Assembly: GCA_965218285.1 (NCBI GenBank)
Contig: OZ244616.1
Location: 5,960,270 to 6,024,269, forward strand
Source: Candidatus Poribacteria bacterium
Lineage (GTDB): Bacteria > Poribacteria > WGA-4E > WGA-3G
Reading direction: 5' to 3'
Length of the DNA: 64,000 nucleotides
Part shown: positions 1 through 64,000 of the stretch, one piece after another
How the letters are laid out: every line of letters starts with the position of its first letter
Numbering within the stretch: the stretch's first letter is position 1
Translations under genes and position numbers: made by a program
Notes under the pieces: generated by a model
What the model was told of the DNA's origin: nothing
The model's database searches: none
The model's input: only the letters and a program-made list of their open reading frames with translations

Positions 1-9339: not shown

Positions 9340-10743
9340 ATGAAACTTCGTATAATAGGTATCTTGGTATCAATTATGTTTACTGCACAAATAACCGCTG
9401 ATCGGTTCGAGGATTTCAGTGTTGATCCAAACTGGGAAGGCAAAGGTAACCGCATTGATGAAGCGCATTCACGAACCGTTGTGCAAGACTTCGGTTACAG
9501 TCGCACGAATTATGCGGGCGGCGAGATGCCGGGCGAGATCGGCGGAAACATCTCGCGTTCGCTGACCCCGGCGACTTACGCCACAGTTGTCTCCACGAAA
9601 ACGCTCAATGACCTGCTCACAGCGTCTGGCAAGTTCACTGTCACCCAAGCCAATAAAAGTAGTGGGGTATTGGTGGGTTGGTTTAATGCTGCTTCAGAAA
9701 GTTGGAGAATGCCCAATTCGCTTGTGTTCCGATTAGATGGCCAGGGCGGAAAATACTGGGTTTTCTTTGAATACGGGACGCAGAATCATCGGACGGGCGG
9801 CGGAGAAACCTTTGAAGGACGACGATATCAGACGACGAAAACCCCACCAGAACCGGCTGGCACAGTTCATACGTGGTCACTGACTTACGACCCGAACGGT
9901 GCTGCAGGTAATGGTGAGATAACTTTTGTCATGGATGGGAAGACTTATACGGCACCACTAATGCCCGGGCACAAAGCCGATGGTGCTACCTTCAATCGCT
10001 TTGGCATAGTGAACTTACAGGTTTCTGGGAAGGGGATGAACATTTATCTTGATGACCTGAGCGTTGATGGAGAATCGTACGATTTCACCGATGACCCAGA
10101 TTGGGAAGAGAAGGGCAACCGGGCCACGTTCAATGATCGCGAAATCCGACCGTTCCATAACTTTGGGTGGAGCGCAACGAACCACGCTGGTGGAACGCTT
10201 GGGGAAGTTGGTGGGTTGATTTGGCGGGCAGATGAAAGAAAACCTGAGCAGGCTGCGTATTATGCCGATCAAATTGGGCATCTGACCATGGCGCATAAGC
10301 TTGAGGCATCGGGGAAGGTCGCAATGATTCGAGCGAGTGCTGACAGTGCTGTTCTCATCGGTTGGTTCAATTCCCGAACCCATATCGGTGCCCCACCGAG
10401 CAACTTTGTGGGAATCATGGTTGAGGGACCCAGTCGTGTTGGACATTACTTCCGTCCTGTCTACGCGAATTCCCAAGGTCAGTACGAAATCATGGGGAAA
10501 GGACCCGTAATTAAGCCTTCTTGCACATCGCATCGGTGGCAACTTTCTTACACGCCAGATGCAAACGATGGAAACGGACAGGTTACAGTCACGTTCAATG
10601 ACGAGACGGTTTCGCTTAATCTCAAACCCGGTATTCGCACGGATGGCGCAGTTTTTGATCGGTTCGGCATTCTTTCGTTTCAGCGAGGTGGGCATTTTGT
10701 CGATATTTACTTTGATGATATTTCTTATACCGTTTCTCAATGA
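9340..10743 (+). CDS. Secreted hypothetical protein made of two homologous ~220-aa halves
   Basis: Signal-like MKLRIIGILVSIMFTAQITA. The two halves begin FEDFSVDPNWEGKGNR and YDFTDDPDWEEKGNR and end FNRFGIVNLQVSG..MNIYLDDLS and FDRFGILSFQRGGHFVDIYFDDIS. No family recognised. Confidence 0.6.
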   Translation: MKLRIIGILVSIMFTAQITADRFEDFSVDPNWEGKGNRIDEAHSRTVVQDFGYSRTNYAGGEMPGEIGGNISRSLTPATYATVVSTKTLNDLLTASGKFTVTQANKSSGVLVGWFNAASESWRMPNSLVFRLDGQGGKYWVFFEYGTQNHRTGGGETFEGRRYQTTKTPPEPAGTVHTWSLTYDPNGAAGNGEITFVMDGKTYTAPLMPGHKADGATFNRFGIVNLQVSGKGMNIYLDDLSVDGESYDFTDDPDWEEKGNRATFNDREIRPFHNFGWSATNHAGGTLGEVGGLIWRADERKPEQAAYYADQIGHLTMAHKLEASGKVAMIRASADSAVLIGWFNSRTHIGAPPSNFVGIMVEGPSRVGHYFRPVYANSQGQYEIMGKGPVIKPSCTSHRWQLSYTPDANDGNGQVTVTFNDETVSLNLKPGIRTDGAVFDRFGILSFQRGGHFVDIYFDDISYTVSQ

Positions 10744-10764
10744 TGGCATCACATAAACAAAAAG

Positions 10765-11382
10765 CCCGTTTGTAGTCGCGCACTTCATAGTGCCTCTTAC
10801 ATTCAAAAGAGGTGCGGCGTATAAGAGGCGCGTGAAGTGCGCGACTCCAAACGCACTTGTTGTTAGGTTAGAGAAGCTATTGCATTAAGAAGAAACCCGT
10901 TTGTAGTCGCGCACTTCATAGCGCCTCTTACATTCAAAAGAGGTGCGGCGTATAAGAGGCGCGTGAAGTGCGCGACTACGAACGCACTTGTTGTTAGGTT
11001 AGAGAGGCTATTGCATTAAGAAGAAACCCGTTTGTAGTCGCGCACTTGTTGTTAGGTTAGAGAAGCTATTGCATTAAGAAGAAACCCGTTTGTAGTCGCG
11101 CAATTCATAGCGCCTCTTACATTCAAAAGAGGTGCGGCGTATAAGAGGCGCGTGAAGTGCGCGACTACGAACGCACTTGTTGTTAGGTTAGAGAGGCTAT
11201 TGCATTAAGAAGAAACCCGTTTGTAGTCGCGCAATTCATAGTGCCTCTTACATTCAAAAGAGGTGCGGCGTATAAGAGGCGCGTGAAGTGCGCGACTACG
11301 AACGCACTTGTTGTTAGGTTAGAGAGGCTATTGCATTAAGAAGAAACCCGTTTGTAATCGCGCAATTCATAGCGCCTCTTAC
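10765..11382. repeat. Tandem array of a 131-bp REP-doublet unit (4 full units, 1 internally deleted, 1 partial)
   Basis: Units start at 10765, 10896, 11027 (58-bp deleted form), 11085, 11216 and 11347. Each unit holds a REP, its inverted copy and an identical linker. Confidence 0.9.
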
Positions 11383-11713
11383 ATTGTTCCTATGTTTTTT
11401 CGCAGCTTTGTTTGAAAAATACTAACGTATAAATAATTCTAAAATCTACCATAAATAGAAATGCATATCGGTGTTTGTAAAATTAAGTTATATTTGCCAG
11501 AGAGTCAGTCACTGAAGGATAAGCGCAGGGTACTCAAAAGTTTAATTGCTCGGTTGAAAAACCGATTTAATGTCGCAATTGCCGAAGTTGAAGCGCAAGA
11601 TATACATCAATCTGCTGTTTTAGTGGTTGACTCGCCAAGATTTTATAGTATAATTCTTCTGTCTATGGTATAATTCTTCTATCTATTGTATCAAAATGGA
11701 GAGGAGAATTTAG

Positions 11714-12943
11714 ATGGGCAAACGAATACATCACCTTCGTGAAGTCAGTGAAGCAGAAGTAGCAGAACTGCGAACACTTTCAAGTTCACGCACACAACCT
11801 TATCGGACGGTGCAGCGTGCGAAGTTGATTGTCAGCATGCTTGATGACGAGACGCTCACAGCGACCCAAGCTGCGAAACAGGTGGGTTTCAAATCAAGCA
11901 ACTCTGGTGCGTGTTGGGTCAAACGCTTCAATGAAACAGGTATCAAAGGTCTTGCTGATAAACCGAAAAGTGGCAAACCGCGCACGCATTCAACTGAAGT
12001 GCGGGGTCAATTGATAGATTTAGCATTGCGTAAACCGCGTAGTCTTGATTATCCGTTTGAGTTGTGGACACTGAAACGCTTGCAAACTGCGTTTATAGAG
12101 AGAACGGGTATTCATCTTTCTGATTCAACGATCTGGGAGTGGCTCAAAGAAGAGGGGTTACATTGGAAGCGTCAACAGAGTTGGTTTCGTGAAGCAGAAA
12201 AACAGGACGAAGCGTTTGTTGAAAAAAGGGGGCCATCATAGCAGCATACGTCAATCGTCCGCCTCAAACGCGTGTGATTTGTATTGACGAGCTGGGCCCG
12301 ATCTCGGCTAATACCCAATTAACGGGATTTGTAGTGCAAGGACCCCGTGCCTTGCACTGCTGACCTTATCGGAAAACTTTTAATTCCGTTAATTTGGTAT
12401 AAGACATACCCGGGTGAAGTGTGGCAACAAGGTTCGCATCGTGCGACATTTGAACCGGACTATGGTCGTCGTGGGAAAGTGTGGGTTCATGGTGCGTTTG
12501 AACCGGCGACGGGTCAAGCGGAGATAGTGATTTCAGAGCGTAGGGATAGTGCGAGTCATATTGCGTTGATTGAGAAAGTAATGGAGAAGTTTCCTTCAGA
12601 AAGATGGCTTCTGATTGAAGACAATCTTTCTACTCACCATAGTCGTGATGTGAAGACAGCATTATTGGCGTGGCCGGAGATTGGGGTGCAGTTTATTCCG
12701 AAATATGCGTGTTGGTTGAACTTGATAGAACCTTGGTGGAAACAGTTGAAGTCTCTGGCACTGAAAGGGAGGCGATTTGAGACGCGAGAGGAACTGACCG
12801 ATGCGCTTGATAGTGCGGTGTGTTGGTGGAATGAGCATAAACGCCCATACCGGTGGAAGAAAATGCCACAACAGCAACCGAGATACAAGTTAGGTGCCTA
12901 TGGCACCAGTATGGAGAACATAAATCAAATACTTACCGAGTGA
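11714..12943 (+). pseudogene. IS630-family DDE transposase, frameshifted and interrupted by a MITE
   Basis: HTH N-terminus (11714-12241). Frame change at the gaaaaaaggggg run near 12225. MITE at 12311-12400. DDE part 12347-12943 (IEDNLSTH ... LNLIEPWW). Confidence 0.75.
12311..12400. mobile_element. IS630-derived MITE (family C) nested in the IS630 transposase gene
   Basis: Termini atacccaattaacggg / ccgttaatttggtat. Core gtagtgcaaggaccccgtgccttgcac. Flanking TA/TAA. Confidence 0.75.
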
Positions 12944-13205
12944 ACCATTTAGGGGCAGTATCAGTGGCAAATGAAGTAAAATTTGTAAATCAAATTCTAT
13001 CGCAGTGTGTTAAATTCATTGAGGAAAATTCATCGGTAGTTTTGGTTGATTATGAGACAGAATTCTTCTTCTAAAAATGAAATATAAATGTCCGTTGGGT
13101 AGAACGCAGCGAAACCCAACAGATATGTTTAATTGTTGGGTTTCACGTTGTTCTACCCAACCTACGGTTTTAGTAAATCTTCCGAAACCAGAAAGGTCAG
13201 CGATT

Positions 13206-13586
13206 ATGATAGAAAATAGAAGACAAGACCGGGTAAGTGCGCTTATCCAAAGAGAGTTGAGCGAGGTTATTCATCGTGTTGTAAAAGATCCGCGCGTTGC
13301 CTTTTGCACCGTCACCTATGCAGATGTTTCCTCTGACCTCAAGTATGCTGATGTCAAGGTGAGTGTTATCGGTGATTTGGAACAGAAGGAAGCAGCACTT
13401 GCGGGGCTTAAGAGTGCTGCTGGGTTTCTTCGACGAGAAATAGGTCGACGTTTGACACTCAGATATTCACCTGAACTGCGGTTTAGCTTAGATGATTCAG
13501 TTGACCATCTAATGAAAATAGATGGACTTCTTAAAGAAATTGACGATGAAGAGAAAGTCTCGGAAGATCCTACACAAGACATATAA
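13206..13586 (+). CDS. rbfA: Ribosome-binding factor A
   Basis: RQDRVSALIQRELSEVI...DPR...VT...VS.DL..A.V and the operon position fit RbfA. The track N-terminal extension (13077) covers a hairpin repeat and is unlikely to be coding. Confidence 0.85.
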   Translation: MIENRRQDRVSALIQRELSEVIHRVVKDPRVAFCTVTYADVSSDLKYADVKVSVIGDLEQKEAALAGLKSAAGFLRREIGRRLTLRYSPELRFSLDDSVDHLMKIDGLLKEIDDEEKVSEDPTQDI

Positions 13587-13591
13587 TTAAA

Positions 13592-14572
13592 ATGAATAGT
13601 TTTCGCGCCCTCCTTGCCTTATTTGAGCAACATCAGACTTTTGCAATATCAACACACGTTAATCCGGATGGTGATGCTATCGGTTCAGAATTAGCACTAT
13701 TCCTGTTTCTGGAGAAATTAGGGAAAACCGTAAGGATGTTTAATACGGATGCGGTGCCGAAAAAGTACCAGTTCCTTCCGTTTTGGGAAAAAATTGAAAA
13801 CGCGCAAGCATCAACGGACTTTTGCCCTGATATATTCATCATCGTAGATGCAAGTTCGCGTGAACGGATTGGCACATTTCTCAGCAAACGTTTGAGACCG
13901 ATGCATGCTGTTGTAAATATCGACCACCATATTACTACTGAGGATTTTGGAGACTACAACATTATTGTCCCGACTGCTTCGTCAACAGCGGAAATCATTT
14001 ACAAGTTTATTAAATCCACTAACTTGCCGATTGATGCGGATTGCGCGGTGTGTTTATATACCGGACTTATGTTTGATACGGGGTGTTTTCGCTATAGTAA
14101 TGCAACATCAGAGACACATCGTATAGCGGCTGATTTAATAGCGATCGGTGATTTCGCGCCAGATGAAATTTATTGCCGGGTTTATGAGCATGTGCCACTT
14201 GAGAAAATTCATCTGCTGGGTCAAACGCTACGGACATTAAAACTCACGGCTGATGGTAAGATAGCATGGGTTTTGGTTACGCAGTCCATGTTAGTTGAAA
14301 CAGATACGACATTGGACGATGTAGAAGGCTTTGTTAATCAGATTCAAGCGATTGATAGTGTTGAAGTGGCTATCTGTGTTTGCGAACTGCCGGACGGTAA
14401 CACCAAAGTAAGTCTACGTAGTGAAGGTCGTGTTGATGTTGCTGCGCTTGCGGCGGAATTCAACGGTGGCGGACATGAACGTGCTTCGGGTTGTCGTATC
14501 AATCTGCCATCTGCGTCTGCTATAACAATGCTTGTGACAAGTGCTAAACGGCATATTCAGGAAAATTGTTAG
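13592..14572 (+). CDS. nrnA: DHH/DHHA1 phosphoesterase (NrnA-like bifunctional oligoribonuclease/pAp phosphatase)
   Basis: H.NPDGDAIGS, DHH (NIDHH) and GGGH (FNGGGHERASG) motifs. Confidence 0.75.
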   Translation: MNSFRALLALFEQHQTFAISTHVNPDGDAIGSELALFLFLEKLGKTVRMFNTDAVPKKYQFLPFWEKIENAQASTDFCPDIFIIVDASSRERIGTFLSKRLRPMHAVVNIDHHITTEDFGDYNIIVPTASSTAEIIYKFIKSTNLPIDADCAVCLYTGLMFDTGCFRYSNATSETHRIAADLIAIGDFAPDEIYCRVYEHVPLEKIHLLGQTLRTLKLTADGKIAWVLVTQSMLVETDTTLDDVEGFVNQIQAIDSVEVAICVCELPDGNTKVSLRSEGRVDVAALAAEFNGGGHERASGCRINLPSASAITMLVTSAKRHIQENC

Positions 14573-15537
14573 TATCGGGGTTGCAAACCCCTTCTACAAG
14601 GCGGAGAAGAATTTTGCAAACCTACTATAATTTGGAATCTATCCCCGAATTAGCGCGGGACTCGGTGCTTACCTTTGGGGTATTTGATGGATTACATATT
14701 GGTCATCAAGATGTTCTCAAAACAGTTCGTGAACGTGCTGATGCTGATAACCTGACAAGTGTCCTCTTCGGGTTTTATCCACACCCTCTAACATTCCTTG
14801 CCCCCGATAAATGCCCACCTGTCCTGATGTGTCTACCGAAACGCGTTGAAATCCTCGAACAACTTGGCATAGATGTAGCAATTTTTGTTAACTTCAATGA
14901 ACAGATTGCTTCTATGTCTCCGTGGACTTTTGTGAACCGCATTTTGCTTGAATTGTGCAGTGCGAAGCATGTGGTTGTTGGTTACGCTTGCCAGTTCGGA
15001 AAGGATCGGGCAGGGAATGCCGAGCTGCTGAAGTCTATCGGGCAAGAATCTGGATTTGGTGTTACGGTTGTTCCACCGACACAGTTAAATGGGTTACCAG
15101 TACATAGTACGCGCATTCGACAAGCAATTGGGAGAGGTGACCTCGTGTTGGGATCGCAACTGCTCGGGAGAACGTATTCGTTGCGTGGGACCATTGTGCA
15201 GGGAGATGGACGGGGTAGACAGATCGGTTTTCCGACTGCGAATATTGAACCGGGCACCCAGCTTTGTCCGCCGAACGGTGTTTACGCTATTCGCGCGAAA
15301 TCGGTGAATCGATGGTTGGATGGTGTGCTGAATATCGGGATTCGTCCTACTTTTGACGGGACTAAATTTCAGGTGGAGAGCCATTTGTTTGATTTTGATG
15401 AGGATATATACGGCGAAACGATTGAGATATTTTTTATTGAGAAGATTCGGAATGAACGCAAATTCTCGGATATACAAACGTTAGTACAACAGATTCATAG
15501 AGATATTGCTGTTGCCCATGAAATTTTGGCAGTGTAG
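14566..15537 (+). CDS. ribF: Bifunctional riboflavin kinase / FMN adenylyltransferase
   Basis: GVFDGLHIGHQ nucleotidyltransferase motif and C-terminal riboflavin kinase motif (GRQIGFPTAN...E.H.FDF). The true start may be TTG 14614 behind GGAGAAGA. Confidence 0.85.
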   Translation: MLVSGLQTPSTRRRRILQTYYNLESIPELARDSVLTFGVFDGLHIGHQDVLKTVRERADADNLTSVLFGFYPHPLTFLAPDKCPPVLMCLPKRVEILEQLGIDVAIFVNFNEQIASMSPWTFVNRILLELCSAKHVVVGYACQFGKDRAGNAELLKSIGQESGFGVTVVPPTQLNGLPVHSTRIRQAIGRGDLVLGSQLLGRTYSLRGTIVQGDGRGRQIGFPTANIEPGTQLCPPNGVYAIRAKSVNRWLDGVLNIGIRPTFDGTKFQVESHLFDFDEDIYGETIEIFFIEKIRNERKFSDIQTLVQQIHRDIAVAHEILAV

Positions 15538-15697
15538 CGCGAGGTCCCCGTGCCTTGCAATCTAACGCATTCCCAGTGTAGCGCGAGGTCCCCGTGCCTC
15601 GCAATCTAATACCATTTCTGAACGATGGCATCACATTAACAAAAAACGCGTTCGTAGTCGCGCAATTCATAGCGCCTCTTACACGCAGCACCTCTTA

Positions 15698-16884
15698 TAC
15701 CAAATTAACGGGATTCATATTGTTTTTCGATTTCACAAATCCATTGAAACCCGACATGTGGCTGCACAATGTCCCAGTTTTTTGAGAACCATTGACACCG
15801 ATTGACAAGCACTTTTTCAAGAGACGAAAGTGTTTTCAGGACACGATTGGCGATCACTTCTCGTAACAAAGGCCAAAGTCGTTCGGCAGGTTGTAGTTCT
15901 GGCGAATAAGGAGGCAAATAAAACAACTCAATGCCCGCAGGCACTTGCACCGCTTTACTTATGTGAAACCCTGCGCGATCCACAAGCAGCACTATCTGTT
16001 TCTTTGCTTCGGGATTCACATCGCGCGCAAACTCTGCCAGTGCAAGGTTCATCACCTCAACACTGACGGTGGGCAATAGAAGCCAGTAGGTTTCGCCTGT
16101 CTGCGGACGAACGAAACCGAACCCGTAGAGCCATTTATGTGCCGGGCAAACCGTTGCCGTTGGTCGCACGCCTTTTTTCGCCCATACACGTCGGTGAACC
16201 GGTAATAAACCCAAACGGGTTTCGTCTTCCGCCCAAACTTCTACCGGTTTTTCCGGGTGCTCACTTTTAAGGGCAGCAACACGCTCTTCTAACTTTTTTT
16301 TAAAGGTCTGCTGTGCCTCCGGTGTCGCAGCGGCTTGATGTTGCGGACGCGGTCTCTGCAAAGTCCAACCAAGTCTTCTAAGATATTTCCAACCTGTCAC
16401 GGCACTCACAGGTCGCTTCAGTGTCTCAGATATCCAAGTCGCAACTTTGGGACCTGTCCAGAGCCCGCCATCAATAGGCGGTGCCGAAAGTGCTTTTTCA
16501 AGGGATGCTTGCTGTTGTGCATCAAGGAAGGGACGCCCACCATTGGTTTTTCGTTTGTCTCGCAGTGCCTCTTCGCCATCAGCGTTATAGTGCCTGCGAA
16601 GTTTCCTAACGCAGTCAGGCGTGCAGCCAACGATGTCCGCAACTTCGCGCGGTTTTCTCGGATTTTCGGTGTCAGCAAGGAGCCAAATCGCATGCCACCG
16701 CATCCGTTCCCGTGGGCATTCACATGCCAGATACCTTTGTTTCAATGCTTCTATTGACAAATGAGGTGAAACTCCGTGTTTAGGGTTTTTCATGTGTGGT
16801 GAAACTCCGTGTTTAGGGTTTTTCATGTGTTTAGTGTAGCAGATTAAAAAAAATAAAACAATACGAATTCCGTTAATTTGGTAT
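15698..16884 (-). mobile_element. IS630-like element 2 (apparently intact), inserted in a REP array
   Basis: About 25-bp terminal inverted repeats taccaaattaacgggattcatattg / caatacgaattccgttaatttggta. TA on both flanks. These termini match those of the family C MITEs. Confidence 0.8.
15705..16826 (-). CDS. IS630-family DDE transposase
   Basis: HTH N-terminus, then DDE region (WAEDETRLG ... LLVDRAGFH ... LQPAERLW). The 5' end has a 33-bp tandem duplication (MKNPKHGVSPH x2), so the real start may be 16793. Confidence 0.85.
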   Translation of the reverse strand: MKNPKHGVSPHMKNPKHGVSPHLSIEALKQRYLACECPRERMRWHAIWLLADTENPRKPREVADIVGCTPDCVRKLRRHYNADGEEALRDKRKTNGGRPFLDAQQQASLEKALSAPPIDGGLWTGPKVATWISETLKRPVSAVTGWKYLRRLGWTLQRPRPQHQAAATPEAQQTFKKKLEERVAALKSEHPEKPVEVWAEDETRLGLLPVHRRVWAKKGVRPTATVCPAHKWLYGFGFVRPQTGETYWLLLPTVSVEVMNLALAEFARDVNPEAKKQIVLLVDRAGFHISKAVQVPAGIELFYLPPYSPELQPAERLWPLLREVIANRVLKTLSSLEKVLVNRCQWFSKNWDIVQPHVGFQWICEIEKQYESR

Positions 16885-16885
16885 T

Positions 16886-17066
16886 ACACGCAGCACCTCT
16901 TTCGTTCGTAATCGCGCAATTCACGCACCTCTTTCGTTCGTAGTCGCGCACTTCATTGCGCCTCTTACACGCAGCACCTCTTTCGTTCGTAGTCGCGCAA
17001 TTCATTGCGCCTCTTACACGCAGCACTTCTTTCGTTCGTAGTCGCGCAATTCATTGCGCCTCTTAC
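16886..17066 (+). repeat. REP array (about 4 direct copies) upstream of the RAYT-like gene
   Basis: Repeated gttcgtagtcgcgcaattcattgcgcctcttac with the constant linker acgcagcacctctttc. Confidence 0.85.
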
Positions 17067-17156
17067 ATTTTGATTGAGCACTCATTTAGTGCTTGACTTA
17101 AGAAAATACGCATTGTATAGTTGTATAACCTAAGAGATACGTGCATTGAACACGAA

Positions 17157-17370
17157 TGTAAGAGGCGCAATGAATTGCGCGACTACGAACGGGTTTCTTC
17201 TTGAGAAAAACATTACTATAATGTCCGAGGCGCAATGAATTAATGAATGAATTAATGTAAGAGGCGCAATGAATTGCGCGACTACGAACGGGTTTCTTCT
17301 TGAGAAAAACATTACGAACACTAATACGAGCACGAATGTAAGAGGCGCAATGAATTGCGCGACTACGAAC
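17157..17370 (-). repeat. Three REP copies in the opposite orientation directly upstream of the RAYT-like gene
   Basis: gtaagaggcgcaatgaattgcgcgactacgaac at about 17157, 17257 and 17337. Confidence 0.85.
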
Positions 17371-17404
17371 ACGCTATACGAACGCGCTAATTGAGAAATC
17401 AAAC

Positions 17405-18001
17405 ATGTATCATTATCGTAAACTTACTCCTGAACAGAAAACAGAAGCCGTGCAACAGCGGCAGTTGAGAGGCATGCCAAATCATAGACCACCACGTTTC
17501 GGTAACACCAGCGGATGGTTTCTCATTACCGCATCTACCTTTGAACATAAACCATATTTCAATACCGACGAAGATAGGACACAGCTTTTCGATGAAATAC
17601 AAAAAGAACTTGTGGATGTTGAAATACTTATTAGTGGTTGGAGCATATTGGCGAACCATTATCACCTTTTAGTTGAATGTAATCCACTTTCATCAATTAG
17701 CCAACCGATACGACGTGTCCATGCCCGTAGTGCACGTGAATTGAATCGACGTGATGAAGTGTCCGGGCGCAAAGTATGGCACCTTTTCAGCGATCGACAT
17801 ATTCGCAATGAACGCCATTATTACACAACTCTAAACTACATCCATTATAATGCGACAAAACATGATTATGTGGAAAAACCTTCAAACTGGATGTGTTCAA
17901 GTTTACATTGGTATGAAGAGCATTTTGGGATAGAATGGTTACGGGATCTGTGGCGTAAATATCCTGTGCGGAATTATGGAAAAGGATGGGATTGGATATA
18001 A
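17405..18001 (+). CDS. REP-associated tyrosine transposase (RAYT; IS200-like HUH/Y1 family)
   Basis: HUH motif in LANHYHLLVE and a Tyr motif in LNYIHYNATKHDYV. About 198 aa. Flanked on both sides by REP copies in inverted orientation. Confidence 0.75.
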   Translation: MYHYRKLTPEQKTEAVQQRQLRGMPNHRPPRFGNTSGWFLITASTFEHKPYFNTDEDRTQLFDEIQKELVDVEILISGWSILANHYHLLVECNPLSSISQPIRRVHARSARELNRRDEVSGRKVWHLFSDRHIRNERHYYTTLNYIHYNATKHDYVEKPSNWMCSSLHWYEEHFGIEWLRDLWRKYPVRNYGKGWDWI

Positions 18002-18091
18002 TACGCAATTAACCCGATTTGTAGTGCGAGGTCCCCGTGCCTCGCAATGCTAATCGCTATTAGAAAACTTCGAATCAAGTTAATTTGGTAT
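18001..18091. mobile_element. IS630-derived MITE (family C)
   Basis: atacgcaattaacccgatttgtagtgcgaggtccccgtgcctcgcaatgc...caagttaatttggtata. Confidence 0.75.
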
Positions 18092-18132
18092 AAGAGGAAT
18101 AGGAAAGGGATGGGATTGGATATAAGAGGAAT

Positions 18133-18325
18133 GTAAGAGGCGCAATGAATTGCGCGACTACAAACGCGTTTCTTCTTAATTCAATAGCCTCTCTAACCTA
18201 ACAACAAGTGCGTTCGGAGTCGCGCAATTCACGCACTTCTTTCGTTCGTAGTCGCGCACTTCATTGCGCCTCTTACACGCCGCACCTCTTTCGTTCGTAA
18301 TCGCGCAATTCACGCACCTCGGACA
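18133..18325. repeat. REP cluster downstream of the RAYT-like gene (both orientations)
   Basis: One inverted REP at 18133-18166, then the linker of the 131-bp unit in reverse, then three direct REP variants. Confidence 0.85.
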
Positions 18326-18343
18326 TTTGCTAACAAAAAATAT

Positions 18344-18842
18344 TTGACATTACACAAAAGATACACTATAATTAATGTACACACACCAAAAATTTAGTTG
18401 ACAAATTCGTGAAAAACCCTTAAAATACATATAAATTCAACAAAATTCACGAATTTTCAGTAAATTCCGTTAAATATACTTGACAAAACTTGCAATAAAA
18501 GGTATACTTATATAACGTAGCATGCAATTTAGTTCCGAATTTACCGTACGCCAACAAATTTATAATGTACTTGACAAACTTTATTTTTTTGTGTTATACT
18601 TATAAATAGCATGCGAAACGAGATTCAATTATAACGTATTCCATATCATATTTTTTACGATTTCGGAATTCTAAAATAAATCTCATAAACGCACTTTACA
18701 AAACACAGCGCATCGTTCAGAAAGCATTGCGCACAATTAGGGTTGACAATTTTTTGTAACCCAAATATACTGGGTAACGTTAATTTAACGTGATACCGAA
18801 AAATATAAATTGGTTGACTTTTTTTGTAACCGATGTTAGAAT
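18344..18842 (+). promoter_or_regulatory. Cluster of six near-consensus sigma70-like promoters, all facing the 990-aa gene
   Basis: -35/-10 pairs: 18344/18367 TTGACA-17-TATAAT; 18398/18421 TTGACA-17-TAAAAT; 18480/18503 TTGACA-17-TATACT; 18571/18595 TTGACA-18-TATACT; 18743/18766 TTGACA-17-TATACT; 18814/18837 TTGACT-17-TAGAAT. Confidence 0.45.
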
Positions 18843-19159
18843 AGGTAACGTTAAGATTAAAAGCGGTTTGAAAATCGGGGTTAGAAACCCCACGGAAAGA
18901 TTTGAAAGCCGAAACCCAAAAAACGGAGGATGTGTGCAACGGAAAACGCATGTATCCGATATTAAAAGGTTAGTCGGAATAGATTTAATCCCTGAATCTG
19001 TTCTTGCATATTTCAAATCGGAATAGATTTCATCCCTGAATGAATCTGTTCTTGATATTTCATAATGTATTGTTGGGCGCGATAACGCAGTTTTACGCAG
19101 ATGTCGCCCCAAAAGGTTAAATGATTTTAGATAGATTTTTAATTAGAGGAGAATAAATA

Positions 19160-22132
19160 ATGAACCTGTCAAATCGATTGACATTTTCTTTAGTTTTTTC
19201 TGTTTTACTCGTTGCAGCATTTACTCTTGTCGTTGCACCCGCAATGGCACAGGAAACGGTAACTTACTTTGGCACGCGAACTGATGCCACAGCAGACGCT
19301 GCTGGTAAATGGGAAGTGACGTTCAAGTTTTCAGAAGGTGGAAGTTTCAGCAAAGGTAATTTTACATCAGTTACTGGTGAGGGTGATGCCGCTGTCACAA
19401 GTTATAATATTTCATTAAGCAACGTTGCTTTAACCAAAGCGCAATTTGATGCTGCTACTTACGCTGGCAACTTACTTACTGTTCCGATAGCAGTGGGTGA
19501 AGGTGCGCCTGGCTTAACATTCACAGTGACCGGTTTCGATGAGGGGAGACTTGATGCTACTACAGCGGAAGCTGATGCAGCGACTCTTGCTGTCGCAGAT
19601 GCTCACCTTGGTCCTAAGGAATATCGTGTTTATGCGGTAACTGAAACCGGTCCTGTTATGCCAACAAGTGTTACACCTGAGATATTGGCAGATATACCGA
19701 ATTTAGAAGACTTTTTCTTTGTCGGTGGTGGAACGATTGACTTGAAACTTACCGGCACTGGCAAAGATTCTCGTCGTATTGTCATCAACGAAGTTATGTG
19801 GGCTGTTGATAATGCTGAAGTAGGAGATTTGGGATATACTACACAACAGTGGATTGAGATCTATAATCCAACATCAATTCCTGTGGCTGATGATACTATT
19901 TCGTTAGTGTTCACTAATAATCCTTCAGGTCTTAATCCACCTGCTGCAATTGCAGCCGGAACGGCGGACAGGTTGACTAACATCCCTTCTTATGTAGATA
20001 CTTGGAATGTGAAAGGTCAAAATGGTTCGTCCATTTTAAGTGAAGGTCAAGATGCTGAAATTACTGGTGCCGATCCAATGTTCATTTCTATGTATAGAAA
20101 TGATACCCGCGGCGGAGGCGAAGGATCTGGTTCGTCGTCATCGAATTGGTCAGCATCAGACACAAATCGTCCGTATGTACCCGGTTTCGTAGGCACCCCC
20201 GGTGCAAAAAATACGCGTGCCAGTGTTCCAGGCACACGTCCTGCACCAAGTGCAGCCAATCCTGCAATGGACAAAGTGCTAATCAACGAAGTTTATAACG
20301 CTAAAGGTGGCGATGCCAATAATAAGAATGACTGGCTTGAGCTGCGTGCACGCAAGGCCACTAACCTTGAAAACTGGACCTTGAGTTATGTGAACAGCAA
20401 TTCTGCTGAAAGAGAAATTATGCGGTTCCCGAAACGCACGATTCCAGCTGGTGCTATCTGGTTGATTGTTAACACCGATCCTACTGAAACAGGTGTGAAC
20501 CTTGCTCCTGGGAATGATGTCACAATCGGTGAAGCAGCAAACCAATCACCTGGTCGTGGCACAGCTAAGTATTGGAAATTAGATAATTTCAAGATTCCAA
20601 ATGATATGGGTGAAGATGCTCTACTGATTCTTCGTAGAGGTAAAGGTTGGGAACGTTGGCAATCCCGTGATCGGCTTGAAGACGTTGTCGGAACCGGTAC
20701 TTTCTCAAAGTGGACGCGTAATACGGCTTCACCTCAGAATGAACCGCATTCTGGTAATCCCGCGCAGATTTGGGATACAAAGATATTCCCCCTTAACGGG
20801 CAGAATCCTAAAGATTATCATAAAGACCATGCTGATAGACTGCTTCATAACGATAATAAATTCGTAGCAGGAAATGCTTGGGCACGTAATGGTAACAATA
20901 AAGGTTGGCTCCGTGATGCTGGTGGTCCCGCTGGTTATAGAGGCGGTATAGGTTATGACCGTGCTGCGAATACCGATGCAAACGGTACACCCGGTTATGA
21001 TAATGGTGCATATAAGAAAGATGGTGGCGATGCTACTTCTAATGTTATCATCTCCGAAATTATGTATGCTCATCAAGGCACTGCACAAGCAGCTCCGCAG
21101 TGGATTGAACTCTATAATCCATCAAGCACACTTTCTGTGAATTTACATGACTTCCGTTTAACCATTTCAAACCACGACCAAACCGTGGATGCCGATGGAA
21201 ATATGGCAGATTTTTCAGGTAAAGGTACTATTAGTGTCTTGCTGAAAGATTACTCGATCCCACCGAAGCAGACTGTGTTGATTGTTTCAGCCACTGCAAG
21301 ACGTGAGGAAGTATCCATTCCAGATAATCGCGTCTACAATGCCTTCAACAAAAATAAAGGTGAATTTGGTATGAAGGTCCGTGGTGATTCTATCCTCAAT
21401 CCTTACGGGTTCAATATTACCTTACATGCCAAAGGTCACGAGGGTGATGTCAAGAAACGTCAGTTAGGTGACTCAATCGGTAACCTTGCGGAATCTGTGA
21501 GTGACCGTCGTGGCAGTAGAGAACGTTTTGATGATGTCCGTTGGAACTGGCCGAATGGGTTTAATGAAGCCGGTGAACGTATTTCAGTCGCTCGCACCCA
21601 TATGCCGGTACTTGCTGAAGATGGTGGTAATTTTACTGATGGCGTAAATTCTGGAAGAATGGCTGAAGGTTGGATCCTCTCCAGTATGGACGGTAGAACT
21701 GATAGAATTGATATTGTCTACTACGGAGCTAAAACCGATATTAGTACTCCGGGTCAAACCGTTGGTCAACCACTGCCTGTTAGTTTGTCCTACTTCCGTC
21801 CGACATTGGAAAACGGCGAAATCGTTATCCGTTGGACAACCGAATCTGAACTTGACAACGCTGGATTTAACATCCTTCGTAGCGATAGCCGGAACGGTGA
21901 ATTCAAGCAGGTCAATTCTGAACTCGTTCAAGGTGCGGGCACTACAGGTGAACGTAATACCTATAAATGGGTTGACGAATCAGCTAAACTCGGTGTTGTA
22001 TATTACTACCAAATTGAAGATGTATCTTTCGCTGGTGAGCATCAAACACTCACGACCACTAAGTTGAAAGGCTTGATATCGGCCAATAACAAGTTGACGA
22101 CTCTGTGGGGCGGATTGAAATCACAAGATTAA
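19160..22132 (+). CDS. Secreted large protein with three lamin-tail-domain-like (LTD) modules
   Basis: Signal peptide MNLSNRLTFSLVFSVLLVAAFTLVVAPAMA. Three LTD-like starts: IVINEVMW...QWIEIYNPT, VLINEVYN...DWLELRA, VIISEIMYA...QWIELYNPS. The C-terminus ends KLTTLWGGLKSQD. Confidence 0.7.
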   Translation: MNLSNRLTFSLVFSVLLVAAFTLVVAPAMAQETVTYFGTRTDATADAAGKWEVTFKFSEGGSFSKGNFTSVTGEGDAAVTSYNISLSNVALTKAQFDAATYAGNLLTVPIAVGEGAPGLTFTVTGFDEGRLDATTAEADAATLAVADAHLGPKEYRVYAVTETGPVMPTSVTPEILADIPNLEDFFFVGGGTIDLKLTGTGKDSRRIVINEVMWAVDNAEVGDLGYTTQQWIEIYNPTSIPVADDTISLVFTNNPSGLNPPAAIAAGTADRLTNIPSYVDTWNVKGQNGSSILSEGQDAEITGADPMFISMYRNDTRGGGEGSGSSSSNWSASDTNRPYVPGFVGTPGAKNTRASVPGTRPAPSAANPAMDKVLINEVYNAKGGDANNKNDWLELRARKATNLENWTLSYVNSNSAEREIMRFPKRTIPAGAIWLIVNTDPTETGVNLAPGNDVTIGEAANQSPGRGTAKYWKLDNFKIPNDMGEDALLILRRGKGWERWQSRDRLEDVVGTGTFSKWTRNTASPQNEPHSGNPAQIWDTKIFPLNGQNPKDYHKDHADRLLHNDNKFVAGNAWARNGNNKGWLRDAGGPAGYRGGIGYDRAANTDANGTPGYDNGAYKKDGGDATSNVIISEIMYAHQGTAQAAPQWIELYNPSSTLSVNLHDFRLTISNHDQTVDADGNMADFSGKGTISVLLKDYSIPPKQTVLIVSATARREEVSIPDNRVYNAFNKNKGEFGMKVRGDSILNPYGFNITLHAKGHEGDVKKRQLGDSIGNLAESVSDRRGSRERFDDVRWNWPNGFNEAGERISVARTHMPVLAEDGGNFTDGVNSGRMAEGWILSSMDGRTDRIDIVYYGAKTDISTPGQTVGQPLPVSLSYFRPTLENGEIVIRWTTESELDNAGFNILRSDSRNGEFKQVNSELVQGAGTTGERNTYKWVDESAKLGVVYYYQIEDVSFAGEHQTLTTTKLKGLISANNKLTTLWGGLKSQD

Positions 22133-22160
22133 CTCAGGGATATCTAACTAACCTACCCAA

Positions 22161-22201
22161 AGAGCGGGTGACGGACTTCGGTTCGTTGCCCGCTCTTTTT
22201 T
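22161..22201 (+). terminator. Rho-independent terminator after the LTD gene
   Basis: agagcggg...cccgctct stem followed by a T6 run. Confidence 0.7.
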
Positions 22202-22316
22202 GTAGTCGCGCAATTCACGCGCCTCTTACACACTTACCTTGTTCGTAGTCGCGCAATTCACGCGCCTCTTACACACACTCGCCTTTTTTGTAGTCGCGCA
22301 ATTCATTGCGCCTCGG
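22202..22316 (+). repeat. Three REP copies
   Basis: gtagtcgcgcaattcacgcgcctcttac x2 and gtagtcgcgcaattcattgcgcctc. Confidence 0.85.
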
Positions 22317-22420
22317 ACATTCACCTTCGTCAGAAGTTCAAATTCTCATTAATGGGAGTTTATTTATCAGAATTGGTATAATATCAAATTAACGGGATTT
22401 ATCTCATTTTTCTTGGTATT

Positions 22421-22722
22421 AGGTGCGGTTAGATGAAGATTAAAAAATTAATTCGGTAATTTTCTAACCATAGACATCTTGTTTTATGTTTTTCTTGTGT
22501 GAGGTCCATTATCTGGTTGTCTGAATCGCAGAGGGCACGGAGGACACAGAAGACGCGGAAAATGCTTTTGTGTCTCGGACATTTCCTTTCGCCAGAGACG
22601 GGCCGGTAACAAAGCATCTCTTAATTCCGCGTCCTCCGCGTTCTCTGCGATAATCCGCGATTCAGACAGAAAAGAGATCAGAATTACCGAATTAATAAAT
22701 TAATCTTCATCAAACCGCACCT
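22421..22722. repeat. About 300-bp palindromic MITE-like element nested in a family C MITE
   Basis: Termini aggtgcggttagatgaagattaa...aattaattcggtaatt / aattaccgaattaataaattaatcttcatcaaaccgcacct. A second internal inverted repeat (gtctgaatcgcagag ... ctctgcgataatccgcgattcagac). A related fragment sits at about 55920-56010. Confidence 0.5.
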
Positions 22723-22762
22723 ACCGTCCAGAAAATAGGACAAATCCCGTTAATTTGGTATA

Positions 22763-22906
22763 ATGTGTGCATTACGAAATGCGGTGATCAGTCTTTTGCG
22801 CACATCTGGATACACTGAAATAGCATATTCACTCCGATATTTTGCCGCACATCCAGAGCAAGCACTCAAACTCATCGGGATAGATACCGAAAATTGAATG
22901 GCTCTG
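22763..22906 (+). pseudogene. 3' remnant of a DDE transposase gene ending in the family B MITE terminus
   Basis: Translates to ALRNAVISLLRTSGYTEIAYSLRYFAAHPEQALKLIGIDTEN*, a C-terminus of IS4-superfamily (ISAs1/IS701-like) type recalled from memory. It ends ...ttgaatggctctg, which is the MITE-B end. Confidence 0.45.
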
Positions 22907-23182
22907 AACAAAATGTAGATTGGTAAACAAGAATTTTGGTTGAATATAGACAGCAGAATATGTTAAAATTACACTATCTAAAGTCGGATAAAATAAAATA
23001 CGACATGTGAAATTTTCAGAGTAACTTTGAAAATAATAGACTTTGATATTTGTTGAGAACTCACATTAAGACTAAGGTCACAGGCATTTTTCGGGATGAG
23101 TCGTCAAAACTACCTCTGAAAATTTTAGGAATTTACAAAAGAGAACAACAGATGTTTTAGTCAAACTGATGTTTTCTATTTT

Positions 23183-23275
23183 TATACCCAATTAACGCGA
23201 TTTGTAGTGCAAGGTCCCCGTGCCTCACAATGCTAACCGCTATTAGAAAACTTCTAATCAAGTTAATTTGGTATT
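23183..23275. mobile_element. IS630-derived MITE (family C)
   Basis: tatacccaattaacgcgatttgtagtgcaaggtccccgtgcctcacaatgc...caagttaatttggtat. Confidence 0.75.
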
Positions 23276-23295
23276 ATTCGGGGTGAAAGATTATT

Positions 23296-24105
23296 ATGCT
23301 GCCTTTTGTTTTCAAAACCGTAGATGAACCGATACAACGTCTTCATCGTCTGTATAGTGAAGATAGTAGTATAGATGTAGAAGTTTTAACAGAACTCTAC
23401 ATCAGCGAGTTTAGCGGATCGCACACTGAAGAACGGACTCTGGACTTCCAGAGACAGAACCGTGCAGTTTTACGCGGTGCCCAAGATGCAGCATATAACG
23501 CATTTACCACTTTTCTCCACCAGATTTCTGAACCGGAATCTTTTCTTCCTATTGAGTTACTTTCCCAATATCCGTATCAGCGATATACCTTAATCCTCTC
23601 AGTGGCTCGTTCCTATGAATTACATGAGGTGTTTCAGAGTACCTCCGACACCATACGGATGGATCAGGGTAATTCCATTTTTGAATATGAAGGTTATGAG
23701 CTTTCTTTAAATGCCAAACACCATATTCTTGATTCGTCTGCTTATCTTGTTGCTCCAGAAAAATTTACGGTATTTATCCGACGAGTCAATGATGCTGAAA
23801 ACATCCGATTCTATCGGAGTAAATTCATTGATCTAACAGACAATGCCCCTCCACCTTTCCATCTAAATCCTCAAGAGATTATTGAAACTGTTCAACAGGA
23901 TATTGCCAGCAGGGAAAGTACAATGCCAATAAGTCAAATGTTACTGTTTCCTCCAACAACTGATACAGAAACGGAGGAGGTTAAACACCTGACAAACTGC
24001 CCTGAATGTAACGGTGAAGTGAGGCGTATCAGCAAAAGCTATTTCTGCTTGCAGTGCGACTGGGATAACCTACCCCCTTTAGAACGTTATTCTGGTGTTC
24101 GGTAG
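23296..24105 (+). CDS. Hypothetical protein with C-terminal zinc-ribbon-like CPEC...CLQC
   Basis: 269-aa ORF with no recognisable family. C-terminal CPECNGEVRRISKSYFCLQCDW. Isolated between MITEs. Confidence 0.45.
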   Translation: MLPFVFKTVDEPIQRLHRLYSEDSSIDVEVLTELYISEFSGSHTEERTLDFQRQNRAVLRGAQDAAYNAFTTFLHQISEPESFLPIELLSQYPYQRYTLILSVARSYELHEVFQSTSDTIRMDQGNSIFEYEGYELSLNAKHHILDSSAYLVAPEKFTVFIRRVNDAENIRFYRSKFIDLTDNAPPPFHLNPQEIIETVQQDIASRESTMPISQMLLFPPTTDTETEEVKHLTNCPECNGEVRRISKSYFCLQCDWDNLPPLERYSGVR

Positions 24106-24107
24106 TG

Positions 24108-24955
24108 TAGTGCTTTGTCCACCAAAATATTGTAAGTCGGGTAGAGCAGAGCGAAACCCATTAGCGTCAATTAACGCAACGGACGAGAATATCAGCGTTC
24201 GTAGTCGCGCAATTCATAGCGCCTCTTACATTCAAATGTCCGAGGCGCAATTCATTGCGCAACTACAAACGAGTCCTTTCCTTAAATTGACGCTAATGGT
24301 GCGGTTTTGCGGTGTACTCACCCAAATGCAATCTGCATTCCTAACCGAACCTTTTTGTATCAACACCTCAAATAACGCAAAGGACGAGAATATCAGCGTT
24401 CGTAGTCGCGCAATTCATAGCACCTCTTACATTCAAATGTCCGAGGCGCAATTCATTGCGCAACTACAAACGAGTCCTTTCCTTAAATTGACGCTAATGG
24501 TGCGGTTTTGCGGTGTACTCACCCAAATGCAATCTGCATTCCTAACCGAACCTTTTTGTATCAACACCTCAAATAACGCAAAGGACGAGAATATCAGCGT
24601 TCGTAGTCGCGCAATTCATAGCACCTCTTACATTCAAATGTCCGAGGCGCAATTCATTGCGCAACTACAAACGAGTCCTTTCCTTAAATTGACGCTAATG
24701 GTGCGGTTTTGCGGTGTACTCACCCAAATGCAATCTGCATTCCTAACCGAACCTTTTTGTATCAACACCTCAAATAACGCAAATACGAGAATATCAGTGT
24801 TCGTAGTCGCGCAATTCATAGCGCCTCTTACATTCAAAGAAAAGAGGCGCAATGAATTGCGCGACTACGAACGAGTTCTTTCCTTAAATTGACGCTTATG
24901 GGTTTCGCGGACGCTCTACCCGACCTACAGACCACAAAAATTAGGTGGACAAAGC
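24108..24955. repeat. Large palindromic composite element containing a 201-bp tandem repeat (3 units plus a partial one)
   Basis: Units start at 24181, 24382, 24583 and 24784. Each unit carries a REP doublet plus aggtgcggt-type sequence. Outer inverted repeats ctttgtccacc/ggtggacaaag and gtcgggtagagc/gctctacccgac. The 201-bp period (67 codons) explains the spurious 265-aa ORF. Confidence 0.8.
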
Positions 24956-24983
24956 AGTAGTTATTAAATAAACCTTCCACGTC

Positions 24984-25595
24984 TCATCCTGAGGGTGGTA
25001 AAAAATGGTAAAAGAGCATTGTATTAACAATTGCCAAAAGTGTTCCAGCCACAGTTTGCATGAGGGTATGCTTCTCACGATAAACTCGCGCCCAAGCGAT
25101 TAGTGGGATAAGCAGGAATAACCACACTAAATTCAAACTGACAAGTAACGATAAAACAATAATACAACCTGTAGCAACACTTGTGTGAAAACTAATTTTC
25201 CATAATGGCGTAATAATTGAGAATACTACGCTGTTAACGATGTAAGTTTGGCATACCCATATAATTCCTTCATTTGCCCCAATCTGATAAAGTACAATAG
25301 TTCCCAAAATCATGCTGATTAGCGTGAAACAGAGCGGAATCAACCGTTCTTCTTTGGCGTGTAAATGTAAATCGCTCACCTTTGAGAACCGAAGAAGCAC
25401 AACAATGGCTAATATCGGTAGAGTTGTTACAAACGTCAATACAACGGCTAACCAGAGTATAATTTCGTTGGTTGTACTTGCATATTTTTGGATAACGAAG
25501 ATTGCCGTTACAATAGGCACAACAAACGGACTAAAAATTACGGATGTTCCTAAGGCAATCCAAGTGGGCAATACCGAGGAAGTCTTATGTGTCAT
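24984..25595 (-). CDS. Polytopic membrane protein, weakly PAP2-like
   Basis: Six predicted hydrophobic spans. ISFHTSVATG and ARVYREKHTLMQTVAG resemble PAP2 motifs 2 and 3. The start overlaps the stop of the upstream peroxiredoxin ORF (TGATTGATG). Confidence 0.45.
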   Translation of the reverse strand: MTHKTSSVLPTWIALGTSVIFSPFVVPIVTAIFVIQKYASTTNEIILWLAVVLTFVTTLPILAIVVLLRFSKVSDLHLHAKEERLIPLCFTLISMILGTIVLYQIGANEGIIWVCQTYIVNSVVFSIITPLWKISFHTSVATGCIIVLSLLVSLNLVWLFLLIPLIAWARVYREKHTLMQTVAGTLLAIVNTMLFYHFLPPSG

Positions 25596-25598
25596 CAA

Positions 25599-26624
25599 TC
25601 ATTCTTTTGGCGTTTCAACGGTTTTGAAGAAATTCGCCAAATCTGACCCATGTGTGACTGGGTTGACCTCTTTATCAATTTTCACAATTTTCCCTGCTTT
25701 ATCAATTATAACCGTCAAACGTTTTAGCCGTTTCTCTTCTGGTTTTTTTACAGCACCAAAGAGTAGGGCGAGGTTTTTCTCCGTATCCACTAAAAGTGGA
25801 AAATTCAGACTATTGTCTTCCGTAAATTTCTGATGCGACTTCGCATCATTGACTGTAATTCCAAAGACTTGGACGTTGTTTTCAGCAAAACTACTCGACT
25901 CATCACGGAGCGAGCAAACTTCTATCGTTCAGCCACGACCAAAATCGCGCGGATAAAACGCTAAAACGACGTTCTTTTTTTCATGCAACTTGCTGAGTTG
26001 ATGCAATTTGCCTTTACCGTCTTTGGCGATAAAATCGGGGGCTGGCTGACCAACTTCTATTTTGGGAAGCACCTCCTTAAGCAGTGTGACGACGTCCGCA
26101 CCGTGCGTCTTAACCTTGACTTTTTTATCAATTGCGCGTATATATCCCGCCTTATCAATAACGAATGTAGTGCGTTTTGAAGCATTGAACCTTTCAATAA
26201 TGCCACTATACTGCTTGCTAACCGCAAACTCAGTATCTGCCAACAATGAAAATCCAAACTTATTTTTTTCCTTGAATCTTTTATGCGATTCAACAGCGTC
26301 TACACTTACACCAAACAGGACAGTTTCAGTATCTTCTATCTCGCTCAATTTTTCCCGGAGCGAGTTAAGTTCGGCAGTTCAGCCACCCGTAAAATCTTTC
26401 GGATAAAAGGCAAGAACAACGTTTTTCTTCCCCAAGAATTCGTTGAGACTTCTTTCAGTGTCTGTCTCATCATTTAAAGTGAAATTTGGTGCAACCATGC
26501 CGACTTTAAGTTCATTAAGTTCATTTGAATTTTCCACTTCTTTCTCCGCTAAAGCTGCTGAAATCAAGAATACTGTTATTAATAACAAGACTCCAACATA
26601 TCGAATAGATAGTTTTTGCAACAT
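25599..26624 (-). CDS. Exported tandem PrxQ/BCP-like peroxiredoxin with two in-frame TGA codons (candidate selenocysteines)
   Basis: Track ORFs 26379..26624, 25929..26348 and 25599..25790 share one frame (offsets 276 and 558 nt). The only interruptions are TGA at 26379-26381 and 25929-25931, each at the peroxidatic position: FYPKDFTGG-U-TAELNSLRE and FYPRDFGRG-U-TIEVCSLRD. Signal peptide and GAGGAA RBS are present. Confidence 0.7.
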
Positions 26625-26777
26625 TACTTTATTCCTCTAAAATAGGTTATTTTCACGTGAACTACGAGTGTAGCGTAGGGTTTTATATGTGATGCCACCA
26701 TAGGCGTCAATTTAAGAAAATATCTGTCCGTTTATGAACACTTCTCAATAGGCATGACTATTGAGACTGTCCCATAT

Positions 26778-26956
26778 TTAGTCCCGTAGGGACGATATGT
26801 TTATAGTACACCGTCCAGGCACGGCTCTTTAGCTCCATCCGAGCGACATATCCCGATTGGTACCCCATTGCTATAAACATTCCGCCCCTACGGGGCTGAA
26901 GAGATTGGGGTTACCACGTTTTCTATAAACATTCCGTCCCTACGGGACTAAAGAGG
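26778..26956. repeat. Small hairpin-repeat family (3-4 copies, mixed orientation)
   Basis: ctataaacattccg(c/t)ccctacggg(g/a)ct(g/a)aagag at 26871 and 26924; inverted copy at 26778-26806; degenerate copy near 26827. Core hairpin gtccctacgggac. Confidence 0.5.
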
Positions 26957-27123
26957 GTTTCTCGGACACGGAAAACCACTAAATTGACGCTTATGGGTTT
27001 CATATTTAACGTGAGCTCAATAAAAGAATTCAAGTGTAAACGTAGGTTTGGTTGAACAGATATGAAACCGTGCCTCGCAACCGTCTGCTATATCAAAAGA
27101 CGTCGAATCACGTTAAGTTGGTA

Positions 27124-28560
27124 TTACATCTCCGCCAACTTTTTCTGTAGCCATACCCGCATCGGCGCATGTCCCGGGTCACAGACCTCAATGAAATGTC
27201 CCGGCAATGGCTGACCAATCAACGCCTCTACATCGCGCCGCCGATCTGCAACAACATCTGGGTGATCACTTGCAACGTTTTGTTTTTCCTCAGGATCATT
27301 CCTAACATCAAAGAGTTCATCACCCTTCTCATCTTTATAGCCAACCGACGTGCAGAAATTCCAATGGTTGTCGCGCACGCTCACGCGCCCGACCGCATTG
27401 CCGACTGTAAAACTTGCCCACCCATTGATAATCCGTTCACGGAGATATGTTTTTTCCTGCGTAACGAGCTGCCACATATTTTCACCGTCAGTCCATCCGC
27501 ATGGAATATCAAGCAGATTTAGCAAAGTCGGCATCAGATCATGGTTTTGCACAAACGCTGAAATATCCTTGTCATGTGGACCATCAGGATGACGTATCAT
27601 CAGGTTTAGCTGCGTATTGAACGGATGTAACTTGTTCGCGCCTTTTCCAAAACTTCCATGGTCACGGAGTTGTGTGCCGTGGTCAGACATTACCACAACA
27701 AGTGTCTCATCACGAATTTCTAATGCCTCAATCTTGTCCAATAAAACACCAACCCATTTGTCAACAAACGTCACTTCACCGAGGTAGAGTGCCTCAATTC
27801 GGTCGCGTTCCTCTTCAGATGGTCCACCACCTTCGTTTGCACTATTCGTTGTAATGAAATCCTTTCCTGAATAGTCTGGATAATAGATGTCTGCGTAAGA
27901 TTTAGGCGGGTCCCAAGGCTCATGCGGATCGAAACTATCTACCCATAAAAAGAACGGACCAACGGTGTGATTATCTTCAAGCCAATCGGACGCTGCACGG
28001 AAAACGCGCGCACAACTATAGTCATCTTCCGATTGCCGATGACGTTGTGACAATAGGTAATTCACGAGTCCTACGTGTCGCTGCCAATTGATCGGTTCAC
28101 GGACATGCTTGCGAAGTTGGTCCTCAATCAATCTCGGATCACCGCTTTGCCAGTTATCTGATTCCTGACCACGGATAAAATCAAAATGTGCGAATCCGCG
28201 TGAGAAATTCATAGTCGGTTTGAACATGTGGTATGTATCTGCTATAAGGGCAGTTAGATAACCGCGTTCCAACAACACCTCTGCGATTGTATCCTGTTCC
28301 GGTGGAATCTTATGCCAACCGGGGGCGTGATGCCAATGTCCACGCCGATCAAAGTTATATTTCCACGGAAAACTCCGCATACCTGTAAAGTTTCCACGAC
28401 GCACTTGAAGTGTCGGTTGACCCTCACCAAAAGCGCGGTTGAATCGGATACTCTCCGATGCAAACGCATCAAGATTTGGCGTTTGGACATAACTAAACTT
28501 TTTCCCTTCTCCAATGATGTCTGCTCGAAATGTGTCTAAACAGATACAAATGATATTCAT
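27124..28560 (-). CDS. Sulfatase-like hydrolase (alkaline phosphatase superfamily)
   Basis: N-terminal ICICLDTFRAD metal-binding motif and MSDHG motif. The usual C/S-x-P-x-R formylglycine motif is not evident (GQPTLQVRRG). Confidence 0.75.
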   Translation of the reverse strand: MNIICICLDTFRADIIGEGKKFSYVQTPNLDAFASESIRFNRAFGEGQPTLQVRRGNFTGMRSFPWKYNFDRRGHWHHAPGWHKIPPEQDTIAEVLLERGYLTALIADTYHMFKPTMNFSRGFAHFDFIRGQESDNWQSGDPRLIEDQLRKHVREPINWQRHVGLVNYLLSQRHRQSEDDYSCARVFRAASDWLEDNHTVGPFFLWVDSFDPHEPWDPPKSYADIYYPDYSGKDFITTNSANEGGGPSEEERDRIEALYLGEVTFVDKWVGVLLDKIEALEIRDETLVVVMSDHGTQLRDHGSFGKGANKLHPFNTQLNLMIRHPDGPHDKDISAFVQNHDLMPTLLNLLDIPCGWTDGENMWQLVTQEKTYLRERIINGWASFTVGNAVGRVSVRDNHWNFCTSVGYKDEKGDELFDVRNDPEEKQNVASDHPDVVADRRRDVEALIGQPLPGHFIEVCDPGHAPMRVWLQKKLAEM

Positions 28561-28564
28561 AATG

Positions 28565-29278
28565 TCACACTCCTCTCATTTCGTCCAATATTTTTTCGGC
28601 AGCCTCCAACGGGTCATCGTCTTCAATAATCGGTCTACCGACAACGATAAAATCTGCGCCTCGATTAATCGCCTCTGCCGGTGTTGTGATACGACGTTGG
28701 TCACCTGGGTCAGCCCATTTCGGACGGATCCCCGGTGTGACAATCAGAAAGTCATCACCACACGCTTTTCGTATCGGTTCAATTTCCAAAGGGGATGCGA
28801 CAACACCGTCAAGTCCAGCCTCTTTTGCTTGCTTCGCGAGAAATACTACCTGATCAGTGAGCTGCCGCTCCGATCCAAAGTTTGACTGAAACCCTTGTTC
28901 ATCCATGCTTGTCAGAATTGTAACGCCAAGAAGAACAGGATTAGGAATTCCGGCATCGTCCGCAGCAGCATCCGCGCTTAATCTCGCTGCCTGCATCATT
29001 TCAAAACCACCGGAGGCGTGCATGTTAATCATGTTCGCGCCGTGTTTTGTCATTGTGCTGACATCGCGTGCCACAGTATTTGGAATGTCATGAAATTTCA
29101 GATCCAAAAATGTATTATATCTTCTTTCACTCATCCATGAAAAAACCACAGTACCAACTGTTGTAAAAGCCTGGGACCCGATCTTAACCCACGAGACAGT
29201 ATCCATAAGTGCATCAGTTATCCAGTCGATATCCCTACCATCGTCCGTATCCAATGCGACAATTAATCTGTTTTTCAA
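28565..29278 (-). CDS. pyrF: Orotidine 5'-phosphate decarboxylase
   Basis: LIVALD ... FLDLKFHDIPNTV ... VVGRPI motifs. Confidence 0.9.
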   Translation of the reverse strand: MKNRLIVALDTDDGRDIDWITDALMDTVSWVKIGSQAFTTVGTVVFSWMSERRYNTFLDLKFHDIPNTVARDVSTMTKHGANMINMHASGGFEMMQAARLSADAAADDAGIPNPVLLGVTILTSMDEQGFQSNFGSERQLTDQVVFLAKQAKEAGLDGVVASPLEIEPIRKACGDDFLIVTPGIRPKWADPGDQRRITTPAEAINRGADFIVVGRPIIEDDDPLEAAEKILDEMRGV

Positions 29279-29281
29279 TTT

Positions 29282-30796
29282 TTAATCTCCTTTTGTAGAA
29301 ATAACCGAATTACCCAAAACCTCGTCAACTATCCGTAGTGTCTCACGGTGTGCGTCCTCAATTTGCGTCTGACAGGTATAGATACGCATTGCAATTGCAT
29401 TTAGTTGTTCTTCAAAACTTTCTATCATCCGAGAAACCTCTGAAGGGGACGTGCCACCGAGACTTTGGTTATTCTTAAGTGCTAATTCCGCATCCAGAAT
29501 TTGCTGTAGTTGTGAAATCGGTATGTCAATATCTTTTTGTTTCAAGAGTTCATGCGTCAGCTCCCAATTGGTGAACGTCTTTTCCTGCTGAACCAATTCC
29601 CCAACAAGCCATCCCACAATCTCATGACTCTCACGAAAACTAATTTGATGTTCCTTAACCAGATAGTTCGCTAACTCTGTCGCAGTAGCAAAGTTAGCAT
29701 TTACCAATTCAGCCATACGTTCTGTCTTAAATTCTGTGGTTTTGAGAAGATCCGGTAGAATACCAAGACACGCCTTCACAATATCAAATGCTTCCCAAAG
29801 AGGTGGTTTATCCTCCTGAAAATCACGGTTATATCCCATCGGCAACCCTTTGAGATTCGTCAAAAGGTCTATCAACGCACCGTAGACGCGTCCGGTTCTA
29901 CCCCGTGTGAGTTCTGCGATATCAGGATTCTTCTTCTGTGGCATGATGGAACTGCCCGAACTATAAGCATCGTCAAGCACCGCTATCCCAAATTCGTAGG
30001 TCGTCCAATAGATGATTTCTTCGCTAATTCGTGATAGATTTGCCATAACGAGTGACAAAGCGAAAAGCACTTCCGCTATGAAATCTCGACTGCTAATCAC
30101 ATCAAGAGCATGTTCATGAGGAGAGTCAAAACCGAGCAGCTTCGTTGTCAGGTTTCGATCAATTGGGAAGGTCGTGCCAGCCAAGGCACACGCTCCAAGC
30201 GGGTTCATATTAGCAAGTTCGTAAGCAGCTTTCAGGCGTTTTTGATCTCTTAGGAACATGCTCACATAGGCAGTTGCCCAGAAACCAAGACTAATCGGTT
30301 GCGCATGCTGTGTATGTGTATATCCGGGCATGACAGTGTCAACATGCTCTTTGGCAATGCTAAGGAATGCATCGCACAATGTTGAGATGCCGCGCTGGAT
30401 ATTCAGAATCTCATCTCGAATATAGAGGTGTGCGTCTACGAGTACCTGATCGTTACGAGATCGGGCAGTGTGGAGTTTGCCACCGAATTCGCGTCCTGCA
30501 TTCTCAATCAGATACGACTCAACGTTCATGTGCACATCTTCTTTATTTGGGTCAAGAGTGAAGTTTCCGTTTTGAAAATCCTCCGCTGCTTTACAGAGCC
30601 ACTGCAAAATCTCTCGGAGGTCAGCATTGGAGATAATTCCCTGTCGTGCAAGCATAATTGCATGCGCTTGACTTCCCCAGATATCGTATCCGATCAGGCG
30701 GGTATCAGCTTCAATGGAGTGTGTGAAGGCTACTGTTTCTGAGGTGAGGCTTGCGCTAAAACGTCCGCCCCAAAGGGATTTTGATGGTAATTGCAT
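29282..30796 (-). CDS. argH: Argininosuccinate lyase
   Basis: WGGRF start, TARSRNDQV, and the fumarate-lyase signature GSSIMPQKKNPD. Confidence 0.95.
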   Translation of the reverse strand: MQLPSKSLWGGRFSASLTSETVAFTHSIEADTRLIGYDIWGSQAHAIMLARQGIISNADLREILQWLCKAAEDFQNGNFTLDPNKEDVHMNVESYLIENAGREFGGKLHTARSRNDQVLVDAHLYIRDEILNIQRGISTLCDAFLSIAKEHVDTVMPGYTHTQHAQPISLGFWATAYVSMFLRDQKRLKAAYELANMNPLGACALAGTTFPIDRNLTTKLLGFDSPHEHALDVISSRDFIAEVLFALSLVMANLSRISEEIIYWTTYEFGIAVLDDAYSSGSSIMPQKKNPDIAELTRGRTGRVYGALIDLLTNLKGLPMGYNRDFQEDKPPLWEAFDIVKACLGILPDLLKTTEFKTERMAELVNANFATATELANYLVKEHQISFRESHEIVGWLVGELVQQEKTFTNWELTHELLKQKDIDIPISQLQQILDAELALKNNQSLGGTSPSEVSRMIESFEEQLNAIAMRIYTCQTQIEDAHRETLRIVDEVLGNSVISTKGD

Positions 30797-30809
30797 ACTT
30801 TGTCAAAGC

Positions 30810-31034
30810 TTAGGAGTTGGCATTATCGTCCGAAGCCTCTTCTTTTTCGAGCAGTCTAAAAACTTCTGCTGCCACTAAATTCTGATCTTGTTCTGTCCAG
30901 ATACCGTAGTCATCATCATAGATGATATGCTCATCGCGAGTTCGGTATAAATTGTGGATTTCCTGTTCAATGTGCTGTAATTCGTCAGTAGTCAGATTCG
31001 GTAACGCTGCTGTGATTTCTTGAATTGTATGCAT
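30810..31034 (-). CDS. Small acidic hypothetical protein
   Basis: 74-aa ORF with no motif recognised. Lies just upstream (in gene order) of argH. Confidence 0.35.
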   Translation of the reverse strand: MHTIQEITAALPNLTTDELQHIEQEIHNLYRTRDEHIIYDDDYGIWTEQDQNLVAAEVFRLLEKEEASDDNANS

Positions 31035-31169
31035 CTTGAAAATCCTTTCGAAAGAGTGCTATTTGTAGATTTAATTACAAAATTGTACACTAGATATCTT
31101 ATAAATGGCAACACGATCCACACACAAAACCGAAAAAAGGCGACTAAACGTTTTGAAGGTTTCTCAAGA

Positions 31170-32024
31170 TTACGCAACCTGCGGAGGTCTACGCGGTGAC
31201 GTCGGTTGGATAATCTTGCGTTGATCGGGAGTTAAACGCGCTAACAACTCCCCGGAATGGGGATAGTCAAAACGTTCACGGACATATTTGGGAGAATAAC
31301 GATAGACAATCGAACGACGATAACCGGGATTTGTTCGCTCAGCTGAACCGTGTGTAATCGCATCTGTAAACATCACCACATCTCCCGCCTTCAGATGTAC
31401 CTCTTGGGTTGCAAAAGCTGTTCCTGCAGGCTTTCCAGTAAAACCGTCGTAGACAATACCTTTACCATTCTGTTTTAGACGTGGGTGAATCTCTGAACAT
31501 TTATGGCTGCCCGGTATCAACACAGGCGCACCATCTCCTGGTCCAATGTCGTTAAGTGCCATCAGAACGTTAATTTGCCCCACAAGCCATTCGCCGGTAT
31601 TTGTCTGACGAAACGTCAAATAACTCAACGGGACATGTCCCCCACAGTGAATATGGATGAAACCACCAGGACCACGCACATTCAGAAAATTCTCGTGAAT
31701 AGAAACCCCATTCACCTCATGAATATATTTCCGGATAAGACTAATCCATGCAGGATGATCAATCAACTTTTGAAATACATCTCCACCCTCTATGATATTC
31801 TGGAAATTAACACCATTTTCTACATTGTAGGTATGTGTCTCAATGTTTCCGATCCAACGCGGAATACGTTTATCCTCAGAATTTGGTTCCCAAGGTTGTT
31901 CAACATAAGCCCAATGACGATCTATCCATTCGTTTATCTTATCAAGATCTTCTTCTGAAATAGCATTCTCTAAAATGAGATATCCTTGTAGGTCAAAAAG
32001 ATAATCAAGTTGTTCCTGATCCAT
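31170..32024 (-). CDS. Phytanoyl-CoA dioxygenase (PhyH)-like Fe(II)/2OG oxygenase
   Basis: N-terminus QLDYLFDLQGYLILENAIS and overall layout resemble PhyH-family proteins. Assigned from memory, not searched. Confidence 0.55.
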   Translation of the reverse strand: MDQEQLDYLFDLQGYLILENAISEEDLDKINEWIDRHWAYVEQPWEPNSEDKRIPRWIGNIETHTYNVENGVNFQNIIEGGDVFQKLIDHPAWISLIRKYIHEVNGVSIHENFLNVRGPGGFIHIHCGGHVPLSYLTFRQTNTGEWLVGQINVLMALNDIGPGDGAPVLIPGSHKCSEIHPRLKQNGKGIVYDGFTGKPAGTAFATQEVHLKAGDVVMFTDAITHGSAERTNPGYRRSIVYRYSPKYVRERFDYPHSGELLARLTPDQRKIIQPTSPRRPPQVA

Positions 32025-32134
32025 GTTTATCCCTCAAAACATCTTCTATAGGCACATAAATACTTCAACCGGTAGGCGCGGTACGCAACCGCGCTAATGT
32101 TCTCGTTATTTTCATACGAAATTTGAAAAATCAA

Positions 32135-32944
32135 CTACAAATACGAATTCAATTCTGTTTCTGTTGGTGTTGACGTGGAAATACCATCTTCAGGAATCTC
32201 TACTTTTGCTGTCCAAGCAATAGCATTGAGGATAAATTTTCTGAGGTTATCATCTCCCCAATTTTTATGGTAATGACCACCTGTAAATCCAAATCCGCGT
32301 CCACCATCTGAACGTTCTACGCACCATCCAAGATGTTGCGGCTCACCGTTGGCAACCGATGCTCGAACGTGTGGGTTACCACTATGAGGACCATCGGGTC
32401 TCTGAAGTGTTGACTCTGGCGCGATTGCACTTAACACAGGCGTTACACCCTGCATATTATCACGAAACCGCATGTGGTAATACCATTCATCATCTAATGA
32501 GAACGGTTCCATACCGCGTGTTACTGGATGTTCAGGAAATGATGTGAATTTTGCAGTCCAATGTGGATTAACCGAGAGATGTGTTTCAAAATAACCGCCA
32601 ATCCAATCCAAGAAACAATTTCCCGGTTCACCCTTCGGCACTTCAACTGCATAGTGCAGCATCGCAATTCCGATACCCTGCGCGGTTAATTCCGAAATCT
32701 GGTCAAGGTGAGGAATGCTAAGATGTCCACCACCACCATCCGAGTAAACTATTACGGCATCTGTATCAGCGAAAGTTGCCGGGTCTGAAGGCCACCCTTG
32801 ATGAACAACCGCCTCCATGTTATCAATAGAACTATTCAACTGATCTGCTAAGAAAGAACACCCGCCTGGATGCTCATGCGACCCACCTCCATGACTTGCA
32901 CTTCCCGCTACGAAAACAATTCGAGTTTTTGTTGGCATATACAC
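32135..32944 (-). CDS. ThuA-domain (trehalose utilisation-like) protein
   Basis: IVFVAG....HGGG.HE and MLHYA...WIGGYFE.H pattern. Confidence 0.55.
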   Translation of the reverse strand: MYMPTKTRIVFVAGSASHGGGSHEHPGGCSFLADQLNSSIDNMEAVVHQGWPSDPATFADTDAVIVYSDGGGGHLSIPHLDQISELTAQGIGIAMLHYAVEVPKGEPGNCFLDWIGGYFETHLSVNPHWTAKFTSFPEHPVTRGMEPFSLDDEWYYHMRFRDNMQGVTPVLSAIAPESTLQRPDGPHSGNPHVRASVANGEPQHLGWCVERSDGGRGFGFTGGHYHKNWGDDNLRKFILNAIAWTAKVEIPEDGISTSTPTETELNSYL

Positions 32945-32948
32945 TCCT

Positions 32949-33041
32949 TATACCAAATTAACCCGATTTGTAGTGCGAGGTCCCCGTGCCTCGCAATGCT
33001 AATCGCTATTAGAAAACTTCGAATCCAGTTAATTTGGTATT
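32949..33041. mobile_element. IS630-derived MITE (family C)
   Basis: tataccaaattaacccgatttgtagtgcgaggtccccgtgcctcgcaatgc...ccagttaatttggtat. Confidence 0.75.
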
Positions 33042-33157
33042 ACTGGTAATTTCAAGTGAACATTACACACCTGCATTCATACAGATAATTCACATTTTCT
33101 GATTTTAATATTACACCGAATGTCTGTCCTTGTCAAACCTTTAATTATACTGAAATA

Positions 33158-33658
33158 TCATATCCCCATCCGAAGGGCAACTGCTGCCAACAGAATCAAC
33201 AGCGAAACCACACCCATTAAACTTGAAACAATTGACATTTGTGTTTGGAGTGGTTTGACTTCGGATGGTAGCTCTTCTAATGTTTCGTCTAAGGTTTCAA
33301 TTGCCGTCAACAACTTAGGAGCATACACAAAACTGTGCAAAAAAGTGAGGATAAGTAGCGCGATGAATAGGATCAACTTGATTAGCAACGTTCGCATGAA
33401 GGAAGTGACAATTGGTGAGGAAAAATCTATAGCATTGAAAATATTGCCTATTCCAGTAAAAAATAGAACGAGAACACAACCCCACACAATCGGCTCAAAC
33501 CGTTTGCCTATTTGTGTCAAGAGTTGAATTCGTTTCACAGGTGGTAGGGTTTGTCGAAAATATGGCACAATAACCATTGCTAAAATGAGGTTGCCGCCAA
33601 CCCAAACAACGGCAGCAATCACATGTATCCATAGAATTAATAACCAAATTATGTTCAT
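33158..33658 (-). CDS. Small polytopic membrane protein (CopD/DUF4149-like, uncertain)
   Basis: Four or five hydrophobic spans. The track start MGSPARRV (33682) lies in the IsrB right end; ATG 33658 is preferred. Confidence 0.5.
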   Translation of the reverse strand: MNIIWLLILWIHVIAAVVWVGGNLILAMVIVPYFRQTLPPVKRIQLLTQIGKRFEPIVWGCVLVLFFTGIGNIFNAIDFSSPIVTSFMRTLLIKLILFIALLILTFLHSFVYAPKLLTAIETLDETLEELPSEVKPLQTQMSIVSSLMGVVSLLILLAAVALRMGI

Positions 33659-33685
33659 CACTCTTCGGGCTGGAGACCCCATCCT

Positions 33686-34713
33686 TTAGGTTGGGGAGGA
33701 AAGCCCGCTCCTATAGTTAAAATTCAGACGCGTAAGAACTTTGAAATCCTGTCGTTTCGCGCCTGTGGTGATTCGTTTCCCATCCAAACTGTAGATTGAA
33801 AACAAACCTTTTGCGTTAATACCTGAAAGTCTTGTTAATCCGTGTTTGACATGCTTCACCAAAGTGTTCTTGACCAAGCCTTGTGCTAATAAGGTGCCAC
33901 CATATCGCGAACGAATGCCGTTCTTTTGTGGGTTCTGCCGATGAAGTTCACGTCTTGAAACAGGTATCGGTGCGATGCAGAATATATCTGTGTTGTCGGG
34001 GACATCCACCCCACCGACAGTGTGATATGCCAAACACCAACTATCTACACAGTGTGCATCAAACGTCTCAGCAAGTTTCTTGGAAGACTTCTTGAGCCCA
34101 AGTCTATCTCGAAGTTCTTTCGTCTCCCAACCTTGAAGTGTGAACAATGTCCATCGCTTTTGTATTCACCATAGAACCAAGACTTTCCGACTTCAAGAGG
34201 ACTGAAAGAACTATTCCACTTTTTCGCACGTTTGAGTGTTCGTGCCTTAATGTCCTCAACACATACATACGTGATAGGATACAACTTGGACAACCAATCC
34301 AAGACACGTAGTTTCCAATCCCACCTTGCACGCGTGCCAGCAGGTATTCGTGCGCTATTCGCCAAACGATTCGTCCGGTTCTTTCTATTCGGACAGCTGC
34401 GAGAACGACGGGTTCTCCGAAGGTCTCTGCGTTTCTCTACTTTCTTGCCCACTTTGCTATGGGCGTCTGCTTGAACGTTCAGATAGGTGTGAGACATCGA
34501 CTTCACTGTGAAACCCTCTTTCTTGCTACCGGGGTCTACACCCACAGCAATCTCTTGAGTATCTCTCTTAGAAGGCTCTTTATTGAGACAGATACAATAG
34601 ATACCATTGTCCCAATAAGACGTTGCCTCACCACGTTGGACGAGCTTGCGCGCACGCGCAGCGTGCATAGGCATTAGCACCTCACCATCTTTCGTCTTAA
34701 CAGGAACAAACAT
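33686..34713 (-). pseudogene. isrB: IsrB-like RuvC nickase, copy 2, with a 1-nt deletion frameshift
   Basis: Track ORFs 34045..34713 (MFVPVKTKDGEVLMPMHAARARKLV... GVDPGSK...VCVEDIK) and 33686..34147 (…DAHCVDSW…) overlap in different frames. Copy 1 has gagatacaaaagcgatgg where copy 2 has gaatacaaaagcgatgg, near 34150. Confidence 0.75.
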
Positions 34714-34923
34714 AAGTTTGTGTTCTCCTTTTCAGGGTATATGTTTCCCCATCCAGATCACAGTATCCGAGAGGAATCGGACTTGGGGGGCATCCGAAAC
34801 ATCGTGCTGGCTACCACGCCAAGATACCACGATATTTTACTGTAGTACAACGGTTTAACTTGTGGAGTGAACGCTTGGTATGCGCTTCGCACAAGCCCCA
34901 TGCTTTAGCTTGGGGTTATTGAC
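34714..34923 (-). ncRNA. Candidate omega-RNA scaffold of IsrB copy 2 (boundaries approximate)
   Basis: Almost identical to 5281-5480 (3-4 differences by eye) although the adjacent N-terminal coding regions are only about 55-60% identical at protein level. Confidence 0.5.
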
Positions 34924-34989
34924 TTTACGATATTCCTTTCTTGCGAGATGAGTTTGAACTGCTATATCCACTCTTGAAAGAAACCTGCT

Positions 34990-36693
34990 TTAATGACTTT
35001 CAAAGTGTCGAATAACAGCCTCTGTGCGTGAGAGTAAGGTTATCCGTTCGTCAGTTGAAAGTGGCACAGGGGCAAACCGATGATAGTCACATTGTGTAAG
35101 GATGTCAATCAATTCGTTAAGAATAGAAGTAGAAACATCCGTACCTTGACAGATTTCTTGGACTTCTGCGATGTTTAGTTGACGGTATGGCATGCTTTGC
35201 CATTCACAGAGATATTGATGTAGGATTCGAGTCAATGCTTCCCCGAAGGATGTCGTATTTGCTTCCGTTTTCCCTGTTTTCAATGATTGGAGTGCTGAAA
35301 ATGCTTGCTCTGCAGGGGGCATCTGTGTGTCTGGAGCAGTTGATGCTTTACCAGACTTCAACTTTGCACGATACAATAGATATCCGCCTATTGTCATTCC
35401 CACAAGTATTGGTATTAGCAGTAACCACAATGTCCATAATGGAAAATCGGATTCAGTGTCAACTATATCAGTCGAATTAGGTAGCACAGTGATCGGAATT
35501 GAGTTTGTTTTGGTTACTTGATATGAATTCTTGACAGGGCTGAAATACGCAAATTCAATTGCAGGAATCTGTAATATCCCTCCTTTTAAAGGAATTAACA
35601 CATAAGTATAGGTCGTTCTATTGTCAGCGTCACCTTTGACATGAATTGGCGTTTCCACACGAAACCCGTTAATAGGCGATATTTTTGGAGGTGTTACCGT
35701 TTTTATATTGCCTACACCAGAAATTTCCAATGTGAGCGTTAAAGCTTTTCGGACTTCAAGTTTGTTTCGGTCAACCTGTGCGGTGATATTGTATTCTCCT
35801 ACAGCCCCCATGAAGTTTGTCGGTCTTCCGACCTCAGGTAGTGGCTGTACATTGAGAGGAATCGGTTTCGTCTTTAACGTCTTAGGATTACCTTTTATAG
35901 GAAGTTTTAACTGGGCAGATGTAATTAGAATTTGCCCAGTTTTTTGTGGATACAAACGTCTTACATATTCTTGAACTTGATATGTCTTTCCCCGCATTAC
36001 TACTGCAGAACCTTTTTCATCAGGGAGTTTTTCAACTAAAAACCCAGTGAAATCAGGGAGTAATGTTGTAGGTGGTTCCAGAGTTGGAAGAATTGTCGTA
36101 TATAGGTAGCGAAACCGATATTCTATCGCTTCATTAAAGTGCGGTTTCTGGTTATTGACTTCAGCCTGTACTTTATGGATGCCACCCGTGGAGGTATTCT
36201 GGTATGTATCAACTGCCCCTACAATAATTGTGCCAGGTTTTGCCAAATAAGGAATACCTTGATAAGAAAAACGGATATCCGATAAAACGATCTCTCCAAT
36301 TTTCTGCGGTATAAGTTCATAAACCCACGCCATTTTAACTGCTATCTCTTTATCTACTAAATGGGGTGTTGTTTTGGAATGTAGCGGAACTGCAAGAAAA
36401 TCGGGTAAAAAATTGAACTCCGGAGCACCGATATGTTTCATCAGTGTATTCCCCGAAATTTTGAGTTCTAACGTCGCCCTTTCATTCAATTGAATTTGGC
36501 GCGGCGTGACGATTGCTTCGACTTGGACATCTTGGCTTTGCACACTAGTCGTGAAAAGCATCAGTAATATACTGAAGGGTATAATGCTCAAATATGTATG
36601 CAACAATGGTTTCTGAAAATTACCAATCTTTTTCACGCCGATATCCGCTTTTAAGTTGTTGTTTGAGTATCTTTTGCCGGCGCAGATTTTCAT
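34990..36693 (-). CDS. BatD-like (oxygen-tolerance family) membrane-anchored protein
   Basis: Signal sequence, long extracytoplasmic region, single TM near the C-terminus (LWTLWLLLIPILVGMTIGGYLLY), cytoplasmic tail. Follows a BatC-like TPR gene. The start may be GTG 36636. Confidence 0.5.
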   Translation of the reverse strand: MKICAGKRYSNNNLKADIGVKKIGNFQKPLLHTYLSIIPFSILLMLFTTSVQSQDVQVEAIVTPRQIQLNERATLELKISGNTLMKHIGAPEFNFLPDFLAVPLHSKTTPHLVDKEIAVKMAWVYELIPQKIGEIVLSDIRFSYQGIPYLAKPGTIIVGAVDTYQNTSTGGIHKVQAEVNNQKPHFNEAIEYRFRYLYTTILPTLEPPTTLLPDFTGFLVEKLPDEKGSAVVMRGKTYQVQEYVRRLYPQKTGQILITSAQLKLPIKGNPKTLKTKPIPLNVQPLPEVGRPTNFMGAVGEYNITAQVDRNKLEVRKALTLTLEISGVGNIKTVTPPKISPINGFRVETPIHVKGDADNRTTYTYVLIPLKGGILQIPAIEFAYFSPVKNSYQVTKTNSIPITVLPNSTDIVDTESDFPLWTLWLLLIPILVGMTIGGYLLYRAKLKSGKASTAPDTQMPPAEQAFSALQSLKTGKTEANTTSFGEALTRILHQYLCEWQSMPYRQLNIAEVQEICQGTDVSTSILNELIDILTQCDYHRFAPVPLSTDERITLLSRTEAVIRHFESH

Positions 36694-37297
36694 TTTTGCT
36701 CAAACGTTCAAGAAGTTGAAGTGCCTCTGATTTAGAGAGGTTGCTCGGCTCAGTTTCTGATGAATCCTGCTTCTTAAGACTATCCATTTGCTGCTGTGTG
36801 GCATATTCCTGTTGTTCCTTCAGTAGTTTAAGTGCCAATGCAAGGTTATGTTTAGTGTCCGCATCATGTGGGTTTAGACGCAGCGAGTCCTCATAAGATT
36901 GAACTGCTGCTGAAAAATCATACATCTGAAACTGTGCATTACCTAAGTTATAATAGACAGCCGCTTTGTTGCCCACATCTCCTTTTAAGAGAGATGTTTG
37001 AAAAGCTGCCGCTGCTTGTTTATATCTACCTGTTTTGTAGAGTGCAGTGCCGAGATTATGGTGTGTGATAGGATTATTAGGTTTATCTAATACTGCCGCT
37101 TCAAAAGCCTCAACTGCAACATCATAGTCCTGATGCCAATATGCCTCATGACCGGATTTCATCAAACGTGTCCAGTTTCCGAGCCATCCTACAAGAAGAG
37201 GTAGAATAAATATTAATAGTGAGCAACAGATAATCTTGTTCCACATGTTTTTATTATAAATGATTGTAGTGTGATTTGCAAGGAATTGTATGACCAC
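36620..37297 (-). CDS. TPR-repeat protein (BatC-like)
   Basis: N-terminal TM, three TPR-like repeats (AFE.A....P......HNLG.ALYK.G.Y..A), coiled C-terminus ending REKDW. The start may be ATG 37246. Confidence 0.55.
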   Translation of the reverse strand: MVIQFLANHTTIIYNKNMWNKIICCSLLIFILPLLVGWLGNWTRLMKSGHEAYWHQDYDVAVEAFEAAVLDKPNNPITHHNLGTALYKTGRYKQAAAAFQTSLLKGDVGNKAAVYYNLGNAQFQMYDFSAAVQSYEDSLRLNPHDADTKHNLALALKLLKEQQEYATQQQMDSLKKQDSSETEPSNLSKSEALQLLERLSKNENLRRQKILKQQLKSGYRREKDW

Positions 37298-37702
37298 TCT
37301 CTGAATCTATCCACAAGATAATCTCGCTTTAGAAGAAAACATGGCGAATGGTAAATATATCGCATTCGCCATGTTATGGTGCTTATATTCAGCACCGATA
37401 GTATTAACCTATATATTTCCGTGCAATGCTATGCATTTCACTTCCATACACGGTTTGCAAGGTGTCCGAGGACACCCAGGAGCTATCTCCCAAAGCATTT
37501 CTGAAATTCAGAAATGCGCTAAAATGTTCGCGAAGCCTCTTGTTTTATCGTGATTTTTGATAAAATAGACGTGGGTATTGCCTAAAAATATCGCAAACAA
37601 TGTCTAAATATCATAACACATATCAACGAATTTATCAAGAAAAATATAGATTTTTAGATACTGTTACTCAACCCCTTGTTGAGAGATTTGAATGAATACG
37701 GA

Positions 37703-38527
37703 CTATTTCCGTTTGATGTCTGCCCAGATAGTAGTCAATTTTCCTGCAGGTACAACAGGAAGAATGCCGGCAATTTCTTGGAAGAATTCTGCTTTGCTGT
37801 TGGCTGCATCTGGATAGATTTTGACAGCGTTGTGCGTTGCATCGTCAAAGTGAAGGTTCATGTAAGCACCTCCTCCAACTTCAGTCACACGAAAAAGCAG
37901 GACGTTTACGCCTTTCTCTAATAAAATTTCAACGTTGAAGTGTACTTTTCTGGCAGCACCTGTCCAGTCAGGGTGATAGTACCATTTGTCTCCATTAATC
38001 CATATCTGTGCATTGTTATCATGGGCAGGCGACATTACGGATGTCATCGCTTTTGGTGAATCAATCACAAGAATACCATGGATGTCAATATTATCTGGGG
38101 GCCCGCCTCTGTTCATGTTATTATTGTCTGCTACAGGCAGTTCAAAGACATTCCATTCCCGGGTTCCACCGTGTCCATCCCAATCAATTTCGTTAATAGT
38201 TTTTGTCTTCTGCAAACCAGCAAGCGTGGAAAGGGTTTCCTGCGTCAGTTCCTCATTGGTGCCTACCTCAATAAGATCTGTTTGTATGATTCCAGCACCA
38301 CCGTTATTTGTGTAGTTGCCATCAGGTCCGTACCATTTGCTGATCCACGTGTTAACTGCGGAGTGGTCTTCCTCATTCTTTCCAGGGGGATTAGTGAAGA
38401 ATTCGCCTTCTTTCAAGGGACCTCCCTTGAGATTAACTTCACCTATTGCAAGCGCGAGATTTGTCACACTGAAAACTAAGCCTAAACTTAGCGTGATTGT
38501 TAACATAAAAAAATAAAATCGTTTCAT
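37703..38527 (-). CDS. Secreted hypothetical protein ending in KLTTIWADIKRK
   Basis: Signal peptide MKRFYFFMLTITLSLGLVFSVTNLALA. No family recognised. The C-terminal motif is shared with the 990-aa LTD protein. Confidence 0.6.
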   Translation of the reverse strand: MKRFYFFMLTITLSLGLVFSVTNLALAIGEVNLKGGPLKEGEFFTNPPGKNEEDHSAVNTWISKWYGPDGNYTNNGGAGIIQTDLIEVGTNEELTQETLSTLAGLQKTKTINEIDWDGHGGTREWNVFELPVADNNNMNRGGPPDNIDIHGILVIDSPKAMTSVMSPAHDNNAQIWINGDKWYYHPDWTGAARKVHFNVEILLEKGVNVLLFRVTEVGGGAYMNLHFDDATHNAVKIYPDAANSKAEFFQEIAGILPVVPAGKLTTIWADIKRK

Positions 38528-38946
38528 TTTTTATCTCCTTCAAAATAAGATTAATTATGACAATCTGTCAATAACATCAATATGATACCATACATCATTT
38601 TTTTTTGTAAAGAGATTAATGTTTTTTTTAGAACTATCTAATTGTCGCGAAGCACTCTTGTGGGAGAGAATCAACGCCGAATCCACCTATTGCATTCGGC
38701 GGGTTTGTAACCCCGACAGGACTTACGCAAATTGAGCAGAAAAGGGACATATTTTACTTAAAAAGTAGTTATTTCGGTGTTTTTAACCCCCTTATTAGGG
38801 GGACTTTTGAACCTATTGCGTAAGTCCTACCCGATTTATCTGACACCGCATTCAGAAAACCGAATACTGATGGTTTTGGCATTTTGTTTAAAGATAAATC
38901 CAAATCAACCTCAAATGCGATTATGAATTTTGGTGGTGTGTGTCTA

Positions 38947-40770
38947 CTACTTTTTAGATGGATATATGTCTAATGCGTCCTGCCATTTTGTGAGTTGCGC
39001 GACTCGTTGTTTAGAATCAGATGGTATTTCAAGAGGTCTACCGCGAGTATCAATAACCAATCCAACTACACCACCCATCGCTTCTGTTGCGACAGGTGTT
39101 CCATGTCCGGCACCAAGGTCAAATCTTCGAGAGGGTTGGAGTTTCAACGATGCTTTTTCACCTATTTCCAGCGGATAGAGTCGTAGATCTCCGAATGGTA
39201 TATCTTCAGTGATGATGGGTCTGTCAGTATAATTTATCTCAATGGAAAGACATGTATCACCTGCTTTGCCGATACCAATAGGTGTAACGCATGTGCCGAG
39301 ATGAATTAGACAATCACGTTCAAAGACCTGTGTTGCAGCTTCCGCATTAACTTGAGCGAGGACACCGAGTTGAGGCATCATAAAGATACTATCTACTGCC
39401 AGATGTGTTATTCCCTCAGGTTGGAATGCGTCGATCATCATGAGCATTGATTGCTGCCGTCGTGGTGCATGCGATAGAACACCCCCACTGCCAACTAACA
39501 TATCTAAAGAGAGCATATTGACAAGTGTTCGCCCGCTTTCCGCTTGATCAAAGGCTTCGGAGATTGTCCGTTGTTGTTGCACACCCCGCAATTCTACTGC
39601 CAACTGCTTGTGTTGTTCAAAAGCCAACCTGAGTGCTTCACGAGCAATCGCCTGCTCAAGCACTAATTCCTGCAGAGTTTGCGGAATCGTCGTCGGACGA
39701 ATCATCTTGTTTTTCACTCGATTCCGAAGATCACCTACCTCAATATCAAAAGGCACCCATCTTAATACGTTGTCTATACCTGCTTCAGCGAGTACATTGG
39801 AGACGCTATAACTCATACCGAGGTTGGCACTGACGGTTCGGTTGAAAATCGCTTCTCCATCACGGTTTTTGAACACCGAAAACACATCGGTTGTCGCACC
39901 GCCTATATCAACGCCAATTACCTGAATATCTTGTTGTGATGAAACTGTCTGTATTATTTCACCAACAGCACCTGGCGTTGGCATGATAGGAGCATCAGTC
40001 CAATCAATCAGTTTTTTGTAACCGGGGGCATGCGCCATCACGTGTTCAAGGAATTGTTCCTGAATTTTGTGTCGGGTAGGCATCAAGTTTTCACGTTCTA
40101 AAACTGGACGGAGGTTATCTACTATCTCCAAAGACATCATATCATCTAAACGTTCTCGGACTAGTTCACATGCATCTTTGTTCCCCGCATAGATGATTGG
40201 AAGTTTATAAGCAATACCAAGCCGTGGTTGCGGACGCGATGCTGCGATAATCTCAGCCAATTCAACAACGTGTGAGGTTGTGCCGCCATCAATGCCACCA
40301 GAGAGGAGGAGCATATCAGGACGAAGCTGTCGAATCCGCTCTATTTTCTCGTGGGGTAGACGTTTATCATTGGAGGCGATGACATCCATGACAATAGCCC
40401 CAGCACCAAGTGCCGCACGTTCAGCACTTTCGCCAGTCATGCTGCGGACTACACCCGCCACCATCATCTGTAACCCACCACCAGCACTGCTTGTTGAAAT
40501 ATAGATGTCAACCCCTTCATCTCCGTTTTGGGGTTTGATGATAACACCGTTATCAAGGAGTTTGCGTCCAGCAAGTTCCTCAACTTCAGTGATAGCGTTG
40601 ATGACACCTGCGGTTACATCTTCAACGGGAGCTTCAACGGTAGTCGGTGCTTCACCACGGACGATAAGTTGATACGCGTCGCCATGTTTTTCAATAAGGA
40701 TTGCCTTGGTTGTTGTGCTACCACAATCTGTGGCGAGAATAGAGCGGATTTCCGCCGCCGATTGGTTCAT
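38947..40770 (-). CDS. Glutamate mutase L (GlmL/MutL-like, ASKHA-fold) family protein
   Basis: ILATDCGSTTTKAILIE N-terminus and a second ATPase-like motif IGVDIGGATTDVFSV. ATG 40770 follows a GAGGAG RBS; the track starts at 40815. Confidence 0.6.
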   Translation of the reverse strand: MNQSAAEIRSILATDCGSTTTKAILIEKHGDAYQLIVRGEAPTTVEAPVEDVTAGVINAITEVEELAGRKLLDNGVIIKPQNGDEGVDIYISTSSAGGGLQMMVAGVVRSMTGESAERAALGAGAIVMDVIASNDKRLPHEKIERIRQLRPDMLLLSGGIDGGTTSHVVELAEIIAASRPQPRLGIAYKLPIIYAGNKDACELVRERLDDMMSLEIVDNLRPVLERENLMPTRHKIQEQFLEHVMAHAPGYKKLIDWTDAPIMPTPGAVGEIIQTVSSQQDIQVIGVDIGGATTDVFSVFKNRDGEAIFNRTVSANLGMSYSVSNVLAEAGIDNVLRWVPFDIEVGDLRNRVKNKMIRPTTIPQTLQELVLEQAIAREALRLAFEQHKQLAVELRGVQQQRTISEAFDQAESGRTLVNMLSLDMLVGSGGVLSHAPRRQQSMLMMIDAFQPEGITHLAVDSIFMMPQLGVLAQVNAEAATQVFERDCLIHLGTCVTPIGIGKAGDTCLSIEINYTDRPIITEDIPFGDLRLYPLEIGEKASLKLQPSRRFDLGAGHGTPVATEAMGGVVGLVIDTRGRPLEIPSDSKQRVAQLTKWQDALDIYPSKK

Positions 40771-40886
40771 ATAGTTCGTCTCCTCTACCGATAAATTAAA
40801 CCTGTCCATTTCCAAATACGCCCAGAAGGAAACCTTCGTCTAATACGGTTCTACGCCCTGTAGCGCAAACTTTTAGTTTGCGTCTA

Positions 40887-41071
40887 ATACCAAATTAACT
40901 TGATCCCAGTTCGTAGTCGCGCAATTCATTGCGCCTCTTTTCTTTGAATATAAGAGGCGCAATGAATTGCGCGACTACAAACGAGTTCTTTCCTTAAATT
41001 GACGCCTATGGTGCGCTTAGGAAAACGCACCTACCGTCCGGAAAATAGGACAAATCGGGTTAATTGCGTAT
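40887..41071. repeat. Short composite MITE carrying a REP doublet
   Basis: ataccaaattaacttgat ... REP / inverted REP (40911-40980) ... aggtgcg-type hairpin ... gggttaattgcgtata. Confidence 0.6.
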
Positions 41072-41259
41072 AAGTCAAAATTTCTATAGCGTGTCAACGT
41101 AACGCGGACAAGTTCTTTACGCGGAATTAAACACCTTAACTTGTCTTGACATTCTAACAAAAAATACACCTAAGGTCAAGCATTATCTTTGGAAATAGAT
41201 AGTTTTTTATTTACTGCACTTCAACTCTCTTGTATGACAGATTTAATCCTCGGTTCATT

Positions 41260-42051
41260 CTAATATCCCAATTGTCGCAAATATTCCCGATTCACTTTCA
41301 TCCGCTCTTCATCCGAACGATCTTCAACCATACCCGGGCATGCAGTAATCCATCGATCATAGTTGAGTTCTTCTAAAGTGGACATAATTCCGGGAAAATC
41401 CATCGCAGTGCCGCCGCCTACATCCACCCAATCCACATTATACGAACTATCATCGCCACCTGTAAACCCAGAATAATCCTGAAGGTGGACATAAACCAGT
41501 ACATCCTTATATCGACGAATAGCCTCTATCGGATCAAATCCCCAAAGTGCGGAATGCGATACATCAATGCACAGTTTGCACTTTCGGAGAAGACTCATAT
41601 ATTTTGCCCAATCCTCAATAGAATCTACTGTTGTATTGGTATGAATATGATAACAGACATCTAATCCGTATCGTGATGCGTATTCTGCCCACTCTTCGGA
41701 AACATCAGCAAGCTTAGCGAGATCAGAGTTGTTTACCGGTCGGTCACTCGGTTTTCCTGTCCCCATGAACATGAAACAATCCGCCCCAACCTCTGCTGCG
41801 AAGTCGATCCTTCGCTTATTAAGTTCCATCTGTTCAAAATTTTTGTCAATCGGCAACCCACGTGCTGTGACCGCAGCGATTGGCATGTCAATATTCTCGC
41901 ACATCCGCCGAATACGTCGCGGTGTGCCTGCCCAATCTAAGGATTGCCGCATTTCCCAGCCATCCCAACCGGCATCCTTGAGTTGTGTTAACAGTTTCTC
42001 AAAATCTGGCTGTTGCCATCGTAACGTACTATATCCAAATTTGAAACCCAT
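41260..42051 (-). CDS. Sugar phosphate isomerase/epimerase (xylose isomerase-like TIM barrel)
   Basis: Typical layout (GFKFGYST..W, HIHTN..., DVSH, HLQD). ATG 42051 follows AAGGAG. Confidence 0.7.
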   Translation of the reverse strand: MGFKFGYSTLRWQQPDFEKLLTQLKDAGWDGWEMRQSLDWAGTPRRIRRMCENIDMPIAAVTARGLPIDKNFEQMELNKRRIDFAAEVGADCFMFMGTGKPSDRPVNNSDLAKLADVSEEWAEYASRYGLDVCYHIHTNTTVDSIEDWAKYMSLLRKCKLCIDVSHSALWGFDPIEAIRRYKDVLVYVHLQDYSGFTGGDDSSYNVDWVDVGGGTAMDFPGIMSTLEELNYDRWITACPGMVEDRSDEERMKVNREYLRQLGY

Positions 42052-42203
42052 ATTATTTTCTCCTTTTCGGTGTTCTTCTATATCAGAAACATTCAGGTAT
42101 AAATTATAACAGATTTTCATATTGCTTGCAATAAATGTTCATATTTGCTAAACTATTAAAAACTCACGGATTTTCCGTTACGACCTATTTTTAAGGAGAA
42201 AGT

Positions 42204-43169
42204 ATGGACAAAGTTAAACTCGGTTTTATCGGTACAGGTGGTATGGCAGGCGCACACATGCGCAACCTGAAAGATAACTTTGAGGATGTTGAATTCTGTG
42301 CAATGTGCGATATTTCAGAAGATCGTTCGAAAGGGCGCGCCGAAGAGTTCGGTGGCAACGCTTACACCGATTTTCGTGTCATGTACGATAAAGAGGATTT
42401 GGACGCTGTTTATATATGCACACCTCCATTTGCGCACGGTGAACAGGAACGGATCGCTTGCGAAAAAGGCGTTGCTATGTTTATTGAGAAACCGATCCAT
42501 TCTGAATTGGAACCGGCTATCATAATCAATGACTACGTTAAAGAAACCGGCACTATCACAAGTGTGGGTTACCACTGGCGTTATGGTGGCAATGCACAGA
42601 ATGCTAAGGCGATGCTTGAAGAGCAACCGCAAATTCTTGGCGCGCTCGGATATTGGATGGGTGGTATGCCCGGAACGCCTTGGTGGCGTGTGCGTGCACA
42701 ATCTGGTGGACAGCACGTCGAACAGACAACTCACATTTTCGATCTGTGCCGTTTTCTGGTTGGCAGTGATGGTAAAACCGTACACGGTGTTGCAAATAGT
42801 GGTAGCATGACGCATATTGAAAACTATGACGTAGATGACATCAGCATGGTTAACATTGAGTTCGAAAATGGTGCTGTTGCTAATATTGTCTCCGCATGTG
42901 CATTGGAAAGTTTCGGTCGTGTGCATCTTGAGGTGTTCACACGTGGACTCGTTGTCACCGTTGGTGGACCTAACAACGCGAACCGTAAAGGTGAAACGGA
43001 ACCGCTTTCTGGTGCTGGTGGCAAAGATCGTGACCGTGTTTTTATTGATGCTGTCAAGAGTGGAGACGACTCAGAAATCCTGTCTCCCTATAGCGACGCG
43101 TTACAGACACTTCGTATCATGCTTGCTGCAAGCAAATCGTTCGAAACCGGTAGAGCCATTGACCTATAA
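42204..43169 (+). CDS. Gfo/Idh/MocA family oxidoreductase
   Basis: N-terminal Rossmann motif VKLGFIGTGGMAGAH and EKP motif (FIEKPI). Confidence 0.8.
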   Translation: MDKVKLGFIGTGGMAGAHMRNLKDNFEDVEFCAMCDISEDRSKGRAEEFGGNAYTDFRVMYDKEDLDAVYICTPPFAHGEQERIACEKGVAMFIEKPIHSELEPAIIINDYVKETGTITSVGYHWRYGGNAQNAKAMLEEQPQILGALGYWMGGMPGTPWWRVRAQSGGQHVEQTTHIFDLCRFLVGSDGKTVHGVANSGSMTHIENYDVDDISMVNIEFENGAVANIVSACALESFGRVHLEVFTRGLVVTVGGPNNANRKGETEPLSGAGGKDRDRVFIDAVKSGDDSEILSPYSDALQTLRIMLAASKSFETGRAIDL

Positions 43170-43281
43170 AATGTAGTAGGCATGCATTGCGTGCCTCATC
43201 AAAATCTAACGTATTCAGTTTATTGAAAATCAAATTTTATTTCTAAAACCTTTTAACTCATAACAGAAAGAGAAAAGAATT

Positions 43282-44037
43282 ATGCCAATTAATCAATCTA
43301 TCTGCTTTGGAAATTTCCGGCGTGACAGAGAGCCGGAAGATGTTATTAAAAAAGCCGCTGAAATCGGTTACAAATCTGTTGAGATGCTACCTGCCGATCT
43401 CTGGCCTGTTGTTCAAGACAATGGGATGCGGGTTGCAATCATCGTTGGACATTCCTCCCTTCCATCTGGTTTGAATGATCTGAGCAATCATGATCGGATA
43501 GAGGATGAGCTGCTCAAGAATATTGATATTGCTGCAGAAAACGACATTCCAGGACTTATCTGTTTTTCTGGCAACCGAGAAGGCAGGTCTGATGAGGAAG
43601 GTCGTGATAACACAATTGCTGGTTTGTCGCGCGTCACTAAAGCTGCTGAAGAAAAGGGAGTCAATCTCTGTATTGAACTGCTCAACAGCAAAGTGAACCA
43701 TCCTGATTATCAGTGCGATAAGACTGAATGGGGTGTTGAAGTATGCAAAGGCGTCGGTTCTCCGCGGGCACTGCTACTCAACGACATCTACCACATGCAG
43801 ATTATGGAAGGCGATCTCATCCGCAACATCACGGACTACAGCGAATATATTGGGCATTACCACACTGCAGGGAACCCTGGACGTCGCGACCTTGATGACG
43901 AACAGGAAATTTATTATCCTGCTGTGATGCGCGCTATCGCAAAAACGGGGTATGACCTCTATGTAGGACATGAGTTTAGTCCTAAAGGTGATCCGTTTGA
44001 TGCCATGCAGCACGCTTATGATGTGTGTAATGTTTAG
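43282..44037 (+). CDS. Hydroxypyruvate isomerase-like TIM-barrel protein
   Basis: GYKSVE, CIELLN, NDIYHMQIMEGDL and HYHTAG..GR.....E motifs typical of Hyi/xylose-isomerase-like proteins. Confidence 0.65.
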   Translation: MPINQSICFGNFRRDREPEDVIKKAAEIGYKSVEMLPADLWPVVQDNGMRVAIIVGHSSLPSGLNDLSNHDRIEDELLKNIDIAAENDIPGLICFSGNREGRSDEEGRDNTIAGLSRVTKAAEEKGVNLCIELLNSKVNHPDYQCDKTEWGVEVCKGVGSPRALLLNDIYHMQIMEGDLIRNITDYSEYIGHYHTAGNPGRRDLDDEQEIYYPAVMRAIAKTGYDLYVGHEFSPKGDPFDAMQHAYDVCNV

Positions 44038-44133
44038 GTTACTTTGAAAAGTGTAAGGGTGGGTCTCTGTACCCGCCCATTCGCCCTATACCAACCGTCG
44101 CTTCCTTCCTTTTACTTAATTCTTATACCAAAA

Positions 44134-46557
44134 ATGAAACCTGAAGAGAAAGCAAGACAAAACATAGATAGCATGCTGGAAGCGTCTGGATGGCAGATTC
44201 AAAATTATAAAGAACGTAATACAGACGCAGCGTTCGGTGTCGCAGTCCGTGAATACCCGTTGAAATACGATCAAAGTGCAGATTATCTCCTCTTTATCAG
44301 TGGGGTTGCGGTAGGTGTTATTGAAGCCAAAAAAGAAGGTAGAACACCCAGCGGTCCACTCCAACAGGCAGAACGGTATCGAGCAAGTTTGCCAGATGAC
44401 TTGCCAAACCTCCCCAGATTTCCGTTTGCCTACGCATCAACAGGGGTTGAGACATATTTTAGGGATATTCGGGATCCTGATTCTCGTTCCCGACAAGTCT
44501 TTACATTTCATACGCCTGATGCCCTCTGGTATCAAGGTAATGAACTCACTACACTCCGTGAAAATCTCAAGGATGAATTGCCTAAGCATCCCTTAGAAAC
44601 AGATATTCTCTGGAATTGCCAGTTTAAGGCAATCAAAGAGCTAGAGAAATCTTTGGCAGAAGCGCGTCAACGTGCTTTAATCCAGATGGCAACAGGCAGC
44701 GGTAAAACGTTTGCTGCTGTAAGCAGCGTATACCGCCTCATCAAATTTGCTAACGTCAAACGTGTTCTTTTTCTGGTAGACCGCAACAATCTCGGGAGAC
44801 AGGCACTTCGCGAGTTTCAGTCTTACAAGACTCCCGATGACAGTAGAAATTTTGCTGAACTCTACAACGTTCAGCACCTCTCTAGCAACATTATTGACGA
44901 AGCAAGTGCTGTCTGTATTACCACTATCCAACGTCTTTACTCAATGCTGACAGGTGAACCCGACTATGAATCGGACGATGAGGAAAGTTCCGCATTTGAA
45001 CAGGAAACAGCAGGTACAACACCTCAAAAAGTTATCTATAACCAAAATATTCCTATTGATACATTTGACCTTATCATTGTTGATGAATGTCACCGCTCTA
45101 TCTACGGCAAATGGCGGCACGTATTAGAATACTTTGACGCGTTCATTGTCGGATTAACCGCAACGCCATATAACCAAACACTCGGTTTTTTTGATCACAA
45201 TCTTGTTTATGAATACCGCCACGAGCAAGCCGTTGAAGACAACGTTAATGTCGGTTATTACGTCTATCGGATTAAAACCGAAATTACAGAAAGCGGCAGC
45301 ACAGTTGCCGAGGGTAGTTATGTTGCAAGACGGGATAGGGTTAGTCGAAGACTTAACTGGGAGGAGTTGGCGGACGATGTTGAATATACAGGAACACAAT
45401 TGGATCGGGAGGTTGTTGCAGAAGATCAGATTCGTACAGTTATTCAGGCTTTCAAAGATAGTCTCTTTACAGAACTCTTTCGCAATAGGCAAACTGTACC
45501 CAAAACACTTATCTTTGCGAAAGATGATTCCCACGCCGAGGATATTGTCCAAATTGTCCGGAATGTATTTGCCAAAGGCGATGATTTCTGCCAAAAGATC
45601 ACCTACAGAAGTGATAAACCTGAGGACCTCATCAGACGATTTCGCACACAATTTAATCCACGAATCGCCGTAAGTGTTGACATGATTTCTACTGGCACCG
45701 ATATAAAGCCGCTTGAGTGTCTGCTCTTTATGCGTGCTGTCCAGTCAAGTGGGTATTTTGAACAGATGATCGGGCGCGGCGTACGGACTATTAATAGAGA
45801 TGATCTGCGCGCCGTCACCAGTGATGCGACTGCAAAAACCCACTTCATTATCGTTGATGCTGTCGGTGTGTGTGAATCTGTCAAAACTGATTCACAACCA
45901 CGTTCAGGTGAACCATCTGTGACTGAGCCAAACGGACCACGAGAAAGAGACCCCAACCAACTACTTGATGATGTAAGCGTAGACCGGGTTATTCAGACTG
46001 GATTTGATCCTCGAAGTTTCACGCAGGTGACTACAGTTATTCACGACTTTAAACGGTTTATTAATGAACACATAGATGAATTAGCAGCGTTACAAATATT
46101 GTGTCAACGGTCGGGGGCGCAAGGCACGCTGACTGAAGACAACTTAAAGGAGTTGGAGCATGCTTTACAACAGCATTCAAACAGTCTAAGTCGCGAGTCA
46201 TTATGGTTTGCTTACGAAAGGGTATTCCCAACAAAAGTTCTCGGAAATACGGAACAGCGTACAGACATCATATCCCTGGTCCGATTCGCTATGAGGTATA
46301 ATCTATATCTGGAACCTTTTAACGCAACCGTCAAAAGACGATATGAAGAATGGATAACCGACAAAGACTTCACACCGGAACAACGTGAATGGCTTGAAAT
46401 GATACGTGACCATATTGCGACTTCGCTTGACATTCGGATGGATGATTTTGGACTTACTCCCTTCGCGGCACAGGGAGGCATTGCGAGAGTTTTTCATCTT
46501 TTTGGAGATGAGTTAGACGATATACTAACGGATCTCACAGACAAATTGGTTTCTTAA
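44134..46557 (+). CDS. hsdR: Type I restriction enzyme R subunit (EcoEI-like C-terminus)
   Basis: N-terminal nuclease motif ADYLLF...GVIEAKK, helicase motifs MATGSGKT / DECHRS / QMIGRGVR, and an EcoEI_R_C-like tail (FTPEQREWLEMIRDHIA). The track start 44044 is likely too early. Confidence 0.9.
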   Translation: MKPEEKARQNIDSMLEASGWQIQNYKERNTDAAFGVAVREYPLKYDQSADYLLFISGVAVGVIEAKKEGRTPSGPLQQAERYRASLPDDLPNLPRFPFAYASTGVETYFRDIRDPDSRSRQVFTFHTPDALWYQGNELTTLRENLKDELPKHPLETDILWNCQFKAIKELEKSLAEARQRALIQMATGSGKTFAAVSSVYRLIKFANVKRVLFLVDRNNLGRQALREFQSYKTPDDSRNFAELYNVQHLSSNIIDEASAVCITTIQRLYSMLTGEPDYESDDEESSAFEQETAGTTPQKVIYNQNIPIDTFDLIIVDECHRSIYGKWRHVLEYFDAFIVGLTATPYNQTLGFFDHNLVYEYRHEQAVEDNVNVGYYVYRIKTEITESGSTVAEGSYVARRDRVSRRLNWEELADDVEYTGTQLDREVVAEDQIRTVIQAFKDSLFTELFRNRQTVPKTLIFAKDDSHAEDIVQIVRNVFAKGDDFCQKITYRSDKPEDLIRRFRTQFNPRIAVSVDMISTGTDIKPLECLLFMRAVQSSGYFEQMIGRGVRTINRDDLRAVTSDATAKTHFIIVDAVGVCESVKTDSQPRSGEPSVTEPNGPRERDPNQLLDDVSVDRVIQTGFDPRSFTQVTTVIHDFKRFINEHIDELAALQILCQRSGAQGTLTEDNLKELEHALQQHSNSLSRESLWFAYERVFPTKVLGNTEQRTDIISLVRFAMRYNLYLEPFNATVKRRYEEWITDKDFTPEQREWLEMIRDHIATSLDIRMDDFGLTPFAAQGGIARVFHLFGDELDDILTDLTDKLVS

Positions 46558-46698
46558 TTTCATCTTTTGTTAAGAGCAGCCTCTAGTCGCGATTGCCTTT
46601 CTAAAACGCTTGCATCCGCACACAGTTTATGCTAAAATTAAGACTCTATGATGACTGTTTTACCGCAATTTTGAAAACACCCCAAAGAGGACCCATAA

Positions 46699-49569
46699 AT
46701 GCCAGACCCAAAAGATGTTTTTGATAACCCTTTAGAGTATATGGATTTCCTACAGTCTACTGATTTTGAGAGACAGCAATTTGACTGGAAAGAAGTTAGA
46801 ACTGATAACAAGAGTCAAATAGACTCCCTTAAAGACAAAGTCAAAAGGTGTATATCTGCTTTCGCGAATAGTAGTAGAGCAGGTGGACTCTTGGTACTTG
46901 GTATCGCTGATGATGGAACCATTAAAGGCACACAGCATGTTGATGAACAGACAATTAACAACATACTGCAAGTCATACAAAATTTACGTAACCACGCAAC
47001 ACAAGTGCAAGACGTGGAATTACCTAATTCGGATGGAAAACGAATACATCTACTTTATACCCCGTGGACATCAAATGCCATTTGTGAAACAGTAGGTAAT
47101 TTTCATGAGGCATGGAAAAGAGTTGGGGCACAATGTCTTGCACTAACTGAACAAGATAGAGACCAGCTTAAACGGGAAAAAAAGATAGTTGATTTTGAAG
47201 TTTCCTATTGCTGTCCTTATGATCCCGATGAACTTGATAAAAAGGTAGTTGAAGAGTTTAAAAAGGTTTACCTTGAAGACAAAGACGCGCAGTACGATTA
47301 TACAACTGAAGAGGTTTTGTACAATATAGGCGCGCTAATGAAAGAGAATGACAAATACGCGTTTACCAATGCAGGTTTTCTATTTTTTGCCTCAAATCCC
47401 CGTAGGCTTTTTGCAAGTGCGTACGTAAGAGTTCTACGTTTTGAGGTAAACGTTGAGGAGTCCCGTACCCGTGGCGTGACAACTTTTGATAAACGTTTTG
47501 ATGGACCTCTCCCCAACATGATCCGTAAACTACAAACCTTTTTCAAAGATTCCGCTCTTTTTAGAACTATCATAAGACGTAGTTCTCACGGAGGATTCAT
47601 GGAAGATCCTGAATATCCGCTCTTTGTCGTGGACGAAGCACTCATAAACGCCGCAATCCATAGGGACTACGGTGCCACTACAGCGATTCACTGCATTGCG
47701 TATCAGAATGGATTGGTAGTAGAAAATCCAGGGGGGATCCCGCAAGCAGTCCCACAGCATTTTAACCTTGGGGACACGTTCCTAGATTCTGTGCCTCGAA
47801 ATTCAAGAATTGTTGATTGGATGTGTCTCATGAAAGATGAGCGAGAGAAACCTTTAGTACGTGCTTTGAGGGAAGGAACAGAAAAAATGCGTCAAGAGAT
47901 GCATAAAATGGGACTACCACCTCCATCTTATGAAACGACTTTTACGAAAACTTCTGTGACACTTTATAATCTCCTTGAAGAAAGACTTGAACCTCATATA
48001 CATACAAAAAGTACACGAAACAATGAACCTTCAACATCTTCTGCCCTTGACGATATGGGAAAGTCGTCGAGTTTCATAGGATGGAGTCCTGCCCAAACTG
48101 GAGATAGCAAGAACAAGGTTAACAATGGTTTATCTGATTTGCCAAATGGTTGGGAATGGACAACGCTCCAAGAGGCTTGTTCAACACCACAATACGGATG
48201 GACAACAAAAGCAACTGCAGAGGGAACACTTCGTCTGCTCAGGACTACCGATATTACTGATGGAAACGTTGATTGGGAAACAGTACCATTCTGCACAGAA
48301 GAACCACCAGATAAAGAAAAATATCTGTTAAAAACAGGAGATATTGTTATTTCGCGAGCAGGTTCTGTTGGTTACAGTTATCTGGTTAAAAGTCCGCAAA
48401 ATGCGGTTTTTGCTTCGTACCTGATTCGTTTCAAACCGTTATCAATGATTGACGAGAACTATCTTAGATTTTTCTTGAAAAGTCCAGATTATTGGAAAAT
48501 CATTTCAAAAGAAAAAGCAGGGATTGCTCTTGTGAACGTTAACGCTACAAAACTCAAGCGAATTGAAATCCCACTTCCGCCGCTGGCAGAACAACACCGT
48601 ATCGTAGCCAAGTTAGAGGTGCTATTTACACAGTTAGACGCAGCAGTTGATAATCTAAAAAAAGCACAAACGCAGTTGCAACGGTATCGTCAATCACTCC
48701 TCAAATCTGCTTTTGAAGGGGAGTTGACAAAGGAATGGCGGGAAGGGTATTCGGGTGAACTGGAGTCGATGTCGGTTTCGGAAGTTTCTACTATGGGCAG
48801 TTTACCTGATCTGCCTGATGGTTGGGTGTGGACAAAGATTAAGGATATTGCGGAATTTATCCGTGGCGTATCCTATCGAAAAGATCAGTCCTCTAAAACC
48901 CCAAAAGATAACTATGTTCCTATATTGCGAGCAAACAATATCAACGCGCAACTGAATTATGAAGACCTTGTTTATGTTCAGCGTGAAAGGATTAAAGATG
49001 AGCAATTTGTCAAGGCATTAGACATTATCATCGCGATGTCAAGTGGTAGTAAACACCTCGTCGGCAAAGCTGCCCAAGCATATCAGGATTTTGAAGGTGG
49101 TTTTGGGACATTTTGTGGATTGGTTAGAGTTTCTGAAGAAGTTAATCAAAAATTCATTGGTTTATTTTTTCAAAGTCCCGGTTATAGAAACGAGATATCC
49201 CGTCTCTCTATTGGGATAAACATCAATAACCTTCGGAGAGAAAACATAGAGGAAATGCTTATACCCGTTCCACCGCTTGCCGAACAGGAACAGATTGTCT
49301 CTGAACTTAAGCGGCACCTTTCAGTCGCTGATGAAATTGAAGCAACTATCGGGGCAGAGTTGACACGTGCCGAACGTTTGCGGCAGTCTATCCTCAAGGA
49401 TGCGTTTTCTGGTAAATTTGTGCCGCAAGACCCGAAAGATGAACCGGCAAGTGTCCTATTAGAGAAAATCCGAGAAGAGAAAGAAGATCGGCAACCGCAG
49501 CGAAAAAAGACTAAGACTAAAGTGAAAAGGACATCTTCGGCACAGCAATTGTCCCTCCCGCTTGACTGA
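46699..49569 (+). CDS. hsdS: Fusion protein: AlbA_2 (Schlafen-like) plus HATPase_c_4-like N-terminal half joined to a complete two-TRD type I specificity subunit
   Basis: aa 1-~450: FERQQFDWKE...AFANSSRAGGLLVLGIADDGTIKG (AlbA_2-like) and EALINAAIHRDYG...VENPGGIP (HATPase_c_4-like). aa ~478-956: LPNGWEWTTL..., LPPLAEQHRIVAKLE..., LPDGWVWTKIKD..., VPPLAEQEQIVSELK... (HsdS TRD1-CR1-TRD2-CR2). Confidence 0.8.
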   Translation: MPDPKDVFDNPLEYMDFLQSTDFERQQFDWKEVRTDNKSQIDSLKDKVKRCISAFANSSRAGGLLVLGIADDGTIKGTQHVDEQTINNILQVIQNLRNHATQVQDVELPNSDGKRIHLLYTPWTSNAICETVGNFHEAWKRVGAQCLALTEQDRDQLKREKKIVDFEVSYCCPYDPDELDKKVVEEFKKVYLEDKDAQYDYTTEEVLYNIGALMKENDKYAFTNAGFLFFASNPRRLFASAYVRVLRFEVNVEESRTRGVTTFDKRFDGPLPNMIRKLQTFFKDSALFRTIIRRSSHGGFMEDPEYPLFVVDEALINAAIHRDYGATTAIHCIAYQNGLVVENPGGIPQAVPQHFNLGDTFLDSVPRNSRIVDWMCLMKDEREKPLVRALREGTEKMRQEMHKMGLPPPSYETTFTKTSVTLYNLLEERLEPHIHTKSTRNNEPSTSSALDDMGKSSSFIGWSPAQTGDSKNKVNNGLSDLPNGWEWTTLQEACSTPQYGWTTKATAEGTLRLLRTTDITDGNVDWETVPFCTEEPPDKEKYLLKTGDIVISRAGSVGYSYLVKSPQNAVFASYLIRFKPLSMIDENYLRFFLKSPDYWKIISKEKAGIALVNVNATKLKRIEIPLPPLAEQHRIVAKLEVLFTQLDAAVDNLKKAQTQLQRYRQSLLKSAFEGELTKEWREGYSGELESMSVSEVSTMGSLPDLPDGWVWTKIKDIAEFIRGVSYRKDQSSKTPKDNYVPILRANNINAQLNYEDLVYVQRERIKDEQFVKALDIIIAMSSGSKHLVGKAAQAYQDFEGGFGTFCGLVRVSEEVNQKFIGLFFQSPGYRNEISRLSIGININNLRRENIEEMLIPVPPLAEQEQIVSELKRHLSVADEIEATIGAELTRAERLRQSILKDAFSGKFVPQDPKDEPASVLLEKIREEKEDRQPQRKKTKTKVKRTSSAQQLSLPLD

Positions 49570-49696
49570 ACTCCACTTTTAAACTAAAGTTGAACTTCGT
49601 TTTGTTTTTAATGTAAATTTATAGTAGAATATGAGTGTAACGTAACTGCAACTATTTGTTTGTTAAACATCTTGATGTAACTTAGGAAATATTAAT

Positions 49697-50002
49697 ATGA
49701 CGCTTATCGTTTCGCTTGAGACTTCGGATAGTGCGGATGGAGATGAAGAAACACGAGAAACCGATCCACTCCTTGCACTTGCAGGAACGTTGGATTTAGA
49801 TGTCACAGAAATAAAGAAACGCCTCAAGAATGCCGTCCGTCTAAAGACACGCGTAGTTAAAGGACCTTATGAAGACCACCCGGATCCGCTCATCGCATTG
49901 CTAGGAACGTTGGAATGTGATGTCACAGACATCGGTGAACGCCACGATGACTATATTGGCGACGCGTTATTAGCAGAATTATGGGGAGACGAGGAGGAAT
50001 GA
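49697..50002 (+). CDS. Small highly acidic protein with an internal repeat (antitoxin-like tail)
   Basis: DPLLALAGTLDLDVTEI and DPLIALLGTLECDVTDIGERHDDYIG repeats. Asp/Glu-rich. No family assigned. Confidence 0.5.
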   Translation: MTLIVSLETSDSADGDEETRETDPLLALAGTLDLDVTEIKKRLKNAVRLKTRVVKGPYEDHPDPLIALLGTLECDVTDIGERHDDYIGDALLAELWGDEEE

Positions 50003-50036
50003 GGAACTCATTTCACACTCGTATAGGTGACACATT

Positions 50037-50450
50037 ATGGAAACCGGACAAAAGGAACATGATCTCACTTTACCGCCAGCAGATAAAGTGCTGTTTCGGA
50101 AACAGGTGCAACGCGAATTAGACGAAATCCGACAGGAAGCTGAGGAGGCTTATGCCTTGGATAACGAGATTGACCCTGTCCCAGATTCGGCTTATCATGA
50201 TGCGCTCGTTTTGTTAGAGATGCTTTGTAATTACAAGCTGCCCATGCCAGATTTTAGTTGGGCAGAAGATGGCAGTCTTAGTATCGGATGGTATCCGGAT
50301 GAAGGCATGGTAACAATGGGGATATATGGAGACGATCTTGTCATCTATAATGCTTTCTTTGAGGAAAGACGTCAATTTGAAGGAATCTGCGAATTATCAG
50401 ATACACCTGTGTTATCAGGTGTTCTCACAACATTGACAAATATCCTCTAA
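50037..50450 (+). CDS. Hypothetical protein, paralog A
   Basis: 137 aa. The first ~55 aa are nearly identical to paralog B (50737..51150) and the remainder is about 65% identical. No family recognised. Confidence 0.55.
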   Translation: METGQKEHDLTLPPADKVLFRKQVQRELDEIRQEAEEAYALDNEIDPVPDSAYHDALVLLEMLCNYKLPMPDFSWAEDGSLSIGWYPDEGMVTMGIYGDDLVIYNAFFEERRQFEGICELSDTPVLSGVLTTLTNIL

Positions 50451-50584
50451 TACCCAATTAACGGGATTTGTAGCGCGAGGTCCCCGTGCCTCGCAATGCT
50501 AACCGCTATTAGAAGTCTTTTGATATAGTACACCGTTGTGAGGCACAGGAACCTCACACTACAAATCGGGGTAATTTGATATTA
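50451..50584. mobile_element. IS630-derived MITE (family C, long palindromic variant)
   Basis: taatacccaattaacgggatttgtagcgcgaggtccccgtgcctcgcaatgc ... gtgaggcacaggaacctcacactacaaatcggggtaatttgatatta. Confidence 0.7.
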
Positions 50585-50585
50585 T

Positions 50586-50720
50586 AACATGAGTTTGATA
50601 AAAACAAGATGTCGGGCTTCTTGTAGGGGCGAGGTCTTCTCGCCCGTAGGGGTTAGGTTACCTAACCCCTATGAAAATGTCCATTTATGTTTAGAATTTG
50701 CTATATATCAAACTCACGTT
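50586..50720. mobile_element. 135-bp MITE (family F)
   Basis: Termini aacatgagtttgata / tatcaaactcacgtt. Internal hairpins ggcgag..ctcgcc and ggggttaggttacctaacccc. Second copy at 54708-54840. Confidence 0.7.
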
Positions 50721-50736
50721 AGTATAGGTGAACATT

Positions 50737-51150
50737 ATGGAAACCGGACAAAAAGAACATGATCTCCCTTTACCGCCAGCAGATAAAGTGCTGTTTCGGA
50801 AACAGGTGCAGCGCGAATTAGACGAAATCCGCCAAGAAGCTGAGGAAGCCTATGTCTTGGATAACGAAATTGACCCTGTCCCAGATTCGGCGTATGATGA
50901 AGCCTATTCCTTATTAGAGATACTTTTTGATAACAATATACCTATGCCAGATTTCGGTTGGGCAGAGGATGGGAGTCTTGGGTTAGAATGGCGACCAGAG
51001 AAAGGAATCGCTACTATAGGGATATATGGAGACAATCTCGTTATATACGGTGCATTCTTTGAAGAGAACCGTCAAGTTGAGGGAATTTGCACACTATCTG
51101 ATACCGCAATGTTGTCGGGTTTTCTTGCAACGTTATTAAACCTCCTTTAA
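50737..51150 (+). CDS. Hypothetical protein, paralog B
   Basis: METGQKEHDLPLPPADKVLFRKQVQRELDEIRQEAEEAY... Tandem paralog of 50037..50450. Confidence 0.55.
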   Translation: METGQKEHDLPLPPADKVLFRKQVQRELDEIRQEAEEAYVLDNEIDPVPDSAYDEAYSLLEILFDNNIPMPDFGWAEDGSLGLEWRPEKGIATIGIYGDNLVIYGAFFEENRQVEGICTLSDTAMLSGFLATLLNLL

Positions 51151-51163
51151 ATAAGGGTATGAT

Positions 51164-51570
51164 GTCAATAACCCCAAGCTAAAGCATGGGGCTTGTGCGA
51201 AGCGCATGCCAAGCGTCCACTCCACAAGTTAAACGGTTGATTAGACGATATATCGTGGGTCTTGTCGTGGCAGACAAAAAGATGTTTCGGATGCTCCCCA
51301 AGTCTGATTCCTCTCTGATCCCATGATGTCGATGGGGAAACATATACCGCGAGAGCGTGGGCTTACAGCCATTATTTCTGGTAAAGACATCGTGTCAGGT
51401 CAAGTAAGCGAGTAGTGACAGTCTCACTGAACGAAGCAGCACAACTGAATCCAGACTCCCAGTGTGCAGGTGGAGATAAAACAGCACTCCCCTTTTAGGG
51501 ACAAACTAAAAATTAGGAGGCGGGCTTTCCTCCCCTGCCTAAAGGCGAGGGGTTTCCAGCCCGAAGATTT
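51164..51570 (+). mobile_element. Protein-less derivative of the IsrB element (omega-RNA-like left part plus right-end hairpin)
   Basis: The first ~140 nt align with the 5' regions of copies 1 and 2 (gtcaataaccccaagctaaagcatggggcttgtgcgaagcgcat...). The last ~50 nt match the right end (ggcgggctttcctcccc...ccagcccgaaga). It has no isrB ORF and is followed by TGATGA like the other copies. Confidence 0.6.
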
Positions 51571-51572
51571 TG

Positions 51573-51968
51573 ATGAATGTCTCACCAGGTGAGAAACTCA
51601 CCCGTTTTATTCGTTATAGCAATCAGTTTTCCCATGTTAAGGGGGAGGTAAGATACAGAGCGTTTATTCCACCTAAAAATAGTATAAATCTGTCTGTGTT
51701 CCGTATATCATTACCTCCAGAACTCTCAAACAACGCAGTATGGAAGATTGGACTTGACTATGTCGAACGAGAAGGAATACCAATAAAGGCACGCGCCGAT
51801 CTATTTGTGAGTGATGTTGCTGCTAATAACCTTGAAGTCATTTCTGACGAGCCACCTCCGAGGCATGCGAATATCACACCGTTTCCTGCAGACAACAAAG
51901 CGCGGCAAAGTATAGCCAGAAAACTTGCTCATGCCAGTAAATTAGTTGTTATACCAGAAAAAACCTGA
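51573..51968 (+). CDS. Hypothetical protein
   Basis: 131-aa ORF starting at the ATG of the TGATGA that abuts the element. No family recognised. Overlaps the track extension of hsdM. Confidence 0.45.
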   Translation: MNVSPGEKLTRFIRYSNQFSHVKGEVRYRAFIPPKNSINLSVFRISLPPELSNNAVWKIGLDYVEREGIPIKARADLFVSDVAANNLEVISDEPPPRHANITPFPADNKARQSIARKLAHASKLVVIPEKT

Positions 51969-51996
51969 TTCCAGTCAAAACAAATTAAGGGTATAC

Positions 51997-53463
51997 ATGT
52001 CCAACGAATCAGCAACAATCGTTCAAAAACTATGGAATTTCTGCAATGTGCTCCGAGATGATGGAGTCAGTTACGGAGATTACGTCGAACAACTCACGTA
52101 TCTACTTTTTCTCAAACTCGCTGACGAACAGAGCAAACTATCCTCTAACACATCATCTAATTTACCTTCTGGTTTGGATTGGGAAAGTCTGCTCAAAGAA
52201 AGCGGTGCTGCGTTAGAGGATCAATATGTCAGAATCCTTCGAGAATTGAGCAATGAGAAAGGTTTGCTTGGTGTGATCTTCAGAAAATCGCAAAATCGCA
52301 TTCAGACACCTGCCCACCTTCAACGCCTCATCAAGCTCATTGATGCCGAGATTTGGAGCGAGATGACAGATGATGTCAAAGGCACAATTTACGAAGGACT
52401 TTTGCAGAAAAACGCTGAAGATACAAAAAGTGGTGCAGGACAGTACTTCACACCCCGTTCACTTATCAAAGCAATTGTTACCGTGATGCAACCTAAACCG
52501 ATGAAGACGATTTGTGATCCAGCATGCGGAACAGGAGGATTTTTCCTTGCTGCGTACGAGTACATATCTGAACAGTACCGCACAACATTAACTCGTAAAC
52601 AGAAGAAGTTTCTCAAATTTGAGACCTTTGCTGGAACAGACATCGTTGATAATGTTGTACGTCTCTGTGTAATGAATCTATACCTGCACAGCATTGGTGG
52701 CACAGAGAGTCCAATTACAACTGATGATAGTCTAAGCAAGGATCCGGGCAAACGCCACGATATGGTGCTGACGAATCCACCATTCGGTAACAAGAGTAGT
52801 GTTACAATCACTGCCGATGGTGAAAAACGGAGTAAGGCATCACTCACGTATGAACGCGATGATTTTTGGACGACGACTTCAAATAAACAGTTCAACTTCC
52901 TGCAACACATTAAAACGATTTTGAAGGAAGATGGTCGCGCTGCCGTGGTACTCCCAGACAATGTCCTATTTGAAAGAGGAGCAGGTGAAACGATTCGCAG
53001 GCAACTGCTTAAACTTTTTGATGTTCATACATTGTTACGATTGCCAACTGGTATCTTCTATGCACAAGGTGTGAAGGCAAACGTACTCTTTTTTGACAAA
53101 CGTCCTGCGCGTGAGGAACCGTGGACACAGAAACTTTGGATATATGACCTGCGGACGAACAAACGTTTTACCCTCAAGACAAATCCCTTAGGCGATACCG
53201 ACCTACAGGATTTTATTAAAGTCTACAATCCAAAGAACCGTCACGAACGGACTGAAACAGAATGTTTCCACGCCTTCAGTTACGAGGAACTTATCCAACG
53301 TGAACATGCCAACCTTGACATCTTTTGGCTAAAAGAGGATTCACTTGAAGATGCAGCGGATCTTCCAAAACCAAATATATTAGCTGAGGAAATCACACAG
53401 AATTTACAGACTGCCTTGGAACAGTTTCAGAACATCCAAGCAGAATTAGGCGACAGCGACTAA
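51997..53463 (+). CDS. hsdM: Type I restriction-modification N6-adenine DNA methyltransferase
   Basis: HsdM N-terminal motif LWNFCNVLRDDG, AdoMet motif DPACGTGGF, catalytic NPPFG. ATG 51997 preferred over the track start 51946. Confidence 0.9.
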   Translation: MSNESATIVQKLWNFCNVLRDDGVSYGDYVEQLTYLLFLKLADEQSKLSSNTSSNLPSGLDWESLLKESGAALEDQYVRILRELSNEKGLLGVIFRKSQNRIQTPAHLQRLIKLIDAEIWSEMTDDVKGTIYEGLLQKNAEDTKSGAGQYFTPRSLIKAIVTVMQPKPMKTICDPACGTGGFFLAAYEYISEQYRTTLTRKQKKFLKFETFAGTDIVDNVVRLCVMNLYLHSIGGTESPITTDDSLSKDPGKRHDMVLTNPPFGNKSSVTITADGEKRSKASLTYERDDFWTTTSNKQFNFLQHIKTILKEDGRAAVVLPDNVLFERGAGETIRRQLLKLFDVHTLLRLPTGIFYAQGVKANVLFFDKRPAREEPWTQKLWIYDLRTNKRFTLKTNPLGDTDLQDFIKVYNPKNRHERTETECFHAFSYEELIQREHANLDIFWLKEDSLEDAADLPKPNILAEEITQNLQTALEQFQNIQAELGDSD

Positions 53464-53522
53464 ATTATGCTGTCTGTTATTAAAATTGTAATCTTAAGGG
53501 AAAGGGGCAGTAAAGCAAAATA

Positions 53523-54508
53523 CGCTCATGTCAAGAGTAAGTGCTTTTGACGAGTTTTGCTATAAAATCAACACTGACAGCTTTTAGATTCATGACGAAC
53601 TCACAGATTGCGACGTAACCGGCGAGGAACTTTTTATGAACGCCACGAAAGGGACGAAGGAAGTTTCGCAGCGTCGTCCAGGCACCTTCAATCGTATTTG
53701 TATGGATCTCGTAAAGACCATCACCGTCTGCGTCTCTTGCCCACTCGCCATCCTTATGGAGAACAATTTCACGGGCGCGCTGAATACGGTTATAGCCGCG
53801 CCAACCATCCGTATACACCGTTGAAGTCGGCAGCGTAAACTGATGAACGTGTGTTGAAAGCGTCGCAGAATCGGTGTGCCGCACAACACGTAATCTCAGG
53901 AGACCGCTTTCGCGACCTTTCGTCCCAACAATAGGCGGACGATCATTGTCATAAGTCCCATGTCCCCTGCGTTTATTGCCACGCCGACGCGGCGGATCCG
54001 AAGCATCAACGTGCTTATCGCCTTTTTCACCGGCGTTTTGAAACATCTCATCTGTTTCGACTTCAGCATCGGGTAAAGCAGCTTCGGGCTGTATCTGCTC
54101 TGCCGAAGTTTGGAGTTTACGTCTTATAGAAAGAACGGTTTGACGACTTAGACCCAGTTCACGCCCGAGTTGTGCACTTGAAACACCTTGACAGACACCG
54201 CGCAAAAGCAGAACGACCTGTGAGGGACGAAACTGCGTGCCAGCAAAGACCGTCCCGGTATAGAGGTTGTAGATGCTCTCACAGTGTTTGCAGCGATACA
54301 CTTGTAGACCACTTGTTTCAGTCTTACGGAACTTGCGTGCCTCCGCCACGCTCGCTTGGCATTTTGGGCAACACAGCCCTTGAGGGTGGAAATGATCCAA
54401 CACCCACGCTTGAGTTTTTTCTTCATCCATGAGAGATTGTATTGGAAAGTCCATAGGTAACACTCTAACATAACTTTGAAAAAATAGCACTTACTTTTTA
54501 CATGAGCC
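53523..54508 (-). mobile_element. IS1595-family insertion sequence with 8-bp target duplication gcaaaata
   Basis: Termini cgctcatgtcaagagtaagtgct / agcacttactttttacatgagcc are inverted repeats. gcaaaata at 53515-53522 and 54509-54516. Confidence 0.8.
53531..54490 (-). CDS. IS1595-family (ISXO2-like) transposase
   Basis: N-terminal zinc ribbon (CPKC...CKHC), HTH, DDE-like C-terminal domain (VETDEMF ... VYTDGWRGY ... NTIEGAW). The real start may be 54454. Confidence 0.8.
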   Translation of the reverse strand: MLFFQSYVRVLPMDFPIQSLMDEEKTQAWVLDHFHPQGLCCPKCQASVAEARKFRKTETSGLQVYRCKHCESIYNLYTGTVFAGTQFRPSQVVLLLRGVCQGVSSAQLGRELGLSRQTVLSIRRKLQTSAEQIQPEAALPDAEVETDEMFQNAGEKGDKHVDASDPPRRRGNKRRGHGTYDNDRPPIVGTKGRESGLLRLRVVRHTDSATLSTHVHQFTLPTSTVYTDGWRGYNRIQRAREIVLHKDGEWARDADGDGLYEIHTNTIEGAWTTLRNFLRPFRGVHKKFLAGYVAICEFVMNLKAVSVDFIAKLVKSTYS

Positions 54509-54551
54509 GCAAAATATAGTCAAATTTATACAAATCTATACATTGTAAGAT

Positions 54552-54673
54552 CAGAGCCATTCAATTGTCCGGTAGTTCTCATCTGATGCTCAAGTCTCTC
54601 TTCTGTAGGAGCGATCTCCGAATCGCGATCTTCTCTAAAATGTAGTGAAAAACTTGAAAACTGAATGGCTCTG
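54552..54673. mobile_element. 122-bp MITE (family B) with 9-bp target duplication ttgtaagat
   Basis: Identical to 8894-9015. Direct repeat ttgtaagat on both flanks. Confidence 0.8.
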
Positions 54674-54707
54674 TTGTAAGATTTTTGCTTAACAAACTTT
54701 GTAAAAT

Positions 54708-54840
54708 AACGTGAGTTTGATAAAAACAAGATGTCGGGCTTCTCGTAGGGGCGAAGTCTTCTCGCCCGTAGGGGTTAGGTTACCTAACCCCTATGAAAAT
54801 GTCCATTTATGTTTAGAATCTGCTATATATCAAACTCACG
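54708..54840. mobile_element. MITE family F, second copy
   Basis: aacgtgagtttgata ... tatcaaactcacgtt, nearly identical to 50586-50720. Confidence 0.7.
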
Positions 54841-54960
54841 TTAAAATATAGTATGAATGATAGATTTACCAAGATAGGTGATGCTGCAAAGATACTTGGT
54901 GTTAACCCTCAAACCTTACGTGAAGATCATTTCACCGGTTCTTTGATTGAATAACACTTG

Positions 54961-55776
54961 CTATTCTACTACATCTTCAGTATTTTCAACCTTTTCAAAA
55001 GGTTCCGAAATCCACTTTTCAAATGCTGCAGCATCCGCAAAAAATGATCGCATCAAAGCAAATTCAACTGGGGTCGCAATAGCACACCGTAAATATCCCT
55101 CTTTTGCTCTGTTCCTATTCAGACGTTCACGCCATGCACTATGAAACACTTCGTTTTCCTCTATAATTAAGATAGAAATCATTGTCATCTTTACTACTTT
55201 GGAGGTCAACTCCGAAGTATCAGCCTCATCTCCAAACAAGGGTTCTACCAAATGTTCTTGTAGCAGTGCTTTAAACTCCTTGCTGTCATCATCAGCGTCT
55301 TTTCCTGTTTTGCTCCAATCACGAATTATGTAATAATAATTAACCCAGATTTCTTGTTCTGCAGGTTCTACCTCTATTCCCCAAAATTCCTTTATCTTTG
55401 GCCAGACAACGGTTCTATGCTTCGGTGTTGGCATTGTGGCGACATAGGATGGGAAATCAGCATAATCTTGTCCATCTTGTGTTTTGATATAAGTGAGGTA
55501 GGGTTCAGTTGACAAAATAACTTCTAAACTCTCTGGACTTTGAGCGATAGAAGTCTCACCTGCTTCTTCAAGAAGTTGGGATAGCAGTTTTTCCTGTTCT
55601 TCAGTTAGCGGTTCGTTGACAGATTGACTTAATGAATAGATATACTCTTCTTTCTGTTCTGTCATCTGCTGTATCTCTTGGAACATATTGACAATAAATG
55701 GCACTACGAACACTAATATAACAACGAGAAGCAGAACCCCTATTCCGACGAGAATTAGACAAGTAGGTTTTTTCAT
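54961..55776 (-). CDS. Membrane-anchored hypothetical protein
   Basis: N-terminal TM (CLILVGIGVLLLVVILVFVVPFIV). No family recognised. Confidence 0.5.
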   Translation of the reverse strand: MKKPTCLILVGIGVLLLVVILVFVVPFIVNMFQEIQQMTEQKEEYIYSLSQSVNEPLTEEQEKLLSQLLEEAGETSIAQSPESLEVILSTEPYLTYIKTQDGQDYADFPSYVATMPTPKHRTVVWPKIKEFWGIEVEPAEQEIWVNYYYIIRDWSKTGKDADDDSKEFKALLQEHLVEPLFGDEADTSELTSKVVKMTMISILIIEENEVFHSAWRERLNRNRAKEGYLRCAIATPVEFALMRSFFADAAAFEKWISEPFEKVENTEDVVE

Positions 55777-56092
55777 CCGATTTCTCCTTTTGTTTTTGTG
55801 CTATCGTAGCATTTTTTGAATTAGATTACAATGATTATTGTAATCACATAATCACACCAAAGAAATTCAATTTACACTTTAACCATAAAATGAATCAACG
55901 TCACGATTGTATAAAGATAAAAAAATAATTCGGTAATTCTATAACCATATCCGGTGCGGTTACAAACCGTACCTACCGGTCCTGGGGAAATCGAGATTAC
56001 CGAATTAAATACTTAAACTTCATTTAATCGTGACGTTGACTTCGTATTATAAACAAATTATACTTGCAACCGTATTTGCATGAATCCTATAC

Positions 56093-57913
56093 CTATTGCA
56101 TCTGCCCTGGGGCAAACAGCATTCCAAACTTCTCAATGATCTGCTTGAAATCCCCGAGACTAAGTAAGATGTTCGAATCAATTCCGTTGTTCTGCACTTT
56201 AGCAGAAAGACCGATACTATAATTATCTGGAAGCGTAGCAAATATACCTGAAACCATTGGCATTGATGCTGCACCATCCGGAACTAATTTTCCTATCAAT
56301 GGAAGGAAACTCTTAAGCCCGATAATCGGTGAAATAGCCAAAAAGATGTTGTTTTCAGTACCCAGACTATCAACAAGTTTCTGATAACTTGGGTTGCCAG
56401 AAAACTTATCACCTTTTCCTGATTTTCTATCCAACGCCATTTTAATTGGTTCAACACTTGTCCCCGTTGACCAAAAGAGCTGCCCATCTGTAAACGCGTA
56501 ATACCAATGCCATTCTGAAGGAATTAACTCAGAAAATCCCGGGACTAACTCCATTAATTCAGGCGACATCTCTTCACTATCCATTCCTAAATTGGGAAAG
56601 ATGTAGTTTTTGATTTCAATGCCGTTGTGCATTATAGGTGTCCCCGCGTAAGCATCTTTATATTTGAGTTTTTTCAGAAACTCTCCATCCATATAGGACT
56701 TGGCACTTTGTTCATCATTCAGTTCATAGACAAACAAATAATCGGGTAAGATGAAGTTCTCAAAATTGACAGATAAACTCCACTTGTCCGCCAATGACTC
56801 ATAAAAGGCTTTCACCTCTTGGAAAAAAGGATCCGACTGTTTCTGTTCTACTGATATATCTTTTAAAAGAGTTGCATACCAGAAAGTGCTGATGTCACCT
56901 AACAGTCTTGGCACACCTTGAAACGTACCATTTATGATACTACGATTTGAGAGTTCCCCGATGTTAGGTAATTCGCTTGATGTTTCTTTAAGCCCTTTCA
57001 GGAATTCGCTATCGGTTTTAAATTTCAGGAAAGGTTTGAGTTGCAGATCGGTTTCCTGCACCTTTAGCGTTGCACTCACAAATGTTAACTGCTCAATCAG
57101 TTCTGTCCACGAGTTAATCGCATTATCAAAAACAGACATATCTGTCATTGATAATGGCTCTGCCTCGCCTTCAAGAATTTCTGTCATTGATTCCAACCCT
57201 TCTTTCACTGAACCACCGAAGGATACGCTGATAGCTTCAATGTCAAAATAAATTCCCAACTGGTCTGTTCCTTTCAAAATATCGGTTAAGAACATACCGT
57301 AATCAGGGTTATGTGTGATTGCTTGTTTCGTGCCGTTTCGTGTATCAATCACGTTTTTACAGACGTCAGGCTGTTGTGAGAAAACGAGAATATTATCCAA
57401 TATAGCGAAGTTACCGCTTCCATCAGTAGTACTCCAGTAAGTTTCCCCATTGTATTCTGTGGGAGGACTCCCTTTGGCTTCATCTACGATTACCTGTTTT
57501 ATTGCCTCATAGTCTGTTATATGCACAGTTGCTGAGATCAGCATTGGTTTCAAGCTGGTAGAGAATATTGCAAAATCTTTGTTTAAATCAAGTCCAATCT
57601 TTTTCAATTCATCTAAACTCTGAAATCCTGCTCCGAACGCACGCGCCAAAATTTTTGTGAGCAACTCTGATTGTCCCATTTGCGGCATTAGATCTGATGC
57701 CATCATGTTAATCCTGTTATTTAATTCACTTAAACTGGGGCAATAAATGAGTCCTAAGGATTCTTGTGGGATTAGATTTAGAACACTATCATCGGGAACA
57801 ACCATCGGTGTTGCATCAGATTCTGCTATAGCATTTACCATAAAAACGTTGAATAACATCATAATCAGGAATGCTAACGTTATGAAAGGGTTGGAAAAAC
57901 ATCTTTTTATCAT
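56093..57913 (-). CDS. Secreted hypothetical protein (606 aa)
   Basis: Signal-like N-terminus (FITLAFLIMMLFNVFMVNAIA). No family recognised with confidence. Confidence 0.55.
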   Translation of the reverse strand: MIKRCFSNPFITLAFLIMMLFNVFMVNAIAESDATPMVVPDDSVLNLIPQESLGLIYCPSLSELNNRINMMASDLMPQMGQSELLTKILARAFGAGFQSLDELKKIGLDLNKDFAIFSTSLKPMLISATVHITDYEAIKQVIVDEAKGSPPTEYNGETYWSTTDGSGNFAILDNILVFSQQPDVCKNVIDTRNGTKQAITHNPDYGMFLTDILKGTDQLGIYFDIEAISVSFGGSVKEGLESMTEILEGEAEPLSMTDMSVFDNAINSWTELIEQLTFVSATLKVQETDLQLKPFLKFKTDSEFLKGLKETSSELPNIGELSNRSIINGTFQGVPRLLGDISTFWYATLLKDISVEQKQSDPFFQEVKAFYESLADKWSLSVNFENFILPDYLFVYELNDEQSAKSYMDGEFLKKLKYKDAYAGTPIMHNGIEIKNYIFPNLGMDSEEMSPELMELVPGFSELIPSEWHWYYAFTDGQLFWSTGTSVEPIKMALDRKSGKGDKFSGNPSYQKLVDSLGTENNIFLAISPIIGLKSFLPLIGKLVPDGAASMPMVSGIFATLPDNYSIGLSAKVQNNGIDSNILLSLGDFKQIIEKFGMLFAPGQMQ

Positions 57914-57930
57914 TTTAATTCTCCTTATTA

Positions 57931-58220
57931 TACCAAATTAACGGGATTCGTCCTATTTTCCGGACGGTAGGTGCGGTTTTGCGGTGTACTCACCCAAATG
58001 CGATCTGCATTCCTAACCGCACCTTTTTGTATCAACATCTCAAATAACGCAAAGGACGAGAATATCAGCGTTCGTAGTCGCGCAATTCATTGCGCCTCTT
58101 TTCTTTGAATATAAGAGGCGCAATGAATTGCGCGACTACAAACGAGTTCTTTCCTTAAATTGACGCCTATGGTGCGGTTTCCTAACCGCACCGATAGATT
58201 GGAATCAAGTTAATTTGGTA
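57931..58220. repeat. Composite IS630-type MITE carrying a REP doublet and aggtgcggt hairpins
   Basis: taccaaattaacgggattcgtcc ... REP/inverted REP (58073-58143) ... ggtgcggtttcctaaccgcacc ... caagttaatttggta. Same module as 9016-9285. Confidence 0.65.
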
Positions 58221-58363
58221 TTAGGTATAATCCACTGTTTGATCTTTAGCGGTAAAGGTAACGTGAGATATTTTTGAGAAGGTGCTTTTGTTCTCAATTC
58301 AGAAAACCACGTCTATATAATAGCACGAGCTTCAAAATGTTTCAAGGGTAAACTCGCTGTTAC

Positions 58364-58485
58364 CAGGGCTATTTAGTTCTCCGAATATTTAGATTTTCAA
58401 TCTAAGACTTTCCCCTGTCCGAGCGATCTCCGAATCGCGACTTTTCGGCTAAAATGGACAAAAAGTCTAAAACTAAATAACCCTG
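58364..58485. mobile_element. 122-bp MITE (family A) with 9-bp target duplication cgctgttac
   Basis: cagggctatttagtt ... aactaaataaccctg. cgctgttac on both flanks. Confidence 0.8.
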
Positions 58486-58620
58486 CGCTGTTACCTTGTC
58501 AGTTTTCAACAGATGCAGCGTCCTCGCCTCAGTGCCGTGAAGAGAGAATACATCTCTGATAGCAGTGAGAAAGCGAGGTTAGAACACTGCTCTCAGAAAA
58601 TCAGGGTAATTGCGTATAAA

Positions 58621-61143
58621 TCATCTATTTTCTTTTTTAAGTGGTATGTGAAATATCCCAAGGTCATGAGTAACAATGTAAAACTTATCGTTGTGAATAG
58701 TAAACTTGCGAACTTGATCTGGAACAACTGGTGAGATAAGATCCCATTCATCACTATTTTCTAAACGATATATTCCTTCTTTGCTCACACCATAAAGTTG
58801 TTTACCATCAACAGCAAAAGTATCAATAACAACTTGTCTCCCCACGCCATCTGTCAACACCCGCCACTCCTTACCGGATTCTGAAGTTAAAACGCCCTTG
58901 TTAGTGGCAACGTAAACCGTTGAACCTACAAACACTATCTCATTGAATCGGTTGAAGTGAATTGGTAGAATTGACGTAATGTCTTTCCAACTTTTTCCAC
59001 CATCAACCGAATGAAAGAGATGCCCATCGTTCCTCCCAACGTAGACAGTTTTCGCTGAAGCTGCTAAACTGAACCCTCTGTAATAAGAACCTTCACCAAT
59101 ATCTAATCCTGTATCTATCCACTCAAAATTCCCAGGGGTCCATCTAAATAGGTGGCGATTAAATGCCAAATAGAATGTCTCACTACTTACTGCCATTCCG
59201 ACTACTCGTGGAATGAGGTCTTCAATAAGACTGTTGACATCCTCCATTCCGACTACTCGTGGAATGAGGTCTTCAATAAGACTGTTGACATCCTCTTCTG
59301 GTTTTTTGTCTTGTTCACGGCTATCAGAAGGCGGATTAATGTCCACAAGATCTTTGCTCAATTCATTGGATGAGGAATCACCTCTAATTGTAGGAATTTC
59401 TTGTAAAGGAACTAACTCGCCGCCACCATCAGATAAACGACATAAGCGTATATTGTGAGCTCTATCACGGGCAATTGCATAGAAAGAATCGTCAGCAACC
59501 GTAAATATTGGAGGATAGAAATAATACCCTCTACCAGAATCAATACGTATAGGTGTCCAAGTTTCTCCTCCATCAGTTGAATAGACCATTTCACGTCCGG
59601 CTTGTGCATAGAGTCTGTTTTTGAATGCGGTTATATCCCGTATTTCGGTTCCTACGATACCTTTCATAAATCGATGCCAAGATTCACCACCATCGGTTGA
59701 ACGGTCAATTTGGAATGCCCCTTGTTTATATAAAATATTCTCGTCCACTGCTACACTTGGAGCATCGTTAAATAAATGTGAATCCCTGACCAAACCGAGA
59801 TTTGTCCATGTTTTTCCGCCATCTCTTGAACGGAAAGTTTGCATTCCAAATGCTAATACCGTCTCACCAGAAACCATTATGCTTATCTCGGATGCCGACT
59901 CTGGATGATTAGTATGTTTAGGCGTAATTTCCAACAAAGTATCTCCCAAGTCGTCTGATCGGAATACTTTCCATTGAATAACATTTTTGAGGCGAGGTCT
60001 TTCCTCTGTCAACATTTTTCGTAAGTCAGACGTGGTCATACGGTCGTAAGATGTTCCAACATAAAACGTGTTTTCAGAGACCCTCATAGAATCGACGGAT
60101 TTAATCGTATCTGCCTTCAACTGTTCCCAAACTTGCGACTTTAGATGGAAGAGTCCTTTATCCGTACCAACAAAAAGTGTGTTACCTATTGCACTCACAG
60201 AGGTAATTTTTCTGTTTTCCAACCCCGCGTTAAAGGGTTCCCACTGTTGACCGGGTTCTGAAGATCGAAAAATCCTATTATCAAGTGCAAGGTAAAATGC
60301 ATCCTTCGTTATTACCAATCCAACAGGGAATCCATTTGGACGGTAGGCAATGAAATTCCACGTAACACCGTCATCATTTGAAGAATAAATTTCACGAGGA
60401 CAGACGATATATAGTTTTCCATCCGATTCTGCCATAGGCATTTTAGAATAGTTTACTGTGGGTAAACTCGTGTTAATTTGTTTCCACCCACTCCGATCCT
60501 CAGTCATTCTGTAGACACCTGTTGAAGAGACCGTAAATAGTGTCCCTTTAGATGAAACAAATAGTTCTCTTACTTCCGTACTTCGTGGACCCATTGCCTG
60601 CGTCCATTGGTGTGTTACGACAGGAGCAATGGGTGAATTTTCCTCTGCATCAACGGCTAATACTGCATCAGAGTTTTGTTCCCCGTTACTACCATTTTTG
60701 CTAACGGAAATACCATTGCTGACCTGATGCTGTAAATCCGGTTTTGACTGGATATCAAGCATAACAGGAGCGTCAACGATCTCAATACTTGTTTCCGATT
60801 GTGCTTCAAGGTTATACGGTTTCTGGAAACGAGTTAGGTATTGGTTGCTGGCACCTAACAGTAAAATCATCAGAACTGCAGCTGAGCCTAAAGCAGCCCA
60901 CGGTATCAACGGTTTGCTGCTTGAAGCGGATGTGGGTTTTATGTTTTCCACCTGTTTCATAATGTTTTCGGTAAAGTTAGCAGGGAGTTGTACACTGCTG
61001 AGGGTTTCACGGATCATCGGTTCCTCCTTCTGTAATCGTTTTCGTGCGCGTCTTAGTCGACTTTTAATCGTATTTACGGATACACCTAAAAACTTGCTTA
61101 TTGCTTCGGATGTCATTTCACCGAGGTAGTGGAGCGTTACCAC
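58621..61143 (-). CDS. Sigma region-4 segment plus TM helix plus BNR/Ycf48-like beta-propeller repeats (downstream part of a frameshifted ECF sigma fusion)
   Basis: Begins inside sigma region 4 (VTLHYLGEMTSEAISKFLGVSVNTIKSRLRRARKRL), then TM (PWAALGSAAVLMILLLGA). Repeated D(G/D)G.(T/S)W motifs: DDGVTW, DGGKTW, DGGESW, DGGETW, DGGKSW. Confidence 0.7.
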   Translation of the reverse strand: MVTLHYLGEMTSEAISKFLGVSVNTIKSRLRRARKRLQKEEPMIRETLSSVQLPANFTENIMKQVENIKPTSASSSKPLIPWAALGSAAVLMILLLGASNQYLTRFQKPYNLEAQSETSIEIVDAPVMLDIQSKPDLQHQVSNGISVSKNGSNGEQNSDAVLAVDAEENSPIAPVVTHQWTQAMGPRSTEVRELFVSSKGTLFTVSSTGVYRMTEDRSGWKQINTSLPTVNYSKMPMAESDGKLYIVCPREIYSSNDDGVTWNFIAYRPNGFPVGLVITKDAFYLALDNRIFRSSEPGQQWEPFNAGLENRKITSVSAIGNTLFVGTDKGLFHLKSQVWEQLKADTIKSVDSMRVSENTFYVGTSYDRMTTSDLRKMLTEERPRLKNVIQWKVFRSDDLGDTLLEITPKHTNHPESASEISIMVSGETVLAFGMQTFRSRDGGKTWTNLGLVRDSHLFNDAPSVAVDENILYKQGAFQIDRSTDGGESWHRFMKGIVGTEIRDITAFKNRLYAQAGREMVYSTDGGETWTPIRIDSGRGYYFYPPIFTVADDSFYAIARDRAHNIRLCRLSDGGGELVPLQEIPTIRGDSSSNELSKDLVDINPPSDSREQDKKPEEDVNSLIEDLIPRVVGMEDVNSLIEDLIPRVVGMAVSSETFYLAFNRHLFRWTPGNFEWIDTGLDIGEGSYYRGFSLAASAKTVYVGRNDGHLFHSVDGGKSWKDITSILPIHFNRFNEIVFVGSTVYVATNKGVLTSESGKEWRVLTDGVGRQVVIDTFAVDGKQLYGVSKEGIYRLENSDEWDLISPVVPDQVRKFTIHNDKFYIVTHDLGIFHIPLKKENR
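59193..59294 (-). repeat. Perfect 51-bp tandem duplication inside the BNR-repeat gene (EDVNSLIEDLIPRVVGM x2)
   Basis: Unit ccattccgactactcgtggaatgaggtcttcaataagactgttgacatcct at 59193 and 59244. Confidence 0.9.
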
Positions 61144-61580
61144 CGTACGTTCGCTTTCTGGTAATTTATCAAGAAGCTTTTAACAAGCTCGCAGCGATGT
61201 TCAGCCGCCGTCTTCTCACGTTGTTCAGCTACATAACGTTCATAAGCGGTTTTCTCCAAGGTCCTCGTATTGGTGCCTTCTAACGATTGCATAGTTGGTT
61301 TCTTCCTTCTGTGCCAGTCCGTACACAGGTTACTGGCGATTACATAAAGCCATCCGGCAAACTGGTTCGGATTCTTTAGTGTAGCGAGTTTCTTGTATGC
61401 ATGGAGGAAGGCATCTTGTGCAATTTCTTCGGCGATCTGAAAATCCCCTATTTTCCGCCACGCGAGTGCGTGAACACTTTTTTGGTATTTTTGGACTAAA
61501 GAACTGAATGCTGTATCGTCACCAGACAAAATGCTTCGAATCAGTTCAACATCGTCTTTTTCCATCGGAGTCCTCCACAA
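61137..61580 (-). CDS. ECF sigma-70 factor, regions 2-3 (upstream part of the frameshifted gene)
   Basis: Region 2 motifs (FSSLVQKYQKSVHALAWRKIGD...AEEIAQDAFLHAYKKL, WLYVIASNLCTDWHRR). The ORF ends 40 nt after an A4 run where the region-4 frame opens. Confidence 0.75.
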   Translation of the reverse strand: MWRTPMEKDDVELIRSILSGDDTAFSSLVQKYQKSVHALAWRKIGDFQIAEEIAQDAFLHAYKKLATLKNPNQFAGWLYVIASNLCTDWHRRKKPTMQSLEGTNTRTLEKTAYERYVAEQREKTAAEHRCELVKSFLINYQKANVRW

Positions 61581-61712
61581 AAGATCGGTTTACGATTATT
61601 AGTGACGTAATTTTGAGGACAAAAAGGTGCATTATTTGAAAAAAATAGGGAAAGGGGCAGTAAAGCAAAATATAGTATAATTTATATCATACCATATTAA
61701 CTTGATTTGTAG

Positions 61713-61834
61713 CAGGGTCATTTAGTTTTCCGAATATTTAGATTTTCAATTTAAGACCCTCCGCTGTCCGAGCGATCTCCGAATCGCCACTTTTCGGATA
61801 AAATGGACAAAAAGCCTAAAACTAAATAACCCTG
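61713..61834. mobile_element. 122-bp MITE (family A) nested in a family C MITE
   Basis: cagggtcatttagtt ... aactaaataaccctg. Flanked by halves of an ataccatattaac-type MITE. Confidence 0.7.
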
Positions 61835-62022
61835 TCAATTTATACTAAATTAACGGGATTAGACGTCTTCGGATAAAGTCGGCATTGCAAGGCACGGGGA
61901 CCTCACACTACAAATCGGGGTAATTCGGTATAACACTAAATGTCTGTAAAATTTTTATTTCTCATTTTTCAAATTTTTGCTATAATGCGGTAGGTTGCAA
62001 GATCGACTTGCAAGTTTCGACT

Positions 62023-62115
62023 TATACCATATTAACGGGATTTGTAGCGCGAGGTCCCCGTGCCTCGCAACCGTGTCCTATATCAAAAGACTTCTAATCA
62101 CGTTAAGTTGGTATT
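62023..62115. mobile_element. IS630-derived MITE (family C)
   Basis: tataccatattaacgggatttgtagcgcgaggtccccgtgcctcgcaacc...cacgttaagttggtat. Confidence 0.7.
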
Positions 62116-62147
62116 ATACTCACACATAATAGGCAAGGAGGCTTGTT

Positions 62148-62609
62148 ATGATATTCAGAAAGAGAAAAAAAATGGCAGGATTGGTTCCGACAATTAGTTC
62201 CGGAGTTGCAGGTCCCCTCGGTGTGCTACATCTACCGCGGTTTTGGTCAAAAGTGTTGATGGATGCCAAGGGAGTCCTACATGAAGACTATCCTGCTTGC
62301 GGAATGGGTTACGATCAGATGGTGTTAGATGCGCTTAAACTTGATAAAGACGCAACGTTGGCATATATCAGCGACAACTCTCCCACCTACCCGCAATTTG
62401 AAACGTGGGTTTTGGAGCAGAGTGGCGGTAGTCTTGATGCTGACGCAGTTGCTGAGTTGAACGCTGCAATTAAGGGGTACGAACATGATGATGATACCCG
62501 TACAAGTGTTCTCGGTGCAAGTGGCATTGAAGACGATGGCACTATTTTAGATGCTGTCAACCTTAACAACCTTGATGATTGGTATGAACTTCACGCCAGT
62601 TTAGGTTAG
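62148..62609 (+). CDS. DUF5069-like protein
   Basis: LHLPRFWSKVLMDAKG.LHEDY...G.GYD pattern recalled for DUF5069. Strong AAGGAGG RBS before ATG 62148. Confidence 0.5.
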   Translation: MIFRKRKKMAGLVPTISSGVAGPLGVLHLPRFWSKVLMDAKGVLHEDYPACGMGYDQMVLDALKLDKDATLAYISDNSPTYPQFETWVLEQSGGSLDADAVAELNAAIKGYEHDDDTRTSVLGASGIEDDGTILDAVNLNNLDDWYELHASLG

Positions 62610-62615
62610 ATCTTT

Positions 62616-62669
62616 AGGCATCTCCATGTAGGACGCGATGAACACGTCTACATGAAGATGCCTATTTTG
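62616..62669. terminator. Bidirectional hairpin terminator between convergent genes
   Basis: aggcatctccatgtaggacg...cgtctacatgaagatgcct long stem followed by ATTTTGT. Confidence 0.6.
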
Positions 62670-62678
62670 TCTTCAGTC

Positions 62679-63737
62679 TTACTTGTCTGCTTCTGTCGTT
62701 AGCTCAATAGCACTACCCGTTTCAGAGGATTTGAGTCCTGCAAGCAGAATTTCAGTGACATGCCGCGCCGTGTAAACATTGGAGAGAGGCGGTTGTGTTC
62801 CTGCCCGAATGTGTTCGGCGAAATGAGCGTGCGTCCCACTCGGTGCAACATCGCTGCAGTCAATCGCTTTGGTATCAACGGGAGCACCCTCGCGGGTATA
62901 AGAAGTAGGTGTCCATTGCGTGAGTGCAGCACCGTCTTTACCGGGCATTGTAAACTTGCCAGCAGTGCCGTGGACACTTGATTCGCCTGTTCGCGCAGGA
63001 TCGCACCAGCTGGTTTCTGCTGTGACGATGCCGCCTGACTGCATCTCAAGCACCAGCGTTGCAACATCCTCTAATTCTGTCGGTTTGTCGAAAGTGGAAA
63101 CGATTCCTGTTACCCGTTTGAAAGTGCCAAGCATAGCGACGAGTCCGGAAACAGCATATACACCCATATCAAACAGCGCGCCAACGCTTGCTTGTTTAGC
63201 ATCAAAAAACCACAAATCGTCTCCCGTTTCGCCAAAAATATCTCGGATTTCAGCATAGTATATCTCGGGACCACCGTGGCTACTGCGCATTCTCGCTCCC
63301 GACACGCGTCCGATCGCATTCTCAGCAATAAGTTGGCGAATTTTATAGATAGTACCACCAAAGTGTGGAAGACACATTACAGTTTTGCCACTCGCTTCAG
63401 CGGCGTCGACAAATTGATTCGCTTCGTCCATATCGCCACAGAGCGGTTTTTGCATCAACACATGCTTACCTGCTTCCAATGCTTTAACGCCCCAAGGGAC
63501 ATGCAACGGATGTGGCGTACCAATAACGATAGCATCAAGTGTATCATCTGCGATAATCGCATCGTAATCTTGGGTCCAGCGCGGAATGTCGAATTCTTGA
63601 CACTGATGTTTAAGACGGTGTTCGCGTCTACCCCCAATAACAACGACTTCAAAATCGTTTCCTCTTGTCAAATCAGGGAGATGCATTCGGCAGACGATAC
63701 CACCAGCACCAATAACGCCAAGTTTTAGTTTATCCAT
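62679..63737 (-). CDS. Gfo/Idh/MocA family oxidoreductase
   Basis: LKLGVIGAGGI Rossmann motif and MQKPL (EKP-like) motif. ATG 63737 preferred over TTG 63758. Confidence 0.8.
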   Translation of the reverse strand: MDKLKLGVIGAGGIVCRMHLPDLTRGNDFEVVVIGGRREHRLKHQCQEFDIPRWTQDYDAIIADDTLDAIVIGTPHPLHVPWGVKALEAGKHVLMQKPLCGDMDEANQFVDAAEASGKTVMCLPHFGGTIYKIRQLIAENAIGRVSGARMRSSHGGPEIYYAEIRDIFGETGDDLWFFDAKQASVGALFDMGVYAVSGLVAMLGTFKRVTGIVSTFDKPTELEDVATLVLEMQSGGIVTAETSWCDPARTGESSVHGTAGKFTMPGKDGAALTQWTPTSYTREGAPVDTKAIDCSDVAPSGTHAHFAEHIRAGTQPPLSNVYTARHVTEILLAGLKSSETGSAIELTTEADK

Positions 63738-63758
63738 AGTTCTAATAAATTCCTTCAA

Positions 63759-64000
63759 ATGAAACAGCTAAGAAATACAGCACTTAAACACTTTTTAAGA
63801 CAGTCAGATTCTCCAGCGACTGATCTCGTTTTTGTTCTTCAAGATGTTGAAGATCCGGTTAATGTCGGGGCGACCTTCAGAATTGCCGATGCATGCGGTG
63901 TTCGCGAGATAGTGTTAGCCGGTATTAGCGCGCATCCACCGAACCCGACCATTGCAGGTATCGGGCGCGGCGCACATCGCCGAGTCCCATGGCACACAAC
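63759..64000 (+). CDS. TrmH/SpoU-family RNA 2'-O-methyltransferase, N-terminal part (runs off window)
   Basis: Translation MKQLRNTALKHFLRQSDSPATDLVFVLQDVEDPVNVGATFRIADACGV... contains SpoU motif 1 (L..V.DP.N.GA..R.A.A.G). Not in the supplied track because it is open-ended. Confidence 0.6.
   Translation, partial: MKQLRNTALKHFLRQSDSPATDLVFVLQDVEDPVNVGATFRIADACGVREIVLAGISAHPPNPTIAGIGRGAHRRVPWHT

Follow-up and report, generated by a model that had tools for sequence, protein, structure and literature searches.

A predicted tandem PrxQ/BCP-type peroxiredoxin of Poribacteria with two selenocysteines, each followed by its own candidate SECIS element

Atypical 2-Cys peroxiredoxins of the PrxQ/BCP type, such as S. 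solfataricus Bcp1 (3DRN), X. campestris PrxQ and E. coli BCP, are Cys-based proteins with a single domain and are usually monomeric. Selenocysteine (Sec, U) at the peroxidatic position is experimentally verified in PrxU of Eubacterium acidaminophilum (NF040737), which is a single-domain, cytoplasmic protein from a strict anaerobe, and Caulobacter PprX is an exported peroxiredoxin (Prx) of the cell envelope, reduced via TlpA/ScsB. The marine Sec-Prx family (PF00578/COG1225, TxxU; Zhang and Gladyshev, Sargasso Sea 2005, GOS 2008) is likewise of BCP/PrxQ type, and its members are single-domain proteins with one Sec (PMC13188914, Table 1). Bacterial proteins with two or three Sec form a small subset, which includes MbdU, an arsenite methyltransferase/AhpD fusion with three Sec and the UxxU proteins, and none of these families is a peroxiredoxin domain duplication (PMC13188914).

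The window, which is the whole 64-kb stretch of DNA analysed here, contains on its minus strand (25599..26624) the complete gene for a predicted tandem PrxQ/BCP selenoprotein of 341 residues including two Sec, followed by a terminal TGA (25599-25601). The source organism, Candidatus Poribacteria bacterium, is a sponge symbiont. The reading that best explains the locus, and that we hold to be very probable, is a tandem PrxQ with two Sec and two SECIS elements. The predicted protein shares with the marine Sec-Prx the replacement of the peroxidatic Cys by Sec in PxxxTxxU, a bacterial SECIS close downstream, the marine setting and the presence of PrdB-like selenoproteins in the same genomes, but it has two fused domains, two Sec, two SECIS and a signal peptide, and the Thr of TxxU is usually lost in its domain 2. 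PrxU, although it also has Sec at the peroxidatic position, belongs to another Prx subfamily; the window protein reaches 101.4 bits against the NF040737 cutoff of 270. Compared with the atypical 2-Cys PrxQ/BCP proteins, the fold, the active-site architecture and the active-site Arg are matched and CxxxxC becomes UxxxxC in domain 2, while the Poribacteria protein is predicted to use Sec and has two domains. It differs from the other multi-Sec proteins in that its Sec sites are paralogous and its SECIS elements are alike in register and loop sequence.

Other fused or paired peroxiredoxins were considered and set aside. In Ignavibacteriales two Cys-Prx genes adjoin without being fused, the fusions of Chthonomonadales and Armatimonadota are Prx-thioredoxin-like and use Cys, and Thorarchaeota have a single Prx domain; none of these is a homologous tandem selenoprotein.

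The gene forms one 342-codon frame in which, by translation, the only internal stops are at codons 82 and 232, and both are TGA (UGA-1, 26379..26381, predicted Sec82; UGA-2, 25929..25931, predicted Sec232, both on the minus strand). Three minus-strand open reading frames had been listed here by an earlier note as parts of one frame, and same-frame translation bears this out, with the two TGA as the only interruptions. Orthologues were obtained from about 60 loci of Poribacteria genomes, among them several chromosome-level MAG assemblies and the single-cell genome WGA-3G (L217), and from several unbinned metagenome contigs, which together give 67 distinct sequences. UGA-1 is TGA in 95/95 tandem-gene loci (these 67 distinct sequences), UGA-2 was assigned by frame translation and comparison of the same 67 orthologues, and all 67 have the TGA/TGA pair with no further in-frame stop. 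The dN/dS is 0.18 before UGA-1, 0.08 between the UGAs and 0.10 after UGA-2; as estimated from sequence comparison, purifying selection is acting on all three segments. A Shine-Dalgarno (SD) sequence, GAGG, read from the sequence at 26634..26637 on the minus strand, lies 9 nt 5' of the ATG (26622-26624), and both are kept in most of the Poribacteria loci compared, with GGGA instead in locus L018. No Cys-containing tandem orthologue was found among the fetched tandem sequences, which is unusual among selenoprotein families.

Domain 1 (approximately residues 41-185; 26070..26504, minus strand), supported by Pfam, NCBIfam and phmmer, has the active site PKDFTGG-U, and domain 2 (approximately residues 191-341; 25602..26054, minus strand; best Pfam stretch residues 191-315) has PRDFGRG-U-TIEV-C. 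When the stops are read as C, two AhpC-TSA domains are identified by Pfam (PF00578, E 1.7e-67), and the NCBIfam model for BCP-type thiol peroxidases (NF006960) gives 178.7 bits, above its cutoff of 140. The sequences around the stops, FYPKDFTGG-TGA-TAELNSLRE and FYPRDFGRG-TGA-TIEVCSLRD, are exactly as first read. The proposal that each TGA stands where PrxQ proteins carry the peroxidatic Cys agrees with alignment to Cys-containing PrxQ/BCP homologues and solved structures: in domain 1, phmmer aligns U to the peroxidatic position in S. solfataricus Bcp1 (3DRN) and in M. tuberculosis AhpE, and its counterpart in the closest PrxQ homologues of a single domain is Cys, as in FYPKAMTGGCTREVCSLRD. 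Among these closest Cys proteins, several have hydrophobic N-termini that by inspection resemble signal peptides.

The active-site motif PxxxT/SxxC is present in domain 1 as P-KDF-T-GG-U, whereas domain 2 of the window protein departs from it (P-RDF-G-RG-U), keeping the Pro and the peroxidatic position. The Thr of domain 2 is replaced by Gly in 54/67 versions and retained in the other 13/67, which are deeper-branching; since this Thr is near-universal in active sites, the peroxidase chemistry of domain 2 may be altered where it is missing. The conserved active-site Arg, located in a beta-strand about 70 residues downstream of the peroxidatic position, is found in both domains, as 3DRN has a-R-ITFVIDK opposite the K-R-TTFVIDK of domain 1, and K-R-LTVIIDK of domain 2 aligns in turn with domain 1. 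The residue at U+5 in domain 2 is Cys in all 67 versions (U-TIEV-C). In domain 1 the same position is N in the window and, across the 67 versions, Q in 28, C in 14, R in 11, K in 9 and N in 5, and because of this N, domain 1 of the window protein would be of the 1-Sec type. The earlier note had seen a counterpart of the PrxQ CxxxxC pair in domain 2 only, which describes the window protein correctly but not the 14/67 orthologues with Cys in domain 1.

The two domains are 40% identical to each other. An AF2 structure model was made from the homologue P0002 (70% identical to the window protein, with W in place of both Sec); this model has a pLDDT of 83, and its best Foldseek match is 3DRN, with TM 0.88-0.92 per domain. 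In the Foldseek search, solved chains matched at most one domain each (TMq <= 0.43).

The N-terminus has, by inspection, a Sec-type signal peptide at residues 1-26 (MLQKLSIRYVGVLLLITVFLISAALA, then EKE; 26547..26624, minus strand), in which basic K4 and R8 precede a hydrophobic core, and cleavage is marked by an A-x-A motif. This arrangement, which is canonical and had been recognized at first reading, is conserved across loci though the sequence differs, and residues 1-28 are disordered in the AF2 model. Since the signal peptide on the precursor is of the cleavable Sec-pathway kind, the full-length form would be exported to the cell envelope. A candidate internal start follows (26535..26549, minus strand), formed by an SD-like GCGGAG (26544-26549), a spacing of 6 nt and an in-frame GTG (26535-26537, Val30). 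This stretch has zero synonymous variation in 26 genomes, and other clades retain an SD-like motif and a start codon, ATG or GTG, in this position despite different amino acids. In loci L036 and L037 the gene begins at the internal GTG, with an in-frame TAA upstream. Conservation of this kind suggests that the internal SD and GTG after the signal peptide probably also yield a cytoplasmic isoform.

Hairpins are found after both UGAs. Candidate SECIS-1 (26340..26364, minus strand) pairs CUCGCUC with GAGCGAG in a 7-bp stem that closes an 11-nt loop, CGGGAAAAAUU; the stem starts 14 nt past the UGA and the loop starts at nt 25 counting from U. Candidate SECIS-2 (25892..25916, minus strand), UGCUCG-CUC [CGUGAU] GAG-(U)-CGAGUA, consists of 9 bp, interrupted by a bulged U and capped by a 6-nt loop whose second position is G; its register is identical to that of SECIS-1. 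Both hairpins reported in the earlier note thus exist and are minimum-free-energy structures, and the limits given there for the second are corrected by 1 nt. Their single-sequence z-scores are modest (-1.9 and -1.3), and it is the comparative evidence, not single-sequence folding, that argues for hairpins beyond chance. The SECIS-1 core segments UCGCUCCGGGA and UUGAGCGA are near-invariant across the compared Poribacteria genomes, the one exception being a G-to-U change in L031; the codons on either side are variable. Synonymous entropy is 0.013 at SECIS-1, the minimum of the gene, and 0.06 at SECIS-2, against a gene mean of 0.58. For SECIS-2, standard pairs fill 95.3% of pair cells in 31 distinct sequences, versus 32-45% with slid partners, and compensatory double changes occur at two pairs (CG to GC and GC to AU). 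Both loops begin with CG (G at position 2), about 21 nt beyond the UGA, which matches the bacterial SECIS consensus (PMC13582414). The resemblance to bacterial SECIS elements first noticed by eye is strengthened by this conservation at synonymous sites, covariation and consensus-like loops; none of the SECIS families in Rfam gives a match at gathering or permissive thresholds.

Poribacteria are counted among Sec-utilizing bacteria, with 15 selenoproteins in WGA-3G and 5 in WGA-4E, in a survey where the Sec trait was searched with SelD, SelA and SelB queries (Peng et al. 2016, PMC5029168, Table S2). WGA-3G, which itself carries the tandem gene (L217), is listed with two SelA, one SelB and one SelD, as counted from the columns of Table S4 in Slaby et al. 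2017 (PMC5649159), so the absence of machinery that the earlier note had named as refuting its proposal is not what the published tables indicate. NiFeSe hydrogenases of Sec type are also reported from Poribacteria (PMC13582414), and a selenoprotein of the PrdB/GrdB-like PF07355 type, with TPV-U-PMC and its own hairpin, is present in the flanks of two Poribacteria genomes. Within the window and the fetched flanks there are no tRNAs, no sel genes among the 20 largest ORFs checked, and only IF-2 among matches to SelA, SelB and SelD motif regexes. A tRNA-Sec pattern scan of genome contigs gave no Poribacteria among the at least 120 matches listed, whose taxa are unordered, which is uninformative either way, and Poribacteria are unmentioned in the supplements of the tRNA-Sec paper.

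The alternative that survives best, though improbable, is that the SECIS/SelB route recodes the UGAs as cysteine by means of a tRNA-ReC (SelC*-type), which would make the protein an ordinary all-Cys tandem PrxQ. Such tRNAs exist, act with SECIS and are overrepresented where a genome has two UGAs close together (PMC13582414), and sequence data do not tell insertion of Sec from that of Cys; however, they occur in a minority of Sec-type genomes only, about 17%, and Poribacteria are reported to use Sec and have SelA and SelD besides SelB. A UGA with a constrained hairpin is kept at both sites in 67 sequences with zero UGC/UGU, which argues against plain Cys as the inserted residue.

Termination at the UGAs, giving three short genes or a decaying pseudogene, is what public annotation implies, and databases contain pieces of 78-81, 139 and 63-70 aa under the name 'peroxiredoxin' or 'redoxin domain-containing protein' (MCE2402184.1 is one of them). 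This is very improbable, as the pieces are Prx-fold fragments broken exactly at the catalytic residue, and the middle and last ones have no conserved start or SD. Homologues are not organized as three separate genes ending at these positions, an arrangement that had been raised as a possible outcome: the frame persists through both stops in 67 sequences, with length and low dN/dS kept down to 48% identity, and the stops are always TGA and never TAA or TAG.

A reassignment of TGA to sense in this lineage (code 4 or 25), or its suppression by a near-cognate tRNA, would place Trp or Gly at both sites and is extremely improbable. Homologues P0001-P0017 were translated with W at both sites by metagenome gene callers, but the C-terminal tail of P0001 also contains W, which marks the code-4 call as an artefact. 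TGA ends 8/44 other ORFs of the window, including pyrF, whose Pfam match runs to the profile end, and no other convincing TGA-bridged ORF, and so no further selenoprotein gene, was found within the 64 kb; moreover, neither domain would be active with Trp or Gly as its catalytic residue, yet both are strongly constrained. Sequencing or assembly errors have a practically negligible probability: nothing speaks for them except that TGA is one base away from the TGC/TGT codons, and TGA stands at both positions in every independent assembly fetched, from many projects and naming schemes and one single-cell genome.

In the tandem selenoprotein reading, whose mechanistic steps are inferred from established PrxQ and bacterial Sec biology, two fused PrxQ/BCP-type domains encoded by one gene would both have Sec as peroxidatic residue. 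Each UGA would be recoded through its own SECIS hairpin, located at equal distance downstream, with SelB and Sec-tRNA(Sec) binding each hairpin as the ribosome arrives at the UGA, so that Sec is inserted. Each selenolate would turn into a selenenic acid on reducing peroxide. The invariant Cys at U+5 of domain 2 would resolve this acid to an intramolecular selenenylsulfide, as in the CxxxxC pair of PrxQ, while domain 1 of the window protein, lacking a resolving Cys, would be a 1-Sec site that requires an external thiol. The serial pair of UGAs should lower the yield of full-length protein.

The tandem Prx would be co-transcribed with a conserved PAP2-like polytopic membrane protein of 204 aa (24984..25598, minus strand), whose start is 0-3 nt after the stop of the tandem Prx. 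This gene is directly 3' of the tandem Prx in 26/26 Poribacteria loci and in the metagenome contig L039, and the tandem Prx is 5' of the PAP2-like gene in 44 of the 47 Poribacteria loci with the upstream side covered. Coupling to such a protein, proposed in the earlier note, stands as a conserved adjoining operon partner, but its PAP2 identity is distant, with a Pfam match of 24.1 bits, under the gathering score of 27.2. Its invariant motifs are WKISFHTSVxTGC and WARxYRxxHT, and it has invariant membrane-embedded Cys residues. Against the PAP2 superfamily motifs (KxxxxxxRP, PSGH, SRxxxxxHxxxD), SFHTS and ARxYRxxHTxxQ are motif-like, with Q for the last D, and KxxxxxxRP has no clear counterpart; profile search gave no PDB relative. 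PprX-type peroxiredoxins and the Poribacteria tandem Prx both bear signal peptides (export being predicted for the latter), but the conserved neighbour of the tandem Prx is this PAP2-like protein, and no DsbD, ScsB, CcdA or TlpA gene adjoins it. A more far-reaching proposal, which is doubtful, is that one mRNA yields an exported and a cytoplasmic isoform (the latter from the internal SD plus GTG/ATG) and that the exported one works with the PAP2-like protein as a previously undescribed redox/lipid-hydroperoxide module of the cell envelope, specific to sponge-associated Poribacteria.

Nothing relevant on tandem or double peroxiredoxins was found in the open-access literature, and a 2026 inventory of 119 prokaryotic selenoprotein families gives Prx a single Sec and contains no duplicated Prx. 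The architecture of two Sec in tandem appears undescribed, as had been supposed, and it alone: Sec-containing BCP-type Prx are already among the commonest marine selenoproteins, and because this is a major known family the novelty is confined to a variant architecture. A distinct architecture is thereby added to the prokaryotic selenoprotein catalogue, together with a clean natural case of two paralogous SECIS elements placed serially in one bacterial mRNA. It also reveals a systematic annotation error, since all Poribacteria genomes and sponge metagenomes checked show the gene either cut into three 'peroxiredoxin' pieces or translated with Trp. The strict linkage of the tandem Prx to a membrane protein offers a concrete starting point for finding what that partner does, and the predicted protein suggests that a dominant phylum of sponge symbionts defends its cell envelope against peroxide by means of selenium.

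The gene dPrx is a minus-strand frame of 342 codons (26624..25599) that opens with an ATG preceded by GAGG, and its translation meets two internal stops only, both of them in-frame TGA: UGA-1 at codon 82 (26379-26381, minus strand) and UGA-2 at codon 232 (25929-25931, minus strand). An earlier note, made from the sequence alone, had given the coordinates, peptides and hairpins of this gene correctly to within 1 nt. When Cys is put in place of the stops, dPrx matches two AhpC-TSA domains in Pfam (E 1.7e-67). Its top NCBIfam model is NF006960, a BCP-type thioredoxin-dependent thiol peroxidase (178.7 bits against a cutoff of 140), and it falls below the cutoff of the selenoperoxiredoxin PrxU model (101 vs 270). 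In phmmer alignments both TGAs lie on the peroxidatic position of solved structures, of which Bcp1 of S. solfataricus (3DRN) is the closest and AhpE of M. tuberculosis the next. The two domains share 40% identity. A homologue with 70% identity was modelled confidently by AF2 (pLDDT 83, pTM 0.81), and Bcp1 superposes on each domain of the model; a structure search with this model found no PDB chain spanning both.

dPrx has two intact PrxQ-like domains, each with a UGA at the catalytic position and its own conserved hairpin, and is very probably a two-Sec tandem PrxQ. The main residual alternative is that the UGAs are read as Cys, in a SelB-dependent manner, by tRNA-ReC. Three other explanations are ruled out for practical purposes. 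Reassignment of the code conflicts with ordinary TGA termination in 8 of 44 other ORFs of the 64-kb window, in which a scan gave no other convincing TGA-bridged gene. Pseudogene decay conflicts with dN/dS, which is low in the segment ahead of UGA-1 (0.18), in the one from UGA-1 to UGA-2 (0.08) and in the one past UGA-2 (0.10) and indicates that all three are translated, and no further stop occurs in the dPrx span of any version. Sequencing error is dismissed by the fetched loci, which hold 95 copies of the tandem gene in 67 distinct nucleotide versions: all 67 read TGA at both sites and none has TGC or TGT.

The tandem form is found only in Candidatus Poribacteria, which are sponge symbionts, among one-genome-per-species contigs searched with the protein, the downstream gene and the family alignment. 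The nearest relative (96% amino-acid identity) is OZ250160.1, a 5.9-Mb chromosome-level MAG assembly. Metagenome homologues down to 48% identity are full-length database proteins with Trp at both sites, and their fetched DNA has TGA at these positions, which the gene caller had translated under code 4. These entries include P0001-P0017, and the translation of P0001 runs even past the true dPrx stop. Other public records cut dPrx into “peroxiredoxin” or “redoxin” pieces of 78-81, 139 and 63-70 aa (e.g. MCE2402184.1), and the fragments (clusters of P0121 and P0136) are named peroxiredoxin, redoxin or SCO1/SenC. There is good support for reading dPrx as a double selenoprotein whose two SECIS elements are paralogous and which is mis-annotated across the phylum.

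The hairpins that follow the two UGAs on the minus strand, SECIS-1 (CUCGCUC [CGGGAAAAAUU] GAGCGAG) and SECIS-2 (UGCUCG-CUC [CGUGAU] GAG-(U)-CGAGUA), are each the minimum-free-energy fold. They share a register in which the 5’ arm covers nt 16-24, counted from the U of UGA, and the loop starts at nt 25 with CG(G/U)GA. Among 26 Poribacteria sequences, the hairpin stretches are near-invariant, third codon positions included, and synonymous choice is free in adjoining codons for the same conserved amino acids. Normalised synonymous entropy is 0.013 at SLRDKLS (site 1) and 0.06 at CSLRDESS (site 2), with a dPrx mean of 0.58, and these are the lowest windows of the gene, barring a patch after the signal peptide. 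In divergent homologues the site-1 hairpin is built like that of site 2 but on other lower stems (AGUCA/UGACU, GCUCA/UGAGC and AGUCG/UGACU), which indicates covariation. Across 31 distinct sequences, standard pairs fill 95.3% of pair cells, against 32-45% with slid partners; two pairs show double changes, and only 2 of 500 shuffles match the observed covariation score. The seven cells scored as “unpaired”, all at a single position, have A in place of G; by inspection, this A pairs with the U that is otherwise bulged. The hairpins match no Rfam family and fit the bacterial SECIS consensus in UGA distance and in the G at loop position 2 (PMC13582414). The likeness to bacterial SECIS elements suggested earlier for the second hairpin is borne out, and the observation of two TGAs is confirmed and its interpretation supported by their universality, the low dN/dS and the covarying hairpins.

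The mechanism proposed here draws on what is established for PrxQ and for Sec in bacteria. Each UGA would be decoded by SelB with Sec-tRNA(Sec), and the selenolate would attack the peroxide. Domain 2, whose U-x4-C is invariant (67/67 versions), would resolve through an intramolecular selenenylsulfide. Domain 1 of the window protein, with N at U+5, would be a 1-Sec site; this position is Q, R, K, N or C across versions (C in 14/67). In 54 of the 67 versions domain 2 has Gly where the motif calls for Thr, and an additional Arg (FGRGU), so its chemistry may differ from that of domain 1. Some metagenomic relatives keep the tandem layout and one UGA after loss of the other catalytic residue, with Ser at the domain 1 site (VGS-T; P0019-P0021, from L036 and L037) or Gly at the domain 2 site (LGG-T; P0015, P0018, P0022 and P0023), which suggests a structural role for the fusion too.

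The genes selA, selB, selD and tRNA-Sec were not found in the window or any fetched flank. With E. coli SelD, SelA and SelB as queries, Peng et al. (2016) looked for the Sec trait, and their Sec-utilizing organisms include Poribacteria WGA-3G, with 15 known selenoproteins, and WGA-4E, with 5 (PMC5029168, Table S2). By column count of Table S4 of Slaby et al. (2017), WGA-3G has two SelA, one SelB and one SelD, and two sponge bins whose COG profile points to Poribacteria have the same pattern (PMC5649159). WGA-3G carries the two-TGA gene (L217), which may already be counted among its “Prx” matches with the architecture overlooked. Sec-type NiFeSe hydrogenases are also reported in Poribacteria (PMC13582414). 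A second selenoprotein is predicted in two Poribacteria flanks, L006 (minus strand, TGA at 4019) and L012 (plus strand, TGA at 853), where a PrdB/GrdB-like gene (PF07355) has TGA at the known UxxC site of the family (TPV-U-PMC), followed after 13 nt by a hairpin of 8 bp.

Among marine bacteria, Sec-containing Prx of the COG1225/PF00578 type (TxxU) ranks with the most abundant selenoprotein families; the Sargasso Sea data contained 43 genes and GOS 253. dPrx belongs to this one-Sec family and differs from it by its predicted two-Sec tandem architecture. A 2026 inventory covers 119 families of prokaryotic selenoproteins; in it Prx is entered with a single Sec, and the small subset with 2-3 Sec includes no Prx duplication (PMC13188914). 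Literature searched by phrase for double or tandem peroxiredoxins gave nothing relevant. The novelty of dPrx is therefore its architecture, apparently undescribed within a known selenoprotein family. A single-domain Prx in a Planctomycetota MAG (L030, plus strand, TGA at 6154; FFFPLAFTPV-U-SRELPAC) has its TGA in frame at the peroxidatic position and serves for comparison as an ordinary one-Sec peroxiredoxin.

The pairing of dPrx with a PAP2-like gene, noted earlier, holds in nearly all Poribacteria loci. This gene (24984-25598, minus strand) encodes a membrane protein of 204 aa and begins 0-13 nt past dPrx; it directly follows dPrx in 26/26 Poribacteria loci of one set and in metagenome contig L039, and has dPrx upstream in 44 of the 47 Poribacteria loci with that side covered. 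Lineages that have this membrane gene but lack the Prx are deeper-branching Poribacteria (L084), Anaerolineae and Gaiellales. The protein, for which no PDB relative was found, has WKISFHTSVxTGC, WARxYRxxHT and membrane Cys residues as invariant features (loci L001-L031 and L040-L083). No envelope reductase gene is recognisable adjoining dPrx. A 269-aa ORF (23296-24105, plus strand), conserved and without a Pfam match, has a C-terminal CxxC...CxxC zinc-ribbon-like motif and in most loci of Poribacteria faces the Prx-PAP2 pair in convergent orientation. Between this ORF and the PAP2-like gene lies a 201-bp tandem repeat (24167-24901, 3.7 copies, 96% matches), whose unit contains an internal inverted repeat; the array was inserted recently, because a 96-98% identical relative (L001) has only ~35 bp there. 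Elsewhere in the window (1263-2798, 15705-16826, 17405-18001, 51946-53463 and 53531-54490) are a TIR/SEFIR-domain protein, three transposases (DDE_3, IS200-like Y1 and IS1595-like) and HsdM, a type I restriction-modification methylase, in keeping with reports that the genomes of sponge symbionts are rich in defence genes and mobile elements.

By inspection, residues 1-26 of dPrx form a signal peptide of canonical type, as first proposed, with A-x-A as the cleavage site, and relatives keep this pattern but not its sequence. Directly past it lies a third patch with zero synonymous variation in 26 genomes, GCGGAGAA(A/T)GAAGUGGAAAAACC. It reads as a candidate internal start (26535-26549, minus strand), in which GGAG resembles an SD and is followed, after a spacer of 6 nt, by GTG in frame. 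At this position ATG or GTG behind an SD-like motif is kept in other clades too, despite differing amino acids (GCGGAGGAGAACCAG-ATG, AAGGAGCATTCA-ATG and GGGGAGGAGGCA-GTG; loci L034, L035, L036, L039 and L214-L232). In the L036/L037 lineage, which has no signal peptide, the gene begins exactly at the internal-start codon, with an in-frame TAA ahead in L036. From the conserved motif and start codon we infer that alternative initiation may yield a second, cytoplasmic dPrx isoform. Dual initiation and the membrane partner are two testable leads from the dPrx locus.

What the first reader, a model, noticed from the sequence alone, without database searches (positions are those of the whole stretch)
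46699..49569. Type I specificity subunit fused to an AlbA_2/HATPase_c_4-like module (956 aa)
One uninterrupted ORF joins two parts.
- An N-terminal ~450 aa resembles the putative DNA-binding/ATPase proteins (AlbA_2 Schlafen-like domain plus HATPase_c_4) that often occur as separate genes in type I R-M operons.
- A complete HsdS follows, with two target-recognition domains and both conserved helices (LPPLAEQHRIVAKLE..., VPPLAEQEQIVSELK...).

The linker (…TRNNEPSTSSALDDMGKSSSFIGWSPAQTGDSKNKVNNGLSD-LPNGWEW) is low-complexity and contains an internal Met (MGKSSS) that could also give a stand-alone HsdS. A covalent fusion would tether the accessory module to the methylase/restriction complex. That could be a regulatory or second-effector arrangement I have not seen characterised.
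Basis: partly seen in the sequence, partly recalled or inferred. Interest (0 to 1): 0.7.

Follow-up and report, generated by a model that had tools for sequence, protein, structure and literature searches.

The report
Schlafen tRNase module fused to HsdS
In this sponge-symbiont (Poribacteria) genome, the DNA-recognition subunit of a type I restriction-modification system carries a Schlafen-type RNase plus ATPase module, most likely a built-in "suicide" back-up effector; the fusion is real and conserved, but a 2026 preprint has already noted it.

Summary
Window 46699-49569 (+) is one uninterrupted 956-aa ORF. It contains SLFN_AlbA_2, the GHKL ATPase domain HATPase_c_4, a ~45-aa linker, and a complete two-TRD HsdS. 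It lies between intact hsdR and hsdM.

- **Not an artefact.** The same fusion occurs in about 35 other protein clusters (44-87% identity) and about 10 Candidatus Poribacteria genomes. Both halves are under purifying selection (dN/dS about 0.1-0.2).
- **What the N-terminal module is.** It is the "Schlatpase" supradomain of SLFN-pAgo defence proteins (PADLOC pAgo model, E 6e-159). Nuclease and ATPase motifs are intact, and the fold matches SLFN11/13/14.
- **How it arose.** At this one operon slot, Poribacteria show three interconverting states: Schlatpase-pAgo, stand-alone Schlatpase next to hsdS, and Schlatpase-HsdS. The fusion removed the stop codon, spacer and hsdS start codon, and it occurs in at least two separate clades.
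- **Internal start.** The internal Met is not conserved and is not the old hsdS start.
- **Likely function (inferred).** A tRNA-cleaving abortive-infection effector tethered to the type I complex.
- **Novelty.** Kuzmenko et al. (bioRxiv, May 2026) already reported this Poribacteria fusion in passing. Its mechanism in the R-M context is untested.

The parts
44044..46557 (+). hsdR, the type I restriction subunit (HSDR_N, ResIII/DEAD, Helicase_C, EcoEI_R_C). It is intact.
   Evidence: Pfam; PADLOC REase_I; 70-92% identical orthologues at the same position in related loci.
46558..46698 (+). Conserved intergenic leader with an AAAGAGGA ribosome-binding site, upstream of the fusion gene.
   Evidence: Sequence; the segment is conserved in 10 related loci, fused and split alike.
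46699..49569 (+). The whole fusion gene, Schlatpase-HsdS: 956 aa plus stop.
46699..47193 (+). Schlafen/AlbA_2 nuclease domain (residues 1-165). It carries the E24-x4-D29-x-K31 motif, the SAFAN box (S53-N57) and D71/D72.
   Evidence: Pfam 24-148. Motifs are conserved in 33-36 fused homologues and in SLFN-pAgo relatives. Fold matches to SLFN11, SLFN13, SLFN14 and the SAMD9 tRNase at probability 1.0. dN/dS 0.10-0.22.
47194..47997 (+). Bridging region plus GHKL (Bergerat-fold) ATPase domain (residues 166-433). N-box E313/N317, NPGG 343-346, E392-G393-T394.
   Evidence: Pfam HATPase_c_4 330-422. These residues are invariant in alignments A1 and A3. Weaker fold matches to histidine-kinase CA domains and PDK4. 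The whole module matches PDB 3lmm. dN/dS 0.09-0.28.
47998..48132 (+). Low-complexity linker (residues 434-478). Its first part derives from the C-terminal tail of a stand-alone Schlatpase.
   Evidence: Alignment with split-state loci. pLDDT below 50. dN/dS 0.37-0.57. Linker length differs between the two fused clades.
48100..48125 (+). Fusion joint. This is where split-state relatives have the Schlatpase stop (TAA), a ~10-15 nt spacer with an AAAGGA RBS, and the hsdS start (ATG AGC AAA ATG). About 10 nt are missing here and both Met codons are replaced.
   Evidence: DNA alignment A2; three-frame translations.
48133..48573 (+). HsdS target-recognition domain 1 (residues 479-625).
   Evidence: Pfam, NCBIfam and PADLOC. 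Conserved within the long-linker fused clade: identity about 0.7-0.8 and dN/dS 0.06-0.17.
48574..48798 (+). HsdS central conserved helical region (residues 626-700; LPPLAEQHRIVAKLE...).
   Evidence: helix 629-673 in the model.
48799..49263 (+). HsdS target-recognition domain 2 (residues 701-855). Hypervariable between orthologues, which indicates TRD swapping.
   Evidence: Pfam 706-890; column identity about 0.2 while the flanks are about 0.8.
49264..49566 (+). HsdS distal conserved helix plus C-terminal tail (residues 856-956; VPPLAEQEQIVSELK...).
49697..50002 (+). Accessory gene famA (101 aa). Function unknown; conserved in related operons.
   Evidence: 62-88% identical copies in most related loci; no hit in Pfam, NCBIfam, PADLOC or PHROGs.
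50037..50450 (+). Accessory gene famB, copy 1 (137 aa). Function unknown.
   Evidence: 76% identical to copy 2.
50728..51150 (+). Accessory gene famB, copy 2 (140 aa). Function unknown.
51570..51968 (+). Accessory gene famC (132 aa). It lies about 30 nt upstream of hsdM in the window and in the relatives examined. Function unknown; the few source-named homologues are Poribacteria or Latescibacteria.
51997..53463 (+). hsdM, the type I methyltransferase (HsdM_N + N6_Mtase). The likely start is ATG 51997 (488 aa, as in relatives); the mechanical ORF starts at TTG 51946.
   Evidence: Pfam; PADLOC MTase_I E 4e-196; 488-aa orthologues; 98.6% DNA identity to L011.

Best explanation
**Shown.** This is a genuine, selectively maintained gene. 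A Schlatpase supradomain (Schlafen/AlbA_2 nuclease plus GHKL ATPase) is joined by a flexible ~45-aa linker to the only HsdS in an otherwise complete type I R-M operon (hsdR, fusion, famA/B/B/C, hsdM) of a Candidatus Poribacteria genome. The fusion arose from a stand-alone Schlatpase gene lying immediately upstream of hsdS. A small deletion removed the stop codon, the spacer/RBS and the hsdS start codon. That stand-alone gene descends in turn from a SLFN-pAgo inserted between hsdR and hsdS.

**Inferred.** Because no other HsdS is encoded in the window, the M2S / R2M2S complex must carry one Schlatpase per complex. By analogy with the >55-67% identical module of SLFN-pAgos (RzAgo), I make three inferences:
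1. The SLFN domain is a metal-dependent tRNase.
2. The GHKL domain uses ATP binding to drive the dimer/tetramer assembly that the nuclease needs.
3. The HsdS/HsdM DNA-recognition machinery replaces the Argonaute core as the sensor.

My preferred mechanism is this: when several complexes engage unmodified (foreign) DNA, their tethered Schlatpase modules come together and oligomerise. They then cleave tRNA, adding translation arrest / abortive infection as a second layer behind restriction.
For: - **Fusion and domains:**
- **Recurrence:** full-length homologues P0002-P0036 (44-87% identity) from many samples. About 10 of the Poribacteria genome loci examined keep one uninterrupted fused ORF. The operon sits at the same chromosomal site in relatives.
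- **Purifying selection after fusion:** dN/dS 0.09-0.28 in the SLFN, bridging and GHKL regions. This equals the HsdS core (0.06-0.3), whereas the linker is 0.37-0.57.
- **Catalytic and ATP-binding motifs:** E24-x4-D29-x-K31, SAFAN, E313/N317 and NPGG are conserved in fused homologues and in SLFN-pAgos. They match the motifs shown to be essential in RzAgo (D32A and E314A abolish defence).
- **Same module as SLFN-pAgo:** PADLOC pAgo HMM PDLC02394 matches residues 1-437 at E 6e-159.
- **Fold:** the model (pLDDT 89.8) matches 3lmm, SLFN11/13/14 and the SAMD9 tRNase significantly, and histidine-kinase CA domains more weakly.
- **Only one hsdS in the window**, and the old hsdS start codons are gone.
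- **HsdS half still evolves like an active specificity subunit:** TRD2 is hypervariable between conserved helices.
- **Repeated association with hsdS:** three states at one slot and at least two separately supported fused clades.
- **Literature:** the SLFN-pAgo mechanism and the Poribacteria fusion; Schlafen-HisKinase-wHTH genes proposed as backup suicidal effectors inside BREX loci; bacterial Schlafens as phage-activated tRNases fused to varied sensors.
Against: - No experiment addresses this protein. tRNA cleavage, ATP-dependent oligomerisation and assembly with HsdM are all extrapolated from RzAgo.
- Type I complexes carry a single HsdS, so the oligomerisation step needs several complexes to meet. 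That is plausible but untested.
- Two of eight fused loci have a disrupted hsdR (L001 by IS insertion, L003/L010 truncated). The fused gene therefore persists without an intact restriction subunit, so a strictly translocation/collision-driven trigger is unlikely to be the whole story.
- Fused and split states interconvert, and the Schlatpase cassette behaves as a recombining allele (65-80% DNA identity inside an operon that is otherwise mostly 85-99% identical). Covalent linkage may therefore not matter functionally.
- Some Poribacteria loci carry the same Schlatpase with no R-M genes nearby (L013, L016, L030, L031, L037, L039).
- Taboada et al. tested pSlfn-HisKinase constructs among seven candidates. 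Only a DUF262-Slfn fusion (EcoDUF262-Slfn) and the Ig-like fusion RorSlfn5 are reported as protective in the text I read.
Confidence: 0.5

Rival explanations
1. Guard model, analogous to PrrC. The Schlatpase tRNase is held silent by the intact type I methylase/restriction complex. It is unleashed when a phage anti-restriction factor (a DNA mimic such as Ocr/ArdA, or an Stp-like peptide) binds or deforms the complex. The fusion would then punish inhibition of restriction rather than report foreign DNA.
For: From established knowledge, not tested here: the only experimentally understood tRNase physically coupled to a type I R-M system, PrrC with EcoprrI, works this way. Schlafen-HisKinase genes inside BREX loci have been interpreted as backup suicidal effectors against counter-defence. 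The fused gene persists in loci whose hsdR is broken, which fits a trigger acting on the M2S core. Everything structural fits this model as well as it fits the preferred one.
Against: In the characterised sister protein, the Schlatpase is licensed by positive recognition of target DNA, not by inhibition of a partner. A covalently tethered module cannot be released by dissociation the way PrrC is. No anti-restriction trigger is known for Poribacteria phages.
Confidence: 0.2
2. Functionally uncoupled fusion. The Schlatpase is an autonomous defence module that happens to sit next to hsdS in a defence island. Loss of about 10 nt joined two neighbouring genes, and the flexible linker lets each half work as before, with no communication between them.
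For: Fused, split and pAgo-fused states interconvert repeatedly at this slot. The Schlatpase cassette recombines independently of the flanking R-M genes. The same Schlatpase occurs alone, without R-M genes, in several Poribacteria loci. SLFN-pAgos show no conserved partner genes. The linker is disordered and under relaxed constraint.
Against: The stand-alone form has no sensor domain of its own; it is about 466 aa, consisting of the Schlatpase plus a 33-aa tail. In the split state its gene lies immediately upstream of hsdS. The fused state is found in two separately supported clades with different junctions and has survived to 44-87% protein identity with both halves under purifying selection. 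A neutral accident that places a potentially toxic oligomerising RNase on an essential subunit of the R-M complex would be expected to be lost.
Confidence: 0.2
3. Non-nuclease role. The AlbA_2/GHKL module acts as a nucleic-acid-binding or regulatory domain (the older 'DNA-binding / HTH regulator / RecG-like' annotations), modulating DNA binding, methylation or expression of the type I system without cleaving RNA.
For: Sources name relatives 'predicted HTH transcriptional regulator' or 'RNA-binding domain-containing protein'. Ryazansky et al. 2018 treated the Schlafen/AlbA_2 domain as DNA-binding. PHROGs labels the module 'DNA helicase'.
Against: The full nuclease motif set is conserved under purifying selection. 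In the >55% identical RzAgo-type module, this site is a demonstrated tRNase required for defence. The fold matches active SLFN and SAMD9 tRNase domains. There is no HTH domain in this protein.
Confidence: 0.07
4. Artefact or pseudogene. Two genes were joined by an assembly or sequencing error, or by a very recent lost stop in this genome only.
For: Closely related genomes do have a stop codon and a separate hsdS at the homologous position (L011 and others). Read support could not be inspected.
Against: The identical in-frame junction occurs in many independent assemblies and samples. The junction lacks about 10 nt rather than one base and has lost both old start codons. dN/dS shows long-term constraint on both halves after fusion.
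Confidence: 0.02

Closest known systems
Poribacteria Schlatpase-HsdS fusion reported by Kuzmenko et al., bioRxiv 10.64898/2026.05.29.728809 (Fig. 1f)
   Same: [quoted passage not shown] The homologous operons likewise carry either a SLFN-pAgo or a stand-alone Schlatpase. My loci reproduce all three states.
   Different: The preprint gives one paragraph and one figure panel covering three species. It has no junction analysis, no selection analysis, no count of events and no functional test of the R-M fusion. I cannot tell whether this exact genome is one of their three.
SLFN-pAgo (RzAgo of Runella zeae), long-B Argonaute with an N-terminal Schlatpase
   Same: The N-terminal 437 aa are the same module: PADLOC pAgo HMM E 6e-159, and 55-67% identity to Poribacteria SLFN-pAgos. 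The nuclease and GHKL motifs are the same. It is a single-polypeptide fusion of effector and nucleic-acid sensor.
   Different: There is no PAZ/MID/PIWI core. The sensor half is a protein-based, sequence-specific DNA reader that works inside a multi-subunit M2S/R2M2S complex, not an RNA-guided Argonaute. Guide-RNA filament autoinhibition cannot apply.
PrrC anticodon nuclease with the EcoprrI type I R-M system (also RloC); from established knowledge
   Same: A tRNA-cleaving suicide effector encoded inside a type I R-M operon and physically associated with the R-M complex. It is the conceptual precedent for coupling restriction to abortive infection.
   Different: The folds are unrelated: PrrC is an ABC-type ATPase plus a HEPN-like nuclease, and nothing of that kind is found here. 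PrrC associates non-covalently and is activated by a phage anti-restriction peptide. Here the linkage is covalent, to HsdS, and the trigger is unknown.
Stand-alone Schlatpase proteins (pSlfn-HisKinase, with or without wHTH; e.g. PDB 3lmm DIP2311) in R-M and BREX loci
   Same: The same SLFN plus GHKL supradomain (3lmm: E 5e-7 by sequence, 2e-19 by fold). They often sit inside methylation-based defence loci and have been proposed as backup RNase effectors. The immediate ancestor of this fusion is such a stand-alone gene.
   Different: Those proteins end after the ATPase or in a small wHTH. Here the C-terminal DNA-binding part is an entire HsdS, so the effector is an obligatory part of the R-M complex.
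Canonical type I specificity subunits (HsdS; the operon's HsdR carries the EcoEI_R_C domain)
   Same: Two TRDs separated by two conserved helices, TRD swapping between orthologues, and an operon with hsdM and hsdR.
   Different: A 478-aa N-terminal extension carrying two enzymatic domains. hsdS is separated from hsdM by four conserved small genes of unknown function.

Membership tests
Type I R-M specificity subunit (HsdS) | Two target-recognition domains (Methylase_S repeats) | tested here: met
   Pfam PF01420, two stretches, E 7e-33. PADLOC Specificity_I models cover 480-940 end to end, E 2e-103. NCBIfam NF007278 E 2e-81, although below its equivalog cut-off.
Type I R-M specificity subunit (HsdS) | Two conserved helical spacer regions between and after the TRDs | tested here: met
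   Conserved blocks at 626-700 and 856-925 (identity about 0.8). Long helices at 629-673 and 860-902 in the model; local pLDDT is about 77-87 although the whole model is poor.
Type I R-M specificity subunit (HsdS) | Encoded with hsdM and hsdR in one operon | tested here: met
   hsdR at 44044-46557 and hsdM at 51997-53463 on the same strand. The same order is seen in related loci.
Type I R-M specificity subunit (HsdS) | Assembles into M2S1 / R2M2S1 and directs methylation of a bipartite site | not testable with these tools
   Needs biochemistry or methylome data from long-read kinetics of these genomes.
Schlatpase supradomain (prokaryotic Schlafen nuclease + GHKL ATPase) | SLFN_AlbA_2 (PF04326) followed by HATPase_c_4 (PF13749) | tested here: met
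   Both score above the Pfam gathering thresholds (49.1 vs 25.3 bits; 33.2 vs 26 bits).
Schlatpase supradomain (prokaryotic Schlafen nuclease + GHKL ATPase) | Nuclease motif E-x4-(D/E)-x-K and SAFAN (Schlafen box) | tested here: met
   E24 RQQF D29 W K31 and S53-A-F-A-N57. They are conserved in the 33-sequence and 75-sequence alignments.
Schlatpase supradomain (prokaryotic Schlafen nuclease + GHKL ATPase) | GHKL N-box Glu/Asn (RzAgo E314/N318) and glycine-rich ATP-lid motifs | tested here: met
   E313, N317, G345 and E392-G393-T394 are invariant across fused and pAgo relatives.
Schlatpase supradomain (prokaryotic Schlafen nuclease + GHKL ATPase) | Schlafen C-lobe-like nuclease fold plus Bergerat ATPase fold | tested here: met
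   Model pLDDT 89.8. Foldseek: 3lmm 2e-19; SLFN11 7fex 3e-5; SLFN14 9nyy; SLFN13 5yd0; SAMD9 tRNase 9o0d. Histidine-kinase CA domains and PDK4 match at weaker E, about 0.02-0.06.
Schlatpase supradomain (prokaryotic Schlafen nuclease + GHKL ATPase) | tRNA cleavage activity and ATP-driven tetramerisation | not testable with these tools
   Shown for RzAgo only.
SLFN-pAgo (extra-long long-B Argonaute) | PAZ-MID-PIWI Argonaute core C-terminal to the Schlatpase | tested here: not met
   No Piwi or pAgo match beyond residue 437. tblastn with the pAgo core of P0038 finds nothing in the window. The PADLOC pAgo hit covers only model positions 1-449 of 1121.
PrrC/RloC-type anticodon nuclease guarding a type I R-M system | ABC-type ATPase N-domain plus HEPN-like anticodon nuclease domain | tested here: not met
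   No such domains by Pfam, NCBIfam, PADLOC or fold search. The resemblance is functional analogy only.
PrrC/RloC-type anticodon nuclease guarding a type I R-M system | Activation by a phage anti-restriction factor | not testable with these tools
   Requires co-expression experiments.

The most novel reading that the evidence does not exclude
The type I R-M complex itself acts as the sensor for a Schlafen tRNase. One DNA-recognition event by HsdS/HsdM, either on unmodified DNA or on blockade by an anti-restriction protein, would be converted through ATP-driven GHKL oligomerisation of HsdS-tethered modules into tRNA cleavage and abortive infection. Restriction and suicide would then be executed by one machine. 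By Rosetta-stone logic, the many stand-alone Schlatpase genes embedded in R-M and BREX loci would dock on methyltransferase-specificity complexes in the same way.
Probability: 0.3. Interest if true: 0.75.

Novelty: already known. Interest (0 to 1): 0.45.

Why it matters
If the tethered Schlafen module really is switched by the type I complex, this would be a covalent link between classical restriction and abortive infection, and a natural experiment in swapping sensors on one effector. The same tRNase/ATPase cassette would be driven by an RNA-guided Argonaute in one genome and by a protein-based DNA reader in its neighbour.

It would also suggest a partner for some of the stand-alone Schlatpase proteins, whose triggers are unknown. 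That set is large: about 60,000 of about 103,000 prokaryotic Schlafen-domain proteins carry the ATPase.

The Poribacteria loci supply matched fused, split and pAgo alleles in near-identical operons, which is convenient material for such tests.

For annotation: PADLOC's pAgo model scores this HsdS at E 6e-159, so tools using it could miscall it as an Argonaute.

Tried and rejected
- **Full-length AlphaFold2 model** from the 33-sequence alignment: mean pLDDT 51, unusable for domain arrangement or fold search. I used the N-terminal module alone instead.
- **The look-up of encoding contigs for the window's own protein:** not on record.
- **Independent, distant Schlatpase-HsdS fusions.** The exhaustive 1.84-billion-representative search listed only this family as fused (P0008, P0030, partial P0123) among the top 150 (above 292 bits). 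Weaker independent fusions cannot be excluded.
- **Taboada et al. supplementary tables** (55 architectures): not held, so I could not check whether a Methylase_S fusion is listed. The main text does not mention HsdS or R-M fusions.
- **Accessory genes famA/B/C:** nothing in Pfam at E up to 10, NCBIfam, PADLOC, PHROGs or PDB sequences. The famC homologue search returned only unnamed hypotheticals; the few that carry a source name are Poribacteria or Latescibacteria.
- **Rfam scan of 40000-58000:** no hits.
- **Promoter/terminator scan:** counts equal the shuffled expectation. The promoter-like site at 47941-47970, upstream of Met453, is not evidence for an internal transcript; its TATAAT comes from the conserved TLYN codons.
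- **First bootstrap attempt** timed out. I redid it with a faster distance routine.
- **Rejected: lost-stop artefact and internal-initiation HsdS.** Reasons are given under the rival explanations and the first-reader interpretation.

Full report
**1. Observation**

Window 46699-49569 (+) is a single ATG-initiated ORF of 956 codons with no internal stop. An AAAGAGGA ribosome-binding motif precedes it. Pfam assigns:
- SLFN_AlbA_2 to residues 24-148 (E 1e-12)
- HATPase_c_4 to residues 330-422 (E 5e-8)
- two Methylase_S stretches (E 7e-33)

PADLOC Specificity_I models cover residues 480-940 end to end. The immediate neighbours on the same strand are an intact hsdR (44044-46557) and hsdM (the ORF starts at 51946; the likely start is ATG 51997, giving the 488 aa seen in relatives). 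tblastn finds no second hsdS in the 64-kb window.

**2. Not an artefact**

A search of 5.8 billion proteins returned the same full-length architecture in clusters P0002-P0036. These are 44-87% identical, mostly 880-980 aa with near-complete query coverage, and come from many samples. A scan of GTDB species representatives shows the window is from Candidatus Poribacteria. Across that scan and the contig look-ups, about 10 Poribacteria loci keep one uninterrupted fused ORF.

Nei-Gojobori dN/dS between fused orthologues:

| Region | dN/dS |
|---|---|
| SLFN domain | 0.10-0.22 |
| Bridging region | 0.09-0.23 |
| GHKL domain | 0.09-0.28 |
| TRD1 | 0.06-0.17 |
| Conserved HsdS helices | 0.1-0.3 |
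| Linker | 0.37-0.57 |

Both halves have therefore been maintained by selection since the fusion.

**3. What the N-terminal half is**

PADLOC's pAgo model PDLC02394 matches residues 1-437 at E 6e-159, covering model positions 1-449 of 1121. The closest non-HsdS relatives are Piwi-containing proteins of about 1,110 aa that share 55-67% identity over the first ~440 residues.

These are the SLFN-pAgos described by Kuzmenko et al. (bioRxiv 10.64898/2026.05.29.728809). [quoted passage not shown]

The motifs that paper defines are all present here and conserved:
- E24-x4-D29-x-K31
- the SAFAN box (S53-N57)
- the GHKL N-box E313/N317, corresponding to RzAgo E314/N318
- the glycine motifs

An AlphaFold2 model of residues 1-440 built from 75 relatives is confident (pLDDT 89.8). 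Its fold matches are:
- over its whole length, the uncharacterised Schlatpase-like PDB entry 3lmm (E 2e-19)
- over the N-terminal domain, SLFN11, SLFN13, SLFN14 and the SAMD9 tRNase domain (probability 1.0)
- more weakly, histidine-kinase CA domains and PDK4

**4. How the fusion arose**

I classified 56 related loci by tblastn. The slot between hsdR and hsdS in the orthologous Poribacteria operon has three states:
- **(i) Schlatpase-pAgo followed by a separate hsdS** (L034, L036, L038).
- **(ii) A stand-alone Schlatpase of about 466 aa immediately upstream of hsdS** (L011, L017-L022, L024, L026, L027, L032 and others).
- **(iii) The Schlatpase-HsdS fusion** (window, L001-L004, L008-L010, L028, L029).

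Truncated remnants also occur.

In state (ii) the Schlatpase ends ...KKALRSIGERLAKIQ-TAA. A spacer of about 10-15 nt containing AAAGGA follows, and then hsdS begins ATG AGC AAA ATG. In the fused genes about 10 nt are missing at exactly this point. The old tail is retained as the first part of the linker. The two hsdS Met codons align to GAT and GTT at about 48103-48122. It is replaced by V, T, I or other residues in orthologues, is absent from the short-linker clade, and has no Shine-Dalgarno motif.

A bootstrapped NJ tree of the Schlatpase module shows:
- All non-Poribacteria outgroups except the distant rooting sequence (L054, a stand-alone protein about 27% identical) are in the pAgo state.
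- The long-linker fused genes (apart from L028, whose placement is weakly supported, 14%) fall in one clade at 94%, with stand-alone L012 and L013/L014 nested inside.
- The short-linker fused genes (L002, L029; 100%) form a sister group to split-state L032/L033 (98%).
- pAgo-state L036 groups at 100% with stand-alone and split L026, L035, L037 and L039. L035 retains a 41-aa pAgo remnant between the Schlatpase and hsdS.

The simplest history is as follows. A SLFN-pAgo inserted into the R-M operon. Its Argonaute core was lost, more than once. The remaining module then fused to the adjacent hsdS at least twice, or fused once with several later fissions.

The cassette also recombines. Against L011, the window is mostly 85-99% identical across hsdR, the hsdS part and hsdM, but only 65-80% across the Schlatpase and 53-69% across the linker.

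**5. Context**

Between the fusion and hsdM lie four small genes: famA (49697-50002), two famB paralogues (50037-50450 and 50728-51150, 76% identical) and famC (51570-51968). Homologues occur in nearly all related operons. None matches any profile library or solved structure. All famC homologues are unannotated; the few that carry a source name are Poribacteria or Latescibacteria. Their role is unknown. They could be unrelated hitch-hikers or regulators/inhibitors of the system.

TRD2 of the HsdS half is hypervariable between orthologues (identity about 0.2) while the flanking helices are conserved. This is the usual signature of specificity switching in active type I systems.

**6. Mechanism**

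*Shown:* an intact, constrained Schlatpase is covalently attached through a disordered linker to the only specificity subunit of a complete type I operon.

*Inferred from RzAgo:* the SLFN domain is a tRNase, and the GHKL domain is an ATP-driven oligomerisation switch.

*Inferred from the architecture:* the HsdS/HsdM DNA-recognition machinery replaces Argonaute as the sensor or scaffold. A type I complex has one HsdS, whereas the nuclease needs dimers or tetramers. Activation should therefore require several complexes to come together, most plausibly on unmodified foreign DNA. This would give a translation-arrest / abortive-infection layer behind restriction (confidence about 0.5).

*Rivals:*
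- **PrrC-like guard model (0.2).** An anti-restriction protein is the trigger.
- **Uncoupled fusion (0.2).** Each half works independently.
- **Non-nuclease regulatory role (0.07).**
- **Artefact (0.02).**

Two observations caution against a strictly HsdR-dependent trigger: hsdR is disrupted in two of eight fused loci, and the same Schlatpase exists without adjacent R-M genes in some genomes.

**7. Comparison with the known, and novelty**

- **HsdS:** the protein meets every sequence-level criterion for HsdS.
- **Schlatpase:** it meets every sequence-level criterion for the Schlatpase supradomain.
- **pAgo:** it is not a pAgo, because it has no PAZ/MID/PIWI core.
- **PrrC:** the relationship is by analogy only.
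- **Prior report:** the fusion itself is not new. [quoted passage not shown] 1f).
- **Related surveys:** Taboada et al. (Nat Microbiol 2026) catalogue 55 pSlfn architectures, but their main text does not mention HsdS. A BREX survey proposes Schlafen-HisKinase-wHTH genes as backup suicidal effectors in methylation-based defence loci.
- **What this analysis adds:**
  - the junction anatomy and loss of the hsdS start codons
  - evidence for purifying selection on both halves
  - the three-state polymorphism, with at least two fused clades and recombining cassettes
  - the conserved unknown accessory genes
- **What remains open:** function in the R-M context has not been tested experimentally.

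**8. Verdict**

I rate novelty as already known at the level of the architecture, with an open and testable mechanism. Interest 0.45.

Noticed in passing
window 53531-54490 (-): An IS1595-family transposase gene lies directly downstream of hsdM. It is 99.5% identical in DNA to the copy that interrupts hsdR in the related genome L001 (6861-7846). The IS appears to be currently active and is eroding these R-M operons.
   Followed up: partly
window 49697-51968 (famA 49697-50002; famB 50037-50450 and 50728-51150; famC 51570-51968): Four small genes of three families separate hsdS from hsdM and recur in nearly all related Poribacteria operons. famB is tandemly duplicated here (76% aa identity). None matches Pfam, NCBIfam, PADLOC, PHROGs or PDB sequences. 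All famC homologues are unannotated; the few that carry a source name are Poribacteria or Latescibacteria.
   Followed up: partly
window 50451-50727, 51151-51569, 54491-54960 and dispersed copies: The operon's intergenic regions are built from dispersed short repeats (MITE/REP-like):
- A ~64-75-nt element (two inverted copies at 50451-50582) recurs at about 12312, 15533, 18002, 23185, 27070, 32951, 61858 and 62025.
- A 138-nt repeat at 50584-50721 equals 54706-54843 (97%).
- A 188-nt repeat at 51164-51348 equals 34736-34923 and 5281-5468 (86%).
- A 123-nt repeat at 54552-54674 equals 8894-9016 (100%).
   Followed up: no
window 46699-48009: PADLOC's pAgo HMM PDLC02394 scores this HsdS fusion at E 6e-159 through the shared Schlatpase module alone. 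Automated defence-system annotation could therefore miscall Schlatpase-HsdS, or stand-alone Schlatpase, genes as Argonautes.
   Followed up: yes
window 46700-48130 compared with L011 8001-9433: The Schlatpase plus linker is a divergent allele (53-80% DNA identity), whereas most of the flanking hsdR, hsdS part and hsdM is 85-99% identical to L011, which has the split arrangement. This indicates cassette-level recombination between lineages.
   Followed up: partly
L035 9558-9680; L034, L036, L038: Related Poribacteria operons carry a full SLFN-pAgo between hsdR and hsdS. L035 keeps only a 41-aa remnant of the Argonaute core after a stand-alone Schlatpase, which looks like a snapshot of Argonaute-core deletion.
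   Followed up: partly
L001 7904-9859 and L003/L010 8601-9861: In two genomes with an intact fusion gene, hsdR is fragmented (by IS insertion) or truncated. In L001, hsdM is also missing. The fused gene can therefore outlive the restriction subunit.
   Followed up: no
window 51946 vs 51997: The mechanical hsdM ORF starts at TTG 51946 (505 aa). Orthologues are 488 aa, consistent with a start at ATG 51997 (MSNESATIVQKLW...). With that start, hsdM does not overlap famC.
   Followed up: yes
window 58621-61143 (-): An 840-aa protein combines an N-terminal sigma-70 region 4 domain with BNR/sortilin-type beta-propeller repeats. This is an unusual architecture, unrelated to the finding.
   Followed up: no

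Follow-up and report, generated by a model that had tools for sequence, protein, structure and literature searches.

The 409-nt element described here lies inside a type I restriction-modification (R-M) locus of a poribacterial sponge symbiont. It was assigned to the non-autonomous, PATE-like derivatives of an IsrB-type (ISC1) transposon of the IS200/IS605 superfamily, consisting of an omega-RNA gene and both transposon ends only; we put the probability of this reading at roughly 80%. The stretch of DNA analysed (64,000 nt from Candidatus Poribacteria; hereafter the window) also contained two full-length IsrB elements, referred to as copies 1 and 2, and the 409-nt element is accordingly copy 3. 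Within the hsdR-hsdS-...-hsdM locus, the element has a 137-aa ORF on one side and a 131-aa ORF on the other; a preliminary description of the same DNA had correctly given its neighbors as the paralogous small ORFs and, upstream of hsdM, the 131-aa ORF. The features, in window coordinates, were as follows.

51164..51572, + strand: whole protein-less IsrB-derived mini-element, 409 nt; limits set by the empty-site alleles
51144..51163, + strand: predicted guide segment of the omega RNA, 20 nt, CCTTTAAATAAGGGTATGAT; host flank, predicted by analogy with DtIsrB
51164..51368, + strand: IsrB-type omega-RNA scaffold, ~205 nt; full-length match to covariance model R1
51172..51191, + strand: first scaffold hairpin, CCCCAAGCTAAAGCATGGGG, which is also the subterminal hairpin of the 5' transposon end
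about 51369..51513, + strand: internal segment of ~145 nt in place of the IsrB ORF; no IsrB match
51514..51572, + strand: other transposon end, ~59 nt, with imperfect subterminal hairpin GGGCTTTCCTCCCCTGCCTAAAGGCGAGGGGTTTCCAGCCC and terminal ...GAAGATTTTG; assigned by 3'-end identity
51573..51576, + strand: target site and TAM, ATGA; the 131-aa ORF (51573..51968) begins at this ATG
5281..6676, + strand: full-length IsrB element copy 1, between a ylxR-like ORF and infB; covariance model score 246.5 bits
33659..34923, - strand: full-length IsrB element copy 2; covariance model score 257.3 bits
44044..46557: hsdR
46699..49569: hsdS
51946..53463: hsdM

The 409-nt element shared both of its ends with the full-length IsrB elements. 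The 22-mer GTCAATAACCCCAAGCTAAAGC occurred exactly three times in the window (5281, + strand; 34923, - strand; 51164, + strand), with 0 occurrences expected from shuffles, and the 5' part was 85.6-86.2% identical to the two IsrB elements over 188 nt in BLAST. A left end in common with the IsrB elements had been proposed earlier over ~140 nt; the shared end held, and its length was extended to 188 nt in BLAST and to the ~205 nt of the scaffold. The proposed common right end was likewise recovered, as the 3' end was 87% identical to copies 1 and 2 over 54 nt. The 3' hairpin CCCCTGCCTAAAGGCGAGGGG sits inside a longer GGGCT...AGCCC stem, and the DNA fold of the 51514..51572 end had a free energy of -13.2 kcal/mol (z = -1.9). 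Both element ends carried imperfect subterminal hairpins; terminal inverted repeats were not the end type. The middle of the element had no match to IsrB elements or proteins in blastn and blastx, in line with the preliminary description, although it measured ~145 nt and not the ~190 nt given there. The reported lack of a nuclease gene was also borne out: the longest ORF within the element was 54 aa, blastx of the whole element against IsrB proteins gave nothing better than E=4, and look-ups of its 54-aa and 53-aa ORFs returned no recorded relatives.

Mobility of the element was evident from allelic sites, which were retrieved from ENA metagenome assemblies through the two proteins encoded on either side of it (137 aa and 131 aa). 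Eight metagenome contigs (L038, L039, L041, L042, L044, L048, L050 and L052) carried the empty site, reading ...GGGTATGAT|ATGAATG..., with the same junction also given as ...aaataagggtatgat|atgaatgtc...; in longer form the empty alleles read ...AAATAAGGGTATGAT|ATGAATGTCTC..., and 13 nt separate the 137-aa and 131-aa genes. Six other contigs (L043, L045, L046, L047, L049 and L051) were occupied, with an element identity of 98.5–99.8%. Comparison of empty and occupied alleles revealed an insertion directly 5' of ATGA and no target-site duplication. Because the empty alleles show that the TGATGA at the right junction is the terminal TG of the element followed by the target ATGA, the element ends at 51572 and not at 51576; the extent of 51164-51576 proposed earlier was thus right at its start and four nucleotides too long at its end, where 51573..51576 is the target, and the TGATGA that had been taken as a flank is present but belongs in part to the element. 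At all 30 distinct family insertion sites for which the motif could be placed, the element was immediately followed by ATGA.

A paralogue of the element was present in contig L006 (~39-454, - strand), 94% identical over ~416 nt and with unrelated flanks on both sides. Its start (GTCAAT...) and its end (...GAAGATTTTG) were identical to those of the window element, and its genome was about 97–98% identical to that of the window at the single orthologous stretch compared. The occurrence of the same protein-less unit at an unrelated locus indicates that this architecture predates the split of the two copies and that the element moved after the ORF was lost. Together, the L006 paralogue and the six occupied and eight empty alleles reveal movement as a unit, and the 409-nt element is a discrete insertion at N|ATGA that is polymorphic among closely related Poribacteria populations. 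ISC elements have a 5'-GT.. terminus and insert at N|ATGA with no duplication (PMC4810608); ATGA is also a TAM at which DtIsrB cleaves, its general TAM being NTGA (PMC9581776). The suggestion of a PATE-like non-autonomous element in the preliminary description was therefore sustained by the precise empty sites, insertion at N|ATGA with no duplication, the hairpins at both ends, the second copy and the presence/absence polymorphism.

The omega-RNA scaffold was intact in structure. Single-sequence minimum free energy folds were uninformative (z = -0.6 for copy 3 and -2.0 for copy 1), so comparative analysis was needed. Covariance model R1, built from 27 related copies, aligned end to end over 51164..51377 with 207.6 bits (E~1e-63), where full-length copies reached 246–257 bits; the covariance scan suggested in the preliminary description thus returned a full-length match. 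Rfam at its gathering thresholds found nothing in the window and matched none of the three copies; in a 1-kb search with permissive settings, HEARO (RF02033) gave a sub-threshold match at 51164-51280 (32.1 bits against a gathering score of 83, E=1.2e-4). The HEARO model evidently fails to cover this clade. The family structure comprised seven helices and a nexus pseudoknot, with 97.6% of cells paired across the 27 copies, compared to 31-42% in slid controls in which one strand was moved by 1–3 columns. Pairs with changes on both sides numbered 13, against 5.6 in shuffles, and the observed values were reached by 0/500 shuffles. The five pairs of the nexus pseudoknot, between the hairpin-loop CCCCA and a downstream UGGGG, were 100% paired and included a covarying pair that was A-U in 18 copies and U-A in 9. 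An adaptor pseudoknot joining two loops (ACCA/UGGU, 4 pairs) was 92.6% paired and also covaried (A-U in 11 copies, G-C in 9); the 409-nt element was in the G-C state, with GCCA/UGGC.

The 409-nt element retained 47/48 helix pairs in an alignment of 43 copies, and it retained both pseudoknots. When copy 3 was compared with copies 1 and 2, 32 of the first 203 alignment columns differed from both, and paired columns accounted for 14 of these. The state changed at ten pairs; nine of these were still paired, three by changes on both sides, and at the tenth the alignment has a gap, which could represent a bulge. The test for compensatory substitutions relative to copies 1 and 2, also suggested beforehand, therefore came out in favor of a conserved structure. 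Between the window copy and the paralogue (L006:240–454), 14 scaffold columns differed and 0 pairs were broken. Two double changes between these protein-less copies (U-A vs C-G, and U-A vs A-U) were fully compensatory, and the A-U state was unique among the 43 copies, which means that no known full-length element was its source. The comparison of these two paralogous lineages indicates, at the level of sequence, that selection on the RNA structure went on after the nuclease gene was lost. The earlier reading of the locus as a trans-acting guide RNA received indirect support from the intact scaffold and pseudoknots and the compensatory changes between protein-less copies, and may be regarded as plausible on this basis.

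These results also bear on the idea, raised in the preliminary description, that the locus is decay debris, i.e., that a full-length IsrB element inserted here, was internally deleted and degraded at random in place, and is now inactive. The missing nuclease gene and the lack of any ORF >54 aa would fit such a history; degraded relatives do exist, including L025, a remnant of 213 nt whose omega RNA is truncated (96 bits), and the element fragments carried by L036 and L024, and both full-length copies in the window are pseudogenes. However, the occurrence of the same architecture, internal segment and junctions at the unrelated L006 locus largely refutes it, both ends are intact, the omega helices and pseudoknots have been kept, and the substitutions are compensatory and not random. 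Decay in situ was rejected on these grounds and is highly improbable.

The non-autonomous reading implies partners encoded elsewhere, and the wider family was surveyed in related genomes. Matches to an exact 26-mer of the 5' end were confined to Candidatus Poribacteria assemblies and comprised 30 loci; 17 came from chromosome OZ250160.1, which was ~97–98% identical to the window across the orthologous nusA–infB stretch. Copies 1 and 2, of ~1.3–1.4 kb, each encode an IsrB-like protein, but neither gene was intact: a 122-bp MITE, accompanied by a 9-bp duplication, interrupted the ORF of copy 1 at 5664..5785, and that of copy 2 was broken by a 1-nt deletion near 34160. These two pseudogenes lie ~45 kb and ~16 kb from the 409-nt element, whose omega RNA has no adjoining IsrB or IscB gene. 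Full-length elements at related loci measured ~1265 nt, many with intact 342-aa ORFs, and intact 342-aa IsrB ORFs were present in the closely related genome OZ250160.1. An intact 342-aa family protein from a related locus contained the Pfam domain RRXRR only, with no HNH, and its best match among solved structures was the IsrB of 8dmb (E=8e-34). No Y1 TnpA was detected in the window or in 52 loci by a crude HUH/Y motif screen, which is a weak test. Among 43 copies, a full-length parent lineage with the 409-type omega variant was absent, and a general omega-pattern scan of metagenomes retrieved seven loci, one a fragment and the others copies that were full-length or cut off by the contig, with no additional 409-type copy. 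The survey also identified an internally deleted copy of ~560 nt (L013) and a second omega-only family of near-identical 334-nt elements with at least six copies, at sites L006, L011, L017, L018, L029 and L047. The 334-nt element of L006 was considered as an orthologue of the window site, given a similar flank, and was ruled out, since its neighbors, lysS and prfB, are unrelated.

Transposition and RNA guidance could be connected in the following way. A Y1 TnpA supplied in trans would excise and insert the element as single-stranded DNA, recognizing the two similar subterminal hairpins. Read-through from the upstream 137-aa gene would yield an omega RNA whose 5' 20 nt derive from the flank, and this RNA could be loaded in trans onto IsrB produced by intact full-length copies at other genomic sites. 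The IsrB–omega complex would recognize the empty site through the guide match and the ATGA TAM and nick there, and the nick may favor restorative homing, in which the element is restored or spreads through recombination. The 20-mer guide was unique in the window and was directly followed by ATGA in the empty alleles. The occupied allele has GTCA after the guide match, so the element would spare itself. In DtIsrB, the omega-RNA scaffold starts with GUCAAC and is immediately preceded, on its 5' side, by a guide of 20 nt (PMC9581776). Restorative homing has been demonstrated for TnpB and IscB, and not for the nickase IsrB (PMC13565253; bioRxiv 10.1101/2023.03.14.532601). By analogy with these systems, the omega RNA is probably used in trans by a resident IsrB against the element's own empty site.

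The simplest account of why the element lies in the type I R-M locus is a permissive, insertion-rich intergenic spacer that ends in an ATGA start codon. The island varied widely among strains, both in the number of small-ORF pairs and in the presence of hsdM. Other small insertions were observed here: the island of L047 also holds a 334-nt omega-only element, L040 carries a TnpB-type PATE-like insertion 13 nt upstream of the site of the 409-nt element (a search of this different insertion against Rfam gave no match), and an IS1595-family transposase adjoins hsdM in the window. The location is no evidence of a defense function, and a functional tie to restriction is unsupported. The preliminary description had considered the placement in a defense locus potentially meaningful; this was not upheld, as the guide matches solely its own insertion site in the window and the island is a hot spot for small mobile elements. 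Domestication was weighed on the same evidence: the host might retain the omega RNA to steer IsrB or a nuclease-dead relative to a beneficial target, e.g., for regulation or protection of the R-M/small-ORF island. The element does sit in a defense island in the same orientation as the operon, its RNA structure has been selected with no nuclease in cis, and standalone omega RNAs that work with IscB are mentioned in PMC9581776 with reference to Altae-Tran 2021. However, a 20-nt guide that matches its own flank alone in the window is what a selfish homing guide would have, the insertion is not fixed but polymorphic even between contigs of similar samples, and family members elsewhere adjoin unrelated genes, such as lysS/prfB in L006. 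We consider a domesticated guide-RNA locus quite improbable.

The internal segment of the non-autonomous element was more conserved than the rest. A tract of 113 nt (51383..51495) was identical to the L006 paralogue, and the middle of the window element as a whole was 98.5% identical to positions 110–241 of L006, whereas the omega scaffolds of the same two paralogues differed at 6.8% of positions. Under a uniform rate, identity over 113 nt would have a probability of about 4e-4 by our own calculation. This conservation favors a carrier in which the ~145-nt segment is functional, as a small RNA, a regulatory site or an outward promoter, and the omega RNA and the ends merely mobilize it. However, no stable fold of the segment was obtained on either strand (z = +0.8 and +1.0), no sigma-70-like promoter was found on the + strand, and no ORF >30 aa lies wholly within it. 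Homologues were absent from the IsrB elements, and an exact 24-mer scan returned 0 metagenome contigs and 0 viral contigs. A recent gene-conversion tract explains the identity equally well, and the 334-nt family is without the segment, yet more numerous. The identical 113 nt may stem from recent gene conversion or mark functional cargo; as an account of the whole element, the cargo carrier is improbable. A further and rather unlikely extension of the PATE-like reading is that guide-only mini-elements form a maintained class of hyperparasites, whose omega RNA is under purifying selection and exploits the IsrB of others to drive its own allele. Here, such an element would convert the empty allele, or put it at a disadvantage, within a symbiont population that recombines and in which the R-M/small-ORF island is hypervariable, and the conserved internal segment might be functional cargo.

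The 409-nt element resembles several known systems. Like the non-autonomous, IsrB-encoding ISC1 transposons (Kapitonov, Makarova & Koonin 2016, PMC4810608), it has a 5'-GTCA terminus, inserts at N|ATGA with no duplication, carries imperfect subterminal hairpins at both ends and has a 5' omega RNA with a guide taken from the flank; unlike them, it is without the IsrB ORF, which is replaced by ~145 nt of unrelated sequence, and it measures 409 nt against ~1265 nt. PATEs (palindrome-associated transposable elements) "often encode omega RNAs" that must be acted on in trans (Meers et al. 2023, bioRxiv 10.1101/2023.03.14.532601), and omega-RNA-bearing PATE-like elements occur in Geobacillus stearothermophilus (same source). 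PATEs and the 409-nt element are alike in being protein-less and multi-copy with both IS200/IS605-type ends and, by analogy, in depending on TnpA in trans and on a nuclease encoded elsewhere for the guide RNA. The 409-nt element differs from PATEs in its IsrB-type omega RNA (a 5' scaffold with two pseudoknots) and in its occurrence in Poribacteria; it also has allele-level empty sites and compensatory evolution, no report of which was found in the PATE and OMEGA papers compared. In common with the omega RNA of DtIsrB (Hirano et al. 2022, PMC9581776; PDB 8dmb), the scaffold opens with GUCAA.. immediately downstream of the guide and contains a guide-adaptor stem, both the nexus and the adaptor pseudoknot (the latter joining two hairpin loops) and a GNRA-like hairpin at its terminus. 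The adaptor pseudoknot is characteristic of IsrB omega RNAs (PMC9581776). However, the scaffold of the 409-nt element is ~205 nt against 262 nt in DtIsrB, no protein is encoded in cis, and its score against Rfam HEARO RF02033 is 32 bits with a gathering threshold of 83. As far as PMC9581776 relates from Altae-Tran 2021, standalone omega RNAs with IscB in trans share with it the lack of an adjoining nuclease gene, and the nuclease is IscB there and IsrB here. Since PATEs with omega RNAs and standalone omega RNAs had already been reported, the kind of element found here, in effect a parasite of a parasite, was known in outline. What the 409-nt element adds is an IsrB-type example whose insertion is proven at the level of alleles, a lineage with two independent omega-only families, and compensatory evolution with no protein.

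No new defense mechanism is indicated by the 409-nt element. It is a natural example of the parts of an RNA-guided transposon separating, in which the guide-RNA gene and the ends survive and move after the nuclease has been lost. This supports the idea that IsrB and an omega RNA can act in trans, and such trans action was the modular step leading from OMEGA systems towards CRISPR-Cas9 with separately encoded guides. The occupied and empty alleles provide a natural pair of substrates for asking whether the nickase IsrB promotes homing.

The IsrB genes of both full-length elements in the window were disrupted, copy 1 by a MITE and copy 2 (33659..34923, minus strand) by a 1-nt deletion near 34160 that split the gene into ORFs of 222 and 153 aa, showing that both are pseudogenes; the omega RNAs of the two copies nevertheless scored intact. 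The MITE occurred at these window positions:

5664..5785: 122-bp MITE inside the IsrB gene of copy 1, interrupting the gene
58362..58484: further MITE
61713..61833: further MITE

In copy 1 its insertion had duplicated 9 bp of target sequence (GTGGGTGTA, at 5655-5663 and 5786-5794), and the orthologous element in the related locus L009 was without it. The MITE had a high copy number in these genomes and was in places tandem (L009 and a further locus, L017). Its core of 27-31 nt recurred approximately 10 times within a short stretch of locus L001 (4053..4431), with a spacing of approximately 36-50 nt between hit starts, which suggests that the core is arrayed in tandem.

Within the protein-less 409-nt IsrB-derived element, 113 nt of the internal segment (window 51383..51495) were identical to the paralogue at an unrelated locus (L006, approximately 118..230). 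Despite this identity, the omega scaffolds of the same paralogues differed at 6.8% of positions. The following features were found in the R-M/small-ORF island, in the window and in the corresponding loci L038-L052:

46699..49569 (window): HsdS gene with an N-terminal Schlafen/AlbA_2 + HATPase_c_4 region fused on
49697..51968 (window; also L038-L052): paralogous small-ORF pairs between hsdS and hsdM
2447..2893 (L040): a different protein-less insertion of approximately 447 nt, 13 nt upstream of the IsrB-mini site, where the 409-nt element is inserted
765..1098 (L047): 334-nt omega-only mini-element of the other family, upstream of a 137-aa ORF

The N-terminal HsdS region (aa 1-437) matched PDLC02394, which PADLOC labels pAgo (E=5.8e-159), and its counterpart in L038 consisted of two separate genes of 469 and 143 aa. 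The small-ORF pairs (137/139, 137/131 and 140/138 aa) had no matches in a Pfam search and differed in number among strains; a UPF0175/DUF3368 pair was found in some of the islands. hsdM was absent from the sampled empty alleles and present in all occupied alleles. The L040 insertion had no match in an Rfam search. Its final 159 nt shared 87% identity with the end of a tnpB element in L028 (1888..3337) that carries a frameshift. The insertion probably represents a TnpB-type PATE and a second independent insertion event on the same 13-nt spacer as the IsrB-mini site.

At 15 of 30 distinct insertion sites in the window and related loci, the ATG of the ATGA target opened an ORF of 131 aa or more, showing that these elements had been inserted precisely where they separate the start codon from its ribosome-binding site. 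Such placement is far commoner than at random ATGA sites, for which our own estimate is approximately 5%. Full-length and 334-nt elements ended in TAA AGG ATG GGG TCT CCA GCC CGA AGA GTG, followed directly by the target ATG (window 6653..6679; 33656..33682, minus strand; other insertion loci). The ATG 3 nt past the IsrB stop codon, which the 409-nt type has lost, was in frame with the target ATG, so that infB and a 166-aa membrane ORF gained an MGSPARRV leader. This leader may provide translational coupling, by which the host gene stays expressed.
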